Below are positions 1 to 64,000 of a DNA stretch of 64,000 nucleotides, in pieces. The DNA lies in NCBI GenBank assembly GCA_963785085.1, contig CAWAUD010000013.1:7700-71699 (forward strand), given 5' to 3'. The stretch is from an uncultured Solirubrobacterales bacterium. GTDB lineage: Bacteria; Actinomycetota; Thermoleophilia; Solirubrobacterales; JBBDJG01. A program made the position numbers and the translations under genes. The notes beneath the pieces were generated by a model. That model was not told the origin of the DNA. It did not search any database and saw only the letters and a program-made list of their open reading frames with translations. Numbering within the stretch: the stretch's first letter is position 1; each line of letters starts with the position of its first letter.

Positions 1-233
1 CTGCGCCCGGCACTCCCCCGGGCGGCCTGCTCACGCCGCTCGAGCGCGACGTCGCCGACTGGGGCTACACGTACGGAGTCGCGTGGGCCGGTGCGCGCGC
101 GAGGTATCCGGACGAGCCCGACGAGGTGGTGGCGGAGCGCGCACTGGCCGTCGCGCGTGAGGTGTTCGCCGGTTACATGGGCGATCCCGGGTGGTCCGAG
201 CGGATCGCCCGCGAGCGCCAGCCGGCGCGGTAA
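1..233 (+). CDS. 3' end of a hypothetical protein (partial, start lies outside the window)
   Basis: The frame starting at nt 3 is open from the window edge to TAA at 231-233, with GC-rich third positions: ...DVADWGYTYGVAWAGARARYPDEPDEVVAERALAVAREVFAGYMGDPGWSERIARERQPAR*. No family recognised. Confidence 0.4.
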   Translation, partial: APGTPPGGLLTPLERDVADWGYTYGVAWAGARARYPDEPDEVVAERALAVAREVFAGYMGDPGWSERIARERQPAR

Positions 234-238
234 GCAAG

Positions 239-311
<73 letters not shown>

Positions 312-370
312 GGGTCGCGCGGCCGGGTTGGAGAGCCGCGCGATTGGCGGCCCGCGAAGGCCGCGGCTCG

Positions 371-376
371 ATTATA
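371..376 (-). promoter_or_regulatory. candidate -10 hexamer (perfect TATAAT) upstream of tRNA-Lys
   Basis: Plus-strand attata is TATAAT on the minus strand, about 60 nt upstream of the tRNA 5' end. It lies between the stop of the 408..1166 gene and the tRNA. No convincing -35. A perfect TATAAT is rare at this GC content. Confidence 0.35.
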
Positions 377-407
377 TGAATGCCCCTCGGTTACCCGAGC
401 GCGCCGG

Positions 408-1166
408 TCAGGGCGTTGCGCCGCTGGCGCCGGTGGCGCCTGTGCCGGGCAGCGGCCCGAACGCCGAGGTGCCCTTCTGGCCCTGCTTGCGGGCAGCCTT
501 GCGCGCTGCGGTGATCTGCTTGGCGGTCTGCGCGCCCTGCTTCTTCGAGGTCTTGATCAGGTCCCGCACGGTGTTGCGCTGGTCGGCCGGCGTGAGGCGC
601 ACCGACTCGGCCGCGGCCTTGTCGCCGGCTTTCACGTTCCCGGCGCGGTAGTAGAAGTCCGCCAGCTGGAACCAGGAATTCGCGCTCGGCCGCTCCGTGG
701 CGGCGACGCGCTGCGCCTTGGCCGCGGACGGAAAGTCCTGCAGCGCTCCATAGGCGAGCGCGGCGAACTGCGCCGAGCCGGCGTCGGGGGTCTTGGGCTT
801 CAGGCGCAGGTACCGCTCCCATGCCACGGCGGCGGCGGTGATCGCCGCCTGGCCCTTGTCGACTGAGCGCCCCGGTCTTCTGGTCGGAGCCCTCCGACGA
901 GGCGGCCAGGTTGTAGGAGGCACGCACCACCGCGGTCTGCGCCGCGGGGCTGCGGGGGCGACCCGGGCGCGCTCGCGCGCCTTGTTGTACTGATCGGTGA
1001 ACACGCTGCTGCTCCCGCCGCCCCCGCCGGTGAAGGCATCGAAGAGCCCGCCGTTGACCCCGCTGCCGGTTCCGAAGAAGACCAGGCTGGCGCCGAAGAG
1101 GATCGCGAGGCCCAGGTAGACGACCTGCACCACGCGCTTACGGCGGCCTCTTACGTCGAACAGCAT
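408..1166 (-). CDS. hypothetical membrane-anchored protein (one N-terminal TM helix, Gly-rich linker, Ala/Lys-rich C-terminus) with an internal frame excursion
   Basis: ORF track 408..1166. The N-terminus VVQVVYLGLAILFGASLVFFG is a TM helix. Residues about 65-100 read as Arg/Pro-rich text, while the overlapping frame (ORF 391..930) reads a plausible VVRASYNLAASSEGSDQKTG. This implies two compensating indels in G/C runs near 870 and 950-975. Confidence 0.45.
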   Translation of the reverse strand: MLFDVRGRRKRVVQVVYLGLAILFGASLVFFGTGSGVNGGLFDAFTGGGGGSSSVFTDQYNKARERARVAPAAPRRRPRWCVPPTTWPPRRRAPTRRPGRSVDKGQAAITAAAVAWERYLRLKPKTPDAGSAQFAALAYGALQDFPSAAKAQRVAATERPSANSWFQLADFYYRAGNVKAGDKAAAESVRLTPADQRNTVRDLIKTSKKQGAQTAKQITAARKAARKQGQKGTSAFGPLPGTGATGASGATP

Positions 1167-1197
1167 CTGGGATCTCTCTCGGGTGAAGTTGGGAGGA

Positions 1198-1968
1198 CTA
1201 GCCTGAGCCCTCGGAAGTCACGGCCGCCGGAGCGGTGTCGCTCTTCGGGCGACCGAGGAACGTTGCCAGCACGATACTCAACTCGTACAGGAGCAGTAGC
1301 GGGATCGTCTCCAAGATCATCGAGACCGGGTCGACCGTCGGGAGCAGCGCGGCCAGCACGGCGCACCCCAGATACGCGTAGCGCCGCGAGCTGCGCAGCT
1401 GCGCAGGAGTAACGATCCCGAGCCGGCTGAGCACGACGATCACCATCGGGATCTGGAACAGGATCCCCATCGAGAGCAGCGTCAGCGAGACGAAGCTGTA
1501 GTAGTCGCGGGCCCTCACCTGGATCTCGAACTGCGAGTTGTTGAAGTTGGTGAGGAACTTCACCGCCGGACCCAGCACCACGAAGTAGCCGAACACGATC
1601 CCGGCGATGAACAGCACGGGGAAGAGCAGGAGGATCGGGAGCGCGACCTTGCGCTCGCCGGGGCTGAACGCCGGCAGTATGAAGGCGAACAGCTCGTAGA
1701 AGAGCACCGGCGCCGCGAGCACCAGCGCCATGTACCCGCAGACCGTCATCGTGGTCATGAAGGGCTCGGTGACCGACAGGGTGAGCGGCTCGCGCCCGTC
1801 GGGCAGGGGCTGGTTCAGCACATCCAGGATCAGGTGGTTCTGCCAGAAGCAGAGCCCGAACGCGACCGCCACGGCGACGCCCGACACGATCAGCCGCATG
1901 CGCAGCTCGTCGAGGTGCTCGACCAGCGTCAGCCGGTCTTCGTGACGCACCGGTTTGATGCGCGCCAT
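1198..1968 (-). CDS. tatC: twin-arginine translocase subunit TatC
   Basis: Intact 256-aa ORF with six predicted TM segments and typical TatC sequence (LVEHLDELRMRL..., FFYELFAFILPAFSPGERK, QIPMVIVVLSRLGIV). Lies directly downstream of tatA. Confidence 0.93.
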   Translation of the reverse strand: MARIKPVRHEDRLTLVEHLDELRMRLIVSGVAVAVAFGLCFWQNHLILDVLNQPLPDGREPLTLSVTEPFMTTMTVCGYMALVLAAPVLFYELFAFILPAFSPGERKVALPILLLFPVLFIAGIVFGYFVVLGPAVKFLTNFNNSQFEIQVRARDYYSFVSLTLLSMGILFQIPMVIVVLSRLGIVTPAQLRSSRRYAYLGCAVLAALLPTVDPVSMILETIPLLLLYELSIVLATFLGRPKSDTAPAAVTSEGSG

Positions 1969-1983
1969 CTTCAGCAGGTGAGG

Positions 1984-2220
1984 CTAGGTCTTGCGCTCGT
2001 GGACGACCTCGCCCTCGAGCGGGGCTTCGTCCTCGTCCACGCGCTCGGCGCGCGTGATCCGCGGCCGATCGTCGTCATCGTCCTTGCCGGATACGGAGTC
2101 CTTGAACTCGCGCATCCCCCGGCCCACCGACCGTCCGAGCTCAGGCAACCGCTTGGGGCCGAAGACCACCAAGGCGATGATCAGTACGAGGATGATTTCT
2201 GGTGCGCCGATACCGGGCAT
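1984..2220 (-). CDS. tatA: twin-arginine translocase subunit TatA/E
   Basis: 78-aa ORF. Has the N-terminal TM helix plus hinge motif (IILVLIIALVVFGPKRLPELGRSVGRGMREFK) and an acidic tail. Confidence 0.9.
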   Translation of the reverse strand: MPGIGAPEIILVLIIALVVFGPKRLPELGRSVGRGMREFKDSVSGKDDDDDRPRITRAERVDEDEAPLEGEVVHERKT

Positions 2221-2268
2221 TTCGATCCTTTCGGGGAAGTGCCACCAATGGTAGCGTCAGCCCTGTAT

Positions 2269-2841
2269 TTAGCCGCCCCTTTCGAAGTTCCTGTAGTACC
2301 GGGACGGCGTGGGCTCATCCTGGCCCTGGTACTTGCTCCCCGCCTCATCGGACCCGTAGGGCCGATCGACCGGGCGGTCCATCCTCATGAAAGAGATCTG
2401 GCCGATCGGCATGCCGTGGTAGATGGTGATCGGCAGGTTCGCGACGTTGGAGAGCTCGAGCGTCAGGTTCCCGTGCCAGGACGGGTCGATGAACCCGGCC
2501 GTCGAGTGGATCAGCAGGCCCAGGCGCCCGAGTGAGCTCTTGCCCTCGAGTCGCGCGACGATGTCGTCGGGCAGGGTCACGCATTCGAGGGTCTGGCCGA
2601 GCACGAACTCGCCGGGGTGCAGCACGAACGGGGCGTCGCCCGCCACCTCGACCAGCTCCGTGAGGTCCTCCATCGGCTTGCGCACGTCGATGTAGGGATG
2701 GCGCGAGTTGTGGAAGACCCGGAACTTCCGGTCCACCCGCACGTCGATGCTCGAGGGCTGGACCAGCCCCTCGTCGTAGGGGTCGATCACGATGCGCCCG
2801 CCCTCGATCTCGGACCTGATCGTGTGGTCGCTCAGAACCAA
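2269..2841 (-). CDS. dcd: dCTP deaminase
   Basis: Intact 190-aa ORF (TTG start) with Dcd signatures: [42 protein letters not shown]. Confidence 0.92.
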
Positions 2842-2951
2842 AGCACGGGCAGTCTAGTCCGCGACGGTCCCCGGGCTTCCGGCGCGTCTTTTGGGCGACC
2901 TGCGTTCGGGTCTAAAGCTTCCCTTATGCGCCGCCGATATCTGCGGCAACG

Positions 2952-3356
2952 ATGGAGGCACGCAACGAACAGCAGGGTCAGCGGGTCAAGCGGGTCGCGC
3001 TGCCGAGCGGCAAGACGATCGAGGTCGTCTACTTCAACCAGACCAAGACCGAGGCCGCGCCGCCCCAGGAGCTGCACCTCTGCTGCGATTGCGACTCCCA
3101 GCTCGTCTACCCCACGCAGTGGCGCGAGGTCGAGCGCTGCATGTGGGAGGTCAGCCTGCGCTGCCCCAACTGCGAGTGGGAGACCACCGACGTGTACGAC
3201 CAGGACACCGTGGAGCGCTTCGACGAGGAGCTCGACCGCGGCACGGACTCACTGGTCGACGACCTCAAGCGCCTGGTGGCGGCCAACATGGAAGAGGAGA
3301 TCGACCGCTTCTCCCGCGCGCTCACCGGCGACCACATCCTCCCCGAGGACTTCTAG
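2952..3356 (+). CDS. hypothetical zinc-ribbon protein
   Basis: 134-aa ORF with paired Cys motifs (CCDCDS ... CPNCEW) typical of a 4-Cys zinc ribbon, followed by an acidic helical tail. A terminator hairpin lies downstream. Confidence 0.6.
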   Translation: MEARNEQQGQRVKRVALPSGKTIEVVYFNQTKTEAAPPQELHLCCDCDSQLVYPTQWREVERCMWEVSLRCPNCEWETTDVYDQDTVERFDEELDRGTDSLVDDLKRLVAANMEEEIDRFSRALTGDHILPEDF

Positions 3357-3426
3357 CTTCCCCACAGCAGGGGAATGAGCGGCTCACGCCGCTGCTTCGC
3401 AGTAGTAACCTCCCCCCCCCAGGGAC

Positions 3427-3465
3427 GAACCGCCGGCCCGAATCTGGCCGGCGGTTCTCTTTTTC
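3427..3465 (+). terminator. rho-independent terminator downstream of the zinc-ribbon gene
   Basis: Perfect 12-bp stem GAACCGCCGGCC (3427-3438) / GGCCGGCGGTTC (3446-3457), a 7-nt loop, then TCTCTTTTTCC. It sits between convergent genes. The T-tract is on the plus strand only. Confidence 0.65.
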
Positions 3466-3472
3466 CCCGCGC

Positions 3473-4391
3473 TTACGAGTAGCGGGTGACGATGCGATCT
3501 GCGACGTCGTCGAGACGCTCCCGCAGATCCGGGTCCACGGTGCCGCGCCAGCTGGGACTTGGCCTCGGCGACCAGCTCAGATGCCCGCGTCGCGCGTGTC
3601 GGCCAGCGCCCCGGTGGCGGCGATCCGATCGCAGACCGTCTCGGCCTTCGCGCCCGTGCAAGTCGCGCAGGTCGAGCTGCGCCAGGCCGGAGTCGCGCTC
3701 GCGCGCGAGGATCAGCGGCAGCGTGACGGTGCCGTCGAGAAGGTCGGTGCCGCGCTGCTTGCCGGTGCGCTCCGGCCGGCCCGCTGACGTCGAGCACGTC
3801 GTCGAGCATCTGGAACGCCACGCCGACCCGCGTGCCGAAGGCCTCCAGCGCCGTCACCGCCTCCGTCGCGGCGCTCGCCGAGAGCGCGCCCAGGCGGCAC
3901 GCCGCGGCGAACAGGCTCGCGGTCTTGAGCTCGCAGCGGGGCAGGTAGCGGTCGACGTCGACGTCGACGTCCAGGCGTCGTGGCGCTGCGCGAGCTCGCC
4001 GCGCGCCAGCGCCACGCAGGCAGCCGAGAGCGCCTGCACCTGCTCCGCGGCTGCCGTTGCGCGCCAGCACGGCGAAGGCGCGCGAGAAAGAGGTCGCCGT
4101 TCGCGGTCGCCGTCTGCGCGCCCGCGGCTCGCGAAGACCGTCGGCGGCGCCCCGCCGCAGGGGCGCTGCGTCGAGCACGTCGTCGTGGACGAGCGTCGCC
4201 ATGTGCACGAGCTCGACCGCGGCCGCCGCGCGCGACGAGCTCCTCGCCGCCGTCGCGTCGCCCGGCGCAGATGAACACGAGCAGCGGGCGCAGCCGCTTG
4301 CCGCCGGCCGTCAGCGTCTCCGCGGCCGCGTCCGCGAGCCGGCGCCATGTCCCGCAGGCGCGTCCTCGAGCAGGCGCTCGGCGCGCTCCAT
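3473..4391 (-). pseudogene. polyprenyl diphosphate synthase (HepT/IspB-like trans-prenyltransferase), reading frame broken by about 12 single-base indels
   Basis: Pieces in all three frames join into one protein: MERAERLLEDA.. / LADAAAETLTAGGKRLRPLLVFICAG / AAAVELVHMATLVHDDVLDAAPLRRG (first DDxxD) / APTVFASRG / AQTATANGDLFLAR / AFAVLARNGS / EQVQALSAACVALARGELAQRHDAW / DVDVDVDRYLPRCELKTASLF..GVAFQMLDDVLD (second DDxxD) / ERTGKQRGTDLLDGTVTLPLILA / GAKAETVCDRIAATGALADTRDA / ELVAEAKSQLA / GTVDPDLRERLDDVADRIVTRYS*. The start ATG overlaps the menG stop (TGATG). Confidence 0.8.
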
Positions 4392-5180
4392 CAGAACGCG
4401 CATGCGGCCGAGTCGAGCTCGAGCACCGGCTGAAAGGCGCGTCCGCCGCGCCGTCGCGACCCGTCGACCGACGTGCCGTCGGCGGACGCGGTGCTCGTGG
4501 GCCGCTCGCGGCGCGACCCGCGCGTGGATCGCGACGATGCCGCCGGCGAGCAGCAGTGTAGCGGACGTCCCGCAGCCCGGCGCGATCCATCAGCGCCGCC
4601 AGCTCGCGCGCCGGTGGGAAGCGGCGGACGGACTCAGGCAGGTAGCTGTAGGCGTCGCGTCTCGCCGCCAACCGCGCCCAGCAAGGGCACCACCCGGTCG
4701 AACCAGACGGAGTAGAACCAGCTCAACGGAGGGCGCTCGGGGTCGTGATCTCGAGTATCGCCACCGTGCCGCCGGGCCGCACGACGCGCCGCAGCTCGGC
4801 CGAGGCCCGGCAGGTCGACCACGTTGCGCACGCCGAAGCCGACGGTGGCGGCGTCGAACTCGTCGTCCTCGAACGGCAGCTCGAGGGCGTTGGCCTGCCG
4901 GTACTCGACGTCGAGCCCGGCGTTGGCGGACTTGGCCCGCGCCAGGTCGAGCATCGGCTCCGAGAAGTCCACGCCCACGACCGACCCGGCGGGTCCGACT
5001 CGGCGTTTCAGCTCGAGCGAGAGGTCACCCGTGCCGCAGCAGACGTCCAGCGCGCGGTCGCCCGGGCCGATACCCGCGCCGATCGACCGTGCGCGCGCGC
5101 CAGCGGTGATGCAGCCCGGCCGTCATGACCGAGTTCATCAGGTCGTAGCGACCGGCGATGCGGTCGAACATCGACCGCAC
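4391..5180 (-). pseudogene. menG: demethylmenaquinone / ubiquinone C-methyltransferase (UbiE/MenG family), frame broken by about 5-6 indels
   Basis: GTG start at 5180 follows GGGAGAG. Fragments: MRSMFDRIAGRYDLMNSVMTAGLHHRWR.. / AGIGPGDRALDVCCGTGDLSLEL..VVGVDFSEPMLDLAR..VEYRQANALELPFEDDEFDAATVGFGVRNV / ERPPLSWFYSVWFDRVVPLLG / DAYSYLPESVRRFPPARELAALMDRAGLRDVRY / LLLAGGIVAIHA. The 3' end is uncertain. A TGA at 4391-4393 in one frame overlaps the polyprenyl synthase start. Confidence 0.75.
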
Positions 5181-5219
5181 CTGCGGCTCTCCCGTTCGGG
5201 TCCAGGCGGCCGTCGCAGC

Positions 5220-5928
5220 TCAGCGAAGCGAAGCCAGGTAGTCGACCAGCGCGTTGAACTTCTTCGGCGGCAGGTCGGCGTAAGAGGGCATCGGCGCGGT
5301 CGGGTTGCGCAGCGTCCGCGCGATCGCCTCCGCGGGAAGCGTCTCGCCGATCTTCGTCAGGTCAGGGCCGGGTCCCGCGTTGCCGGCCTCGCCGAAGCGG
5401 TGGCAGGCGCCGCAGCCCGATTGGTTGGCCACCTGCTGGCCGGCTTGCAGCGAGGCCGCCACCTTTAGGTCGATCTTGTTCGGGGCGCCTCGGCGTGGGC
5501 GCCGAGGTAGTCAGGTAGGCCATCGATCGCGATCACCGCCACGGCCGTCGTGCTTGCGATCGGCCGGCGCTCGGGCCGGCGCTCGGGGTTGCGGTCGTAG
5601 AACGGCAGCAGCGCCAGCAGCACCATTGCCAGAGGTCGGGATGCCGACGGTCGCGAGAACCACCAGCGAGGGCGGCTTGATCACCCGCAGCAGCTCGAAG
5701 AGGAAGAAGAAGTACCACTCCGGGCGCGGCGTGTAGGTCGTCGTGGTCGGGTCGGCCTTGTTCTGCAGCTCGCCGGAGCCGAGCACGATCGCCATCACGA
5801 TGATCACCGCGAGCACGATGGCCGCCATCGACCGAGTCCTTCAGCACGGCGTACGGGAAGAACGCCTTGCCCTGGCTCTTCAGGACCGAGTACTCGCGGA
5901 GGTACTGCTCCTTCTCCTGGCGATTCAT
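5220..5928 (-). pseudogene. qcrC: menaquinol-cytochrome c reductase QcrC-type fusion (cytochrome b subunit IV domain plus C-terminal mono-haem cytochrome c), about 3 indels
   Basis: The ATG overlaps the qcrB stop (ATGA). Fragments: MNRQEKEQYLREYSVLKSQGKAFFPYAVLKDSV / MAAIVLAVIIVMAIV..YTPRPEWYFFFLFELLRVIKPP..ATVGIPT (PEWY motif of subunit IV / the C-terminal part of cytochrome b) / LAMVLLALLPFYDRNPERRP / ..ASLQAGQQVANQSGCGACHRFG..LRNPTAPMPSYADL (CxxCH plus a Met ligand). Confidence 0.75.
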
Positions 5929-6738
5929 CCTAGACCTCGTTCCTTGTCCACCGGTTCCGGCATCTTCGCCTTGATCCACGGCGGGGCGGTCGTGCCGAGC
6001 TTGGCGACCAGGTACAGGTGCGCGCCGATCAGGGCGGCGATCAGCACAGGTATCACCAGCATGTGGATCGCATAGAACCTGCGACAGCGTGGTTGCCCCG
6101 AACTCGGGGCCGGCTCTCAGGAAGTCGGCGAGGTACGGCCCGACCACCGGGCCCGTGCCGGTGATGTTCACCGCCACGACCGTGGCCCAGAACGAGCGCT
6201 GGTCGAACGGCAGCAGGTAGCCCGTCAGGCCCATGGCCATGGTCAGCACCAGCAGCACGACCCCGATCACCCAGTTCAGCTCGCGCGGGTACTTGTAGGC
6301 GCCGAAGAAGAAGACGCGCGCCATGTGCAGGAAGACGAGCACGATCATCACGGTCGCTCCCCACCGGTGCATGCCTCGCACGAGGGAGCCGAGGAAGACG
6401 TCGTTGGTGATGTGCTGAACGCTGTCGTAGGCGCGGTTGGGGTCCGGCTCGTAGTACATCGCCAGGAACACGCCCGTGACGGCCTGCGACAGGAACGCGA
6501 ACATCGTCGCGGAGCCGAGCGTGTAGAACCAATTGGTCCCCTTCGGCACCTTGCGGAACATGAATCCGCGCAGGAACCCGCTCGCGCCGGTGCGCTCGTC
6601 GACCCATCCGACTACGTCCGTGCCGGCCTCGGCCGCCTGCTCCTTTGCCGGCGGCCGGCCGTTCTGCTGCTCACCCGGAGGCGGCGGCGGCTTGCGGCGG
6701 AAGCCACGACGTGGAGGTTTTGGAGTTCCGATCGCCAT
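5925..6738 (-). pseudogene. qcrB: cytochrome b6-type subunit of the menaquinol-cytochrome c reductase (QcrB), one indel near 6080
   Basis: The N-terminal 215 aa are in one frame (GFMFRKVPKGTNWFYTLGSATMFAFLSQAVTGVFLAMYY..RGMHRWGATVMIVLVFLHMARVFFFGAYKYPRELNW..LLPFDQRSFWATVV). After ..GATTLS the sequence continues at +1 as RFYAIHMLVIPVLIAALIGAHLYLVAKLGTTAPPW..KERGLG*. The short b6-like length and the separate subunit IV gene follow the Bacillus layout. Confidence 0.85.
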
Positions 6739-7445
6739 CAGGACGGCGGCGGCGTCGTGAACCGCTTGGGGTAGAGGTACTGCCAGAGGCCGTCCAGGGG
6801 CTCACCGGGGTCGCGTGGCGAGAAGCGCTTCAGGTCCGAGTTGACGCTGTAGCGGCGCCCGATCTGGACCTCCCTGCCCTTGACGCGCGTCTCGAAGCGG
6901 TCCAGCGGCCGGACCGGCGGACCGCTGACTACGAGGCCCTGGAAGTCGTACACACCGCCGTGGCAGGGACACACGAACCGCTCCGCGGGGCTCACCCAGC
7001 GCACCGGGCAGCCAAGGTGGGCGCAGCGGGTCGACATCGCGACGAAGCCGCCCGCCTTCTCGCCGGGAAGGGCCGGGTTGGTCTTGCGCACGTAGACGGT
7101 GGTCTTGCCGGCCTCGCCGAGACCGCTGACCAGCGAGATCACGCCGGGGATGTAGTTGTCGGCGGTGAACTCGTTGACGAACCCGACCGTCCGCCAATTG
7201 ACGTCTTGCTCGTCGAAGACCGGGCCCACCGCGAACCCGATCGCGGGCAGCAGGATGGCGGCGGTGGCGATCCCTCCGGCCGCCATCGCGCCGGCGGAGA
7301 AGAGGCCACGCCGCGTGACCGTCTCGCCCTCGAAGGAGCCCGGCATCTTGGCCTTGCCCAGCGGATAGGACTCCGGCTGGTGCGCGGCGGCCCACGCGCC
7401 CTTCGCCGGCTCGCTGCGCGCCGTTCGGCGCCCCGTCGGCTCCAT
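6738..7445 (-). CDS. qcrA: Rieske [2Fe-2S] subunit of the menaquinol-cytochrome c reductase (QcrA)
   Basis: Intact 235-aa ORF. Has a twin-arginine signal (TRRGLFSAGAMAAGG) and Rieske boxes CAHLGCPV and CPCHGG. Its stop overlaps the qcrB start by 1 nt. Confidence 0.9.
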   Translation of the reverse strand: MEPTGRRTARSEPAKGAWAAAHQPESYPLGKAKMPGSFEGETVTRRGLFSAGAMAAGGIATAAILLPAIGFAVGPVFDEQDVNWRTVGFVNEFTADNYIPGVISLVSGLGEAGKTTVYVRKTNPALPGEKAGGFVAMSTRCAHLGCPVRWVSPAERFVCPCHGGVYDFQGLVVSGPPVRPLDRFETRVKGREVQIGRRYSVNSDLKRFSPRDPGEPLDGLWQYLYPKRFTTPPPS

Positions 7446-7496
7446 TCGGATCGGAGCCGGAAATGCTCGTCCCGTCAGCCATCCAAGTAGCCTCTG

Positions 7497-8029
7497 TTAC
7501 GTACTCCTCGAAGCAGCCGGGGCCATCTGCCTGAACGCTATCAGGGCGGTATTCAGGTCATCTCCGATTCCCGCGCCGGCGGCCCTCTTGCGAGCCTCGC
7601 TCAGCGCCAGCGCCGGCGCCCCGGATCGTGCGCGCGAACCGCCTCCTTCACCTGCTGGTGACCGGTCCAGTGCCCGGTTCCGACTGCCAGCGCACAGAGC
7701 GCCCATGGGCAGCCGGCAAGGAGTCGGCGCCCGGCTCGGCCTCGCCGCGGCCCTCGACATGTACCTGCGCGCAGAGTGAGATCAGGTCCGCGAGCTCGAA
7801 GACCGCCTCCAGGTCGCCCAGCTCGGCCAGCCGTGCTAGGCCGAGCGCATAAGCCAGGTCGCCCTCGATCAGGCGCTGGTCGGGGTCATCGAGCTCCAGT
7901 CGCGCTCGCCGTAGTGCAGGAGATAGCCCTCAGGACGCTTTCGAAGACGAAGGAGTAGTCCGCTACTCGCGCGCCGACGCGCGGGCCGGCAGCAACAAGG
8001 TCCCCGAACGTGGCCTCGGTGGCTCTCAT
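7497..8029 (-). pseudogene. hypothetical protein downstream of hemL, frame broken by at least 3 indels
   Basis: The ATG at 8029 overlaps the hemL stop (ATGA). Fragments: MRATEATFGDLVAAGPRVGARVADYSFVFESVL / EGYLLHYGE / RLELDDPDQRLIEGDLAYALGLARLAELGDLEAVFELADLISLCAQV.. / ..ALALSEARKRAAGAGIGDDLNTALIAFRQMAPAASRST*. Family not recognised. Confidence 0.4.
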
Positions 8030-9335
8030 GGGGCCGCCTTGCCGGCCGCCCGGAACGCCTCCGCAGCGGCCTCGAGCGTCTCCTCCACGTGCGCCTCGGT
8101 GTGCGCCAGCGACGGGAACCAGGCCTCGTACTGGGACGGCGGGAGATAGATCCCGCGATCGAGCATCGCCCCGAAGAAGGCGGCGAACGCCTCGTGGTCG
8201 CATGCCCGCGCTCCGGCATAGTCGGTGACCGGGCGCGCCGAGAAGAACACCGTGAGGAGACCGGTGTCGGAGACGACCTGAACCGGCACGCCGGCCTCGG
8301 CTGCCACGGAGCGCAAGCCGGAGGCGAGGTGCTCCGTCGTCGCCGCGAGCCGGTCGTAGGCCTCGGCGTCCAGCAGCCCCAACGTCGCAAGGCCGGCAGC
8401 GGTCGCGAGCGGGTTTCCCGACAGCGTCCCGGCCTGGTAGGTCTCCCCCGCGGGAGCAAGCAGCTCCATCACGTTGCGCCGCCCGGCCACCGCAGCCAGT
8501 GGAAGGCCGCCGCCCAGCACCTTGCCGAGCAGCGTCAGGTCGGCCGTCACGCCGAGCCGCTCCTGCGCCCCACCGCGGCGCGACCCGGAAGCCGGTGATC
8601 ACCTCGTCGAGCACGAGCAGCGCGCCGGCCGCCCGGGCGCGCGATGCCAGCAGTTCGAGGAAGCCCTCCTGCGGACGGAACCAGGCCCATGTTGGCCGGC
8701 ACCGGCTCCGCCAGGATGGCTGCCACGGTGTTCCCCGCGCGCTCGAGCGCAGCGTCGAGCGCCGCGGGGTCGTTCCACGGGACGACGATCGTGTCGGCCG
8801 CCTGAGCCGCGGTGACTCCGGGTGAGGCCGGTATGCCCTGCGTGGCGAGACCCGATCCGGCCTCGGCGAGCAGGCCGTCGACGTGGCCGTGGTAGCAGCC
8901 GGCGAACTTGATCACGCGCTCGCGCCCGGTGGCGGCGCGCGCAAGCCGCACGGCGGTCATCGCCGCCTCGGTGCCAGAAGACGTCAGCCGCACCATCTCG
9001 GCGCTCGGGACTCGGGCGACCACCTCGGCGGCCAGGTCCACCTCCGCCGCGGTCGGAGCTCCGTAGCTCGTTCCCCGCGCCGCCGCGGCGGTCACCGACT
9101 CGACGACCGCCGGGTGAGCGTGGCCTGCGATCAGCGGGCCCCACGAGCACACGTAGTCGACGTAGCGGTTGCCGTCGGCGTCGAACAGCTCCGCGCCGGC
9201 AGCACGATCCACGAAGATCGGATCGCGCCCGACCGAGCGCATCGCGCGAACCGGGCTGTTGACGCCTCCCGGTATCAGGCCCGCCGCGCGTTCGAACAGC
9301 GCGCGAGAGCGCTCGTGCGAAGTTGCGGGGCGCAC
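8026..9335 (-). pseudogene. hemL: glutamate-1-semialdehyde 2,1-aminomutase (HemL), two indels (near 8668 and 8575)
   Basis: GTG start at 9335. The N-terminal frame reads [91 protein letters not shown]. The middle frame reads [31 protein letters not shown]. The C-terminal ORF 8026..8550 reads LTLLGKVLGGGLPLAAVAGR..GTLSGNPLATAAGL (PLP lysine in LGKVLGGG). Confidence 0.9.
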
Positions 9336-9352
9336 CGCCGCGCGGAGGCCGG

Positions 9353-10453
9353 CTATGCGGCGCCTCCGGCGAGCGCCGCCCGCTCCCACTGCTCGTAGTC
9401 GGGCGTGAAGTAGCGCAGGCGCACTTTCTTGAACTCCGTCGAGCTGTAGAGGGTCGCGCGGTCGGGGCCGGACAGGCCGCATACCTCGGCGACGCTGTCG
9501 AGCACGGCGTCGCACTCCTCCTTGGAGCGCCCGTGCGCCATGGTGAAGACGCTGTAGGGCCAGTCGGCATAGGTCGGCCGGCGGTAGCAGTGAGAGACGC
9601 CCCGCACCGCGGCCATCCGCGGGCCGGTCTCCGCGATCTCGGGCTCGGCGACCTTCCACACGCCCATGCCGTTCGCCGAGAAGCCGGCGCGGCGGTGGAA
9701 GAGGATCGCCGCGACGCGGCGCAGCAGCTTGCGATCCACCATTCCGCGGCAGTGGTCGAGCAGGCGCTCCACGGAGATCCCGAGACGCTCTGCGGCCGGC
9801 GCGTAGGCATCCGAGCGCACCTCCATGGGGCCCTGCAGCGCGCGGATCAAGGCGACGTCGAAGTCGTCGATCGGGACGGCCTCGCGCGGCATCGGCGCCA
9901 CCGTCTCCGCCGTCTTGGCCAGGGCGTCGGTCCCGCCCTCCATCTCGAGGTTCATGTTGATCTTGAACATCGTGATCGTCGGCAGCTGGCGGATCGACTC
10001 CGCCGCGGTCCGCTCGGCCAGCACGTCGAGCGTGCGATCCAGGCCGAGCCGGCTGTCGGGCGGCACGGCGATCGTGAACCACAGGTTGAACTCGTGGTTG
10101 CGCAGGTAGTTGTGCGACACGCCCGGGTGCTCGTTGATGATCGCCGCCGCCCGGTGCGGGTGCTCCCCGTCGACCTTCGCGGCCACCAGCATCGACTGGT
10201 AGCCCAGCGCCGGCGTGTCGAAGATCGGCGTGATCTCGCGGATGATCCGCTCGCCGATCAGGCGGCTGGCGCGCTCCATGACCTCGTCCTCGGTCGCACC
10301 CGCGGCCTCGGCGACCGCGGCGAACGGCCGCTCTGCGAGGGGAAAGCTCGACTGCAGCAGGTTGAGAAGCTTGCGGTCGTCGTCGTCGAGCGGCACGGCG
10401 GCCCCGTGCTCGCGCGAGCGCAGCTTCGGGACGGCGCCTACGTTTGCAGCCAC
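9353..10453 (-). CDS. fused two-module siroheme decarboxylase-like protein (AhbA/AhbB, NirD/L/G/H family, AsnC-type HTH)
   Basis: This is the lower part of track ORF 9353..11416. Likely GTG start at 10453, overlapping the hemB stop. Module 1: [73 protein letters not shown]. Module 2: [81 protein letters not shown]. Confidence 0.7.
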
Positions 10454-11416
10454 CTGGCTGCCTCCTTTGCGTGGTAGGTGATGACGATGTCCGCGCCCGC
10501 GCGGCGGATGGCCGTCAGCGACTCGAGCACCGCGGCGCGCTCGTCGAGCCAGCCCGCCCGCGCGGCCGCCTTGAGCGCCGCATACTCGCCGGAGACGTTG
10601 TAGGCCGCCACCGGCACCTCCACGGCATCGCGGACACGCGCGATCACGTCGAGGTAGGGCAGGGCCGGCTTCACCATCACGACGTCGGCGCCCTCCTGGA
10701 CGTCGATCACGGCTTCCCGGACGGCCTCTCGCCCGTTCGCGGGGTCCATCTGGTAGCTGCGCCGGTCGCCGAACGCGGGCGCCGAGTCGGCCGCCTCGCG
10801 GAACGGGCCGTAGAACGCGGAGGCGAACTTGGCGCTGTAGGCGACGATCGGAAGGCCGCTGTAACCCTCCGAGTCGAGCTGGGACCGGATGGCAGCCGAC
10901 GCGGCCGTCCATCATGTCCGACGGCGCGACGGCGTCCGCTCCCGCCGCGGCGTGCGAGACCGCTGTCTTGGCGAGCAGCTCGAGTGTGACGTCGTTGTCC
11001 ACGTCTCCATCGTCGCGGATCACGCCGCAGTGGCCGTGTGACATGTACTCGCACAGGCACACGTCGGTGATCACGACCAGGTCGGGCTGCGCCTGCTTCA
11101 GCGCGCGGACCGCGAGCTGAACGATTCCCTCGGGGTCGTAGGCGCCCGAGGCGGCCTCGTCCTTGTGAGCCGGTATGCCGAACAGGAGCACCGCCGGGAT
11201 GCCGAGCGACACGACCTCGCCCGCCTCTTCGGCGAGGTGCGAGATGGTCAGCCGCTCGATGCCCGGCATGGACTCGATCGGCTCACGCCGGTCGGTGCCG
11301 TGGGTCACGAAAAGGGGCAAGACCAGATGGCGCGCCGCCAGGTCGGTCTCGCGCACGAGGTCCCGCAGACCGCCCGTCCGGCGCAGCCTGCGAAGGCGCG
11401 TAGCTGGAAAGGACAC
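10438..11416 (-). pseudogene. hemB: porphobilinogen synthase (delta-aminolevulinate dehydratase, HemB), one indel near 10893
   Basis: N-terminus: [75 protein letters not shown]. Deleting one base restores [92 protein letters not shown] (ORF 10438..10749). Confidence 0.9.
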
Positions 11417-11438
11417 GCCTTGAGTCTACCCCGGTATG

Positions 11439-12773
11439 TCAGGCCGCCCGGGTGAGGGCGAGCCGCGCTGCAATGCTGAAAACCGCTGCAAGCAGGAGCA
11501 GGTGAAGGAGCGGGCCGCCAAGGTCACCCGAGCCGTAGAGCGCGGAGGTGAGGGCATCGAGCGTGGGCTTGAAGGGGAAGGCGGCCGATACCGCCGCGGT
11601 CACCTTGTGGACCCCGTCGCTGACCGATCCCGCAGGGACCAGGCCGGCGAACGCAAGCGGCAGCAGCAGCGCGAAGGAGGCCAGCGAGGCGGTCGACACC
11701 TCGCGGGCGAGAGCCCCGATGAAGAGGCCCAGCGCTCCGAACGCCAAGGCGCCGGCGATGACCGCCGGCGCCCACAGCGCGACCCGTTCCCAGTCCAGGT
11801 CGACGAAGGTACCGAGCACAGCGAGGAGAAGCGCCATTACCGGGAACGCGGCCAGCGCGACCAGGACCATCTTCTCGGCCAGGAGCTCGGCCGGACGCAC
11901 GGGGCCGCGCAGGAGACGGCCGAGCACGTTCTCCTCGCGCTCGAGGGCCAGCGAGCCGGATGCGAGCAGGACGCAGAGGAACATCAGCGAGATGGCCGCC
12001 GCCACGGCGGCGGCGAAGTCGGTCAGGGCCACCTCGGTCCCGGCGACGGTGGTCGTCTTGACGCGGATCGGCTGGCTGATTGCGCTGAGGGCACGGCCGG
12101 AGAGGTTGAAGTTCTGCCGGGCAAGCGTCGCGAAGCTGGACACCCGCTCGAGGTCGCGGCGCTCGGCCGAGCCGCGGGGCAGCCTGCGAGCCGCCCGGCC
12201 GGTGATCGCCGAGATCCGGTTCAGCCCCAGAACCGAGAACTCGCTGCCCAGCACGTTCACGCTGCCGCCCTGCTGCAGCAGCCCCAGATAGCGCACGGCG
12301 ACCTGCGTCAGCGAGCGGGAAACACGCTGGTTGGCGCCCGCGACGGCGCTGTCGATCGCATCCCGGACGGCGCTTGCGCGCAGGGGGTCCTCCTCGTTCA
12401 AGAGGACCTCCACCCGTGGGCGATCGAGAGTCGAGCGCAGGTTCTGCTCGGTCACCGACGGGATCACGAGCGCGCCGAGGACGTCACCGTCGCGCACCTT
12501 CTTGATCGCCTCCTGACGCGAGCCCACGCGCACGGCGTCCACCCGGTCCCGCAGCTGCCGCTCGGCCAGCGACAGGTCGAGCTGCTGCCCTCCGATCTGA
12601 ATCGCCGCCTCGCCCGGCGGCGGGCCCACGACGGCCACCTTGGGCCGGTCGGGTGACCGGCTGAGAGCGAACCCGACGAGCAGCGCCACGATGATCGGAT
12701 AGGCGACCAGGATCGCCACGGTGAGCGGTGAGCGGCGCAGGATGCGCACGTCCTTGGCGAGCAGGCGGCCCAC
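11439..12773 (-). CDS. ABC-2 type transporter permease with a large extracytoplasmic loop
   Basis: Intact 444-aa ORF. One N-terminal TM, then a loop of about 200 aa, then 5 C-terminal TMs (typical ABC-2 / YhhJ-like topology). Directly downstream of an ABC ATPase gene. Confidence 0.75.
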   Translation of the reverse strand: MGRLLAKDVRILRRSPLTVAILVAYPIIVALLVGFALSRSPDRPKVAVVGPPPGEAAIQIGGQQLDLSLAERQLRDRVDAVRVGSRQEAIKKVRDGDVLGALVIPSVTEQNLRSTLDRPRVEVLLNEEDPLRASAVRDAIDSAVAGANQRVSRSLTQVAVRYLGLLQQGGSVNVLGSEFSVLGLNRISAITGRAARRLPRGSAERRDLERVSSFATLARQNFNLSGRALSAISQPIRVKTTTVAGTEVALTDFAAAVAAAISLMFLCVLLASGSLALEREENVLGRLLRGPVRPAELLAEKMVLVALAAFPVMALLLAVLGTFVDLDWERVALWAPAVIAGALAFGALGLFIGALAREVSTASLASFALLLPLAFAGLVPAGSVSDGVHKVTAAVSAAFPFKPTLDALTSALYGSGDLGGPLLHLLLLAAVFSIAARLALTRAA

Positions 12774-12796
12774 CGTGACGAGGGGAGACGGGCGGC

Positions 12797-13501
12797 TCAG
12801 CGGGGTTGCTCCCGCAGGAAGGACACGAAGGCCTGCTCGAACGAGCCGGCGCCGGGATTCAGGCGCTCACGCAGCTCCGCGACCGTGCCCCAGAAGAGGG
12901 CTCGTCCTTCCGTGAGAACGAGAACGCGGTCGGCGTGACGCTCGGCCTCCTCCACGATATGGGTCGAGTACACGACCGCCGTGCCGCGCGCGGCCAGCTC
13001 CGCGATGAACTGCCACAGCACCTCGCGCTGGCCCACATCGAGCGAGGCGCTCGGCTCATCGAGCAGCAGCACGGGCGGCTCGGCGACCACGCCGGCGGCG
13101 ATGTTGACGCGCTGGCGGTTGCCGGCCGAGAGCTCCGCGACCGGATCGCCGGCACGGTCGGCGAGGCCTGCCTGCGCGAGCATGGTTGCGACGGCCGCGT
13201 CGGGATCCGCGGCCTGCTCGAGCTGCGCGAACAGCCGCACGTTGTCCTCGACGCTGAGCTTGCCGTAGAGCGCCGGCCGCTGGGGCACCCAGCCGATCCG
13301 CGCGCCGTCGCGCATGACCTCTCCCTCGTCGGGCGAGATCACGCCCGCGAGCACGGACAGCAAGGTCGTCTTGCCGGCTCCGTTCGGGCCGATGCACGCG
13401 ATCAGCTCTCCCGGCGCCGCCTCCAGCGAGACGCCCGAAAGGGCAGCGCGCGACCCGTAACGCTTTTGCAAGCCGACTGCCTTGAGGACCGGCGGATTCA
13501 T
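12797..13501 (-). CDS. ABC transporter ATP-binding protein
   Basis: Intact 234-aa ORF with Walker A GPNGAGKTT, Q-loop, signature LSAGNRQR, Walker B LLLLDEPSASLD and H-loop STHIVEEA. Confidence 0.92.
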   Translation of the reverse strand: MNPPVLKAVGLQKRYGSRAALSGVSLEAAPGELIACIGPNGAGKTTLLSVLAGVISPDEGEVMRDGARIGWVPQRPALYGKLSVEDNVRLFAQLEQAADPDAAVATMLAQAGLADRAGDPVAELSAGNRQRVNIAAGVVAEPPVLLLDEPSASLDVGQREVLWQFIAELAARGTAVVYSTHIVEEAERHADRVLVLTEGRALFWGTVAELRERLNPGAGSFEQAFVSFLREQPR

Positions 13502-13521
13502 GGGAGCAATATCTTCCCGCC

Positions 13522-14316
13522 ATGGATGAGCGGCGGTTGCTGTTCTGCGGGGACGTGGTCGGAGAGCCGGGAAGGCGGGCGCTTTCGGCGACGCTGCCCG
13601 TGCTGATCGAGGAGCACAAGCCCGACTTCGTCGTCACCAACGGCGAGAACGTGGCCGGCGGCCTGGGCATCACCCAGCGCACCGCGGAGAAGATCTTCGC
13701 CGCCGGCACCGACGTGATCACGACCGGCAATCACGTCTACCGCCATCGCGACGTCTACGCGTACCTCGACAACACCGACCGCATCGTGCGGCCGGCCAAC
13801 TACCTCGACGGCAATCCCGGCCGCGGGTACACGGTCATCGAGAAGGACGGCGTGCGCTGGGCGATCGTGAACCTGAGCGGAACCGTCTTCCTGGATGCCG
13901 CCCGCTCGCCGTTCCTCGTGGTCGACTCGCTGCTCGACCGGCTCGAGAAGGAGGCCGACCTGATCTTCGTCGACTTCCACGCCGAGGCGACCAGCGAGAA
14001 GGTCGCCATGGGCTGGCATCTCGACGGCCGGGTGCTGGCTGTGGTGGGAACCCACACCCACGTGCCGACCGCCGACGGCCGGGTGCTGCCGGGGGGCACC
14101 GCGTACATCTCCGACGTCGGGATGACCGGTTCGCGCGCCGGCGTGATCGGGGTGAAGCGCGAGCAGATACTCGAGCGCTTCCTGACCCAGCTTCCGGTGC
14201 GCTTCGAGGGGGCGGAGGAAGACCCTTGGGTGATGGCCTGCCTCATCACCACCGACGGCGGCAACCGTGCGTCGTCTATCGAGCAGATCCTGGTCCCCTC
14301 GCGAGGAGAGCGGTGA
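13522..14316 (+). CDS. YmdB-like metallophosphoesterase (2',3'-cyclic-nucleotide 2'-phosphodiesterase family, TIGR00282-like)
   Basis: Intact 264-aa ORF with FCGDVVGEPGR, VVTNGENVAGGLGIT, TTGNHVY, VDFHAEATSEK, GTHTHVPTAD. Divergent from the ABC operon across a 20-bp spacer. Confidence 0.8.
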   Translation: MDERRLLFCGDVVGEPGRRALSATLPVLIEEHKPDFVVTNGENVAGGLGITQRTAEKIFAAGTDVITTGNHVYRHRDVYAYLDNTDRIVRPANYLDGNPGRGYTVIEKDGVRWAIVNLSGTVFLDAARSPFLVVDSLLDRLEKEADLIFVDFHAEATSEKVAMGWHLDGRVLAVVGTHTHVPTADGRVLPGGTAYISDVGMTGSRAGVIGVKREQILERFLTQLPVRFEGAEEDPWVMACLITTDGGNRASSIEQILVPSRGER

Positions 14317-15956
14317 ACGCCAGCGGGAACCACCAGACCACGTACAGATAGAACCAGTGCGACATGGTGATCTGGACGGCCAGCAGAACGGCCGCGCCGA
14401 GCGCCAGGGCCTGAAGCACGTTCTTCTCGCGCGGGACGAACGCGACGCCCAGCGCCAGCAAGCCGGCCGCCGCCGTGACGAGGATGTGAACGGGCCCGAG
14501 CCAGTCCTCCTGTCCCCAGATGCTGAACGGCGAGTCGCGGTTGAGCTGGTACCCCAGGGTGCGATCCCATAGCTCTGAGAATCCGCCGTCGGGCAGGAAC
14601 GGGACGAAGACCAGCGCGAGCACGGCCACGAAGACGGAGGCGAACACGACGGCGTCGCGCAGCCGGAACCGCTCGAAGCCGGCGAACAGGGGCGCGAGGG
14701 CGAGCGGCGCGAACTTGGCGGCCGACGCGAGGGCGAGCAAGCGCCCCCCTCCCGGGCGGTGAGGCGATCGCGACGAAGGCGAGCACCACCAGCAGCGCGA
14801 CCAGGCTGTCGTTCGCGTTCGAGCTGAGGACGAACAGCGTGTACGGGTAGGCGGCCCAGCCATATGCGAGCAGCAGGCCGAGCCGGTTGCCGTCCCCGCG
14901 AGGGAGCAGCTGCCGGCCCAGCACGAACAGCGCGGCCATCGTGGCCAGGTCGAAGAAGACGGCCGCTGCGTGCGCTGCGGGCAGGTCGTCCCACGTGCCG
15001 TGCCAGGGCCACACCAGCTCCCAGGGAACGTAGGCGAGATAGCTGACCGGCCCGTAGGTGTCACCGGACGGGTTGTCCTGCGGGAAGGCTCCGTAGATGT
15101 CCTGCCCGTGCCTGATGTGGTCGGCTCCGATGACGCCCGAGTAGCCGACGTCGATCACGTTCGAGTTGGTGAGGTTCAGCCCGACGCGGAACCCGACCAG
15201 GAAGACGAGCACCAGCCCGAGCCACGAGAGCGGGATCGAGAGGTGCGGCAGTCCGGGCCCGGCGCGGCTGCGGGCCACCATCAGCATCCTGACCAGCAGG
15301 TACACGAGCACCGGGTAGACGAGCGGCACCGACGTGGAGATCTCTCCCCGGTTGAAGAAGATGTGCGACACCCCGAAGCCGAGGAGCACGACCAGGTCGA
15401 GGTGCAGCAGGCGAAACGGGCGGCGCCAATCGGCGAACGGAACCAGGAAGGCGACGACCAGGAGCACCCATACCGCAGGCGAGTTGAACCGGCGGCCGAA
15501 CGCGCCCGGCAGGCCGCGCGCCATCTGCCATTTGACCTGCGGCCCCGTCCACACCTCGACGGCGCGGCCACGGCGCTCGTCGACGATCACCTGGGCGACC
15601 TCGTCCGGCCCCGCGAAGTAGCTCACCTGCCAGCGGCCCGGTCCGTTGGCATAGGGACGCACGCTCACATGGCCGTGGCGTCGCAGCTCGTCCTGGAGCT
15701 TGTCCGAGAGAGCCGCGATGCGCTCCACCTCCTGCGCAGTGAGGAAGTGCTGTGGCGGTGGCTTCGTCGGCGAGGCGGGACGAGTGAGGGTCGGCTCGGA
15801 CTCGACCGCCTGGCTCGAAGCGGCCGGGGCGGCATGCGGGAACGCGGCCAGCGCGGCCGCGGCGAGCGCCGCGACGCCAAGCGACTGGAGCGAGCGGCGG
15901 CTCAGCCGCCGTGGGCGCGGCGACCGTGACCCGGCGCGCCGAGCCGGAAGCTCCAA
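14276..15956 (-). pseudogene. polytopic membrane glycosyltransferase-like protein (GT-C fold, DUF2029/ArnT-like), one indel near 14750
   Basis: The N-terminal 400 aa come from ORF 13800..15956: signal/TM, a periplasmic domain, then many TMs (LLHLDLVVLLGFGVSHIFFN.., YGPVSYLAYVPWELVW..). The sequence continues in ORF 14276..15064 (..ASAAKFAPLALAPLFAG..MSHWFYLYVVWWFPLAF). A GtrA-like gene lies just upstream. Family assignment is tentative. Confidence 0.55.
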
Positions 15957-16393
15957 AGCTTGTTGCCCACGAAGTTCAGCGGCGTGGCCGCGAGGATGGC
16001 GATCGCCTGCGCCCCGACCTTCTCGAAACCGGCCACGCTCACCAGCACCTCGAGCACGATCAGGTTGAAGCCCAGGGCGATCAGGCTGACGGTCAAGAAG
16101 CGCGCGGCCTGGAAGCCGGCATGACCATCGCCGGCACGGAAGGTCCAGTGCCGGTTCAGCAGGAAGTTGTTGGTGACCGCGACGCAGAAGGCGAGGATGG
16201 CCGCCGGGATGTAGTGGATCCCGCCCAGCTTCACGAGGGCCGTGAAGACGGACAGGTTCACGACGTAGCCGGTCGCTCCGACCATCGAGAACTTCATCAG
16301 CTGCACCCAGTTGGCGGGTTTGCGCAGCCCGCGGCCGACGCGGCGAGCATGCGCGGTCGCGGTCGTCCTGGCGGTGTAGCTCTCACCCGGCAT
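15902..16393 (-). CDS. GtrA-family membrane protein (polyprenol-phosphate sugar translocation family)
   Basis: Starts at Met115 of track ORF 15902..16735. KFSMVGATGYVVNLSVFTALV...TNNFLLNRHWTF...LNFVGNKLWSF with 4 TMs is the GtrA signature. Confidence 0.75.
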   Translation of the reverse strand: MPGESYTARTTATAHARRVGRGLRKPANWVQLMKFSMVGATGYVVNLSVFTALVKLGGIHYIPAAILAFCVAVTNNFLLNRHWTFRAGDGHAGFQAARFLTVSLIALGFNLIVLEVLVSVAGFEKVGAQAIAILAATPLNFVGNKLWSFRLGAPGHGRRAHGG

Positions 16394-16446
16394 GGGCGCC
16401 GAAGATAGAGCACGCTCCACGGGTCGAGTGTCGGTTTGGCCTGGGT

Positions 16447-16725
16447 TCACGGTTTGATCTCGAACTCGGTCAGCCCTTCCGGGCGCTCCTCTTCGACCTC
16501 GACACCATCGACGCGGGCCCCGTCGGGGCCGATACGACAGAAGTCGATCAGGCGCTCGACGTCCGCGGGATCGCCCTCGAGCACCACCTCGACCGATCCG
16601 TTTGGAGAGTTCCGCGCCCAGCCTGCGACCCCTTCCGAACGTGCCCGGCGGCGGAGGCTGTCCCGGAAGAACACCCCCTGCACCCGCCCGGTTACACGCA
16701 GATGCACTCGCCGATGCTCGGTCAC
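16447..16725 (-). CDS. acyP: acylphosphatase
   Basis: Contains VHLRVTGRVQGVFFRDSLRRRARSEGVAGWARNSPNGSVEVVLEG (the VxGxVQGVxFR motif). The GTG at 16725 gives the usual length of about 92 aa. The track ORF extends upstream to 16779. Confidence 0.8.
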   Translation of the reverse strand: MTEHRRVHLRVTGRVQGVFFRDSLRRRARSEGVAGWARNSPNGSVEVVLEGDPADVERLIDFCRIGPDGARVDGVEVEEERPEGLTEFEIKP

Positions 16726-18192
16726 TCGGGCACACCGAAGTGGTCGAGCACCACTTGGGCGACGTCCGTGACCGACCACTGACGCGGCTGCGGGGTGCTG
16801 CCGTTCACGTCAGGGCCGCAGTTGACGAAGGCAAGCGGGCCGAGCGAATCGCCCCGCCGCAGCGATCCGTGGCTTCCGCCGCCGACGTGGTCGGCCCCGC
16901 CCCAGTCGACGCACTCGTACCCGCGCCCGGCCGATATGACGATGTCGCCCGCCCCGGCGCACTCGAGCGCGCGCCCATAGGCGGCCCAGCGCGTCCGGAT
17001 ACCCGCGGCTTTCCCATTCCTCCCCCGAGACCTGGGCCTCGAGCGCCGCTGGGTCGCCCTCGAAGTCCCAGCGCATCCCGCGGGTGTCGGCGGCGGCGGA
17101 CCCGGGCGCGAAGCGCAGCTCGCCGCGGGGAGTCCACAGCCGCGCCTCGCCATCCTCGAGCCAGGCCATCACGTCGACTCCCTTCAGCTCGCGCAACTTG
17201 GCCCGCACGGCGGGCAACCGCGCCGCGCAGGCCTCCTCGGGCCCGATTGCGTAAACCATCGCCGAGCGTGCACCGGGGCTGACGGCGAGCTCGGCGGCCT
17301 CTGCGTCGGGATCGTTGGGCTGGAGCACCTTCCACTCGCCGAGATACTCCGCCAGGCGCAGGCGCTCGGTGACGGCGACCTGGGCGTGGTCGGCCATCAG
17401 GATCACTGCGTGCTCGTCGAAGAAGCGCTGGGCACCGCCGCCGGCCTGAACCAGCTGCTCGAGATAGCGGTCGGCGCGGGCGATCGACGTGACCGTCGCA
17501 TCGGGACCGAGGCGGTGCGAGTAGTTGTCGTTGTCGGGCAGCGAGAAGAGCATGAAGTCGTACAGGTCGTGTTCCTCGAGGTATGCGCCCACGCATCCCG
17601 AGTAGGGGTCCCGGGTGCCCGGTCGTGCCAGTGTCGAGCGGCAGTCGACGTCCTGCGATGAGTAGAGCTCGCCGTAGAACAGCTCGCCCGGCCCGTAAAC
17701 GGCGTGCCGGAAGTTCGCCGCCTGGACCACCCGGCGCAGCCATCCCTGGACCGCGAGCTCGTGACGAGTGCGCCCGCGAAAGATCAGGAACGGCGTGCAG
17801 GCGGTCCGAACGCCGGCGTCGTCGAGCCGCTCGAACACCGTGGGGTGCGCGCGGCTCAGGTGATCGAAGTTCATGTTGTAGACGGTGTCGATCATCGAGC
17901 GCAGGAGGCCGAACGTCCGTACCGCCTGGCCGGACGAGCCGTAGTCGACATACCGCCGTTCGCCACGGTGATACCAGTTGATCGAGGGAACGCCGTGGCG
18001 GTCGACCGTGACGCCCGTCGTGATCGAGGCGGAGGCGGCCGGTGTGACCGACGGGAAGACGCTCACGCAGTCCGGGTGATAGACGCCGCGCCTCAGGATC
18101 TCCTCGAACATCGGCGCCTTGCCCTGCTCGACGGCGCGTTCGAGCATCGCCGGCTTGAGGGCGTCGACGACTACGAGCACGAGCTTTTTCAA
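16722..18192 (-). pseudogene. alkaline-phosphatase superfamily protein (type I phosphodiesterase / nucleotide pyrophosphatase-like), one indel near 16985
   Basis: The TTG start at 18192 overlaps the upstream stop (TTGA). KKLVLVVVDALKPAML..SVFPSVTPAASASITTG..FSLPDNDNYSHRLGP..VILMADHAQ, then a shift to ..AGDIVISAGRGYECVDWGGADHVGGGSHGSLRRGDSLGPLAF.. (ORF 16722..17153). Confidence 0.65.
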
Positions 18193-18773
18193 CGGAGAAT
18201 TCTTAGGCCTTCGTATTTGCGCTGCGCGCGGCGGCGCTGCGACACGATCGCCCAGACGGCGGCCGCCAAAGCCAGGATAGAAACAGGTGGGACGAGGATC
18301 GCCAGAGCAGCCAGCGCACCTGTCGCGACGTCCGCGTACACGAGCAGGAACGACGCAGTCTCCTCGTCGCCGCGCGCGCGCAGCCGGGCTTGCGCTCCCG
18401 TCAGGAAGGCGGTTGCGGCGATGAACGCAAGCAGGGCGCAGACGGCTCCGGCCGCAAGTCCCACGCCCTCCTCGTACCCCTCGTCGGCGAGCGAGCCGGC
18501 GAACAGGAGCGCGCCGATGCCGAGCGAGATCCCCGCTATGACGACCGCCGGCACGGGGACGTTCGCGCGGGCGACGACAAACCCGATCACGACGGCCACC
18601 GCCATCAACGCCAGCCACCACGGGGACTCCAGGAACGAGAAATGCGTTCCCTCGAAATCGACTCCCACGTTGGCGAGGGCGAGCAGCCCGACCACGAGGG
18701 CGGAGACGGCCGCCCGTACGCCCGCGGCGAGGGAGGCACCGATTCCCTGTGTTATGGCGAGAAAGAGGTCCAT
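18189..18773 (-). CDS. DUF4126-family integral membrane protein
   Basis: Starts at Met55 of track ORF 18189..18935: MDLFLAITQGIGASLAAGVRAAVSALVVGLLA.., with 5-6 TMs and an RRRAQRKY tail. Confidence 0.6.
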   Translation of the reverse strand: MDLFLAITQGIGASLAAGVRAAVSALVVGLLALANVGVDFEGTHFSFLESPWWLALMAVAVVIGFVVARANVPVPAVVIAGISLGIGALLFAGSLADEGYEEGVGLAAGAVCALLAFIAATAFLTGAQARLRARGDEETASFLLVYADVATGALAALAILVPPVSILALAAAVWAIVSQRRRAQRKYEGLRILR

Positions 18774-18905
18774 CGGCGATGGTCTATCGTCATTGTCGCT
18801 GTTGCGGATTGCAGAGAGTGTGTTCGCGGTGTCGAGCGTGCACCCGGCGAGCGGTTCGCAGGGCGGCTCGGAGAGACCCCGAATGCACCGTTTCAGAACA
18901 TCTGC

Positions 18906-20270
18906 GTGACGGATCGGGAGCAAAGAACCAGCCACGACATCGAGCGCTACGCCGGCCTCTTCGCTCGGCGTACCCGCCAGATGAGGTCCTCGGCGATGCG
19001 GGACCTGATGGCGATCACCGCCCGTCCCGAGATGATCTCCCTCGCCGGTGGGCTCCCCGACACGTCGACGTTCCCGCCCGAGACGTTCGCCGCGCTCATG
19101 GCACGCATCGCGGCAGAGTCCTGCGCAAGCGCCCTCCAGTACGGCCCGACCGAGGGCTTCGACGAGACGAAGCTCCGGATCGCCGAGGTGATGGAGGCCG
19201 AGGGCATGCGCGTCGACATCGATGACGTCGTGGTCACGACCGGCGGCCAGCAGGTGATCGACCTGGTCTCGAAAACGCTGATCGATCCGGGCGACGTCGT
19301 GATCACCGAGGCGCCCACCTATCCCGGTGCCGTGCCGGTGTTCTCCAGCTACGAGGCCGACGTCATCCAGATCGAGATGGACAGCGACGGGATGCGCATC
19401 GACCTACTCGAGGAGACACTCGAGCGGCTCGAGCGCGAGGGGCGCCGGCCCAAGTTCATCTACACCGTGCCCACGTTCCAGAATCCCGCCGGAGTGACGC
19501 TGTCCGAGTCGCGTCGCAAGGCCCTCGTCGAGCTAGCGGCCCGGCGAGAGCTGCTCGTGCTCGAGGACAACCCCTACGGCCTCCTGCGCTACGAGGGCGA
19601 GCCGCTGCCGACGCTCTACTCGCTGGACGGCGGGCGCTATGTGCTCTACCTGGGCACGTTCTCGAAGATCCTCGCGCCGGGCATCCGGCTCGGCTGGATC
19701 GTGGCGCCGGCTCCGGTGCTGGCCAAGGTGAAGATGGGCAAGGCTGCCACAGACCTCTGCACCTCCTCGCTGACGCAGCAACTCGTCGACGCGTACTTCG
19801 CCGAGGGACGATGGCTCAACTACATCCAGAGCCTGTGCGCCATCTACCGCCAGCGCCGTGACGCGATGCTGGACGCGCTGGCCGAGTTCTTCCCGCCCCA
19901 GGCGGAGTGGACCCAGCCGGGCGGCGGGCTTTTCATCTGGGCCACCCTGCCGGACTTCATCGACACGAGCGACCTGCTCGCCAAGGCGATCCGAGAGGAG
20001 AACGTCGCCTTCGTCCCGGGCTCGGCCGCGTACGTCGACGGCCGCGGCGCAAGCTCGATGCGGCTCAACTTCTCCGGCGTCGACATCGACGGGATCGTCG
20101 AAGGCATCCGCCGCATCGGCAAGGTCGTGAACGAGCAGATCGACCTCTACGGGACCTTCACGGGCGCGCAGCCGGCCGCGGTGCCCAGGCGCACCCCCGA
20201 GCAGCGCGGCGAGGAGCCGCTGGCAGACGTTCTGCACCTGCCGCGCCGGGCACGCCGGCAGGGCGCATGA
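18906..20270 (+). CDS. PLP-dependent aminotransferase (class I/II fold, no HTH domain)
   Basis: Real part of track ORF 18390..20270, from the GTG at 18906. IERYAGLF..MRSSAMRDLMAITARPEMISLAGGLPD..LQYGPTEG..TTGGQQ..YTVPTFQNPAGVT..LVLEDNPYG..LGTFSKILAPGIRLGW (PLP lysine). The exact start is uncertain. Confidence 0.8.
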   Translation: MTDREQRTSHDIERYAGLFARRTRQMRSSAMRDLMAITARPEMISLAGGLPDTSTFPPETFAALMARIAAESCASALQYGPTEGFDETKLRIAEVMEAEGMRVDIDDVVVTTGGQQVIDLVSKTLIDPGDVVITEAPTYPGAVPVFSSYEADVIQIEMDSDGMRIDLLEETLERLEREGRRPKFIYTVPTFQNPAGVTLSESRRKALVELAARRELLVLEDNPYGLLRYEGEPLPTLYSLDGGRYVLYLGTFSKILAPGIRLGWIVAPAPVLAKVKMGKAATDLCTSSLTQQLVDAYFAEGRWLNYIQSLCAIYRQRRDAMLDALAEFFPPQAEWTQPGGGLFIWATLPDFIDTSDLLAKAIREENVAFVPGSAAYVDGRGASSMRLNFSGVDIDGIVEGIRRIGKVVNEQIDLYGTFTGAQPAAVPRRTPEQRGEEPLADVLHLPRRARRQGA

Positions 20271-21238
20271 ACGCACGGCGCGTGGCCGTCCTCAAGGGCG
20301 GGCAATCCCTCGAGCGGGAGGTCTCGCTGCGATCGGGCAACCGCGTCGAGGACGCTCTGGAGGAGCTCGGCGCGGACGTCGTGGCGATCGACGTCGACGC
20401 GACGCTCGCGCGGCGCCTGCGGGAGACGGAGGCCGAGGTCGCCTTCATCGCGCTGCACGGCCGGGGCGGCGAGGACGGCACCGTCCAGGAGATCCTCGAG
20501 ATCATCGGCATCCCCTACACGGGCTCCGGAGTGCTGGCCTGCATGCGCTGCATGGACAAGGTGCTGACGAAGCACAAGCTGATCGGGAACGGGCTCCCGA
20601 CACCTGATTTCTTCGCGTTCAACGAGGTCGCCTTCAAGGAGTTCGGGGCCGCCGATGCGCTGCCGGCGATCGAGGAGCGGCTCGGCTTCCCGCTCGTCGT
20701 CAAGCCGGCGGCTCAGGGCTCGGCGTTGGGGATTCGTTTCGCCGGGGCCGCGAGCGACGTGCCCGAGGCGCTCGTGTCCGCCTTCAGCTACGACGACCGG
20801 GTCTTGCTGGAGCGGCACATCAGCGGCCGCGAGCTGGCGGTCAGCCTGCTCGAGCAACCGGGCGGAGGCGTGCAGGCGCTGCCTGTCGTGGAAGCCCGCC
20901 CCCGCGAGGGCTACCGGTTCGACTTCGAGGCCCGCTACGAGATCGGCAAGACCGACTACTTCTGCCCCGCCGACCTGCCCGGCGACGCCACCGAGCGGGC
21001 GCAGGAGCTCGCCGTGCAGACCTACGAGCTGCTCGGCTGCGCCGGCTTCGCCCGCGTCGACATGATCATGGACGCGGACGAGCAGTTGCACGTGCTGGAG
21101 GCACAGGCGATTCCGGGCATGACCGAGACCAGCCTGCTCCCGCAGGCGGCCGAGGCAGCGGGGATCAGCTTCAGGGACCTGGTGGAGCGGCTCGTGGATC
21201 TAGCAGTCGAGCGGCGTCAGGCTGCCGCTACGGCTTAG
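20267..21238 (+). CDS. ddl: D-alanine--D-alanine ligase (paralog 1, DdlB-like)
   Basis: The ATG overlaps the aminotransferase stop (ATGA). MNARRVAVLKGGQSLEREVSLRSG..FIALHGRGGEDGTVQ..PYTGSGV..VVKPAAQGSALG..RFDFEARYEIGKTDYFCPA..GFARVDM..EAQAIPGMTETSL. Confidence 0.9.
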   Translation: MNARRVAVLKGGQSLEREVSLRSGNRVEDALEELGADVVAIDVDATLARRLRETEAEVAFIALHGRGGEDGTVQEILEIIGIPYTGSGVLACMRCMDKVLTKHKLIGNGLPTPDFFAFNEVAFKEFGAADALPAIEERLGFPLVVKPAAQGSALGIRFAGAASDVPEALVSAFSYDDRVLLERHISGRELAVSLLEQPGGGVQALPVVEARPREGYRFDFEARYEIGKTDYFCPADLPGDATERAQELAVQTYELLGCAGFARVDMIMDADEQLHVLEAQAIPGMTETSLLPQAAEAAGISFRDLVERLVDLAVERRQAAATA

Positions 21239-21726
21239 CCGCTGCCCGAGGCGAAATCCTCAGGCGTTACCTCATCTAGGAACTTCTTGAACTTGTCGAC
21301 GACCTCTTCGGTGTCCTCGACCTCGTGCTCAAACTCGATCGCGCTCTCCTGGATCACGTCCTCGGCGGCGAAGATCGGCGCGGACGTGCGAACGGCGACG
21401 GCCAGGGCGTCGGAAGGCCGGGAGTCGATCTCGACCTCCTGCCCGTTGATCCGCAAGGTGATCGAGGCGTAGAAGGTGTTGTCCCGCAGCTCGGTGACGG
21501 CCACGCGGGTGCACTGGGCCTCGAGCTCCCCGATCACGTCGGTGATCAGATCGTGCGTCATCGGACGCGGCGTCGAGGCGCCCTGAAGCTTCATCAGGAT
21601 CGCGGCAGCCTCGGGGTGTCCGATCCAGATCGGCAGGAACTTGTTGCCGTCGACGGTCTTTAACAGGACGATGGGCTGCTTGCCCACCATGTCGAAGCTC
21701 ACCCCGTAGATGACCATCTCCTGCAT
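21235..21726 (-). CDS. bifunctional nuclease family protein (BFN/DUF151)
   Basis: Intact 163-aa ORF: PIVLLKTVDGNKFLPIWIGHPEAAAI..PRPMTHDL..VTELRDNTFYA..IDSRPSDALAVAVR..PIF. Acidic tail. Confidence 0.8.
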   Translation of the reverse strand: MQEMVIYGVSFDMVGKQPIVLLKTVDGNKFLPIWIGHPEAAAILMKLQGASTPRPMTHDLITDVIGELEAQCTRVAVTELRDNTFYASITLRINGQEVEIDSRPSDALAVAVRTSAPIFAAEDVIQESAIEFEHEVEDTEEVVDKFKKFLDEVTPEDFASGSG

Positions 21727-21764
21727 TTCAGGTCCCCTGAGCCCGCGGCAATACCATGCGGCTG

Positions 21765-21770
21765 ATTATA
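21765..21770 (-). promoter_or_regulatory. candidate -10 hexamer (perfect TATAAT) for the BFN gene
   Basis: Plus-strand attata is TATAAT on the minus strand, 39-44 nt upstream of the ATG at 21726. An AGGGGA Shine-Dalgarno lies 6 nt before the ATG. No clear -35. Confidence 0.35.
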
Positions 21771-21847
21771 GGAACGGGTAGCGGGCCACCCTGCTTGCAT
21801 CTTGCCCGGTCGCGTGAGAAAGGGACGGGCAACTCCGGTCACGGACG

Positions 21848-21872
21848 AAAAAAGCCCCGCAAAACGCGGGGC
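21848..21872 (-). terminator. rho-independent terminator following tRNA-Ile
   Basis: The minus strand reads GCCCCGC-GTTTT-GCGGGGC followed by TTTTTT, beginning 9 nt after the tRNA 3' end. Confidence 0.75.
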
Positions 21873-21880
21873 TGGAACAT

Positions 21881-21954
21881 GGGCGATCCTGGACTCGAAC
21901 CAGGGACCTCCTCCTTATCAGAGAGGCGCTCTGACCGACTGAGCTAATCGCCCG
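21881..21954 (-). tRNA. tRNA-Ile (anticodon GAT)
   Basis: 74-nt cloverleaf on the minus strand: acceptor GGGCGAT/ATCGCCC, D arm GCTC..GAGC, anticodon loop CT-GAT-AA, T arm CCTGG-TTCGAGT-CCAGG, discriminator A. Stand-alone, not in an rRNA operon. Confidence 0.9.
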
Positions 21955-21990
21955 CGGATGCGAAGGTTAGCGACCAGGAATACGGGGGTC

Positions 21991-22860
21991 TCAGGCGGCC
22001 ATACGCCCGCGCAGCGCGAGCGCCAAGCCCTTGAGTTCCGCGAGGTCCTCGAAGGGGATCTCGACCGTTCCGCCGCGGCGGCGGAGGCGCACGCGAACGT
22101 CTCGTCCGAGCGCCGCCGACAGCTCCTCCTCGGCAGCCCTCTGCGTGGCGGAGACGTCAGCCGGCACCGGCCGCAGGCGCTGGGGCGCCGGGCTGGGCTC
22201 GGAGGCCGACGAGCGGGCCATCGCCTCGGTCTCGCGCACCGACCAGCCGCGGTCGCGGGCATCGCCGGCGAGCTTGCGCTGGGTCATCCGGTCGCGCGCC
22301 TGCAGCAGCGCGCGGCCATGGCCCTCCGAGAGCACGCCCGATTCCAGCATCGAGAGCACGTCGTCGGGCAGGTCGAGGAGCCGGATCAGGTTTGAGATGC
22401 CAGCGCGGCTGCGCCCGCAGCGGCGGCCGACCTCCTCCTTCGTGAGGCCGAGCCCGTCGACCAGCGCAGCGCATGCCCGGGCCGCTTCGACCGGGTTCAG
22501 GTCCTCGCGCGCCATGTTCTCGATCAGCGCCAGCTCGAGGCGCTCGTTCTCCTCGGTCGTCCGGACGACCGCCGGGATCCGGTCGAGGCCCGCCATCCGC
22601 GCGGCGCGCAGACGGCGCTCGCCGGCGATCAGCTCGAACCTCCCGCCGGCCGACGGCCGCACCAGGATCGGCTGCAGCACGCCGCGGGAACGGATCGAGT
22701 CGGCCAGGGCGGCGAGCTCCGGCTCCATGAACCGCTTGCGCGGCTGAAGCGGGTTGGCGTCGATCAGGTTCGGCGGGATCTCCTGGAAGTTCGCCTCGTC
22801 GCGCTCCTCCGGCGGCGGGAGAATCGCAGCCAGGCCTCGTCCCATTCCACGCTCAGCCAC
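21991..22860 (-). CDS. parB: chromosome partitioning protein ParB (Spo0J)
   Basis: GMGRGLAAIL.., IDANPLQPRKRF, LADSIRSRGVLQPILVR, ELIAGERRLRAARMAG, HTH LTKEEVGRRCGRSRAGISNLIRLL. The GTG at 22860 is preferred (AAGGAG 10 nt upstream, 8-nt overlap with parA). The track ORF starts at 22896. Confidence 0.9.
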   Translation of the reverse strand: MAERGMGRGLAAILPPPEERDEANFQEIPPNLIDANPLQPRKRFMEPELAALADSIRSRGVLQPILVRPSAGGRFELIAGERRLRAARMAGLDRIPAVVRTTEENERLELALIENMAREDLNPVEAARACAALVDGLGLTKEEVGRRCGRSRAGISNLIRLLDLPDDVLSMLESGVLSEGHGRALLQARDRMTQRKLAGDARDRGWSVRETEAMARSSASEPSPAPQRLRPVPADVSATQRAAEEELSAALGRDVRVRLRRRGGTVEIPFEDLAELKGLALALRGRMAA

Positions 22861-23611
22861 GTTCTGCGACCTCCTTGGCCATCTCGAAGTAGGCATCCGA
22901 CCCGGCGCAGTGCGGATCGTGATGGATCACCGGCCGGCCGTAGCTCGGCGCTTCGCCGATTCGCACGTTGCGCGGTATGACGGTGCGCATCACGAGCGAC
23001 GGGAAGTGGCGGCGCAGCTCCTGCTCCACGTCCTGCGCCAGGCGCGTGCGACCGTCGTGCATCGTCAGGAGCATCCCGGCGATCTCCAGCCGCGGGTTCA
23101 GCTCGCGCTGGATCAGCGAAAGCGTGTCGAGGAACTGCGCCAGCCCCTCGAGCGCGAGATATTCGGCCTGCACCGGAACGATCACGCGGTCGGCCGCCAC
23201 CAGAGCGTTCACCGACAACGGGCCGAGCGACGGCGGGCAGTCGAGGATCACGTACTCGTAGCGGTCCTGGATCGGCGCGATCGCCTCGCCGAGACGGCGC
23301 TCGGAGCCGGGCATCCGCGGCAGCTCGACCGTTGCGCCGGCGAGGTCGGCCGTCGAGGGAACGACCGCGAGGTTGGCGACGGCGGACGGGACCACGGCTT
23401 GGTCCACGCGCGAGCCCCCGAGCAGGCACGTGTACGTGTTGTGCTCGTGGCCGCGCGGAAGACCGAGCGCGATCGTCGCGTTGCACTGCGGGTCGAGGTC
23501 GAGCAGCAGCGTCCCGTAACCCGCCTCGGCGACGCAAGCGGCGAGATTCACGGCGGTGGTGGTCTTGCCGACCCCACCCTTCTGGTTTGCGACTGCGTAG
23601 ACGGTTGCCAT
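22853..23611 (-). CDS. parA: chromosome partitioning ATPase ParA (Soj)
   Basis: Intact 252-aa ORF with the deviant Walker A NQKGGVGKTTTAVNLA and LLLDLDPQCNAT, VILDCPPSLG. Confidence 0.93.
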   Translation of the reverse strand: MATVYAVANQKGGVGKTTTAVNLAACVAEAGYGTLLLDLDPQCNATIALGLPRGHEHNTYTCLLGGSRVDQAVVPSAVANLAVVPSTADLAGATVELPRMPGSERRLGEAIAPIQDRYEYVILDCPPSLGPLSVNALVAADRVIVPVQAEYLALEGLAQFLDTLSLIQRELNPRLEIAGMLLTMHDGRTRLAQDVEQELRRHFPSLVMRTVIPRNVRIGEAPSYGRPVIHHDPHCAGSDAYFEMAKEVAERG

Positions 23612-23690
23612 GACGTGGCGAAGATAGCCCCGGGCTCAGTCGGAACCCGGACCCGAAGAGAAGTTCGGAGCCGAACCAATTTCTCCTCCA

Positions 23691-23718
23691 CCGCCTACCG
23701 CCTACCGTCTACCGTCTA
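23691..23718 (-). repeat. tandem heptamer array, 4 units (minus strand TAGACGG TAGACGG TAGGCGG TAGGCGG); the first TAG is the rsmG stop codon
   Basis: Plus strand: CCGCCTA CCGCCTA CCGTCTA CCGTCTA. On the rsmG sense strand the four TAGs fall in frames 0, 1, 2, 0. The array runs straight into TGGAGGAG. Confidence 0.9.
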
Positions 23719-24414
23719 AGCCAACGGCCGCTTTCGCGCTCGGCCCGGCCGGCGCGGATAACCCTCGGGAAGGGGCGCGGTCTTGCGATACACGACCAAG
23801 CGCGTCGCGGTCCCCTCGAGCCGTTCGTCCTCGGCGCCCCCAAATCCCTCCGGCGTCAGTCCGAGCAGGTCGGCCGCCCGGGCGCCGCGGTCGAGCTCAT
23901 CCGGATCCAGGTTCCGCTTCCAGGCGACCATGACCCCGCCCGGCCGCAGCAGGGGAGCCGCATACTCCGCCAGCACCGGGAGGGAGTCGACCGCGCGCAC
24001 GACCGCCGCGTCGTAGGCCTCTCGGCCCTCGCCGGCGGCCCAGTCCTCGACCCGCTCAGGCACGGCGCGAGCATTCCGCAGGCCCATCGCATCCGCAGCC
24101 GCGCCGATCCACTCGCTCTTGCGGCCCGCCGACTCGACCAGATCGACGCGAGCGGCGGGGAGCGCAACCGCGAGCGGCAATCCCGGCAGTCCCGCACCGC
24201 TCCCGATGTCGACGATCGTAGACGCCGACCGCACGTCCTCGACCGCGAGCGCCAGCAGCGAGTCCGCCACGTGGACCTCCCAGATCTGCGAGGGGTCGGT
24301 GACCGAGGTGGGGGCGTGCGGATCGCCGCTGAGGCGCTGCGCGAGGCGCTCGAGTTGGTCGGGCGCCGCCGGAGGCAGCCGCCAGCGGGCGGCCAACTCC
24401 TGTGCGCGTTTCAC
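23716..24414 (-). CDS. rsmG: 16S rRNA (guanine527-N7)-methyltransferase RsmG (GidB)
   Basis: Intact 232-aa ORF (GTG start): VDIGSGAGLPGLPLAV.., VESAGRKSEW, AVVRAV. Lies in the conserved jag-rsmG-parA-parB order. Confidence 0.88.
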   Translation of the reverse strand: MKRAQELAARWRLPPAAPDQLERLAQRLSGDPHAPTSVTDPSQIWEVHVADSLLALAVEDVRSASTIVDIGSGAGLPGLPLAVALPAARVDLVESAGRKSEWIGAAADAMGLRNARAVPERVEDWAAGEGREAYDAAVVRAVDSLPVLAEYAAPLLRPGGVMVAWKRNLDPDELDRGARAADLLGLTPEGFGGAEDERLEGTATRLVVYRKTAPLPEGYPRRPGRARKRPLA

Positions 24415-24422
24415 GTGGAACG
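24407..24422. promoter_or_regulatory. candidate parS centromere site
   Basis: CGTTTCACGTGGAACG matches the conserved parS palindrome tGTTTCACGTGAAACa at 13 of the 14 core positions. It overlaps the rsmG start codon. It is the only such match I found in the window. Confidence 0.6.
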
Positions 24423-24445
24423 TTGCAGTTCTGTTGCAGTTACCG

Positions 24446-25153
24446 TCAGCCGTGCCCGACGGGGGTGATCACGATCCGCCGGAAGGGCTCGTCGCCTTCG
24501 CTGTGGGTCTCGACGGTGGGCTGCTCGGCCAGGTAGTTGTGCACGATCTTCCGCTCCTGGGAGCTCATCGTGTCGAGCTCCACCGGCCGGCCGTACCGCA
24601 GCGCGTCCGCGACTCCCCGGTCCGCCTGGCGCTCGAGCATCGAGCGGCGGCGCTCGCGATAGCCGCCCGCATCGACGACAACCTGCTTGCGATCCTCCGC
24701 CCCGCGATATGCCGCCTGTGAGCAGACGAACTGGATCGCGTCGATCGTCTGGCCGTGCTTGCCGATCAGGAGGCCGAGCTCCTGTCCGCTGATCTCGACG
24801 TGCAGCTCCTCATCGGTTTCCCGCACGTCGACGCTGGCCCGCACACCGAGGTGGGCGAGCGTTCGGCGCACCAGCTCCCGCGCCCGCTCGGCCGGCTCGT
24901 CCGGCCACTCGAAGTTCTCCTCGGCATCTCGCCAGGCCTCGAGGTCGGCCACTGCGACGACCCGTACGACGGCGTCCTCGCCCTTGCCCTCCTCGAGAAC
25001 GTCGAAGCTCACATGCTCGACCGCGAGGCCGGGGTAGGACAGCTCCAGCTCCTTCATGGCCGTCCACTTGGCGGCGCCGAGACTGTCTCCCTCCGCCTCG
25101 ATCCGCGCTACACCACCGTCTCCGGCGCCCCCGTTTCCGCGCGGCTCCGCCAT
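24446..25153 (-). CDS. jag: Jag/KhpB-like RNA-binding protein (KH plus R3H domains)
   Basis: Starts at Met43 of track ORF 24446..25279. ..LHVEISGQELGLLIGKHGQTIDAIQFV.. is the KH domain. ..ERRRSMLERQADRGVADALRYGRPVELDTMSSQERKIVHNYL.. is the R3H domain. Starts 4 nt after yidC. Confidence 0.85.
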   Translation of the reverse strand: MAEPRGNGGAGDGGVARIEAEGDSLGAAKWTAMKELELSYPGLAVEHVSFDVLEEGKGEDAVVRVVAVADLEAWRDAEENFEWPDEPAERARELVRRTLAHLGVRASVDVRETDEELHVEISGQELGLLIGKHGQTIDAIQFVCSQAAYRGAEDRKQVVVDAGGYRERRRSMLERQADRGVADALRYGRPVELDTMSSQERKIVHNYLAEQPTVETHSEGDEPFRRIVITPVGHG

Positions 25154-25157
25154 GGCC

Positions 25158-25974
25158 CTACCTGCGCCGGCGCTTCTTCTTGCGCGGGGGCCGGGGCGGC
25201 GCCTTGGTGGCCGTCCCGCCACCACCGCCTCCAGCGCCGGCAGCGGCCGGCGCTCCCCGTTTTCCGTTCTCGCCCACAAGCGCCGCGGCCGGCTGCGCCG
25301 ACACGGGCACGGGTGGCGGGGACAGGCGGCGGACGACCAGCTGCTGCCCGAGCGTCCAGAAGTTCGTCGTGATCCAGTACACGATCAGGCCGGCCGGGAA
25401 TTTGGGAATCAGCGCCGCGAACACCAATGGAAGCAGCAGGAAGATCCGCTGCTGGTTCTTGTCGGCGGTGGCCGTCATCACGAGCGTCGACGCCATCTGG
25501 GATGCGATGAACAGCACGATCAGGACGACCAGCACGGCGCCATGAGCCGGCTTGGTGATGTCGTTGATGATCAGGAAGCCGTTGTTCCCGGTCGCCTGCA
25601 CCTGCTCCTTGAAGCTGCTGCCGTTGAACAGCTGATAGAGCGCGAGGAAGACCGGGAGCTGCAGGAGAAGCGGCAGGCAGGAGGCGAACGGGCTGAGGTT
25701 GTTCTCCTTGTAGAACGCCATCATCTCCTGGTTCATGCGCTGGCGATCGTTCTTGTACTTCTCCTGGATCTCCTTGACCTCGGGCTGAAGCGCGCGCAGC
25801 GCGTTCATCGACTTGACCTGCTTGATGGTCAGCGGGCAGGATCGCCAGGCGCACGAGGATCGTCAGCACCACGATCGACAGCCCCCATCCGAGCCCCACG
25901 TCGTCGTGCAACCACGTCAGGAGGTTGTCGAACAGGTCGATGAGCGGCTGCAGGATGCTCGCGTAGACCAGCAT
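25158..25974 (-). pseudogene. yidC: membrane protein insertase YidC (short form), one indel near 25835
   Basis: N-terminus: MLVYASILQPLIDLFDNLLTWLHDDVGLGWGLSIVVLTILVRLAILP. Removing one C of a CCC run joins it to LTIKQVKSMNALRALQPEVKEIQEKYKNDRQRMNQEMMAFYKENNLSPFASCLPLLLQLPVF..GLIVYWITTNFWTLGQQ (ORF 25158..25808). Basic tail. Confidence 0.9.
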
Positions 25975-26222
25975 CAGCGCCTCGCCCCGAAGACCCGCTG
26001 GGCCCCCACCGGGTCAAGCCCGCCGGAGCTGAAGGGGTTGCAGCGCAGAAGCCGCCAGCCGGCGAGCACCACGCCGCGCGCCGGACCGTAGGCCTTGACG
26101 GCCTCGACGGCGTAGGCGGAGCAGGTCGGCTCGTACTTGCAGCGCCGCGGGAACAGCGGCGAGATCAGCCGCTGGTACAAGCGCACGGGCGCCAGGACGA
26201 CCCTGGTGGCCAAAGACCTCAT
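25974..26222 (-). CDS. yidD: membrane protein insertion efficiency factor YidD
   Basis: 82-aa ORF: LYQRLISPLFPRRCKYEPTCSAYAVEAVKAYGP..GWRLLRCNPF. Start and stop overlap rnpA and yidC. Confidence 0.9.
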   Translation of the reverse strand: MRSLATRVVLAPVRLYQRLISPLFPRRCKYEPTCSAYAVEAVKAYGPARGVVLAGWRLLRCNPFSSGGLDPVGAQRVFGARR

Positions 26223-26641
26223 GCCGCCTCCGCCGAGGAGGTGCCGGCATCGCCGTCCTGCGCGCCGGTCAATCGGCCGGCAAGGTCATCGAGATCCTGC
26301 CGCAGCCCCTCGAAGCCGTCACCGTCGACCAGCGTCGTGACCGACGGACGCGCAACGACCACGAAGTCATGCCGTGCCGGAAGCTCATCGATCGACCAGA
26401 AGGCCTCGCGGATCCGGCGCTTCACGCGATTGCGCTCCACCGCGCCGCCCACCTTCCGGCCGACCGACACGCCGAGGCGAACGTCGGTGTCCTCGCCGTC
26501 CTCCTCGTCTGCACGCGGGAACGCATAGAGAACCAGGTGGCGGGACGCGACCGAGCGTCCCTTCCTGTAGACCCGATCGAAGTCGGCACTCTTCGACAGC
26601 CGCGGACGTCGATGCCGCGTCTCCCGGTGGGAACGCTCCAC
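26219..26641 (-). CDS. rnpA: ribonuclease P protein component
   Basis: The GTG at 26641 lies within track ORF 26219..26863. RLSKSADFDRVYRKGRSVASRHLVLYAF..VGVSVGRKVGGAVERNRVKRRIREAF. Sits between rpmH and yidD. Confidence 0.85.
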   Translation of the reverse strand: MERSHRETRHRRPRLSKSADFDRVYRKGRSVASRHLVLYAFPRADEEDGEDTDVRLGVSVGRKVGGAVERNRVKRRIREAFWSIDELPARHDFVVVARPSVTTLVDGDGFEGLRQDLDDLAGRLTGAQDGDAGTSSAEAA

Positions 26642-26655
26642 CTGACCAGCCCCCG

Positions 26656-26790
26656 TCAGACGGTCAGCCGCGAGCGCCCCTTCTTGCGGCGGCGCTGGAT
26701 CGTCAACCGGCCGGCGCGAGTCCGCATACGAGCACGAAAGCCGTGCGTACGGGCGCGCTTGCGCTTCTTGGGTTGGTACGTTCGCTTCAA
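26656..26790 (-). CDS. rpmH: 50S ribosomal protein L34
   Basis: Not in the ORF track as a separate entry. TTG start at 26790 (GGAG 8 nt upstream). Translation is (M)[43 protein letters not shown], a textbook L34. Confidence 0.9.
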
Positions 26791-26848
26791 GGAGAGGACT
26801 CCGGTGAGGAACCCCGCGCGGCGTGCAGGGCAGGAAATCGAGCGTCCG

Positions 26849-26854
26849 AGTATA
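26849..26854 (-). promoter_or_regulatory. candidate -10 hexamer (TATACT) for rpmH-rnpA-yidD-yidC
   Basis: Plus-strand agtata is TATACT on the minus strand, 59-64 nt upstream of the rpmH TTG. No clear -35. Confidence 0.3.
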
Positions 26855-26889
26855 GACAGTCACCCCCGAGGCGCCGGGCCGCCCTCGGC

Positions 26890-27043
26890 AGTCCGCAACG
26901 ACGTCCGCAACCTTTTCGGCGCGATTTCCGCCAACGCCGGAATTGCACGCACCAACTGCGATTTCTGCGCTCTGGGCGCTGCTAGCATCGCACGCCCTTC
27001 CAGGCCTAACGGCCTACCGCAAACTGCGATTTCTGCTCTTGGG
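26890..27043. promoter_or_regulatory. repeat-rich rpmH-dnaA spacer: 2x GTCCGCAAC (degenerate DnaA-box-like) and 2x AACTGCGATTTCTGC
   Basis: GTCCGCAAC is at 26890-26898 and 26902-26910 (12-bp phasing, one mismatch to the GTCCACA core). AACTGCGATTTCTGCgCTCTGGG is at 26953-26975 and AACTGCGATTTCTGCTCTTGGG at 27022-27043. A third GCGATTTCCGC is at about 26920-26930. Confidence 0.45.
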
Positions 27044-27059
27044 GGCGGCAACGGAGAGC

Positions 27060-28397
27060 GTGGAAACGCATACACAAACCGACGCCGGACGCGCCTGGGC
27101 CGACGCCCAGGAACACCTTCGTCGCAGGCTCCCACCCGAGGTTCTCGGCACCTGGCTCGACGATGTGAGGCCCAGGTCCATCTCCGGATCGACCCTCTAC
27201 ATCCAAGCTCCCAAGCGAACCAGGGAATGGGTTCGGCGGCGATTCGGCGCGCAGATCTCACAGGCGGTGGCAAGTGCGGTGCCCGCGGTGACAGCGGTCG
27301 AGTGGCTCGATCCCGACGAGACCGACGCCGGACCGGCGGCCCCGGCCAAGCCCCGCACCGAACTCGCCGCCGGCAAGACCTTCGGCCAGTACGTGATCGG
27401 CGCTCCGAACCGGTTCGCCCACGCCGCCGCGCTGGCGGTTTCCGAGCTCCCAGGGCACGCCTACAACCCACTCTTCCTTCACGGGCCGCACGGAATCGGC
27501 AAAAGCCATCTTGCGCAGGCGATCGGCAACTACGTCCGCTCGCACGACCGTGAGATGACCGTCGTCTACACGAACGTGGACGCCTTCACCACAGAATTCA
27601 CAACCGCGCTGCGCGCCGGCAACGTCGATGCCTTCAAGGCCGTCTATCGCCACGCCGACGTTCTGATAGTCGATGACGTCCAGCTGTTCGAGGATCGGCC
27701 GCGTACCGTCGACGAGTTCTTCCACACCTTCGACGACCTGCATGGACGCGGCGCGCAGATCATCCTCACCGCAGATCGAAAGCCGGCCGGGATAACCAAC
27801 CTCCACGAGCGGCTGCGAGACCGATTCGAGGCGGGCCTGGTGGTCGAGCTCGCGCCGCCGGACTTCGACATGCGGCTTGCGATCCTGAGGAAGCGCGTCG
27901 GAAACGACGACCCGCCGGTCGAGCCGGAAGCCCTGGAGCTGCTGGCCCGAATCGTCTCCCCCAACATCCGCACCCTCGAGGGCGCCTTGATCCGGGCCCG
28001 GGCGTTCGCATCCCTCACAGAGCAGAAATTGACCACGGACGTGGCAAGCCACGTCATCTCGAGCCTCGGCAGCGAGGACATCCGAGAGGGATTTCCAACG
28101 CCGACGGTCGAGCAGATCCAAGAAGCCGTGACAAAGGTCATGGGAGTCGGAATTGCCGATCTACGCTCGAAAAGACGTGGCCGTCAGGTCGTTTATGCTC
28201 GCCAGGTCGCCATGTATCTGACCCGCGAGCTCACCCCTCTGTCCTTTCCCACCATCGCCCGCAGCTTCGGTGGACGCGATCACACCACCGTCATGCACGC
28301 GCACAAGCGAGTCGCCGGCGACCTGCTCTCGGATGCCACCACTCGCTCCCTTGTGGATTCACTGGTCAAGCAGTTGGGGACGAAGTCCGCCCCATGA
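27060..28397 (+). CDS. dnaA: chromosomal replication initiator protein DnaA
   Basis: The GTG at 27060 (GGAG upstream) lies within track ORF 26943..28397. Walker A LHGPHGIGKSHL, Walker B VLIVDDVQ, sensor/box VII, and a C-terminal DNA-binding domain (YARQVAMYLTRELT..SFPTIARSFGGRDHTTVMHA). Confidence 0.95.
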   Translation: METHTQTDAGRAWADAQEHLRRRLPPEVLGTWLDDVRPRSISGSTLYIQAPKRTREWVRRRFGAQISQAVASAVPAVTAVEWLDPDETDAGPAAPAKPRTELAAGKTFGQYVIGAPNRFAHAAALAVSELPGHAYNPLFLHGPHGIGKSHLAQAIGNYVRSHDREMTVVYTNVDAFTTEFTTALRAGNVDAFKAVYRHADVLIVDDVQLFEDRPRTVDEFFHTFDDLHGRGAQIILTADRKPAGITNLHERLRDRFEAGLVVELAPPDFDMRLAILRKRVGNDDPPVEPEALELLARIVSPNIRTLEGALIRARAFASLTEQKLTTDVASHVISSLGSEDIREGFPTPTVEQIQEAVTKVMGVGIADLRSKRRGRQVVYARQVAMYLTRELTPLSFPTIARSFGGRDHTTVMHAHKRVAGDLLSDATTRSLVDSLVKQLGTKSAP

Positions 28398-28547
28398 GCA
28401 CCGAGCGCCGCGGGTCCACAGATCTCCCCACAGATCCCTCGAGCTCTCCACACAGCTCTTTCCGGCTCTGCGCCGGCAATCGCCATGGTTCATCCCCGAA
28501 CTTCTCCATCCATCACTCCTCTTCCATCTCCAAGGTGAAGCTCTGAG
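28398..28547. promoter_or_regulatory. candidate oriC core in the dnaA-dnaN spacer (three same-orientation TCCACA-type DnaA boxes plus a lower-GC polypyrimidine tract)
   Basis: GGGTCCACAGATC (28412-28424), TCCCCACAGATC (28425-28436; CCACAGATC repeated at 12-bp phasing) and CTCTCCACACAG (28445-28456). Then cttctccatccatcactcctcttccatctcc (28501-28531), about 50% GC and almost G-free on the top strand. The gene-orientation switch between rpmH and dnaA supports an origin here. Confidence 0.55.
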
Positions 28548-29666
28548 ATGAAGATCACGGCAAACCGAACCACCTTTCTCTCCGAGCTGCAGCTCGTCGG
28601 ACGTGCAGCCTCGACCCGCACCTCCATTGCCGCTCTCGGCGGGATCCTGATCGAGACCGGCGAGGGCAATGCCGCTCTGGCGGCTACGGATGCGGAGCTG
28701 GCGTTGCGCTCGAACGTCGAGTTGGAGGTGGAGCAGCCCGGCCGGGTTCTGCTTCCAGCGCGCCTGTTGATGGAGATCGTCCGGGCGCTGGATGGTGAGT
28801 CGGTGACGCTGGAGCACCGTCCCGACCAGGGTCATGTGGCCGTCATGTCCGAGCGCGCCGAGTTCCACATCCGCACGTTGCCGGCGGAGGACTTTCCGCG
28901 GCTTCCGGATCCCGGCGACAGTGCGATGGCGCTGGCCGGCGACGTCTTCTCCGCGACCGTGGAGCGGGTCGCCAAAGCCGCATCGCGTGATGAGACGCGC
29001 CCGGTCCTGACCGGGATCCTGGTCTCCATGGCCGAGGGCCGGCTGCGGATGGTCGCCACCGACTCCTACCGGTTGAGCGTCAAGGAGACGGCGCTCGACA
29101 ACGGTGCTGCGACTGAGTTTCAGGCGAACATTCCCGCTCGCACGCTGCAGGAAGCCGGGCGGCTGGTGCGCGAGACGGGCGCGGACCAGGTGACCCTGGC
29201 GGCTCAGGACAATCAGATCGTGTTCGGCATCGATCGCGTCTTGTTGTCGTCGCGCCTGATCGATGGTCAATTCCCGAACTATGAGCGGCTGCTGCCGGAC
29301 TCCTTCGAGCATGAGGTCCGGGTGTCGCGGCCCGAGCTCGCCGGAGTCGTGCGGCGGGTGGGCCTGATGGCGCAGCGCAACAGCCCGTTGCGGATGCGCT
29401 TCGAGGAGGGGACGCTGACCGTATCGGCCCAGACGCCTGACATCGGCGAGGCGGTGGAGAGCATTCCCGTGCCCTTCCAGGGCGAGCAGTTGGAGATCGG
29501 GTTCAACCCGGCGTTTCTCCAGGATGGCCTCGAGAGCGTGGAGTCGGACGACGTTCAGATCAAGCTGATCAGCCCGGTGCGGCCGGGGCTGCTCGAGGCC
29601 GCCGGCGACAGCGATGCCGACGGGCGGTTTCTCTACCTGATCATGCCCGTGCGACTCAACGTGTAG
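28548..29666 (+). CDS. dnaN: DNA polymerase III beta sliding clamp
   Basis: Intact 372-aa ORF in the dnaA-dnaN-recF order, with typical three-domain clamp sequence (..ATDSYRL..LIDGQFPNYERLLP..FNPAFLQDGL..MPVRL). Confidence 0.93.
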   Translation: MKITANRTTFLSELQLVGRAASTRTSIAALGGILIETGEGNAALAATDAELALRSNVELEVEQPGRVLLPARLLMEIVRALDGESVTLEHRPDQGHVAVMSERAEFHIRTLPAEDFPRLPDPGDSAMALAGDVFSATVERVAKAASRDETRPVLTGILVSMAEGRLRMVATDSYRLSVKETALDNGAATEFQANIPARTLQEAGRLVRETGADQVTLAAQDNQIVFGIDRVLLSSRLIDGQFPNYERLLPDSFEHEVRVSRPELAGVVRRVGLMAQRNSPLRMRFEEGTLTVSAQTPDIGEAVESIPVPFQGEQLEIGFNPAFLQDGLESVESDDVQIKLISPVRPGLLEAAGDSDADGRFLYLIMPVRLNV

Positions 29667-29697
29667 GAAGCCCCTTCGGGCCCGGTCGCCGGCCGTC

Positions 29698-30793
29698 ATG
29701 CACGTAGCCTCTCTGACTCTCCGCAACTTCCGGAGCTACGAGCGCGCCGAGCTCGATCTACCGCCGGGGATCACCGTCGTGCAGGGACCGGTGGGCGTCG
29801 GCAAGACGAACCTGCTCGAGGCGCTTCACCTTGGTTGCCTTGGCCGTTCCTTTCGAACCTCACGCGAGGGAGATCTGATCCGTCGCGGCGAGCGCGTTGC
29901 GCGCGTGACGCTGACGACGGCGCCACGAGCCGCACGTGATCGAGGCCGGCATCGAGCGCGGCCGTCCCAAGGTCTTTCGCGTCGACGGCGTGCGCGCCGA
30001 GCGCGCGCCGGATTCCGAGACCAGGCCGCTCGTGTGCGTGTTCGCTCCCGACCGGCTGGAGCTGGTCAAGGGCCCGGCGGGCGTTCGGCGCGCGCACCTG
30101 GACGACGTCATCGGTGGCCTCTGGCCGGCAGCCCGCGCGGCCCGGCGGTTCTATCTGCGCGCCCTCGCGCAGCGCAATGCGCTTCTCGGGCGAGTCCGAG
30201 CCGGAGCCACGGGCCAGGAATCCCTTGCGGGCTGGAACCGGGAGGTGGCGCGGCACGGCTTCGATCTGATGGAGCGCCGTAGGGAAGCCATTGACCAGCT
30301 TGCACCCCGGTTCCAGGCTCAGGCCACGGCGCTCGGCCTGCCCGAGCCGGGCGAGCTGGCCTACCGGCCGCGCTCCCGGGCCGAGACGGCCGAGCAGCTC
30401 GAGCAGGAGCTTGCGGAGCACCTGTCCTCCGATCTCGACCGCGGCTTCACGACCCACGGGCCCCATCGCGACGAGCTCCGCTTGTCCGCCGGTGGGGAGG
30501 AGCTGCGCCGGTTCGGCTCCCAGGGCCAGCAGCGGCTTGGCCTGCTCTCCCTGCTCCTGGCGGAATGGCAGCTCCTGCGCGACGAGCGCGGCCGGCCCCC
30601 GCTCCTACTGCTCGACGACGTCCTGAGCGAGCTCGATCCCGCCCACCGGGCGGACCTGCTTGCCCTGGTCGAAACCGGTGGGCAGACCCTGATCACGACC
30701 GCCGATCCGGGAGCCGCCGGCCTTGCCGCGAGCGCGGCCGCCCGGCTCGAGGTCAGCCCGGATGGCGCGCTCGCGATGGAACGGGCTGCCTGA
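29698..30793 (+). pseudogene. recF: DNA replication/repair protein RecF, one indel near 29923
   Basis: N-terminal ORF 29698..30282: LTLRNFRSYERAELDLPPGITVVQGPVGVGKTNLLEAL (Walker A). After ..VTLTT the sequence continues at +1 in ORF 29936..30793: HVIEAGIERGRPKVFRVDG..LFAPDRLELVKGPAGVRR..GPHRDELRL..GSQGQQRL..LLLLDDVLSELD. Confidence 0.9.
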
Positions 30794-31095
30794 TGGGCCT
30801 GCGCCGGCGCCCGCGGCCCTTCGCCGAGGCCCTTCAGCGCTTTCAGGGCCGCATCGCTCCGCCGACGCTTCTGGGAGAGGTCCAGCGTCTGTGGGCGCCG
30901 GCCCTCGGCGAGCAGATCGCGGCTCACTCGGAGCCGGTCTCAGAGCGCCAGGGTGTGATCACGGCGCGCTGTGACTCAGCTGTTTGGGCAGCGGAGCTGA
31001 CCATGTTGGCGAGGTCTCTGTGCGACCGATTGAACGGCGAATTCGACGGGCGCCGTCCCGTGCTGGCAATAAAGTTCACGGCGGCTCCCGGCTAG
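30793..31095 (+). CDS. DUF721 (DciA-like) protein between recF and gyrB
   Basis: The ATG overlaps the recF stop. 100 aa: ..LLGEVQRLWAPALGEQIAAHSEPVSERQGVITARCDSAVWAAELTMLARSLCDRLN.. Position and sequence match the actinobacterial Rv0004/DciA family. Confidence 0.7.
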   Translation: MGLRRRPRPFAEALQRFQGRIAPPTLLGEVQRLWAPALGEQIAAHSEPVSERQGVITARCDSAVWAAELTMLARSLCDRLNGEFDGRRPVLAIKFTAAPG

Positions 31096-31302
31096 CGGGT
31101 TTCCAATCGTGTTCGTACCACCTGCGCGCACGTTTTTCGGCTTTCTGATGGGAAATTTTGACGCTCGACCGTCACTGATTCGTGAGTCGGTCTGCTACCC
31201 TATAAGGGCCGATTCGTGACGCCTTCTAGCGCGCGCTTCCTGCTTGGAGCTGAACGCGCACGCGCTTCCAGAAGGGCGTCAAGGAACACACCAACAGCCT
31301 GA

Positions 31303-33796
<2,494 letters not shown>

Positions 33797-33800
33797 GGAG

Positions 33801-36366
<2,566 letters not shown>

Positions 36367-36370
<4 letters not shown>

Positions 36371-36999
36371 AGCAAGGCCCAGAGGCTCAGCCGGCGACGG
36401 CTGAGGACCTTGCGCGTGATGAGGTAGGGCTGCCAGGCGTCGGGTACGACCGGTGCCGCCACGCGAATGAAGACCGTCGGCCCGGGGGCCCTCGGCTTGC
36501 TGCGCGGCTGCATGCCGGCGTCGGCAGGGGTGCGCGCGCCCTTGCGGCGGTTGCACGGAGCACACGAGGTGACGATGTTGTCCCAGCTCGAGGGACCGCC
36601 CCGGCTGCGCGGGATCACGTGGTCGACGGTCAGGTGCGAGGTGGTCCCGCAGTACTGGCATGTCCACGAGTCACGGGCGAACACCGCGCGCCGGGTGATG
36701 CGCCGCCGGGCGCTGTCGCGTGGGACCCGCACGTAGCTGACGAGCCGGATCACGACTGGCCGGGGGAAGGTGCAGCTCTCGGAGCGCAGGCGGCGGTCGC
36801 CTCGCTCGATCAGCTCCGCCTTCTCCTTGAGGATCAGAACCACTGCACGCCGTACCGTGCAGACGTTGAGCGGCTCGTAGGAGGCGTTCAGGACCAGTAC
36901 GCGCCCCGACTCCCGCGCCGGGCGCGCGAATGGGCCGGGTGGGTCCCTGCCCTCCTCCGGTTGAGCAACTGCGCCCTGCACGGCAACTGAAGCTTCCAT
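36367..36999 (-). CDS. HNH endonuclease (conserved stand-alone actinobacterial type)
   Basis: 210-aa ORF: VLVLNASYEPLNVCTVRRAVVLILKEKAE.., RRAVFARDSWTCQYCG..LTVDHVIPRSRGGPSSWDNIVTSCAPCNRRK (HNH/CxxC). Convergent with gyrA, 4-nt overlap. Confidence 0.8.
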
Positions 37000-37042
37000 C
37001 CTTGGCCGAAGATTCTAGCCGGGCGGAAAAGCGGCTCCTGCG

Positions 37043-37894
37043 CTACGTGGCGGCCGCGGGGTAGCAGCCGAGGATCCGCAGGGTCTCCGCGGAGGCCTCG
37101 ATTGCAGCAAGGGCTTCCGCGATCGGCGGCTCCGAGACGTGGCCCTCGAGGTCGGCGAAGAAGATGTAGCGGCCGAGGCCCTGGCGCCTGGGCCGCGACT
37201 CGATGCGGCTCAGGTTGACGCCGCGGCTGGCGAACTCCTGCAGCGCGGACACGAGACTGCCCGGCGCGTCTGGCAGGCCCCAGAACGCGACCGACGTCTT
37301 CCATGCGCCGGCGCCCGGCGCGTACGGGGCCGAGCCGTCATCGCCGGCTCGCGCCAGCAGTGCGAAGCGCGTCTCGTTGTCGGGGCGATCCTCGACGCCA
37401 TCGAGCAGCACGCGGGCGCCATAGAGCTCGGCTGCGAGGCGCGGCCCCAGCGCGGCCCAGGGGCGCTCCTCCCGCGCCACGATCCGCACCGCGTCGGCGG
37501 TGCTGTCGGCGGGGACCACCTCCGCCTGCGGCAGGCGCTCGAGCAGGAACCGCCGGCATTGCCCGCTCGCCTGCGGATGCGAGAGCACCCGCTCGATCGC
37601 GTCCAGCTCCAGCTCGTCGTGGGCGATCAGGCAGTGGCGGATCGGATGGACCAGCTCGCCGACGATCGCGACGTCGGGCGCCTCGAAGACGAGCGCGTCG
37701 ATCGTGGCGTTCACGGATCCCTCGAGGGAGTTCTCGATGGGCACGAGCGCGCGGTCCGCGGTGCCCTCCTGCACGGCCATCACGCAGTCGAAGATCGTCG
37801 CCTGCGGAACCGGCTCCACGCCGTCTCCGTGCGGGGAGGCGAGCAGGGCCTCCTCGCTGAAGGTGCCCTCGGGGCCCAGGAAAGCGACTCGCAC
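37043..37894 (-). CDS. pheA: prephenate dehydratase
   Basis: Intact 283-aa ORF: VAFLGPEGTFSEEA, VPIENSLEGSVNATID, TRFALL, and a C-terminal ACT domain with ESRPRR..YIFFADLEGH. Confidence 0.9.
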   Translation of the reverse strand: MRVAFLGPEGTFSEEALLASPHGDGVEPVPQATIFDCVMAVQEGTADRALVPIENSLEGSVNATIDALVFEAPDVAIVGELVHPIRHCLIAHDELELDAIERVLSHPQASGQCRRFLLERLPQAEVVPADSTADAVRIVAREERPWAALGPRLAAELYGARVLLDGVEDRPDNETRFALLARAGDDGSAPYAPGAGAWKTSVAFWGLPDAPGSLVSALQEFASRGVNLSRIESRPRRQGLGRYIFFADLEGHVSEPPIAEALAAIEASAETLRILGCYPAAAT

Positions 37895-37902
37895 GGAGGA
37901 GT

Positions 37903-38427
37903 TCAGCTGCTGGGATCGCCGGCCGGCTCGCCGGCGAGCGCGATACGGACCGCCTCGTCCTCCTCGGGCGACAGCTCGTACTCCGGCTCTCCCGCCCGGA
38001 CTCCCTTCACGTACAGCCGTGCCTGGTCGCGGTGGAGGATCGAGGACATGACGATGCCGGTGCCCTCCTCGTCCAGCAGCGCCATCGAGGTGGACTGGCG
38101 TCCGCTCATCTCGTTGTAGGCGTCGTAGCGCACCACCGCGGTCTTGCTGATCGTGCGGTCGAGCCGCTGCTCGTTGGCCGCCAGCTGCGAATCGAGCTGC
38201 TCGACCGCCTGCTGTACCGACTGCCGCATCTCCTGGAAGCTCGATTGGAGCCGCTGCGCGTGGGTCACCAGGTCATGGCTGCCGCTTTCGCCGAGCACCG
38301 CCTTCTGCGCCAGCCGCAGCCGCCGGACGCGCACCCACAGGGTCACGCACATCAACAGCGACAGGAGCGCAACGCCGGCGGCAGCCAGTGCCACGATGCC
38401 GACTGTTGAAGTGAGGTCGTTGCTCAT
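37903..38427 (-). CDS. DUF4446-family protein
   Basis: 174-aa ORF: N-terminal TM, a coiled region, then VVRYDAYNEMSGRQSTSMALLDEEGTGIVMSSILHRDQARLYVKGV, typical of DUF4446. Confidence 0.65.
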   Translation of the reverse strand: MSNDLTSTVGIVALAAAGVALLSLLMCVTLWVRVRRLRLAQKAVLGESGSHDLVTHAQRLQSSFQEMRQSVQQAVEQLDSQLAANEQRLDRTISKTAVVRYDAYNEMSGRQSTSMALLDEEGTGIVMSSILHRDQARLYVKGVRAGEPEYELSPEEDEAVRIALAGEPAGDPSS

Positions 38428-38429
38428 TT

Positions 38430-38460
38430 CTACCGCCTACCGCCTGCCGCCTGCGGTCTC
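38430..38460 (-). repeat. tandem heptamer array between the CARDB-protein stop and the DUF4446 start (minus strand T-GAGACCG CAGGCGG CAGGCGG TAGGCGG TAG-AA-ATG)
   Basis: Plus strand 38430-38460: c ta CCGCCTA CCGCCTG CCGCCTG CGGTCTC, then a. The array spans the whole 31-bp spacer. The last unit ends 2 nt before the ATG at 38427. Confidence 0.85.
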
Positions 38461-39571
38461 ATTGCGCCGCGAACGCGACCTGATACGTCGCTGTGTTGTT
38501 GTCCTTGTTGGACTCGCCCGGCACCGGCGCGATCTCGACCGTCATCTTCGTCACAGCGCCGGCTGCTGGCTTCTCGGTCAGCGGGATGCTGACGGTCTCG
38601 GTCTGGCCTGCCGCGATCCGCGGGATGGTCTGGTCGACCTGGATCTTCTTGCCGTCGGTGATCGTGATCGTGACGGGGATGTCCGTTTCCTCGGACTCTC
38701 CTCCGTTCTGGACCTCGACGTCGAAGGACAGCTGGTCGGACAGCGTGATCCGGTTGACGCCCTGATCGGACAGCACCGTGCCGGCCGGCTGCGCGGTGAC
38801 CTTCTGCAGACCGGTCCCGTGCAGCCCGGGCGTGGCCGCCTTCTGGGTGCCGGTGCCGAGCTTCCCGAGCCGGGTGGCCACCACTTCTGGATCTAGCCAT
38901 CCGAGATCGGGGAGGAATCTCGAGGTCGGGAAGCGCTCGGTGATGCCGCGGTCGTCATAGGCGTTGTGCAGCTCCGGCAGCACGCGCTGCAGGTAGATCA
39001 CGTCACTGGCGAGAAGCGCTTGCATCTGACCCGCGATCAGGTCGATTGCCTGCTGCTTGCCCTTGTCGCCCAGGGCGGTGGGCAAGAGCTCGGCGACCCG
39101 TGCGATCGCATCCTCGCGAAACTGGAAGGACTCGACCAGGTCGTCGTTCGCGCTGTTCAGCTCGTCCGGGTGGTCGGTGCTCTTTGCCCGGTCGGTCAGC
39201 TGCTGGGCGTCCACTCGCAGCATGTTGACCTGCGTCTGAACGTCGAGCGCGTCCGCGCGGCTCGGCTTGGAGAGGACTTCGAAGAACCGGTCGCTGACGT
39301 CCTGCGAGCTGTTCACGAGCGCCCGCGTGTCGTCGGCGTATGACCGGAAGGCCCGGTCCTTGCGTGCGTCCAGGCAGCTGTTCAGCCCGAGCACGAGGAG
39401 GATGATGATCACCACGATCGCGCCGAGGCCGATCGCCCTGCGCATCCTCAGCGTCTGGGCATCGGTCGACCCACCGGCCCCTCGGCCGGCCGTCGATCGT
39501 GCGGGTCGCCTTCCTCCTTCCATAGAAGCCTTGCGGGCGGCAGTATGACGGGGAAGGCGGGCGCGATGCAC
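38459..39571 (-). CDS. membrane-anchored hypothetical protein with a C-terminal CARDB-like (Ig-fold) domain
   Basis: 370-aa ORF (GTG start; internal Met17 or Met43 also possible). TM AIGLGAIVVIIILLVLGL, a helical ectodomain, and a C-terminus VEVQNGGESEETDIPVTITITDGKKIQVDQTIPRIAAGQTETVSIPL..VPGESNKDNNTATY that resembles CARDB. Confidence 0.55.
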   Translation of the reverse strand: MHRARLPRHTAARKASMEGGRRPARSTAGRGAGGSTDAQTLRMRRAIGLGAIVVIIILLVLGLNSCLDARKDRAFRSYADDTRALVNSSQDVSDRFFEVLSKPSRADALDVQTQVNMLRVDAQQLTDRAKSTDHPDELNSANDDLVESFQFREDAIARVAELLPTALGDKGKQQAIDLIAGQMQALLASDVIYLQRVLPELHNAYDDRGITERFPTSRFLPDLGWLDPEVVATRLGKLGTGTQKAATPGLHGTGLQKVTAQPAGTVLSDQGVNRITLSDQLSFDVEVQNGGESEETDIPVTITITDGKKIQVDQTIPRIAAGQTETVSIPLTEKPAAGAVTKMTVEIAPVPGESNKDNNTATYQVAFAAQ

Positions 39572-39581
39572 TAGCGGGCGG

Positions 39582-40349
39582 TCACCCCGCCGGCACCCAT
39601 CCGGCCGGGTACGCGCCGGACGGCACTTCGCCCGGATAGTCCGGGAACCAGCGGCGGGCGACTCGCACTGCCGCTCGGCCCTCGATCAGCGGCCGCAGGT
39701 CTCCGACGGTGAGGAGCACACGTAGCGTGGCGCCGATCTGGAAGTCGGCGGCATTCGGCTCCTCGCCATCGACGATCCCGCGCGCGGCCAGCCCATCGAC
39801 ATGGTCGAGCTTGGCGGGTAGCCCCGCGAGATCGTCCGCGAGACGCACCGCCGAGATGTTGTGGTACTTCCAGAACTTCTGGGCATACGCGATCGCAAAG
39901 TCCGTGCCGGCGGGATCCATCGCGCCGCCGCCACCGTAGCTGGCGAGGGCCTCGGGCCGGAAGTGAAGCGCGGCCCAGGGCAGCCGGCGGCCGAGGTCCT
40001 GGAGCTCTTCGTCGCCCCAGCGCTCGGCCTCGCGCACGTCGGCGGCGATCGGTTCGGGATAAAGCGAGGGCTCGGCGACGAGCTGCTCGAGCCGCTCCAG
40101 TATCGGCCGCGAGCCATGCACGGGCTCGCCGTCGACCATCAGGCCCGGGACGGTGCGGTTTCCGGGACCGTACAGGCGCTCCATCTCCTCGTTGTGGGGG
40201 CCGGCCGTGAGCGCCACCTTCTCGTAGGCGAGCCCCTTGAGGCGCAGCGCGGCTTCTGCGGTCATGCACGGATGCGACGGCGGAAGTACGTGCAGCGTGA
40301 GGTTGGGCGCCACGCTGCAACCATATTTCTTGCGTAGCATTGTCGGCAC
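39582..40349 (-). CDS. glutathione S-transferase-like / thioredoxin-fold protein
   Basis: 255-aa ORF: ..HPCMTAEAALRLKGLAYEKV..TVPGLMVDGEPVHGSRPILERLE.. (GST N-terminal/glutaredoxin-like fold), then a helical C-terminal domain. The start codon is uncertain. Confidence 0.5.
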   Translation of the reverse strand: MPTMLRKKYGCSVAPNLTLHVLPPSHPCMTAEAALRLKGLAYEKVALTAGPHNEEMERLYGPGNRTVPGLMVDGEPVHGSRPILERLEQLVAEPSLYPEPIAADVREAERWGDEELQDLGRRLPWAALHFRPEALASYGGGGAMDPAGTDFAIAYAQKFWKYHNISAVRLADDLAGLPAKLDHVDGLAARGIVDGEEPNAADFQIGATLRVLLTVGDLRPLIEGRAAVRVARRWFPDYPGEVPSGAYPAGWVPAG

Positions 40350-40384
40350 CCGGCGCCGGCCTGCGCGCTGGTCCCTCCCTCCCT

Positions 40385-41140
40385 ATGGGTGCCCTACGCA
40401 CGCTCGAAACGAAGCTGGAAGGCCTGGTTGAAGGCGTATTCAACCGCGCCTTCAGGGCCCGGGTGCAGCCCGTCGAGCTCGCCAGGCGCCTGGCGAAGGA
40501 GATGGATTCCTACAAGACGGTCTCCGTCTCGCGCACCTATGTGCCGAACGAGTACATCGTCTTCCTCTCGCGGGAGGACCGGCGCCAGTTCGAGAATTAC
40601 GAGCAGGCGCTCCAGGACGAGCTGTCCCAGCACCTGCTGGAGCACGCGGGCCGGGAGGGGCTCTCGCTCCTGACCCGGCCCCAGGTCCGCTTCGAGACCG
40701 ACCAGCGCCTGCGGATGGGCGAGTTCGGGATCCAGCCGCGTCTGGTCAAGCCACCGCAGGCCGAGCACGAGGAGGGGACCCAGGGCGAGATGGGAGCGAC
40801 GATGGTGTACTCGGCGGCCAAGGCCCGTGAGCTGCGCGAGGACGCCTCCACGTCCAAGCCGCTCAGCCGGGCATTGCTGACGCTCGACGGCAAGACGTTC
40901 GTGGTCGATCGCCCGCGGACGGTCATCGGCCGCAGCCAGCGAGCGGACTTCGTGCTCGACGACCCCAATGTCTCCCGGCGGCACTGCGAGATCCAGCAGC
41001 AGGCCGACGGGTGGCAGCTGGTGGACCTCGAGTCCACGAACGGAGTCTCGGTGAATGGCCGGCGTGTCCGTTCGGCTCGGCTTTCCCCCGGTGACGAGAT
41101 CACCATTGGGACGTCGGCCCTGCGGTTCGACGTCGACTAG
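40385..41140 (+). CDS. fhaA: FhaA-like protein (DUF3662 N-terminal domain plus C-terminal FHA domain)
   Basis: Starts at Met16 of track ORF 40340..41140: MGALRTLETKLEGLVEGVFNRAF..VQPVELARRLAKEMD..YVPNEYIVFLS. C-terminal FHA: TVIGRSQRADFVLDDPNVSRRHCEI..LVDLESTNGVSVNGRRV. Confidence 0.85.
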   Translation: MGALRTLETKLEGLVEGVFNRAFRARVQPVELARRLAKEMDSYKTVSVSRTYVPNEYIVFLSREDRRQFENYEQALQDELSQHLLEHAGREGLSLLTRPQVRFETDQRLRMGEFGIQPRLVKPPQAEHEEGTQGEMGATMVYSAAKARELREDASTSKPLSRALLTLDGKTFVVDRPRTVIGRSQRADFVLDDPNVSRRHCEIQQQADGWQLVDLESTNGVSVNGRRVRSARLSPGDEITIGTSALRFDVD

Positions 41141-41162
41141 CGTCCCTCAAGAGAGCCGAGAC

Positions 41163-41627
41163 ATGTCCGATCCGATCGAGGTCCTGCTCAAGTTCGCCTT
41201 CCTGGCCGTGCTCTACCTGTTCCTGTTGTGGGTCGCCCGCAGCTCGCTGCGGGACCTGCGCCGCCCGACCTCTGCGACGTCGGCCGGAACCGCTCCGGTC
41301 GTGGCCGGCCGCGCCTCGGACGCCCGCGCCAGGCTGATCGTGGTGCAGGGCGGCGGCGGCCTGCGGGTGGGGGACTTCTTCGAGATCGGGTCCGGGATCA
41401 CGATCGGCCGTGTACCGGCCAGTGACATCGTGATCGACGACAACTACGCGTCCGGCAAGCACGCGCGCGTCTACGGGTCCGACGGCTCCGTGTACCTGGA
41501 GGACCTCAACTCGACCAACGGCACCTACGTGAACGGCCGGCGCGTCTCGACACGCGCCGAGCTGCGCCCGGACGACCTCGTCCGCATCGGTGACGCGGAG
41601 CTGCGGCTGGATGGTCTGGATGGCTGA
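41163..41627 (+). CDS. fhaB: FhaB/FipA-like membrane-anchored FHA-domain protein
   Basis: Starts at Met37 of track ORF 41055..41627. TM LLKFAFLAVLYLFLLWVA, then FHA: ITIGRVPASDIVIDDNYASGKHARVY..YLEDLNSTNGTYVNGRRV. Confidence 0.85.
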   Translation: MSDPIEVLLKFAFLAVLYLFLLWVARSSLRDLRRPTSATSAGTAPVVAGRASDARARLIVVQGGGGLRVGDFFEIGSGITIGRVPASDIVIDDNYASGKHARVYGSDGSVYLEDLNSTNGTYVNGRRVSTRAELRPDDLVRIGDAELRLDGLDG

Positions 41628-41633
41628 GCACCG

Positions 41634-42836
41634 ATGCTGAGAGTCGTCGAGGAGGCGGCGCGCACCGATACCGGCCGCCAGCGTCACGCCAACGAGGATT
41701 CCTACCTGGCTCGCTCGCCCGTGTTCGTCGTCGCCGACGGGATGGGGGGTGCTCAGGCGGGCGAGGTTGCCTCGCGCATCGCGGCGGAGTCCTTCGAGGA
41801 AGGCTTCGGGGACGGAGCTCCTGAGCAGGAGCTTGCCCGCGCGGCCCTGGCGGCGAACCGGCGGATCTTCGACCTCGCCCGGGAGGACTCGAGCCGCAGC
41901 GGGATGGGCACGACGCTGACGGGCGCTTTCGTCTCGGACGACGAGGTCAGCATCGTCCACGTCGGCGACAGCCGCGCGTACCTCTACCGCGACGGAACGC
42001 TGCGCCAGCTGACGCGCGACCATTCGCTCGTCGAGGAGCTCCGCCGGCAGGGACAGCTGACGACCGAGGAGGCCGAGGAGCATCCCCAGCGCTCGATCAT
42101 CACGCGGGCCCTTGGCCCCGAGCCCGACGTCGAGCTGGACGTGCACACGCACCAGGCGCGCCCCGGGGATGTCTTCCTGCTCTGCAGCGACGGGCTCACG
42201 AGCATGGTGCGCGAGGACCGGGTGCGGGAGATCCTGTCCTCCAGCGAAGACCTGCGCGAGGCCGCCGACCGCCTCGTGCGCGAGGCCAACGAGATGGGGG
42301 GACGGGACAACATCACGGTCGTCTGCTTCCGGCTCGGCGGGACGCCGGTCGGCGAAGCTCCGGACGACACGGGGGACCTCGGGGACACGATGACCGGTGT
42401 AAGCGCCGCCGACGTCCATGGCGATGAGGTCGTCGCAGCTGACAGACCGGAGACGGGAGACGGGAGACCGGAGACGCTTGAGCCCCCGCCGCGCCGCCGA
42501 CGGCCGCGCGATCCCGCTCGCCGGCGTCGCCGGGTCATCGTCACCGCGGTCCTGATCGGCGTTGCAGTGTTGCTGGTGGCCGGGGCGATCGGCGCCCGCG
42601 CGGCGCTGCGCAACGTCTACTTCGTCGGCCAGGACCACGGGCTCGTGACCCTGTACCGGGGCGTTCCCTACGAGCTTCCGGGCGGCATCAATCTCTACGA
42701 CACCCGGTACGTCAGCTCGGTCCCCGTCGTCCGCCTCAGCCCGGTCGAGCGCCGCCGTCTGCTCGACCACAAGCTGCGCTCGCACAACGATGCGTCCGAC
42801 CTGGTTCGGCGACTCGAGCGGAGCCGCGCGCCATGA
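41634..42836 (+). CDS. pstP: PP2C-family Ser/Thr phosphatase PstP (cytoplasmic catalytic domain, linker, TM, extracellular tail)
   Basis: Intact 400-aa ORF: RTDTGRQRHANEDS, VVADGMGGAQAGEVAS, GMGTTLTG, HVGDSRAY, LCSDGLT, GGRDNITVV. TM VIVTAVLIGVAVLLVAGAIG. Confidence 0.92.
   Translation: MLRVVEEAARTDTGRQRHANEDSYLARSPVFVVADGMGGAQAGEVASRIAAESFEEGFGDGAPEQELARAALAANRRIFDLAREDSSRSGMGTTLTGAFVSDDEVSIVHVGDSRAYLYRDGTLRQLTRDHSLVEELRRQGQLTTEEAEEHPQRSIITRALGPEPDVELDVHTHQARPGDVFLLCSDGLTSMVREDRVREILSSSEDLREAADRLVREANEMGGRDNITVVCFRLGGTPVGEAPDDTGDLGDTMTGVSAADVHGDEVVAADRPETGDGRPETLEPPPRRRRPRDPARRRRRVIVTAVLIGVAVLLVAGAIGARAALRNVYFVGQDHGLVTLYRGVPYELPGGINLYDTRYVSSVPVVRLSPVERRRLLDHKLRSHNDASDLVRRLERSRAP
42443..42477 (+). 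repeat. tandem heptamer array inside the pstP linker (CAGACCG GAGACGG GAGACGG GAGACCG GAGACGC)
   Basis: Five 7-nt units on the pstP sense strand, encoding ..DRPETGDGRPETL.. Same unit family as the intergenic arrays, but with C/G in place of the T of TAG, so no stops arise. Confidence 0.8.
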
Positions 42837-44146
42837 GTGCCCGCGGCCGCGAGCTCCTCGGCCTGCTGCCGGTCACGTTGCTGATCACCGCCGGGTTCAC
42901 CGCGGTGTTCATGGCGCGCCAGAGCGACCTGGGCACGACCACGCTGTCGTGGGGAGGGATCTTCCTGGTCCTCTGCCTCGCGCTGCACCTGTTCATCCGG
43001 GCGCGGCTGCCCGACGCGGACCCGTACCTGTTCCCCCTCGTGGCGCTCCTCTCGGCGTTCGGCCTGGTGATGATCTACCGGATCGACGAGAACCTCGCGC
43101 GCGACCAGGCGGGCTGGTTCCTGGTCGGGATCGTCTTCTTCGTCGGGACCGTGGTGCTCGTGCGGGACATCGACGTGCTGGAGCGCTACCGCTACGTGAT
43201 CGCCGCGACCGGCATCGGCCTGCTGTTGCTCCCGCGGCTGCCGGGCATCGGTGCGCGCGTGAACGGCGCCTACCTCGGCGTGGACGCGGGCCCGCTCTCC
43301 TTTCAGCCGACCGAGTTCGCCAAGCTCTGCATCGTCGTCTTCCTCGCCAGCTACCTGCACGAGCGAGGAGACATGCTCGTTGCGGGCGCCAGACGCGTCG
43401 CCGGCATCACGATCCCGCCGCTGAAGCACTTCGGCCCGCTGCTGGTCGTGTGGGGAGCGTCGATGTTGATGCTGGTCTTCATCCGCGACCTCGGCAGCTC
43501 GCTGATGTTCTTCGCGGCCTTCCTCGCGCTGCTGTACGTGGCGACCGGCGAGCTCTCGTTCGTGCTCGCCGGGAGCGCGATGTTTGCCGGCGGCGCCTGG
43601 TTCTTCGCCCACACCGTGAGTCACGTCCAGGAGCGCGTCGACATCTGGCTCGACCCGTGGAAGGACCCGGCGGGATCGGGGTTCCAGATCGCCCAGTCCC
43701 TGTTCTCGCAGGCGGATGGAGGGCTGTTCGGAAAGGGGTTGGGGCAGGCGTTGCTCCAGCTGCCGGGTGGAGCGCAGATTCCGCCGGCGCCGGACACCGA
43801 CCTGATCTACGCCGTGATCACCAACGAGCTGGGGCTGTTCGGCGCCGCGGCGGTGGTGATGGTCTACCTGCTGTTCGCCGAGCGCGGCTTCCGCACCGCG
43901 ATGCTTGCCGAGGACGGGTTCCAGAAGCTGCTCGCCACCGGGCTGACGGCCGTGTTCGCGTTCCAGGCGTTCGTGATCGTCGGCGGCGTCACCAGGGTGA
44001 TCCCGCTTACCGGCGTGACCCTGCCGTTCATCTCCTACGGTGGAAGCTCCATCGTCGCCAACTTCGTGCTCCTGGCGCTGCTCCTGGTCATCTCCCAGCA
44101 GGCGCGCGCCCCACGGCAGGTGCGCCCCAGCCCGGTGGTCTCTTAG
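42833..44146 (+). CDS. rodA: FtsW/RodA/SpoVE-family peptidoglycan glycosyltransferase (SEDS)
   Basis: Intact 437-aa ORF with about 10 TMs: QPTEFAKL, DLGSSLMF, PDTDLIYAVITNELGL, LPFISYGGSS. The start overlaps the pstP stop (ATGA). Confidence 0.9.
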   Translation: MSARGRELLGLLPVTLLITAGFTAVFMARQSDLGTTTLSWGGIFLVLCLALHLFIRARLPDADPYLFPLVALLSAFGLVMIYRIDENLARDQAGWFLVGIVFFVGTVVLVRDIDVLERYRYVIAATGIGLLLLPRLPGIGARVNGAYLGVDAGPLSFQPTEFAKLCIVVFLASYLHERGDMLVAGARRVAGITIPPLKHFGPLLVVWGASMLMLVFIRDLGSSLMFFAAFLALLYVATGELSFVLAGSAMFAGGAWFFAHTVSHVQERVDIWLDPWKDPAGSGFQIAQSLFSQADGGLFGKGLGQALLQLPGGAQIPPAPDTDLIYAVITNELGLFGAAAVVMVYLLFAERGFRTAMLAEDGFQKLLATGLTAVFAFQAFVIVGGVTRVIPLTGVTLPFISYGGSSIVANFVLLALLLVISQQARAPRQVRPSPVVS

Positions 44147-44148
44147 TC

Positions 44149-45570
44149 ATGCCGGTCAACGTGCGCATCAACCGATTGTTCTTCCTGGTCGTGATCCTGT
44201 TCGCGGTCCTGATCGGCTTCACGTCGTACTGGTCGGTGATCGACGCCGAGGGCCTCAAGGACAACGAGGCCAACCGCCGCCCGCTGCTGGAGCAGCAGCG
44301 CGTGCGGCGCGGCCTCATCTATGCCGCTGATGGAACGGTGCTGGCGCGCAACATCGCGCGGGGCCGCGGATCGGACCGCTTCTACCGCCGCACCTACCCG
44401 ACGAGAGACTTGTTTGCTCATCCGGTGGGATACAGCTTCGTAGAGCGCGGACGCACGGGCCTCGAGCGTTACTACGAGGACGATCTGGCGGGACAGAAGG
44501 GCGAGTTCGGAACGCTGCTCGACGAGATCCGCGGCGCCGACCGCGAGGGCGACGATCTGCTCACGGCGCTCGATCCCAAGACGCAGCTCGTGGCCCAGCA
44601 GGGCTTGGCGGGGCGCGCCGGCTCGGTGGTCGCGATGAACCCGCAGACAGGGCGCGTGCTCGCGATGGTGAGCATCCCGAGCTACGACCCGAACGACGTC
44701 CTGAACCGGTTCGACGACCTGCGCCGCGCGCCCGGCTCGCCGATCCTCAACCGAGCGACCCAAGCGGGCTACCCGCCGGGGTCGACGTTCAAGGTGGTCA
44801 CGGCGACGGCGGCGATCGACTCCGGTCGCTACACGCCGCTTTCGGTGGTCAGCGGCAAGTCACCGAAGATCATCGACGGTGTCCCGCTGTCGAACTTCGG
44901 CGGCGAGCAGTTCGGCCCGATCACGCTCACCCAGGCGCTGACGAACTCCGTCAACACGGTCTGGGCAGAGGTCGGAGTGAAGCTTGGGAAGAGCACCCTG
45001 TTCAAGTACATGGACCGATACGGGTTCAACCAGAAACCACGCGTCGACCTGCCGGCCAGCGAGAAGCGCGCGAGCGGCGTGTACGACAACGGCAAGCTGC
45101 TCGACTCCAGCGACGCGATCGACCTCGGCCGTGTTGCGATCGGTCAGGAGCGCCTTCAGGTCACGCCGCTCCAGATGGCGATGGTGGCCTCCGCGGTGGC
45201 GAACGGTGGCAGCCTGATGCGGCCGCGAATCGCCACCAAGGTCCGCGACCCCGACGGCCGTACCGTCCGCAGCTTCGGGCCCAGCGAGGAGAGCCGCGTG
45301 ATGAAGAAGAGCACCGCGGCCGCGCTTGCGGCGATGATGAGCCGTGTTGTGGCGGAGGGGACCGGCACCGCGGCGGCCCTGCAGGGCATCGACGTCGCGG
45401 GAAAGACGGGGACCGCGGAGAAGGGCCAGCTCAACCAGGCCTGGTTCATCGGCTTCGCGCCCGTCCGCGACCCGCAGGTGGCGGTGGCCGTGACGGTCGA
45501 GCAGACCGCGGGTCAGGGTGGGACCGTTGCGGCGCCGATCGCCAAGCGCGTGATGGAGTCGGTCCTGTGA
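44149..45570 (+). CDS. pbpA: class B penicillin-binding protein (PbpA-like transpeptidase)
   Basis: The ATG at 44149 lies within track ORF 42790..45570. The upstream part of that ORF is an out-of-frame shadow over rodA. TM, then a dimerisation domain and a transpeptidase domain with STFK (GSTFKVVTA), SxN (TNSVNT) and KTG (GKTGTAE). Confidence 0.92.
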   Translation: MPVNVRINRLFFLVVILFAVLIGFTSYWSVIDAEGLKDNEANRRPLLEQQRVRRGLIYAADGTVLARNIARGRGSDRFYRRTYPTRDLFAHPVGYSFVERGRTGLERYYEDDLAGQKGEFGTLLDEIRGADREGDDLLTALDPKTQLVAQQGLAGRAGSVVAMNPQTGRVLAMVSIPSYDPNDVLNRFDDLRRAPGSPILNRATQAGYPPGSTFKVVTATAAIDSGRYTPLSVVSGKSPKIIDGVPLSNFGGEQFGPITLTQALTNSVNTVWAEVGVKLGKSTLFKYMDRYGFNQKPRVDLPASEKRASGVYDNGKLLDSSDAIDLGRVAIGQERLQVTPLQMAMVASAVANGGSLMRPRIATKVRDPDGRTVRSFGPSEESRVMKKSTAAALAAMMSRVVAEGTGTAAALQGIDVAGKTGTAEKGQLNQAWFIGFAPVRDPQVAVAVTVEQTAGQGGTVAAPIAKRVMESVL

Positions 45571-47462
45571 AGGTCGCGACCGGAACCGTGATCGACGAGC
45601 GCTACCGGGTGCTCGAGCGGGTCGGCTCCGGCGGCATGGCGGACGTGTACTGCGCGGAGGACACACGGCTGGGCCGCACGATCGCGATCAAGGTGCTGCA
45701 CGAGCGCTTCTCCCAGGACCGGGAGTTCGTCGAACGCTTTCGCCGTGAGGCCTCCGCGGCCGCGGGGCTCCAGCACCCGAACATCGTCGGCATCTACGAC
45801 CGGGGGGACTCCGACGGCGCGTACTACATCGCGATGGAGTTCGTGGAGGGCGAGACGCTCAAGGACGTGATCCGGCGCGAGGCGCCGATGGACCCGGGCC
45901 GGACGATCTCGATCGTCAAGGAGATACTCGCGGCGACCCGCTTCGCGCACAAGCGGGGCGTGATCCACAGGGATCTGAAGCCGCAGAACGTGATGATCGA
46001 GCCCGACGACCACATCAAGGTGGCGGACTTCGGCATCGCGCGCGCATCGGGGTCGGACATCACCGAGGTGGGCGCGATCATGGGCACCGCGCAGTACCTC
46101 TCGCCCGAGCAGGCGCACGGTCAGCCGGTGACGGCGGCATCGGACCTCTACTCGATAGGCGTCGTGATGTTCGAGATGCTCACCGGCCGTGCGCCCTTCG
46201 AGGCGGAGAGTCCCGTCGCGGTAGCGCTCAAGCACGTGAACCAGCCGGCGCCGTCGCCCCGCGAGTTCGTTCCCGCGGTGCCGCCCGAGCTCGAGGCGAT
46301 CGTCCTGAAGGCGCTCGCCAAGGACCCTGAGCGGCGCTATCCCGATGCCGAGTCGATGATGCGTGACCTCGAGGTGGCCCAGTCGCGCCTCGGCGCGAAG
46401 CTGGTCGACACGGAGAGCACGGCGGTGTTCGCGCCCGTGCCGGTTCCGATCCCGACGCCGGTCGTCGCGCCTCCTCCAGACGCCTTGCCGCCGCCGATGG
46501 AGCCGCCTCCGCCGGTGAGCGGTCCACCTCCGGCGCCTCCGGGAGAGCGGGACGACAGGCGGCGCATGCTGTTCCTCCTCGGCCTCGTGGCGGCCGCCCT
46601 CCTTGCTCTTCTGGCCTTCACCCTGTTGCGCAACCAGCCGACCGAGATCGTGCCGCAGGTGATCGGCCAGACGCTCGACAGCGCGCGCGTGGAGATCGAG
46701 GCGAAGCACCTCGGGGTGGACGTCAAACGGCGTGCCGACCCGGCGCCCGCCGACACGGTGATCGATCAGGTGCCCGGAGCCGGCACGAAGGCCGACCGCG
46801 ACTCGACAGTCACGCTGATCGTCTCGAACGGCCCGACTACCGTGAAGATGCCGGACGTCGTGGGGCTTCCGCTCCACGATGCCCACGCCCGCCTGAAACG
46901 GGCGGGTCTGCGCGCCGACGTGACTCGCGAGGCGTCGGGCTCGGTGAACAAGGGAATCGTGATCCGCTCCGACCCGGGACCCGCCCGGCTGACGGAGCGC
47001 GGCTCCTCCGTGACGTTGTTCGTCAGCACCGGGCCACAGCAGGTGACAGTCCCGAATCTCGTGGGACAAGACGAGCCGGACGCCGTCTCGCAGTTGCGAG
47101 ACCTCCACCTCAGCCCGGAGATACGCGAGAAGTCCTCCGACAAGCCACAGGGCACCGTCGTCGACCAGAGCCCCTCCGCGGGACTCCCGGTGGCCGAGGG
47201 CACCACGGTGACGATCTTCGTCTCCAACGCCAACGTCGCGGAGGTTCCCGACGTGACCGGCCTGCGCCAGTCGACCGCCGAGGGGCGCCTCGGCCGCGAG
47301 GGCTTCGACGTCTCGGTGCGCACGACGCCGACCACGGATACGGCGCAGGACGGCTTGGTGATCAGCCAGAGCCCGGCCGGTGGAGCGAAGCGCACCAAGG
47401 GCGCCGTGATCACGATCACCGTCGGCCAGCTGAGCACCTCGACGCCGGGAGGAACGCCCTGA
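45567..47462 (+). CDS. pknB: Ser/Thr protein kinase PknB with four extracellular PASTA domains
   Basis: Intact 631-aa ORF (GTGA overlap with pbpA): GSGGMADVY..AIKVL, HRDLKPQN, DFGIAR, a Pro-rich linker, a TM (LFLLGLVAAALLALLAF), then 4 repeats of about 65 aa (VPQVIGQT.., MPDVVGLP.., VPNLVGQD.., VPDVTGLR..). Confidence 0.93.
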   Translation: MKVATGTVIDERYRVLERVGSGGMADVYCAEDTRLGRTIAIKVLHERFSQDREFVERFRREASAAAGLQHPNIVGIYDRGDSDGAYYIAMEFVEGETLKDVIRREAPMDPGRTISIVKEILAATRFAHKRGVIHRDLKPQNVMIEPDDHIKVADFGIARASGSDITEVGAIMGTAQYLSPEQAHGQPVTAASDLYSIGVVMFEMLTGRAPFEAESPVAVALKHVNQPAPSPREFVPAVPPELEAIVLKALAKDPERRYPDAESMMRDLEVAQSRLGAKLVDTESTAVFAPVPVPIPTPVVAPPPDALPPPMEPPPPVSGPPPAPPGERDDRRRMLFLLGLVAAALLALLAFTLLRNQPTEIVPQVIGQTLDSARVEIEAKHLGVDVKRRADPAPADTVIDQVPGAGTKADRDSTVTLIVSNGPTTVKMPDVVGLPLHDAHARLKRAGLRADVTREASGSVNKGIVIRSDPGPARLTERGSSVTLFVSTGPQQVTVPNLVGQDEPDAVSQLRDLHLSPEIREKSSDKPQGTVVDQSPSAGLPVAEGTTVTIFVSNANVAEVPDVTGLRQSTAEGRLGREGFDVSVRTTPTTDTAQDGLVISQSPAGGAKRTKGAVITITVGQLSTSTPGGTP

Positions 47463-47467
47463 GAGTC

Positions 47468-48472
47468 GTGGTGCTCGCGGGCGGCCGCTCGAGCGAGCAC
47501 GACGTGTCCCTGCGGTCGGGGGCAGCCGTCCTGGACGGGCTCGAGAGCGGCGGCCACGAGACCCTGCCGGTAGTGATCGGCCGGGAAGGGCGCTGGACGG
47601 CGACCGATCCGCGTACACCGGGCGAGGGCGGGGAGCGCGTCGAGGTCGTTCCGGGCGAGGGGCTGCTGGGCGCCGACGTGGCGTTCCCCGTGCTGCACGG
47701 CCCGTTCGGCGAGGACGGCACGGTCCAGGGCCTGCTCGAATGCGCCGGCGTGCCGTATGTGGGCGCGGGCGTGCTGGCCTCCGCGCTCTGCCTCGACAAG
47801 GCCGCGTTCAAGCGGATGATGAGCCAGGCCGGCCTGCCGCAGGTGCGCTACGAGGTCGTGACGCAGGCCGAGTGGTCCGCGGCCCGGTCAGCGGCGCTCG
47901 AGCGCGCAGCCACCGTGGGCTTCCCTTCGTTCACCAAGCCCGCGCATCTCGGATCGAGCGTCGGCATCTCGAAGGTCGACACCGCGGCCGAGCTGGAGCC
48001 GGCGCTGGAGCGGGCGCTCGCGCACGACCCGACGGCGCTGGTCGAGGCTGCGGCAATCGGGCGCGAGGTCGAATGCTCGGTGATCGGCAACGACAAGCCG
48101 GTCGCGTCCGAGCCCGGCGAGGTCGTCACGGTCGGAGGCGACTGGTACGACTTCGACTCCAAGTACACGGCGGGCGGCATGGAGCTGCGCGTGCCGGCGC
48201 CGATCGAGCCGGCCCAGCTGGAGCGGGTCCGCCGCATCGCGACCGACGCGTTCCGTGAATCCGGCTGCGCCGGGCTCGCGCGCGTCGACTTCTTCGTAAC
48301 CGACGACGGGCGCGTCCTGCTGAACGAGTTGAACACGATGCCCGGCTTCACCGAGACGAGCGTCTTCGCAAAGCTGTTCGCCGCATCCGGGCTCGGGTAT
48401 GTGGAACTGCTGGATCGGCTGCTGGGTTTCGCTCTGGAACGCCACGAGCGGGAAGCGGCATACCTTTACTGA
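47468..48472 (+). CDS. ddl: D-alanine--D-alanine ligase (paralog 2, DdlA-like), 5 nt downstream of pknB
   Basis: Intact 334-aa ORF (GTG start, GGGAGGA upstream): VLAGGRSSEHDVSLRSG, FPVLHGPFGEDGTVQG, PYVGAGV, FTKPAHLGSSVG, WYDFDSKYTAGG, ARVDFF, NELNTMPGFTETS. Confidence 0.9.
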   Translation: MVLAGGRSSEHDVSLRSGAAVLDGLESGGHETLPVVIGREGRWTATDPRTPGEGGERVEVVPGEGLLGADVAFPVLHGPFGEDGTVQGLLECAGVPYVGAGVLASALCLDKAAFKRMMSQAGLPQVRYEVVTQAEWSAARSAALERAATVGFPSFTKPAHLGSSVGISKVDTAAELEPALERALAHDPTALVEAAAIGREVECSVIGNDKPVASEPGEVVTVGGDWYDFDSKYTAGGMELRVPAPIEPAQLERVRRIATDAFRESGCAGLARVDFFVTDDGRVLLNELNTMPGFTETSVFAKLFAASGLGYVELLDRLLGFALERHEREAAYLY

Positions 48473-48493
48473 CCGCCTACCGCCTACCGCCTA
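48473..48493 (-). repeat. tandem heptamer array, 3 perfect units (minus strand TAGGCGG x3), filling the whole gap between two convergent stop codons
   Basis: Plus strand: TGA(ddl) CCGCCTA CCGCCTA CCGCCTA CTA(kinase stop). On the kinase sense strand this reads TAG TAGGCGG TAGGCGG TAGGCGG TCA, giving a TAG in all three frames. Confidence 0.95.
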
Positions 48494-49969
48494 CTACCGA
48501 GTAACTCCAGCTCCGAGATGGCCGCGTTCGACCTTCCGGTAGTTCCCTCGGTCAGCTTGCGTGATCCACACCAGGTAGTACTGCTTGGCCTTGCCGCGGG
48601 TGTTGAGGCGGAAGGCCTCGCGGTTGCGCGTCATCTGACCGCCGCCCACAGGCTGCCAGCCGGCGAGTGTGGCGGGCGGTCCCGAGTCTGCCGCGTAGAG
48701 CCCGAAGGTCCACCCGCTCTTCGGGGTCGTGATCCGCAGGCCGCGCGCGACCACGGGGCGGCCCGTGTCGAGGTAGACGCCGACGCCGTCCTTGATGCCG
48801 CCGAGGTCCGGCGTGTCGTAGTTCTCGGTCTCCCACGCCGTGGTCGGGTTGCCGTCGAGAGCCAGGTCCAGGTTCTCCGGGTTCTCGCTGCCATCGCCGG
48901 GGGGCGGGTCGAAGTCTCCGATGTCCTGCTCCCCGAGAGGGATGGGGGACAGGCCACCCGCCGCAGCGGGCGGGCTTTCGCCGTTCGAGTCGAACAGCAG
49001 CGCCGCCCCAAAGGCGACTGCCACCGCGATGACGACGTACATGGCCGCCATTGCGAAGCGCCGCCCCCGCATGCCTCGGCGCGCAGCCTCGGCGGGCAGC
49101 GCCTGCAGCACGGCCGTCGCCTCACCGGTCGCCTCGCCCGAGCGAGCCGCCTCGTAGGTCAGCACCTCCTCCAGGTCGCCCACGAAGTCGCCCATCGTCG
49201 CGTAGCGGTTGCGCAGCTCCTTTGCGGTGGCGCGCTCGACCACCGAGGCGAGCGCCGCGGAAACCTCGGGCCGGCGCCGCTGGACGTCCGGCAGCCCTTC
49301 GCGCACGTGTTTCATCGCAATGCTCACCGCGCTGTCGGCCTTGAAGGGAACCTCGCCGACGAGCATCTCGAACAGCACGATTCCGAGCGAGTAGACGTCG
49401 GACTGCCCGGTCACCGGCTCGCCCATCGCCTGCTCGGGCGAGACGTAGTCCGTCGTCCCGATGACCCGGCCGGTCCCGGTCAGCTGCTCGAACTCGAGTC
49501 CGCTGGCGATGCCGAAGTCCGTCACCTTGGCGCGGCCCTCCTCGTCGAGGAGCACGTTCTGCGGCTTGACGTCGCGATGCACGAGCCCGCGCTCGTGCGC
49601 GGCCTGCAGAGCCCGCCCGATCTCGATGGCATAGGCGACCGCCTCGCTCACCGGCAGCGCGCCATCGCGCCGGATGCGGTCCTTGAGCGTCTCCCCGTGC
49701 ACGTGCTCGAAGACGATGTAGGGCTGTCCCTCGTCCTCGCCCGCGTCGATCACCATCACGACGTGCGGGTGCGAGAGCTGCGCCACCGTGCGCGCCTCGC
49801 GCCGGAAGCGCTCGAGCGAGCTCGGGTCCTGGGACACCGCCGTGTGCATGATCTTCAGCGCGACGTCGCGCTCGAGCGTCTCGTCGAACGCCTTGTAGAC
49901 CGTCGACATGCCGCCCGAGCCGATCTTGGCCTCGATCCGGTAGCGACTTGAGAGTGTGGTGCCGATCAA
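48494..49969 (-). CDS. Ser/Thr protein kinase with an extracellular discoidin-like (F5/8 type C, galactose-binding-like) C-terminal domain
   Basis: Probable TTG start at 49969 within track ORF 48494..50278. GSGGMSTVY..ALKIM, HRDVKPQN, DFGIAS, a TM (AMAAMYVVIAVAVAFGAALLF), then ..ALDGNPTTAWETENY..GVYLD..RGLRITT..WTFGLYAAD... Confidence 0.8.
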   Translation of the reverse strand: MIGTTLSSRYRIEAKIGSGGMSTVYKAFDETLERDVALKIMHTAVSQDPSSLERFRREARTVAQLSHPHVVMVIDAGEDEGQPYIVFEHVHGETLKDRIRRDGALPVSEAVAYAIEIGRALQAAHERGLVHRDVKPQNVLLDEEGRAKVTDFGIASGLEFEQLTGTGRVIGTTDYVSPEQAMGEPVTGQSDVYSLGIVLFEMLVGEVPFKADSAVSIAMKHVREGLPDVQRRRPEVSAALASVVERATAKELRNRYATMGDFVGDLEEVLTYEAARSGEATGEATAVLQALPAEAARRGMRGRRFAMAAMYVVIAVAVAFGAALLFDSNGESPPAAAGGLSPIPLGEQDIGDFDPPPGDGSENPENLDLALDGNPTTAWETENYDTPDLGGIKDGVGVYLDTGRPVVARGLRITTPKSGWTFGLYAADSGPPATLAGWQPVGGGQMTRNREAFRLNTRGKAKQYYLVWITQADRGNYRKVERGHLGAGVTR

Positions 49970-50031
49970 TGGCTTGGTTGGGCGTCTCGGCCCGTACGTG
50001 GGTTCGAGTTGCTGACAGTATTTTGCGCCCG

Positions 50032-50902
50032 ATGATGGAGATTCGCTGTCACACCGATCCCGCCTGCCCGTGGTCGTGGGCGATGGAGCCCGCGATCCGC
50101 GGTCTGATGGTCTCTTTCGGGGATGGTCTGCGATGGCGTTTCGTGATGGGAGGGCTCGGCCGTGACCTGCTGGACGAGGGCTCCGGGCCGAGCCGGCAGC
50201 TCGGCTCCGCTGCCACCGCGCGTCTGGTCCGCGAATGGCTGACCGCCGCAGAGGTGGCCGAGGCACCGCTCGACCCACTGGTCTGGTTCGAAAGCCCGCT
50301 TAGATCGACGTTCCCGGCCTGCATGGCCGTCAAGGCGGCCGCCGAACAGGCCCCGGACGGCGGTTATCGCTACATACGCCGCTTGCGCGAGGGGATTCTC
50401 TGCGAGCGGCGGCGCCTCGACCACGCCGAGCCGCTGGTCGAGGAGGCGCGCGCGGCCGGGCTCGACGTGGAGCGCTTTCGCATCGACCTGCGCTCGCATG
50501 GGATCACGGAGGCGTTCGCCGCGGACCTCGACGCAACCGCGGCGCTCGCGGAGGAGGAGCCCGCCGGCGGCGACGTGCACGGTTCGAGGACAGCCTCGGG
50601 CGCGGTGCTTCCGACGCTCGTGATCTCGAACGAGGCCGGCGAGCGGCGGGTCCTGGTCGGGCTCCATGGTCTTGGCGAGTGTCGCGCGGCTGTCGAGGAG
50701 CTGGGCGCGACCGCGACCGTCGAGCCGACGCCGACTCCCGAAGCTCTGATGGAGAGATTCGGACGGGTCACGACTCAGGAGGTCGTCGAGATCTGCGTTC
50801 TGCCGGGACCGCGGGCAGCCGCGGAACTGTGGCGCCTGGCGGGCGAGTGGAAGGTGCGCGGTGAGGCGGTGTCTTACCGGGGAGCTGTGGGAGAAGGCGT
50901 AG
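50032..50902 (+). pseudogene. DsbA-family thioredoxin-fold protein (CPWS active-site variant), one indel near 50870
   Basis: MMEIRCHTDPACPWSWAMEP..MGGL..FPACMAVKAA.., from the real part of track ORF 49948..51468. Deleting one base near gtgtcttacc restores ..GEWKVRGEAVLTGELWEKA* with its stop at TAG 50900-50902. The uncorrected frame reads through the repeat array. Confidence 0.65.
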
Positions 50903-50970
50903 GCGGTAGGCGGCAGTCGGCAGTCGGCAGTCGGGAGTCGGCAGACCCGCAGACCGCAGACCGCAGACGG
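50900..50970 (+). repeat. tandem heptamer array, 10 units (TAGGCGG x2, CAGTCGG x3, GAGTCGG, CAGACCCG, CAGACCG x2, CAGACGG)
   Basis: A 71-bp run between the DsbA-like stop (the first TAG) and the purM stop (TCA at 50971-50973). Adjacent units are identical or differ by one base. One unit is 8 nt long. Confidence 0.95.
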
Positions 50971-52057
50971 TCAGGCTTTGGCGAAGCCCTCGCTCGGCTC
51001 AGCGCGCAGGCTCTCGCTTGGGATCGTCACTACTCCTGCTTCCGCCGTAACCGTTCCGATCCGTCTGCTTCCCCGGTGGTGCTTGTTCAGCAAAGCGACC
51101 GCTGCGTCTGCATCCGCATCCGGCACTACGCAGCACAGGCCGGTGCCCATGTTGAAGACCTCCCACATCTCCGTGGCGCCGATGTTCCCCGATCGGGCGA
51201 TCAGGTCGAAGACCGGCTGCGGCTCGCAGCGGCGCGTCGATCTCGAAGCCGACCTCGTCGCTCAGGCGCCGGAGGTTCAGCAGGCCGTCGCCGGTTATGT
51301 GGGCCAGGCCGTGCACGTCCACTTTGGAGCCCAGCAGCCCGAGCGCCGCCCGCACGTAGATCGCCGTGGGCTCGAGGAGCTCGTCGGCAAGCGTCCGACC
51401 GAGCTCCTGGATGTGCTGGTCGAGCGACAGGGCGCCATCCTCCAGCAGCGCCCTGCGAGCGAGCGTGAAGCCGTTCGAATGGATCCCGCTCGACGGTACG
51501 CCGATCACCGCGTCGCCGGGTGCGACGGTGCCGCCGTCGAGGATCGCGTCCAGCCCCACGACGCCGAACGCCGCGCCGACCAGGTCGATGCCGTTGGGCG
51601 ACGGATGCCCGCGGATCATCTCCGGAAGCTGCGCCAGCTCGCCGCCCGGGATCTCGATTCGCGCTTCCTCCGCGCCGCGCCGCAGGCCCTCTCCGACCGC
51701 CGACAACACGTCCGCATCCGCGCGCTCGACTGCCAGGTAGTCCACCATCGCCAGCGGCTCGGCGCCGACGCAGATCAGGTCGTTGACGTTCATCGCGATG
51801 CAGTCGATCCCCACCGTGTCGAACCGGCCGGCCTGCTCGGCGACGATCAGCTTCGTGCCGACACCGTCGGTGCAGAGCGCGACGCCGGTGCGCTCGTCAA
51901 GCGCCAGAACGGCCGCGTAGTGGCCCGATCGCAGGACAGAGCGCCGCGGCCGCCCGGGATCGATGGCACTGAGCGCAGCGACAAGCCCGGCGAGCGCAGA
52001 GCCCGCTGCGGAAGTGTCGACCCCCGCCGCCGCATAGGAGTCGCGCGAGTGCGTCAC
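50971..52057 (-). pseudogene. purM: phosphoribosylformylglycinamidine cyclo-ligase (AIR synthetase, PurM), one indel near 51225
   Basis: The GTG at 52057 overlaps the uppP stop (GTGA). SYAAAGVDTSAAG..LCTDGVGTKL..GIDCIAMNVNDL..GAEPL..GGELAQLP..GVPSSGIHSNGFTL..HITGDG. The C-terminus continues in ORF 50971..51168 (MWEVFNMGTGLCCVV..). Confidence 0.88.
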
Positions 52058-52935
52058 CCGGCGGCGACTGTCATCCGGGGCGGAGCCGGGGCCGAAGCTC
52101 CTTGGACGGCAGTGGAAGCGGAGCGCGAGCGCCGTCGCAGCGCCGCAAGAGCAACCGCCGCCAGCGCGGCCCGGTAGGCCGCGTAGGGAAGCAGCGAGCG
52201 GCTGCGCTCGAGCATCGCGATCAGTCGCAGTGAGGCGAGGGTGGACACGAACGCCGCTGCCGATCCGGCCGCCATTCCGCGTGCGACATCGGGCGGAACG
52301 CCACGCTTCGCCAGCCGGGCTCCCTTGAGTCCCGCCGCGCCGATGATCACGGGAAGCGCGATCTGGCGCGAGATGATGTTCGAGTCGGCGCGCCTGAAGC
52401 CGCGCCATCGGGCGGCGGTCAGGGTCGCGCCGTTGCGGGACACGCCGGGCATCAGGGCGAATGCCTGCGCGCAGCCGATCGCGAGCGCGTCCGCCGCGGT
52501 CGCGGCGTCACGGCTGCGGTGCTCCGGGCGCCGGTCCGCAACCGCCATCGCGGCGGAGCCTGCCATCAGAGCGATCGCAACCGGGGCCGGGCGGCTCAGC
52601 CGCCGCTCGATCCAGTGCTCGAAGAGCGTGGCTGCGGCCGCCGCCGGGGCGAACGACAGGCCGAGCGTCATCACGTTGCGCGGGCCGAACGAGCGGACGT
52701 ACTCGGCAACCTCGCGCCGCAGGCCGATCAGCAGCGCGAGCGCCCCGCCGGCGTGCAGCGCCACCTCGAACGACTTGCGCAGCTCGGGATCCAGGTCGCC
52801 GTAGGTCCAGCCCAGGAGCGCGGGCACCAGGACCAGGTGGCCCGAGCTCGACACGGGCAGCAGCTCAGCCGGGCCCTGCACCGCGCCCAGCACGACGGCG
52901 TGGCGAAGCGGCAGGCGCTCCGGCTTGTCTCTCAA
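52054..52935 (-). CDS. uppP: undecaprenyl-diphosphate phosphatase (UppP/BacA)
   Basis: The TTG at 52935 overlaps the DedA stop (TTGA), within track ORF 52054..53298. VLGAVQGPAELLPVSSSGHLVL, FEVALHAGGALA, AFALMPGVSRNGATL, SRQIALPVIIGA. Confidence 0.88.
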   Translation of the reverse strand: MRDKPERLPLRHAVVLGAVQGPAELLPVSSSGHLVLVPALLGWTYGDLDPELRKSFEVALHAGGALALLIGLRREVAEYVRSFGPRNVMTLGLSFAPAAAAATLFEHWIERRLSRPAPVAIALMAGSAAMAVADRRPEHRSRDAATAADALAIGCAQAFALMPGVSRNGATLTAARWRGFRRADSNIISRQIALPVIIGAAGLKGARLAKRGVPPDVARGMAAGSAAAFVSTLASLRLIAMLERSRSLLPYAAYRAALAAVALAALRRRSRSASTAVQGASAPAPPRMTVAAG

Positions 52936-53591
52936 CCCGTGGATTCGGTCGTCGCCGGTTTGCTGCCGCCCGAGCGCCGGCGCCTGATCAGGAGGTAGAT
53001 GATCCCGCTGAGGATCAGGCCGACCACCGCGTAGTCGACGTAGTGGAGCTTCTCCTGGAGGTTGTCCCAGTTGTCGCCAACCGCGTTCCCCACGATCGCG
53101 AAGCCGAGTACCCACGGGACGATGCCGAGGAAGCTCAGCAGGGTGAAGCGCCAGAAGGGCATCCGCGCGACTCCCGCCGGGAACGAGATGAACGTCCGGA
53201 TCACCGGGATCATCCGTGAGAAGAACACCGTCGCATCGCCGTGCTGCTCGAACCAGCGGTCGGCCCACGCCAGGTGCTTGGGCGTGATGTGCAGCCACTT
53301 GCCGTGGCGCTCGAGCACCTCGACACGGCCGTAGTAGCCGATCCCGTACGCGACCCAGGAGCCGATCAGGTTCCCGAGCACGCCGGCGGCCACGACCGCG
53401 AACATCGAGAACCGGCCGTCGGCGACCTCGAAGCCGGCGAACAGCATGATCGCCTCGCTGGAGGTCGGGATGCCCGCGCTGTCGGCGAGCATCAGCAGGA
53501 AGATCCCGGCGAGTCCCAGGTCACCGATCACGTTCGTCGCGAAGTCCACGACCGGGCCCGTGATCGAGGCTACGACGAGCATTCCGAACAT
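52932..53591 (-). CDS. DedA-family membrane protein
   Basis: Intact 219-aa ORF: GLAGIFLLMLADSAGIPTSSEAIMLFAG.., GSWVAYGIGYYGR, FFSRMIPVIRTFISFPAG (DedA/SNARE-associated signature). Confidence 0.85.
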   Translation of the reverse strand: MFGMLVVASITGPVVDFATNVIGDLGLAGIFLLMLADSAGIPTSSEAIMLFAGFEVADGRFSMFAVVAAGVLGNLIGSWVAYGIGYYGRVEVLERHGKWLHITPKHLAWADRWFEQHGDATVFFSRMIPVIRTFISFPAGVARMPFWRFTLLSFLGIVPWVLGFAIVGNAVGDNWDNLQEKLHYVDYAVVGLILSGIIYLLIRRRRSGGSKPATTESTG

Positions 53592-53605
53592 ACTGTCACG
53601 ACTCC

Positions 53606-54696
53606 ATGACCATTCCTCTATTCGGCACCGGCGACCAGCTCAGTGAGATCCGGCCGCAGCTCGAGCGCCGCATCCTTGGCGTTCTCGACTCCGGGCGGTT
53701 CGTCGGCGGCCCCGAGGTGGAGGCTTTCGAGCGGGAGTTCGCAGAGTACCTCGGCGTGTCCGATGTCGTTGGCGTCGGGAACGGCACGGACGCCATCACG
53801 ATCGCCCTGATGTGCCTCGGGGTCGGGCCGGGGGACGACGTCGTGGTGCCGTCGTTCACCTTCTACGCCTCGGCCGAGGCGATCCCGCATACGGGCGCGC
53901 GTCCGGTGTTCTGCGACGTCGATCCGGAGACTTTCTGCGTCACTCCGGAGACCGTCGAACGCGCATTGACCCCGCAAACCAAGGCAGTTGTCGCCGTGGA
54001 CCTGTTCGGCGTCCCGCCCCGGTGACGGAGCTGCGGGAGTCGCTCGCGAGTCGTGGGATCCCCGTGCTGGAGGACGCCGCCCAGGCGGCCGGAGCGGAGC
54101 TCGACGGCGTGCGAGGCGGGGCGATGGGGGACGTCGCGACGTTCAGCTTTTTTCCATCTAAGAACCTCCCCGGCGTCGGCGACGGGGGAGCACTCGCGAC
54201 GTCGCGACCCGAGATCGCCGAGCAAGCACGGCTGCTCCGTCACCACGGATCGCGCGACAAGCAGACGTTCACGCTGGTCGGGTTCAACTCGCGCCTGGAT
54301 GCTTTTCAGGCAGCGGCCCTGCGGGTCTCGCTCGAGCACCTCGACCACTGGAACGATCGGCGCAGGGACCTGGCCGCCGCGTATGCGGAAAGCGGGCTTG
54401 CGAATCACGCCCGCCTGCCCGGAGGATCCGCCGGGAGGGCGCCACGTCGTACCACCTGTACGTGGTCGCCGCCGCGGACGCCGACGAGCTGGCGCAGCGA
54501 CTCGAACGAGGCGGGCATCGACACGCGCGCCTACTACCGCACGCCGGTGCACCGCCAGCCGGCGATGGAGCCCTGGGGTGCCGGTGTCGAGCTGCCGGGC
54601 ACCGAGCAGGCGGCCCGCGAGAATCTGGCGCTTCCGATGGGACCGGCATACGGCTCCGATGTCGCACGCGCCGTGTTCGAGGCTTTGCAGGCCTAA
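53606..54696 (+). pseudogene. DegT/DnrJ/EryC1/StrS-family sugar aminotransferase, about 3 indels (about 54018, 54430, 54500)
   Basis: N-terminal ORF 53606..54025: ..LDSGRFVGGPEVEAFEREFAEYLG..GVGNGTDAITIAL..VVVPSFTFYASAEAI. Then ..IPVLEDAAQAAGA..ATFSFFPSKNLPGVGDGGA.. (PLP lysine), then YHLYVVAAADADELAQRL, then NEAGIDTRAYYRTPVHRQPA. Confidence 0.85.
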
Positions 54697-54742
54697 ACCC
54701 CGGGCCTTTCCCCCGACCCCAAGCCGTAAGATCACAGCCCAG

Positions 54743-56630
54743 ATGCGCACGCGCCTCACCGACCCGGTGTACCGCCACCGGATGCTGCAGCTTGCCGTTG
54801 ACGCGGTGCTTGTCGCAGCCGCCTACACGCTCGCGTACGTCCTGCGCTTCGACAACGGCATTCCGCAGCGATACCAGGACCTGCTCGTCGACACGATCGC
54901 GTTCGTCGTCGTCGGGAAGGTCGCGATCTTCGCCGCCTTCGGCCTCTACCAGAAGTGGTGGCGCTACGTGGGCCTGCGCGACCTCGAATCGATCCTGCGA
55001 GCAGTCGTCGTCGCCAGCCTCGCCCTCGTCGGCGTGCTGTACGTCTGGTCGCCCACGGACCACGACCTGCCGCGCTCGATCGCGGTCATGGACCTGCTGT
55101 TGACGGCCGCCCTGGTGGGCGGTGCGCGGCTCGTCGTGCGCAGCGCCCTCGAGCGGCCTCCCAGGGGGTCCGTGCTGCCCAAGGGGCAGGAGGTCCTGAT
55201 CGTCGGCGCCGGCGAGGCCGGCCAGCTCGTCTGCCGCGAGATGCAGCGCGCGCCTGAGCTGCGCGAGACTCCGATCGGCTTCGTCGACGACGATCCGCGC
55301 AAGCGCGGGATGCGCGTCCTGGGCCTCAAGGTGCTCGGCACCACCGACGACCTCGAGCTGTTGCTCGACGAGATCGAGCCCGACGAGGTGATCATCGCGA
55401 TTCCCTCCGCGCCGGGTGTCGTGCGCGAGAAGGTGGTCCGCGCGTGCCGCGACCGGGACATCCCGGTTCGGACTCTGCCTGGCGTGTTCGAGCTCATCTC
55501 TGGCTCGGTGGACCTGATCCGGCAGGTCCGCGAGGTTCAGGTCGAGGACATCCTGGGCCGCGAGCCGGTCACGGTCGGGATCCGGGAGGCCGGTGCCTGG
55601 CTGCACGACCGCACGGTCCTGGTGACCGGGGCCGGTGGCTCGATCGGCTCGGAGCTCTGCCGGCAGATAGCGCGGGTGGGGCCGCGCCTGCTGGTGATGA
55701 TCGACCACGCCGAGGACAACCTGTTCGAGATCGAGCGCGAGCTGATCTCGGAACGTCACTTCACCGGCTGCGAGTCGATCCTCGCCGACTGCAAGGAGCC
55801 CGGCCGCATGCGCGAGGTGATGCAGCGCTTCCGGCCGGACGTCGTCTTCCACGCCGCCGCTTACAAGCACGTTTCCCTCACCGAGGACAACCCGCTGGAG
55901 GCGTTGCGCAACAACGCGATCGGCACGCGTGTGGTCGCGACCGCGTCGGCGGAGGTTGGCGCTCGCCGGTTCGTCCTGGTCTCGACGGACAAGGCCGTGA
56001 ACCCGGCGACCGCGCTGGGGGCGTCGAAGGCGATGGCGGAGTGGATCGTCGAGGCGTGGGGCCATCGTTATCCGGACACCGCTGTTCTGCTGCGTGCGGT
56101 TCGGGAACGTGCTCGGGTCGAGCGGCAGCGTCGTGCCGCTGTTCCGCCGCCAGATCGAGCAGGGCGGCCCGGTGACCATCACCCACCCGGACATGGAGCG
56201 CTACTTCATGACGGTCCCCGAGGCCGTACAGCTGATCATCCGCGCCGGCAACCTCGCCACCGGTGGCGAGGTGTTCGTCCTCGAGATGGGCGAGCAGGTC
56301 CGCATCGTCGATCTGGCGCGCAACATGATCCGGCTCTCCGGCCAGCAGGAGGGGCGCGACATCTCGATCGAGATCATCGGCCCGCGCCCGGGGGAGAAGC
56401 TGCGCGAGGAGCTCTTCAACGACGACGAGCGCCCGGTTCCGACGGCCGCCGACAAGATCCTCAAGGCCGAGCGCCCGGAGCTCGAGCCCGAGTGGGTCGA
56501 GGCCGCCTTCGAGCGCATCGAGCGCCTGGTGGAGCAGGGCGACGAGACCTTCCTCGCCCAGCACCTCTCCGAGCTGGCCAAGAGTGCGCGCGCGAGCATC
56601 GCACGGGACCTGAAGGCTCTGGCCCGGTAG
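54743..56630 (+). pseudogene. membrane-bound nucleotide-sugar 4,6-dehydratase (CapD/WbpM/PglF family), one indel near 56085
   Basis: The ATG at 54743 lies within track ORF 54053..56650. Four N-terminal TMs, a Rossmann motif VTGAGGSIGSEL and a catalytic AAAYKHV. After ..YPDTA the sequence continues in ORF 56094..56630 (RFGNVLGSSGSVVPLFRRQIEQGGPVTITHPDMERYFMT..). Confidence 0.85.
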
Positions 56631-56636
56631 AGCGGA

Positions 56637-57368
56637 TTGGACCTGCTTGAGAGAGTAGGTTCGTATGCGGGGCTCGGCGCGTTTCTCGGCCTGGCCGTGC
56701 TGGCGCTGCTCTATTTCTCGCAGGCCCGCGACGTGCGGCGGCTGCGGGAGTGGGCCGGCCGCGCGCCGGAGCGCGCCGGCGAGACGACCGCTCAGACGCC
56801 GGCGGCGCGGCACGGGCTCCCGCCTGTTGCCCTTGCCCAGCACGAGTCGCGGCCCCGCAAACGCGTGCGAGACCGCCTGCGGAACATCCACGTCCCGAAC
56901 CTGCGCTACGTCGGTGCGACCATCGGACTGCTGCTGTTGCTCGGGGGAGCGGCCTACGCGGCGGTGCAGCTGGCCGACAACTCGGGCGACAACTCGTCCT
57001 CGGGAAGCACGAGCAGCGGGACGAGCAAGCCCGATCGGAGCTCGTCCAGCAGCAACAGGCAGAAGATCAACATCGATCCCTCCACCGTCACCGTCGCGGT
57101 GTTGAATGGCACCACGGTGCAGGGCGCGGCCGCGAAGGTCGGTGAGGAGGTGGGTTCGGCCGGCTTCAATCCGGGCACGATCGGCAACGCGGCGCGGATC
57201 GACCAGACTCGCTCGGAGGTGCTCTACAGCCCCGGCCAGCAGCGCGCGGCGCGCGCCGTCGCAAACCGGCTCGGCATCAAGTCGATCCGGCCCGTGGACG
57301 CCGTGAACCGCGAGATCGCCGGGTCCTTCGACGCTGTGGTGCTGGTCGGCGCCGATCGCGGCGGGTGA
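56637..57368 (+). CDS. membrane-anchored LytR_C-domain protein
   Basis: 243-aa ORF (TTG start): two hydrophobic segments, a Ser-rich linker, and a C-terminus VTVAVLNGTTVQGAAAKVGEEVGSAGFNPGTIGNA..RSEVLYSPGQQRAARAVANRLGI, typical of LytR cell-envelope-related C-terminal domains. Confidence 0.65.
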   Translation: MDLLERVGSYAGLGAFLGLAVLALLYFSQARDVRRLREWAGRAPERAGETTAQTPAARHGLPPVALAQHESRPRKRVRDRLRNIHVPNLRYVGATIGLLLLLGGAAYAAVQLADNSGDNSSSGSTSSGTSKPDRSSSSSNRQKINIDPSTVTVAVLNGTTVQGAAAKVGEEVGSAGFNPGTIGNAARIDQTRSEVLYSPGQQRAARAVANRLGIKSIRPVDAVNREIAGSFDAVVLVGADRGG

Positions 57369-59125
57369 GAAGGAACCTGGCGCCGCTGGTGTTCGCGGCG
57401 CTGGTCATCGCTACCGTCGGAGCGTTCTTCGTCACCACCAGGCTCAAGCGCTCGCCGGCGGTGATCGAGCGTCTCACGTTCATAAGGCACTTCTCTCCCA
57501 ACGGCGATCATCGACGCGACTCGGTCGTGTTCTCGGTTCGCCTGCGCCGGCACGACGACGCCACGGTGCTCGTGGTGACGCGCGATGGAGATCGCGTGCG
57601 CACGCTGGCCGAGAACCGCGACCTGCGCGCGCACCACACGTACCGGTTTCGCTGGGACGGGCGCACGGACAGCGGAGCGCGCGCGCGTGACGGCGAGTAC
57701 CACCTGAGGCTCGGCCTGCGGCGTCAGGGCCGCACGGTCACTTCCCCGCGCAAGGTCTTCCTCGACACAAGCCCGCCCCAGGTCGTCGTGCGCTCGGTCA
57801 CGCCCGACGTGATCTCGCCCGACGGCATCGACGGCGGCCAACGGGCGGTGGCCCGTTTCACAGGACCGACGCGCACGCCGGAGCTGTTCGTCTACAGGAC
57901 CGATGGGCCTCGCCCGCGACTGGTCGCGCGCCGGCCGGGAGAGCGCGGCAGCGAGCGCGTCGTCTGGGACGGGCATGTCGGGCTCGGCGCCGCTCGCAGC
58001 CGGGCGCCGACCGGAAGCTACGCGCTCGTCGTACGGGCGAGTGACGCGGCGGGCAACGTCGGCCCGCGGATCCCGCCACGGCGAGGGCACCTGCACGGCA
58101 ATCCTGGCGTGACCGTCCGCTATCTCGCCGCAAGGGGGCCAGTGACGCCGGTGGCCCCAGGATCCCCGGTCCGGTTCTCGGTGTTCGCGGAGGGGCGGCG
58201 CTACCGCTGGCGGGTGCGGCGGCTGGGCTCCTCGCGATCCGTCGACCGGGGGTCGTCCCGCGCTCGCTCGCTCACGGTGCGTGCCCCCGTGGGCCATTCG
58301 GGAGCGGCGCTGCTGGAGATCCGAGCCGGCAGCCGGCGCTACACGACACCGTTTGCCGTCGACGAACATCGTGGAAAAGGTGTGCTGGTGGTGTTGCCGG
58401 CGGCGACGTGGCAGGGCCTCAACCCGGTCGAGTCCGACGGCGACGGCTTCCCGGACGTGCTGCCCGAGGCGAAGCGCGTGTCGTTGCGCCGGCCGTTCGC
58501 AGGCGCCGGCCTTCCGCCCGGATTCCTGACGCGTGACGCGCCCGCTCTGCTGTCGCTGCGCCGCGACCAGCGGCGCTTCGACCTCACCACCGATGTGGCG
58601 CTCGCGCGGCCTGGCGCAGGTTCCCTGAGCCGCTACACCGGTGTGCTGTTCACGTCGGCGCCTGTATGGACACCCCGCGAGACAGCCGGCGTGCTCCGCT
58701 CCTACGTGCGGGTCGGTGGCCGGGTCGGCTGGCTCGGCACCGACGGCTTCCTTCGTACGGTCGCGCTGGGCGGGACCTATCTGTCGCGGCCGTCCCGGCG
58801 TCCGCCGGCGAACCTGTTCGGCGAGCCTGTGCGCCCGGCGCCCGGCGGTGCCCTGTCGGTGCTCGAGGACCGCATCGGCTTCTTCGCCGGCATCGTGTCC
58901 CCGCTCGGTCCCTATCCCCGGTTGGAAGAGGCGCCGCGGCCGGCCCCCGGCGCTCGCATCCTCGCCTCGGCAGGGGCGCGGCTCGGACGCGGGTCGATCA
59001 CCGTCTACCGGGTCCCCGACGGCGTAGTCGCGCGCATCGGGGCGCGCGGCTTCGCGTCATCGCTGGCCACGTCGGCGGACGCCACGCGGATAATGCGCAG
59101 GCTATGGACCCTGCTCTCGCGGTAG
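57365..59125 (+). CDS. membrane-anchored protein with two FlgD-Ig-like domains and a C-terminal dimethylformamidase-beta-like domain
   Basis: Intact 586-aa ORF with an N-terminal TM. FSPNGDHRRDSVVF..YRFRWDGRTDSGARARDGEYHLRL, and a second copy ISPDGIDGG..VVWDGHVG..GSYALVVRASDAAGNVG. Then GVLVVLPAATWQGLNPVESDGDGFPDVL... Domain calls are from motif memory only. Confidence 0.5.
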   Translation: MRRNLAPLVFAALVIATVGAFFVTTRLKRSPAVIERLTFIRHFSPNGDHRRDSVVFSVRLRRHDDATVLVVTRDGDRVRTLAENRDLRAHHTYRFRWDGRTDSGARARDGEYHLRLGLRRQGRTVTSPRKVFLDTSPPQVVVRSVTPDVISPDGIDGGQRAVARFTGPTRTPELFVYRTDGPRPRLVARRPGERGSERVVWDGHVGLGAARSRAPTGSYALVVRASDAAGNVGPRIPPRRGHLHGNPGVTVRYLAARGPVTPVAPGSPVRFSVFAEGRRYRWRVRRLGSSRSVDRGSSRARSLTVRAPVGHSGAALLEIRAGSRRYTTPFAVDEHRGKGVLVVLPAATWQGLNPVESDGDGFPDVLPEAKRVSLRRPFAGAGLPPGFLTRDAPALLSLRRDQRRFDLTTDVALARPGAGSLSRYTGVLFTSAPVWTPRETAGVLRSYVRVGGRVGWLGTDGFLRTVALGGTYLSRPSRRPPANLFGEPVRPAPGGALSVLEDRIGFFAGIVSPLGPYPRLEEAPRPAPGARILASAGARLGRGSITVYRVPDGVVARIGARGFASSLATSADATRIMRRLWTLLSR

Positions 59126-60655
59126 TCCACGGCGTCTCCAAGGCCGGAGTCGTCGTTGCCGCCCTGGTCGCGGCCGCCGCGCTCGTCGACCCGAACACCC
59201 GCCGCCGCGTCACCTGGATGGCGGGCGCGCTGGCACTCGCGGCCGTGATCCTCGTCCAGCACATCTCGGACACCGACCAGTTCCGGTCGATCACGGACGA
59301 CACCGCGAAGGCCGCGGTCCTGATCATCGGCGGCCTGGCGCTCGTGTCCGTGCTGGCGGTGGTCTTCGTCCGCCGCCCCGAGACACTGCCGCTGGCGGTG
59401 GTGGCCGCCCTGCCGTTTCGCATCCCGGTCGAGGCCGCGGGCAGCACGGCGAACCTGCTCGTGCCGCTCTATGTCGTCATCGCCGCCGGAGTCGCGGCGC
59501 TCGCCTGGCGGCGGCTGCTGACTCGCGGCGCCGAGCCGCCGGAGTCGCGGCCTTCGGTGCTTCAGTGGGCGCTGGCCGCCTATGTCGTGGTGTACGCGCT
59601 GCAGAGCCTCTACTCGAAGGACTTCGACACGGCGCTCGAGCAGATCGTCTTCTTCCTGATTCCGTTCGCCGTGCTCTTCGGCCTCCTGACCGAGGTGCGC
59701 TGGAGCCGGGAGCTGGTCGTGCGATGCCTCGGGGTCGCGCTCGTCCTGGCGCTGGTGTTCGTCGCGATCGGATTCTGGGAGTACGAGCGCCGGGAGCTGC
59801 TGTGGAACCCGAAGGTGATCGCAGCGAACCAGTTCGAGTCCTACTTCCGCGTCAACTCCGTCTTCTGGGACCCCAACATCTACGGGCGCTTCCTGATGCT
59901 CGTGATGCTGGGAGCCACGGCGTGGATGCTGTGGAGCCGCCGACCGCGGCGTGACGCTCGCGCTCGGCGTGGTGCTGGCGGTGCTCTGGGCGGGCCTCGT
60001 GCTGACCTTCTCGCAGTCGAGCTTCGCGGCGCTGCTCGCGGGCCTGTTCGTCCTCGCCGCCCTGCGCTGGGACGTGCGGCGGACGGCAGCGGTCGCCGCG
60101 GTCGGTCTCGCGGCCGCCGTGATCTTCGTGCTCGCGTTTCAGAGCACGCTCAAGATCGACCTCGGCAGCAACGCCGGGCTGAACAAGGTCACCAGCGGCC
60201 GCTCGGATCTGATCCAGGGCGGGGTGGAGCTGTTCGCCGACAGGCCGCTGGAGGGGTACGGGTCCGGCTCGTTCGGGCGCGCGTTCCGGCAGGAGCGCAA
60301 GGGCAACCAGGAGGAAGCCGTGTCGGCCTCGCACACGTTGCCCGTGACGGTCGGGGCGGAGCAGGGCTTGATCGGGCTGGCGGTCTACGCGGCGGTGCTT
60401 GCCGCGGCGTTCACGACGCTGCTGGGGAACCGCATGGCGCGCGCCGCGCCGGCCGCCACCGACGGAGTCGTGCGGGCGGCACTGGCGGCGATGTTCTGCG
60501 CGCTGGTGCTGCACACCATGACCTACGCGGCGTTCCTCGAGGACCCGTTCACGTGGGTGATCCTCGCGCTCGGGCTCGCCTTTGCGCCCAGCGCGCAGCT
60601 CGTGGTCGTGCGGCGGTCCTCGCATCGCGCGCCACCGGAGCCCGCGCCCGCCTAG
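59104..60655 (+). pseudogene. O-antigen ligase-like (Wzy_C) polytopic membrane protein, one indel near 59945
   Basis: The ATG at 59104 lies within track ORF 58666..60666. Several TMs run to ..FLMLVMLGATAWMLW. The sequence continues in ORF 59951..60655 (VLTFSQSSFAALLAGL..RPLEGYGSGSF..SHTLPVTVGAEQGLIGL..), the Wzy_C/O-antigen ligase signature. Confidence 0.7.
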
Positions 60656-60668
60656 TGGACGCCTGAGA

Positions 60669-62208
60669 ATGCGCGGCTACCTCGAGCGGCTGGTGCGGAC
60701 CGGCGGCGCGTACACGGCCTCGAGCGTCATCTCGAAGCTGTTCGCGGTCGCGTTGCTGCCGATCTACACGCGGCACCTGACGCGCGCCGACTACGGGGCG
60801 GCGGAGGTGCTCCTGGCGTTCGTCGTCGCGGCGAGCATCATGCTGCGCCTGGGCATCATCGAGGCGCTGCTGCGCTTCTACTACACGTCCGAGGAGCGGG
60901 AGCGCCGCGACGAGATCGTCGCGACCGCGTCGGTCTTCCTGCTCGTGACGACCACGGTCGGCGCGCTGATCGCCCTGCCGTTCGCCGCGCCGCTGTCCGA
61001 GGCGCTGCTGGGCCGCAGCGAGCCGGGGCTGATGCGGATCGCGATCGGCGGCCTGTGGGTGTTCACCAACTACGAGCTGCTGATGGCCCTGTTCCGGCTC
61101 GACGAGCGCGCGAAGGCGTTCTTCACGGCGAGCATCGCGAACGTGCTGCTGACGATCGCGCTCACGCTGTGGCTGGTCGTCGGCCGCGACGAGGGCGCGC
61201 GCGGACTTCTGCTCGGGAACTTCGGCGGCGTCGGCCGTGGTGCTGGCCGCGCTCTTCTGGCTGCAGCGGGAGCGGCTGCGCCCGGCGGGGCGCCCCGCGG
61301 CACTGCGCCCGATGCTGCGCTTCGGCCTGCCCACCATGCCGGCCGAGCTGTCGCTGTACGCGCTCAACTTCATGGATCGCGTGATTCTGGCCCGGGTCTC
61401 CGGGCTGGCCGCCGCCGGCCTCTACTCGCTGGCGGTCAAGTTCAGTCAGGTGGTCACCGTCCTGGTGCGCGGCTTCAACCTCGCCTGGCCGCCGCTGGCG
61501 TACTCGATCCGCGACGACGAGGAGGCTCGCCGCACCTACGCCGTGATCGTGACCTACTTCGTGTTGGTCTCGTTCACCGCCGTGCTCGCGCTGTCGCTCG
61601 AGGCACGATGGGTCGTCCGGGCGCTGGCGGCGCCGCAGTTCTTCCGCTCGTACGAGGCCGTGCCGCTGGTTTCCACCGGAGTGGCGCTGTACGCGCTCTA
61701 CCTCGTGCTGGTCGTTGCCGTCGGCCGCACGGGCCGCACCGAGTTCAACTTCCCGGTGACCGCGACCGCGGCGGCGGTCAACCTCGGGCTCAACCTGCTG
61801 CTGGTCCCGCCCTACGACATCGTCGGCGCCGGCATCGCGCTGGTCGTCTCCTACGTGGTGATGCTGGCGCTGATGCAGGTGGTGTCGCGGCGCCTTTTCC
61901 CGGTGCCGTTCGAGTGGGGGAGGCTGGTGCGGATCGTGGGCCTCGCCGTGGCGTTCTTTGCATTCGGCGACCTGCTGCTGCCCACGCATGGCGTGACAGG
62001 CTTCGTGCTGCGTGGACTGCTCGTCCCACTGTACGTCGGCGCGCTGTACGTGACCCGCTTCTTCCGGCCCGAGGAGCTGCGCGGCGCGCGCGACGTGACT
62101 GCCCGGATCAGCGCCCGGCTCGGTGGGCGCTCAGCGCAGGCGCCGGAGGACCTCGTAGCCCTGCGAAGCCGCGCGGACCTGGTGGACGAGGTGCACGACG
62201 CCCAGTAG
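60669..62208 (+). pseudogene. Wzx-like polysaccharide flippase (MOP/MATE superfamily), one indel near 61225
   Basis: MRGYLERLVRTGGAYTASSVISKLFAVALLPIYTRHLTRADYGAAE.., then a shift into ORF 61237..62208 (..RFGLPTMPAELSLYALNFMDRVILAR..GLYSLAVKF..). About 12-14 TMs. The 3' tail overlaps the convergent gene by 78 nt, so the true stop is uncertain. Confidence 0.7.
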
Positions 62209-63030
62209 GGCGATCAGCACGCTGCGCGCGGCGACCTGGTGAATCGTCGGGTACTGCCCGTCCAGCCCGCCGACCAGCAGGTCGAGGGCGACCGCGAGGG
62301 TGAGCAGGTTCACGAAGCCGGGGAAGACCAGCACCTGCCCGAGGTTGGTCCACCGCGTCCACATGAAGCCGGAGCCGCTGACGCCGGCCCGCCGCTGCTC
62401 GTAGGGCGCGTCCAGGTCCACCAGCTCGGGGTTCCCGCCCTGGCGCGCGAGCACGGCGCGCAGGAACTCAGGCGAGCTGCGCAGCTCGGGCCGGTCGCGG
62501 AACAGCCCGAGCAGGACGTGGTCGCGCGCCGAGTAGGGGACCCGCACCAGGCTCAGCAACGCGATCAGCGCCGCTAGCAGCACCCAGGCATCGTGGCTCG
62601 AGGTGTACACGCCCCAGGCAAGCGCGGCGATCGCGATCGCCGGCACGTAGTAGTGGCCGATCCAGTCGAGGTAGGCGCCGCCGGCGTCGGTCTCGCGCCC
62701 TTCCTCCAGCGCCCGGTAGCGCGCGATCTCGCCGTCGGAGTAGTCGAGCACGAACGACAGCTGAAGCAGCACGAGCCCGATCACGAGGGGCCAGAACTCG
62801 TTCCATGCCAGCAGCAGCGCGCCGCCGATACCGACCAGGATGCCGAGCACCGTCATCTGGTTGGCGCTCAGGCGGGTGTGCAGGGCGATCCAGGTGATCC
62901 GGATCGAGATCCGCCGCACGAGGCGGGCGTATGAGCGGCGGAAGTCGCGCGGCTCTCCGGCGATGCGGCCCTCGCCGCCGCAGATCTGCTGCAGCTCATC
63001 GAGGGTCGGGACGGCGGAGCGGGCGGCCAT
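62131..63030 (-). CDS. CDP-alcohol phosphatidyltransferase-family membrane protein
   Basis: Starts at Met138 of track ORF 62131..63441: ..ANQMTVLGILVGIGGALL..LDYSDGEIARY.. (the DxxDGxxAR part of the CDP-OH-P motif), with several TMs. Confidence 0.7.
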   Translation of the reverse strand: MAARSAVPTLDELQQICGGEGRIAGEPRDFRRSYARLVRRISIRITWIALHTRLSANQMTVLGILVGIGGALLLAWNEFWPLVIGLVLLQLSFVLDYSDGEIARYRALEEGRETDAGGAYLDWIGHYYVPAIAIAALAWGVYTSSHDAWVLLAALIALLSLVRVPYSARDHVLLGLFRDRPELRSSPEFLRAVLARQGGNPELVDLDAPYEQRRAGVSGSGFMWTRWTNLGQVLVFPGFVNLLTLAVALDLLVGGLDGQYPTIHQVAARSVLIALLGVVHLVHQVRAASQGYEVLRRLR

Positions 63031-63048
63031 GTGCGGAAGAATAGGTAC

Positions 63049-63762
63049 GTGCCTGGAGTGATCCCCGCGGTCTTTCTGGCGGCGGGCGAAGGGAAGCGCC
63101 TGCGCCCGCTGACTGCCGACCGCCCCAAGGCGATGATCGAGATCGACGGCATCGCTCTCGCAGAACGCGCCCTGCGCAGCCTGCGCGGCGCCGGCATCGA
63201 GCGTGTCGTCGCCGTCACCGGCCACCGGCCGGAAGTGCTGGGGAGCCTTGGCGACCTGATCACCGAGGAGCGGCCGAACGAGCGCTACGCCGATCTCGAG
63301 AACATCTATTCGCTGTGGCTGGCACGGGACGTCGTGGCCGAGGGCTGCTTCATTGTCAACGCGGACGTGCTCTTCGAGAACGAGATCGGCCGGCGGCTCG
63401 TGTCCGCGACCGGCTCGGCGATCCTGTGCGCCTCCGACCACGGCGTGGACGCCGAGTCCATGAAGGCGGTCGCATCGGATGGCCGTCTCGAGCGGTTGAC
63501 GAAGAACGCTCCCGCCGAGGGCAACCCCGAGTACATCGGCCTGGCCCGGATCGACCCCGCGGACGGTCCCAGGCTGGCCTCGATCCTGGACGAGTTCGTC
63601 CAGTCCGGCCGGACGTCCGTCTACTACGAGGACGCGATCGAGTGGCTTGCGCGCGAAGTTTCAGTGAGACTGTTGCCGGTGGACGGGATGGCGTGGATAG
63701 AGATCGACGATCACTCAGACCTCGAGCGCGCCGAGCGCGAGGTACTGGAGCGCGTCGCGTGA
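63049..63762 (+). CDS. sugar/alcohol-phosphate nucleotidyltransferase (NTP_transferase fold; cytidylyltransferase-like)
   Basis: VPGVIPAVFLAAGEGKRLRPLTADRPKAMIEIDG (GxGxRLxPLT), ..YIGLARI..YYEDAI... The GTG at 63049 is preferred. The track ORF starts at GTG 63031, directly abutting the divergent ATG at 63030. Confidence 0.75.
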   Translation: MPGVIPAVFLAAGEGKRLRPLTADRPKAMIEIDGIALAERALRSLRGAGIERVVAVTGHRPEVLGSLGDLITEERPNERYADLENIYSLWLARDVVAEGCFIVNADVLFENEIGRRLVSATGSAILCASDHGVDAESMKAVASDGRLERLTKNAPAEGNPEYIGLARIDPADGPRLASILDEFVQSGRTSVYYEDAIEWLAREVSVRLLPVDGMAWIEIDDHSDLERAEREVLERVA

Positions 63763-64000
63763 GCGGGGCGGGGGAGATGGGCGCCACGGCGCCCGGGCTC
63801 ATGAGCGAGCCCGACGAGGCCGTCTCCGTCTTTCGCCGGTTCATGGAGCTGCCCCGCTACCTGCGGGTGGTCCACGGCCACGAGGCGCTGGCGGGCACCG
63901 TGGGCGAGATCTGCGCCCAACTGGGCTTCGGGTCGGTTGCCGTCGCCAGCGGAACAGGCTTCACCCGCGGTCCGGCAGAGCGGCTCGCGGCCGCGCTGAG
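63759..64000 (+). CDS. 5' part of an Fe-dependent alcohol dehydrogenase / glycerol-1-phosphate dehydrogenase-like protein (partial, runs off the window)
   Basis: The GTG at 63759 overlaps the upstream stop (GTGA). Open to the window end: ..FRRFMELPRYLRVVHGHEALAGTVGEICAQLGFGSVAVASGTGFTRGPAERLAAAL, resembling the N-terminus of the dehydroquinate synthase-like / Fe-ADH superfamily. Weak assignment. Confidence 0.35.
   Translation, partial: MSGAGEMGATAPGLMSEPDEAVSVFRRFMELPRYLRVVHGHEALAGTVGEICAQLGFGSVAVASGTGFTRGPAERLAAAL

Follow-up and report, generated by a model that had tools for sequence, protein, structure and literature searches.

A TAGGCGG array between ddl and a convergent kinase gene probably belongs to a lineage-specific family of heptanucleotide repeats in Thermoleophilia

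Heptamers were the most overrepresented long simple-sequence repeats in the repeat-rich genomes surveyed by Mrazek (2007), some Actinobacteria included, as that survey is cited in later work (PMC4679880, PMC4692102), and they were attributed there to polymerase slippage (as cited in PMC4679880). Rehm et al. (2015) described G-rich heptameric repeats, GGGAATC in Xanthomonas and GGGGA(C/T)T in Nostoc, with the consensus GGGNATC (PMC4692102). MacGregor (2015) reported TAACTGA direct repeats in marine Beggiatoaceae, Cyanobacteria, and Bacteroidetes, where the arrays overlap upstream stop codons and extend to the next start codon (PMC4679880). Heptanucleotide units are also what the array described below shares with the repeats of the Mrazek survey and with the STRR repeats of cyanobacteria (Calothrix PCC 7601). 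As far as the accessible literature on these surveys shows, neither a TAGGCGG-type unit nor Thermoleophilia is described in them, and our literature search for the tandem unit TAGGCGGTAGGCGG or its complement found neither.

The array lies in a 64-kb stretch of DNA, the whole of which we analyzed and refer to as the window. On one side is ddl, encoding D-alanine–D-alanine ligase (47468..48472, plus strand; Pfam PF07478 and PF01820, domains Dala_Dala_lig_N and Dala_Dala_lig_C); on the other is a convergent Ser/Thr protein kinase gene (594-codon ORF, 48494..50278, minus strand; Pfam Pkinase), which probably starts farther downstream than the listed GTG. Between them, at 48473..48493, three units with 100% identity read TAGGCGG on the kinase sense strand (minus) and CCGCCTA on the ddl sense strand, arranged head to tail as in heptanucleotide simple-sequence repeat families. 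Tandem Repeats Finder reports a period of 7, 3.3 copies, and 100% matches. The array directly abuts the ddl TGA (48470..48472, plus strand), and the Ddl C terminus can be aligned with that of relatives to the last residue. In the sequence as given, its other end meets the TAG that closes the long kinase ORF (48494..48496, minus strand; CTA on the plus strand). An earlier interpretation made from the letters alone (the sequence-only reading) had seen three TAGGCGG units between these two stop codons and four TAGs covering all frames of the kinase strand; the sequence and Tandem Repeats Finder bear out the former, and the TAGs are indeed found at offsets 0, 3, 10, and 17, in all three frames.

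Its description of the array as the entire spacer is correct for the sequence as it stands and incorrect for the conserved kinase frame. Alignment with four relatives shows one extra nucleotide in the window at 48559, so the last ∼22 kinase codons leave the conserved frame, whose tail (...SNAAISELELLG*) stops at the TAG of the second unit (48484..48486, minus strand). In that frame, the array covers the last three kinase codons, and only 11 nt of spacer are untranslated. Because TAG is present in all three frames of the array, kinase translation ends within the array or at its edge in either frame.

The ddl/kinase array is one of a set, which the sequence-only reading had overlooked. With a score of at least 12, the window contains six period-7 arrays at five loci; 60 Markov shuffles gave a mean of 0.07 and a maximum of 1, and each of the other periods from 4 to 12 yielded 0–1 arrays in the window. 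Four of the five loci are intergenic, two between co-directional and two between convergent genes, with a stop codon in or beside the first unit. At the rsmG–parA junction (23688..23718, minus strand; TAGACGG ×2, TAGGCGG ×2), the rsmG stop is the first TAG of the array (23716–23718), which then reaches the GGAGGAG Shine–Dalgarno sequence of parA. The pair formed by rsmG (gidB) and parA usually resides beside the chromosomal origin region. At the CARDB–DUF4446 junction (38430..38460, minus strand; T[GAGACCG] CAGGCGG ×2, TAGGCGG, TAG), the TGA of the CARDB-domain gene (38459–38461) overlaps the first unit, and the array constitutes the whole 31-nt spacer to the DUF4446 ATG; homology confirms both of these gene boundaries. 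The Trx5–purM junction (50900..50970, plus strand) has ∼10 units: TAGGCGG ×2, CAGTCGG ×3, GAGTCGG, and then CAGACCG-type units. Here, the Thioredoxin_5 stop in the relatives' frame (...LTGELWEKA*) is the first TAG of the array at 50900, and purM's stop (TCA, 50971–50973) bounds the other end. We rejected the Thioredoxin_5 ORF that reads through the array to 51468, since alignment shows one extra nucleotide in the window at 50859 and the relatives stop at the first TAG.

The fifth locus carries a related array (42443..42477, plus strand; CAGACCG, GAGACGG ×2, GAGACCG, GAGACGC) inside the PstP (PP2C) gene, and the idea that all five loci are intergenic was dropped because PstP homology continues through 42443–42477. 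This array codes for DRPETGDGRPETL in a nonconserved disordered linker from the PP2C domain to the membrane segment, and it is missing from the L203 and L208 orthologues.

We searched for homologues of the Ddl protein, which were graded from 97% to 74% identity, and compared their contigs. Among relatives with 80–97% Ddl identity, the ddl–kinase junction takes five states. In L201 and L202, which come from two different samples (Ddl 97%), the ddl TAG is followed by TCGG, CAGACCG ×4, and the kinase CTA, so that the ddl TAG belongs to the first unit and NAGNCNG is read on the ddl strand. L201 aligns to window positions 44153–54820 with a DNA identity of 93%; its same-strand unit, ACCGCAG (4321–4352), differs from the window's ACCGCCT only in AG vs. 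CT, and this change, which may stem from conversion of units inside an ancestral array or from a separate origin, suffices to switch the strand that reads NAGNCNG. In L205 (Ddl 85%), the junction (1777–1836) holds an inverted pair with one sense array per gene after each stop codon: the ddl TGA, then GACCG CAGTCCG CAGTCTG CAGAGCGG ttgaaccaa AGTCTGC CGACTGC TGACTGC CGA, then CTA. This pair folds at −33.1 kcal/mol (z = −4.83), and the fold suggests a possible U-less bidirectional terminator made of repeats. The stop codons overlap with zero spacer in L203 (Ddl 91%) and L204 (86%), L206 and L207 (both 80%) have the 9-nt spacer CGGCCGGTT, and the gene table of the P0003 contig (Ddl 90%) implies a 14-nt junction.

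The Trx5–purM junction is similarly variable, with 4 units in L201 (TAGACGG, CAGACGG, CAGACCG ×2), 3.4 in L203 (TAGTCGG, CAGTCGG ×2), and spacers of 4–40 nt or overlaps in more distant relatives. Genomes that are ∼93% identical in DNA thus differ in the sequence of the unit, in the number of copies, and even in whether an array is there at all, and the 3′ junctions that bear arrays measure just 0–15 bp in relatives or have overlapping stop codons. From these comparisons, the ddl/kinase and Trx5–purM arrays appear to behave as a hypervariable microsatellite that has recently filled ancestrally near-zero junctions. Upstream of DUF4446, seven relatives (L008, L029, L030, L032, L038, L047, and L053) have a 60- to 110-nt spacer with a conserved TAnnnT followed by 6–7 nt and ATG, a motif that may be a leaderless-type promoter; it is absent in the window, where the spacer is all array.

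The alignments also revealed single-base insertions in the window relative to L201 and other relatives, at 48559 (kinase), 50859 (Thioredoxin_5), and 51226 (purM), and further single-base indels at 52098/52111, 54008, 54423, 54449, 54507, and 54695. The frames broken are those of the kinase tail, Thioredoxin_5, purM (whose body and C terminus are in different frames), and a gene at 54.0–54.7 kb. These indels are probably assembly errors rather than marks of pseudogenes, perhaps from a long-read MAG, and they leave the exact gene ends in the window slightly uncertain.

All arrays of the window fit the unit pattern NAGNCNG. Across 45 units in 11 arrays of the clade, A2 and G3 occur in every unit, C5 in 44, and G7 in 43, whereas positions 1, 4, and 6 vary freely; because some array edges were set with the help of the pattern itself, this near-invariance is suggestive only. 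The likeness to the repeats of Rehm et al. extends to tandem 7-nt units that are dispersed genome-wide, overrepresented in noncoding DNA, located between aligned or convergent ORFs, and extensively variable in length and sequence at the same junction among close relatives (PMC4692102). The window arrays differ in having a NAGNCNG/TAGGCGG unit with a stop codon inside it, in occurring in Thermoleophilia at ∼70% GC, and in being shorter (2–10 units) and often filling a whole junction. Moreover, their G-runs are only GG: the most that ViennaRNA predicts is a two-tetrad quadruplex, and this for TAGGCGG arrays but not for CAGACCG or CAGTCGG arrays; quadruplex potential is a trait specific to the Rehm subclass of heptamer repeats. 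With TAACTGA, the window arrays have in common that they are intergenic heptamers whose forward strand carries stops in all three frames (PMC4679880) and that some reach the next start without a canonical ribosome-binding site, as the CARDB–DUF4446 array does. In contrast, TAACTGA is AT-rich, has mostly been described by its position relative to the following start codon, and has been proposed to spread horizontally (PMC4679880); the window arrays are anchored at the upstream stop, and two of the four intergenic ones lie between convergent genes. Every testable defining feature of heptamer repeats is present in the window arrays, which belong to a known kind of bacterial repeat.

We then delimited the range of the family. 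Among GTDB species-representative genomes, all relatives of Ddl are Thermoleophilia (Solirubrobacterales, Thermoleophilaceae, and Gaiellaceae MAGs) with at most 65% identity; an exact look-up of the window Ddl gave no match, probably owing to a differing called start. The DNA around ddl at 80 other Thermoleophilia loci, 1.47 Mb in all, contained only four period-7 arrays, none of them of the NAGNCNG type, and the family is therefore lineage-specific. The convergent ddl–kinase order is nevertheless conserved at more distant Thermoleophilia loci. Spacer extraction at the distant loci was rough, with many negative gaps that may reflect read-through of the ddl frame, and the junction comparison is therefore based on the gene-called closer relatives. 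One distant Solirubrobacterales MAG (L041) carries an unrelated heptamer, CCGAGCG ×4–5, at 4831–4858 and 20896–20929, 16 kb apart, and separate heptamer families may exist in other Thermoleophilia lineages.

In JGI metagenomes, (TAGGCGG)3 occurs in at least 120 contigs with a GC content of 34–73% and in up to ∼20 copies, and among the matches listed, it often stands beside variant units and unrelated heptamer arrays. None of these listed contigs (at least 120) is a close relative of the window, and they serve for context statistics only. Gene context was assigned under strict GC1/GC2/GC3 filters where enough flank was available; it is approximate, as the simple GC3 caller mis-called some genes, and low-GC contigs were too few to contribute to the stop-codon statistics. 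Among the matches listed, 39 of 69 testable high-GC contigs have a GC3-supported sense gene whose stop lies −23 to +20 nt from the array start; antisense-gene stops in the high-GC contigs mostly lie 30–62 nt from the array. A sense gene alone was found for 28 of the listed arrays vs. an antisense gene alone for 10 (p = 0.005). The bias is in part built in: with a stop in every frame, the TAG strand can extend into an ORF only at its extreme end, as is likewise the case for TAACTGA (PMC4679880); the bias could still reflect function rather than a tolerance filter. Inverted pairs of identical units 20–60 bp apart are frequent among the contigs listed (L086, L123, L131, L142, L186, and L199) and, for TAGGCGG, always run G-rich and then C-rich on the plus strand, an order that fits a sense array for each of the convergent genes. 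In viral contigs, (TAGGCGG)3 was present at 5 loci vs. 5, 2, 9, and 10 for composition-matched control heptamers. This equal frequency weakened the idea of (TAGGCGG)n as a specially widespread element; it is heptamer arrays as a class that are widespread, rather than TAGGCGG in particular.

Taken as a whole, the 21 bp between ddl and the kinase gene are probably one array of a lineage-specific NAGNCNG heptanucleotide simple-sequence repeat family. Judged by their sequences, the arrays of the clade sit on or directly after stop codons. We suggest that slipped-strand mispairing makes arrays arise, grow, and shrink and that they would persist only where a 7-nt step leaves every reading frame intact, namely at a stop codon and beyond it. 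With survival confined to such places, the ddl/kinase array would be a recent filler of an ancestrally near-zero junction rather than a dedicated terminator. At the sequence level, it has two consequences: the kinase mRNA closes with UAG in every frame, and the first 21 nt of the ddl 3′ trailer are unstructured, C-rich, and G-poor. The two convergent transcripts most likely extend into the opposing gene, to be ended there by Rho acting on untranslated RNA, by read-through, or by collision, and transcripts would necessarily end in the same way in relatives without any spacer. The repeat thus appears dispensable for termination, because it contributes only 21 nt, because there are relatives without a spacer, and because its sister arrays in operon junctions are G-rich in the mRNA. 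However, slippage alone does not explain why C5 and G7 are common to five loci or why variation falls on alternate positions; these features hint at a sequence-specific constraint or a dispersal mechanism.

The window's single-base indels relative to the 93%-identical contig lend some color to chance or an assembly artefact as the source of the array. This reading is effectively refuted: perfect 3×7 arrays are expected only 0.0017 times in 64 kb at the window's composition, and assemblies made independently from different metagenome samples (L201, L202, L203, and L205) contain related arrays at the orthologous junctions. The ddl/kinase array is real and nonrandom. That a pure direct repeat provides no hairpin terminator, as the sequence-only reading held, is confirmed by a consensus scan that found zero terminator-like hairpins in 47400–50400 and by folding. 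The GC-rich stem-loop and U-tract of an intrinsic terminator are lacking at the junction, folding z-scores are +0.57, −0.11, and −0.61 relative to shuffles on either strand, and the array stays single-stranded in the minimum-free-energy fold of a centered 61-nt segment; with no scan match and no excess structure, an intrinsic terminator was rejected. A known RNA family was rejected as well, as Rfam at gathering thresholds matches only two tRNAs in the 64-kb window and nothing at the array. The same reading was right to call the ddl-sense RNA C-rich and G-poor: its C/G ratio in 78-nt windows is 2.29 (48460–48537) and 1.94 (48473–48550), and both exceed the 99th percentile of all 78-nt windows of the 64 kb (1.79). 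With no hairpin and such RNA, Rho-type termination or read-through is therefore the reasonable default. RNA that is C-rich, G-poor, unstructured, untranslated, and located just past a stop codon resembles a Rho utilization (rut) site, and judging from composition, Rho loading at the ddl 3′ trailer would be plausible. That CCGCCUA ×3 together with the C-rich antisense-kinase RNA recruits Rho and ends ddl transcription inside the kinase gene we nonetheless regard as unlikely. Rut sites span about 70–80 nt, an extent that the array cannot supply by itself; it adds just 21 nt to a stretch already rich in C, the remainder being antisense kinase coding sequence. In the co-directional rsmG–parA and CARDB–DUF4446 junctions, the G-rich strand is the mRNA, and these arrays are therefore unable to act as rut sites there; conversely, an orientation that always avoids C-rich mRNA in co-directional junctions is what would be expected if C-rich arrays were Rho-active and polar. 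The proposal that the repeat itself ends the transcripts is not supported, given these points and the comparison with orthologous spacers, where an absence of the repeat with unchanged transcript ends was to count against it. As to the absence itself, L203, L204, and L206/L207 are without the array, and L201/L202 and L205 carry other units or orientations. A dedicated transcription terminator is very unlikely.

A role for the opposite strand has different evidence behind it. By analogy, (NAG-N4)n RNA might form a sense-strand 3′ element that binds a multimeric HutP/TRAP-like protein or folds into a two-tetrad G-quadruplex, with effects on coupling, translation termination, or how stable mRNA 3′ ends are. 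The binding site of HutP is a 21-mer with three XAG motifs spaced by 4 nt (PMC2425495), and the array likewise offers NAG-N4 three times over 21 nt (UAG-GCGG ×3) with A and G conserved; invariant AG and nearly invariant C5 and G7 at a 7-nt period fit such recognition, as do the sense bias and the position beside stop codons of the metagenome arrays listed. For the array alone, the ViennaRNA G-quadruplex model gives −12.1 vs. −3.6 kcal/mol. We consider this element distinctly improbable, however. The HutP site lies in a Bacillus 5′ leader flanking a terminator stem, whereas the ddl/kinase array stands at gene 3′ ends and shows no terminator/antiterminator overlap, the terminator being absent; a quadruplex is predicted neither for the relatives' CAGACCG and CAGTCGG arrays nor for most of the Trx5–purM array; the array is missing from orthologous junctions; the control heptamers are as common in viral contigs; and the sense bias is partly forced. 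The inverted pairs raise the further thought that the functional form is a repeat-built hairpin terminator, of which the window array would be one arm, incomplete or decayed. The L205 pair at the same junction, with its strong predicted fold, and the pairs in many listed metagenome contigs point that way, but the window array is unstructured and has no partner within the junction, L201/L202 likewise carry a single array, the hairpins have no U-tracts, and a pair may be no more than two sense-strand arrays independent of each other; we hold this to be highly improbable. Taken together, a functional reading, for which the HutP-like geometry and the L205 paired hairpin are the leads, has by analogy a small chance of being correct. 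It is also improbable that this Thermoleophilia lineage actively produces NAGNCNG arrays and disperses them among junctions as a post-stop-codon element that is constrained in sequence and strand-specific. If that were true, the invariant AG.C.G with its 7-nt period would be the signature of a recognizing factor, such as a HutP-like ring RNA-binding protein, or of RNA polymerase pausing; operons would receive from single arrays stops in every frame and a G-rich trailer resistant to Rho, and paired inverted arrays would be U-less bidirectional terminator hairpins between convergent genes.

As members of a heptanucleotide simple-sequence repeat family, the arrays are a tidy example of such a microsatellite in the poorly studied, mostly uncultured Thermoleophilia, and their hypervariability makes them usable as strain markers. 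They also flag the 3′ ends of genes, and they helped reveal the indel errors in the kinase, Thioredoxin_5, and purM frames. For annotation, they carry the warning that stop codons and short junctions in this clade consist of repeat units. The clade is a favorable case for studying heptamer function and origin, because the same junction has no array, a single array on either strand, or a hairpin pair, all within about 85–97% protein identity. The unit is also conserved at alternate positions, a pattern for which slippage by itself does not account.

The ddl gene closes a conserved actinobacterial cell-wall/division cluster in the window (41628–48472), comprising PstP, FtsW/RodA, PBP, PknB (PASTA), and ddl. 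FHA-domain genes are called upstream of this cluster in L203 and L208. The convergent second kinase has a C-terminal domain that is conserved across Thermoleophilia.

Follow-up and report, generated by a model that had tools for sequence, protein, structure and literature searches.

In a 64-kb stretch of DNA from an uncultured Solirubrobacterales bacterium (hereafter the window, meaning the whole of the stretch that was analysed), a DsbA-like gene and purM converge on an array of tandem heptamers, A5, that makes up the entire spacer between their stop codons. The features of this locus are as follows:

50035..50902, plus strand: DsbA-like gene (Thioredoxin_5, PF13743), start approximate; its stop TAG (50900-50902) is that of the first A5 unit
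50900..50970, plus strand: A5 heptamer array, ten units, the whole spacer between two convergent stop codons
50971..52057, minus strand: purM (AIR synthase), ending in a TGA that appears as TCA (50971-50973) when the plus strand is read

Both a re-reading of the sequence and Tandem Repeats Finder (TRF) recover the ten head-to-tail heptamers that a preliminary description of this DNA had reported, with a period of 7 and 92-95% matches. Read from the DsbA-like side, the blocks run TAGGCGG x2, CAGTCGG x3, GAGTCGG, CAGACCCG, CAGACCG x2 and CAGACGG, and the TCA at 50971-50973 follows at once, placing the last unit directly against the minus-strand purM stop as had been claimed. The further claim that neighbouring units are identical in blocks, with the unit type changing along the array, describes this order well, and the same block pattern is seen in relatives. 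Nine of the units are 7 nt long and one, CAGACCCG, is 8 nt; the latter may be an indel error, because frame-breaking 1-nt insertions sit in both flanking genes. One of these lies near 50859 in the DsbA-like gene, where the window has GTGCGCGGTGAGG and two relatives have GTGCGGGCGAGG, and the other near 51226 in purM, whose product ends in ...SEGFAKA*. The window sequence is thus one in which indel errors or recent lesions are present.

The insertion in the DsbA-like gene bears on where that gene ends. Its frameshifted ORF in the window, in frame +0, reads through all of A5 and stays open to 51468. The preliminary description had repaired one indel and so placed the stop at the first TAG of the array; this repair holds up, since the extra base is seen against the two relatives, L081 and L082, in which the ORF ends ...GELWEKA-TAG and the TAG is the first unit of the array. 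It is the restriction of TAG to two A5 units that lets frameshifted ORFs run through the array.

Further arrays of the unit family in the window

Four more arrays of the same unit family had been listed at other positions of the window, and all four were found:

23691..23718, minus strand: A1, TAGACGG x2, TAGGCGG x2; the first TAG (23716-23718) is the rsmG stop
38430..38460, minus strand: A2, units GAGACCG, CAGGCGG, CAGGCGG, TAGGCGG and a final TAG; the TGA that ends the upstream gene (38459-38461) shares bases with the first unit
42443..42477, plus strand: A3, units CAGACCG, GAGACGG, GAGACGG, GAGACCG and GAGACGC, within the PstP (PP2C phosphatase) ORF, where they encode DRPETGDGRPET
48473..48493, minus strand: A4, TAGGCGG x3

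The family can be written NAGDCSG, with A, G, C and G constant in a fixed phase and positions 1, 4 and 6 variable. Its presence in the window far exceeds chance. First, the three-unit pattern AGDCSGNAGDCSGNAGDCSG has 12 matches, which fall in the five arrays, against 0.01 expected in the 64 kb. Second, exact self-matches at period 7 running for at least 12 bases number four against 0.05 expected, while other periods give 0-1. The two-unit pattern adds just one further site in the window, which is the chance level.

Four of the five arrays are intergenic, two of them in convergent gaps and two between co-directional genes, with none between divergent genes, and each of these begins within or beside a stop codon, that of the gene whose sense strand bears the AG. 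A4 fills exactly the 21-nt gap from the ddl stop TGA (48470-48472, plus strand) to the TAG stop of a Ser/Thr kinase gene (48494-48496, minus strand). A2 ends 2 nt ahead of the ATG (38427) of a DUF4446 gene, and A1 is followed by GGAGGAG, a short hairpin and, about 100 nt on, parA. The one coding array, A3, falls in the linker of PstP between the catalytic domain and the membrane segment. The statement that the G-rich strand is the sense strand in all five arrays holds, but is automatic for the convergent A4 and A5, and is therefore informative only for A1, A2 and A3. The window spans the chromosomal origin region, with yidC, jag, rsmG and parAB on one strand and dnaA and dnaN on the other. Replication strand was considered as the cause of the orientation and set aside: A2 is sense to its genes yet would be lagging-strand, a single case that is not decisive.

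Convergent pairs elsewhere in the window overlap at their stops (TTAG at 21235-21238 and CTAG at 36367-36370).

Turnover among close relatives and distribution beyond them

The comparison of strains draws on the 64 kb of the source genome and six short array-bearing contigs of relatives, those for the A5 locus having been found via homologues of the DsbA-like protein. In L082 (91% protein identity, a short-read assembly), the DsbA-like/purM gap is filled exactly by five units, TAGACGG, CAGACGG and CAGACCG x3, before the TCA, and the first TAG is again the stop; in L081 (97% identity) there are about 3.4 units. In two more relatives the two genes are 74 and 62 nt apart. In L673 (80% identity) there is no array, and the DsbA-like TAG overlaps the purM TAA as GCTTAGAC. 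The locus thus offers a natural series of 0, about 3, 5 and 10 units, in which the whole convergent spacer can be repeat-built and can also be dispensed with. Indeed, the comparison shows the entire DsbA-like/purM spacer to be a dispensable expansion product, since both the 80%-identical L673 and the other convergent pairs of the window overlap their stops and do without a spacer.

The remaining loci show similar turnover. At the A4 locus, the complement of TAGGCGG x3 in the window corresponds to CAGACCG x4 in L082. At the A1 locus there are 10, 7 and 5 units in L669, L671 and L670, compared to 4 in the window; these three contigs come from different samples, and their RsmG proteins are identical to one another and 92% identical to that of the window. 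The longest of these A1-locus arrays, with 10 units, runs TAGACCG, CAGACCG x3, CAGACGG, CAGGCGG and TGGGCGG x4. At the A2 locus of L672, the array differs by two C-to-T changes and about 100 nt of flanking sequence show no change, the DUF4446 protein being 100% identical. The coding A3 locus has five units in L081 too. Across 78-97% protein identity, the arrays are kept at the same sites. These data show that units are gained, lost and homogenised fast, in runs of identical neighbours, next to coding sequence that is conserved, and that the arrays are hypervariable at the strain level, with the loci kept while their content turns over.

Copy number, which the preliminary description had proposed to compare among strains, thus differs even in near-identical ones. 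Of the four roles put forward there, the one most in keeping with this variation and with the empty site of L673 is that of a hypervariable, functionless simple-sequence repeat. There is next to no probability that the arrays arose in assembly or sequencing: such an origin could appeal to the 1-nt insertions in two window genes and to the 8-nt unit, which could be an error of the same kind, but arrays stand at the same loci in independent short-read assemblies of other samples (L082, L669-L671 and L672), and their lengths of 21-70 nt are shorter than a sequencing read. The arrays are in this way shown not to be assembly artefacts.

We then looked beyond the close relatives, in 1.22 Mb from 80 other Solirubrobacterales genomes of a species-level collection, in which the best PurM matches are Solirubrobacterales, Conexibacter and Thermoleophilaceae MAGs with 59-69% identity. 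The NAGDCSG pattern has no occurrence in the 1.22 Mb from the 80 genomes, and none of 48 of these 80 loci that were examined has an array downstream of purM; at several of these 48, the DsbA-like gene is convergent with purM across a gap of just a few bases. Two of the 80 genomes carry clean heptamer arrays of other units in comparable positions. In L025, TGACTAG/TGACTCG units fill a convergent gap, and in L036 an inverted pair, (TCAGCAT)3 and its complement, directly follows a stop codon. As NAGDCSG is lacking from the 80 genomes, yet L025 and L036 bear other heptamer arrays, the family is private to the narrow lineage of the window, and the occurrence of heptamer arrays at gene ends is not.

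At a still larger scale, a four-unit version of the pattern has at least 120 matches in metagenome contigs, ranging from 33% to 75% G+C, with every allowed variant represented and up to about 20 units. Among the matches listed, none overlaps the window as an orthologue of its loci, and many consist of CAG, GAG or AAG units that contain no stop. In viral contigs there are 114 stretches with the family pattern, and three permuted patterns of equal composition each give at least 120. We therefore rejected the idea of a globally special motif: heptamer arrays as such are common, and NAGDCSG is not special among them.

The position of these unrelated arrays relative to genes was assessed with a symmetric heuristic based on long open frames, with a GC3 criterion in high-G+C contigs, so that the gene calls behind the following counts are rough. 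In the metagenome contigs, 25 arrays have the 3' end of a gene against the 5' side of their AG strand and 5 have it on the other side (p = 3e-4); for arrays without a stop triplet, the counts are 17 versus 4. The viral contigs show a weaker bias in the same direction, at 21 versus 7. Half of the distances from gene end to array are at most 9 nt by the same heuristic calls. An orientation and position bias relative to stop codons, on which the preliminary description had staked its reading, is hence seen outside the lineage, and the metagenome and viral counts together support a general bias. The asymmetry of orientation also agrees with published work on heptamers.

Structure, stop codons and candidate roles

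RNA folding on the relevant strands of eight array regions gave energies that did not improve on those of shuffled sequence (z from -1.2 to +0.7). A scan for terminator-like sites returned 6 against 5.1 expected, with none at any array, and a search of Rfam gave just two tRNAs in the window and nothing at 50700-51200 even at E <= 1. The suggestion of a hairpin-type 3'-end or termination signal fails on the first two of these results, and we accordingly discarded an intrinsic (Rho-independent) terminator, along with any known RNA family, as candidates for the array.

The more specific suggestion of a two-tetrad G-quadruplex in the RNA has a divided outcome. With the G-quadruplex option of ViennaRNA, two-layer quadruplexes are predicted for GGCGG-type units, that is, for A1, A2, A4 and a pure TAGGCGG x4 test array, so such a fold is possible there. 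None is predicted for CAGTCGG, CAGACCG and CAGACGG, the units that account for the greater part of A5 and for the whole of A3 and of both L082 arrays. Consequently, although a 3'-end signal formed by two-tetrad quadruplexes in RNA or DNA, in the manner of the GGGAATC and GGGGAYT repeats discussed below, would have the predictions for GGCGG-type units on its side, we regard it as very unlikely, given the units for which no quadruplex is predicted, the loss of the property at orthologous loci and G-tracts of just 2 nt. As a common property of the family, the quadruplex was rejected, being unkept at orthologous loci and relying on GG tracts with no G3.

A role of the arrays as a backstop in all frames for frameshifted or read-through ribosomes was likewise proposed, on the premise that TAG at 7-nt spacing brings stops into successive frames. 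The premise is sound for A1 and A4, which stop all three frames, but not in full for A5, where TAG occurs in two units and stops two of the three. The backstop itself does not stand, and we hold it to be most improbable: despite the frame coverage of A1 and A4, frame +0 remains open through A5, TAG is lacking from the L082 arrays outside the stop codon itself, and many family arrays elsewhere use CAG, GAG or AAG.

The strand bias and the convergent settings invite a reading in terms of transcription termination by Rho, wherein the G-rich sense strand would escape Rho and the C-rich complement, (CCGCCUA)n, would recruit it and stop antisense read-through, making the array a strand-asymmetric insulator. 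Several observations fit: at two of the four intergenic loci the array is the sole spacer between convergent genes and no terminator accompanies it, folding predicts the arrays to lack structure, the 25 versus 5 orientation bias has the expected sense, and in A5 and its L082 orthologue the stop-proximal units of each gene have more G than C on that gene's own strand. Against this, a Rho loading site would be expected to be longer than these arrays (21-70 nt), L669 places the C-richer CAGACCG by the stop on the sense strand, and other convergent pairs make do with overlapping stops. We therefore consider such an insulator quite unlikely.

A different kind of reading takes the arrays as a phased binding platform, on which an oligomeric protein would read NAG every 7 nt in 3' UTR RNA or in DNA. 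The geometry has a counterpart in the hut leader of Bacillus subtilis, where HutP recognizes XAG triplets separated by 4-nt spacers, with the protein reading the A and the G (PMC2425495). In that system two sets of three motifs flank a 5' leader terminator and are bound by the hexameric protein (PMC2425495). NAG recurs every 7 nt in all of our arrays, which is the spacing of HutP-type triplets (4-nt spacers, at least three triplets). The two cases are alike in this 7-nt period of XAG and differ in the leader, the terminator and the known hexameric protein of HutP, none of which is seen here; in particular, the terminator scan found no leader terminator at the arrays.

In favour of a platform are the single unit family common to all loci, its invariant A, G, C and G at fixed phase with change confined to positions 1, 4 and 6, the strand and stop-codon bias across unrelated contigs, the retention of arrays at the same loci in relatives, and the fact that a real RNA-binding protein does use this geometry, HutP reading the A and G of three XAG motifs across 4-nt spacers (PMC2425495). 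On the other side, copy number at the A5 locus goes from 0 to about 11, L673 has the same genes with no array, permuted heptamer arrays are equally common elsewhere, and HutP is an antiterminator of a Bacillus leader region rather than a 3'-end factor, with no candidate protein to be named for the present arrays. On balance, we think a platform of this type unlikely, and equally so its putative role of marking or protecting gene 3' ends or of blocking polymerases arriving from the convergent gene. The stronger form of the idea, that NAG-N4 phasing is the recognition code by which a putative oligomeric nucleic-acid-binding protein would act at gene 3' ends, rather than something that slippage leaves behind, strikes us as decidedly improbable. 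Were it true, the lineage-specific heptamer families of many bacteria would be the cis-elements of such systems, and the protein might, for example, protect 3' ends or stand as a roadblock where genes converge.

Probable slippage, proposed selection and published heptamer families

We favour, with reasonable though far from complete confidence, the reading of A5 as a member of a hypervariable, lineage-specific family of heptanucleotide simple-sequence repeats, which would be made by slippage and filtered by selection on where they survive. A5 probably arose by slippage and is of a kind that only the 3' ends of genes tolerate. By this account, slipped-strand mispairing in a 7-nt register would create the arrays and change their size, and selection would act only as a filter of the sites at which they survive, with sense ORFs, promoters and ribosome-binding sites excluding them. 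Inside a sense ORF an array would not survive, seven being no multiple of three and TAG being part of many units. The sites remaining would be the stretch just past a stop codon and the gaps between convergent genes, where resizing should leave both neighbouring genes untouched, given that the stop falls wholly or partly inside the first unit and the opposite end does not move. The orientation bias might come about because C-rich, unstructured RNA that attracts Rho is selected against in the sense transcript. Any function the arrays might have would then be non-essential and independent of a fixed structure or copy number.

The excess over chance, the variation in copy number, the dispensability, the lack of a specific structure, the abundance of permuted heptamer arrays in viral contigs, at least equal to that of this family, and the published precedent all speak for slippage, as does the coding array A3, which keeps its unit number. 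Speaking against purely neutral slippage are the persistence at the same sites across 78-97% identity and the strong bias in position and strand. Further, the recurrence of one unit family at all five loci and in the relatives is not accounted for by neutral slippage alone, and it therefore leaves room for a sequence-specific factor.

Contingency loci are slippage-prone tandem repeats in promoters or 5' coding regions whose copy number switches expression. The present arrays resemble them in changing copy number from strain to strain and differ in that the change alters no frame or spacing, because the stop lies in or just before the first unit and the distal junction is fixed. A phase-variation contingency locus was rejected on these grounds: the arrays follow stops, and resizing shifts no frame, promoter or RBS spacing.

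Closer precedents exist among intergenic heptamers, and the A5 family displays all four defining features of heptameric intergenic simple-sequence repeats (LSSR / STRR-like): 7-nt units joined head to tail, one unit family of the lineage at many separate loci (five arrays in the 64 kb), an intergenic place by stop codons, and copy number and unit sequence that change between close relatives at loci that are kept. The STRR heptamers of cyanobacteria are lineage-specific tandem units dispersed in intergenic DNA, such as CCCCAGT, TTGGTCA and CAACAGT. They and the A5 family are alike as dispersed lineage-specific heptamers, and differ in their units and in phylum. STRR heptamers of Calothrix and Nostoc are cited in PMC4692102. 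More generally, as relayed in PMC4679880 and PMC4692102, Mrazek et al. 2007 found heptanucleotides to outnumber every other unit length (5-11 nt) among the long simple-sequence repeats of prokaryotes and to be enriched in large high-G+C genomes of non-pathogens, and proposed polymerase slippage over a 7-nt contact as their cause. Their work, as represented in those two papers, is a statistical survey that describes neither the NAGDCSG unit nor its lineage.

The preliminary description knew of no element with this architecture. That view has to be given up, as heptamer families at stop codons were already published for Xanthomonas and Nostoc (PMC4692102). Rehm et al. 2015 described GGGAATC in Xanthomonas and GGGGA(C/T)T in Nostoc PCC 7120, in 2-26 head-to-tail units, about 90% intergenic and on average 28 nt from the 5' neighbouring ORF (PMC4692102). 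On the coding strand, these repeats overlap stop codons or stand 0-50 bp from them, and they are rare between divergent genes; 83% recur at the same loci in a sister species with differing length and sequence, and they are neither tied to a gene class nor assigned a function (PMC4692102). The family studied here is similar in presenting one 7-nt family per lineage at many stop-proximal loci that vary between relatives. It is unlike them in that NAGDCSG, with GG tracts only, is no former of G3 quadruplexes and shows no preference for four units. The scale also differs, the present data comprising 64 kb and a few contigs of relatives, from an uncultured Solirubrobacterales lineage. What is new is thus the lineage, an uncultured one in Thermoleophilia/Solirubrobacterales, and the unit, which add to the short list of lineages with private stop-adjacent heptamers.

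A heptamer family with stops inside the unit has also been described, namely the TAACTGA direct repeats of marine Beggiatoaceae (MacGregor 2015; PMC4679880). They occur at many intergenic loci, usually in 2-6 copies and with no predicted RNA structure, in an orientation whose stop codons limit their overlap with ORF ends; most lie a few nt upstream of start codons, and a translational role has been proposed for them (PMC4679880). A1-A5 share with them the heptamer family and the in-unit stops, whereas four of the five arrays here begin at a stop codon and A2 is the only one that also touches a start codon. For annotation, such arrays are to be treated as repeats and not as terminators or small genes, and frameshifted ORFs can cross them.

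Sequence around the arrays in the window

The genome is very compact, with the majority of intergenic gaps shorter than 50 nt. Two convergent gene pairs lack any spacer, their stop codons overlapping as TTAG at 21235-21238 and as CTAG at 36367-36370. At array A5 (50900-50970), which lies between the stops of the DsbA-like gene and purM, comparison with the orthologous loci of two close relatives (L081 and L082) located a frame-breaking 1-nt insertion in each neighbor, at ~50859 in the DsbA-like gene and ~51226 in purM. Both insertions point to assembly indel errors or very recent lesions. Once frameshifted, the DsbA-like ORF runs for 190 codons through A5, antisense to purM.

Array A1 (23691-23718, minus strand), which starts with the rsmG stop and precedes parA, is directly followed by:
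23640-23690, minus strand: a perfect GGAGGAG followed by a short hairpin (GTTCGGCTCCGAAC) and a T-rich run

This stretch is near-identical in the related contigs L669 and L671, and may act as a weak terminator for rsmG or belong to the parA leader. A third relative, L670 (~1410-1522), matches these two across rsmG and the array's first five units and diverges completely directly after the array, a break that would mark a rearrangement at the repeat or else a chimeric join made in assembly.

The chromosomal origin region also falls inside the window, with oriC probably near 26.2-26.9 kb:
21991-29666: the region as a whole, containing yidC, jag (KH/R3H), rsmG, parA and parB on the minus strand
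26943-28397, plus strand: dnaA
28548-29666, plus strand: dnaN

Arrays in other Solirubrobacterales

Stop-codon heptamer arrays with units of their own also occur in two further Solirubrobacterales MAGs:
L036, 700-790: (TCAGCAT)3 and its complement as an inverted pair, just after a TGA stop
L025, 11380-11420: a gap between convergent genes filled by TGACTAG/TGACTCG units, the first of which contains the stop

The inverted pair in L036 could fold into a hairpin immediately downstream of the TGA.

Arrays in unrelated metagenome and viral contigs

Three metagenome contigs of low G+C content (34-42%; L092, L108 and L113) have a common flank, TC(C/T)GTGTTTTA(C/T)ACC, sitting directly before (C/T/A)AGTCCG arrays, which suggests a dispersed repeat-bearing element of an unrelated organism. 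Heptamer arrays are also common in viral contigs (L203-L316), with 114 stretches for the NAGDCSG-family pattern and at least 120 for each pattern of permuted unit types. As in the metagenome contigs, the viral arrays tend to lie by the 3' ends of genes on the strand reading NAG (21 versus 7, with flanking genes called heuristically).
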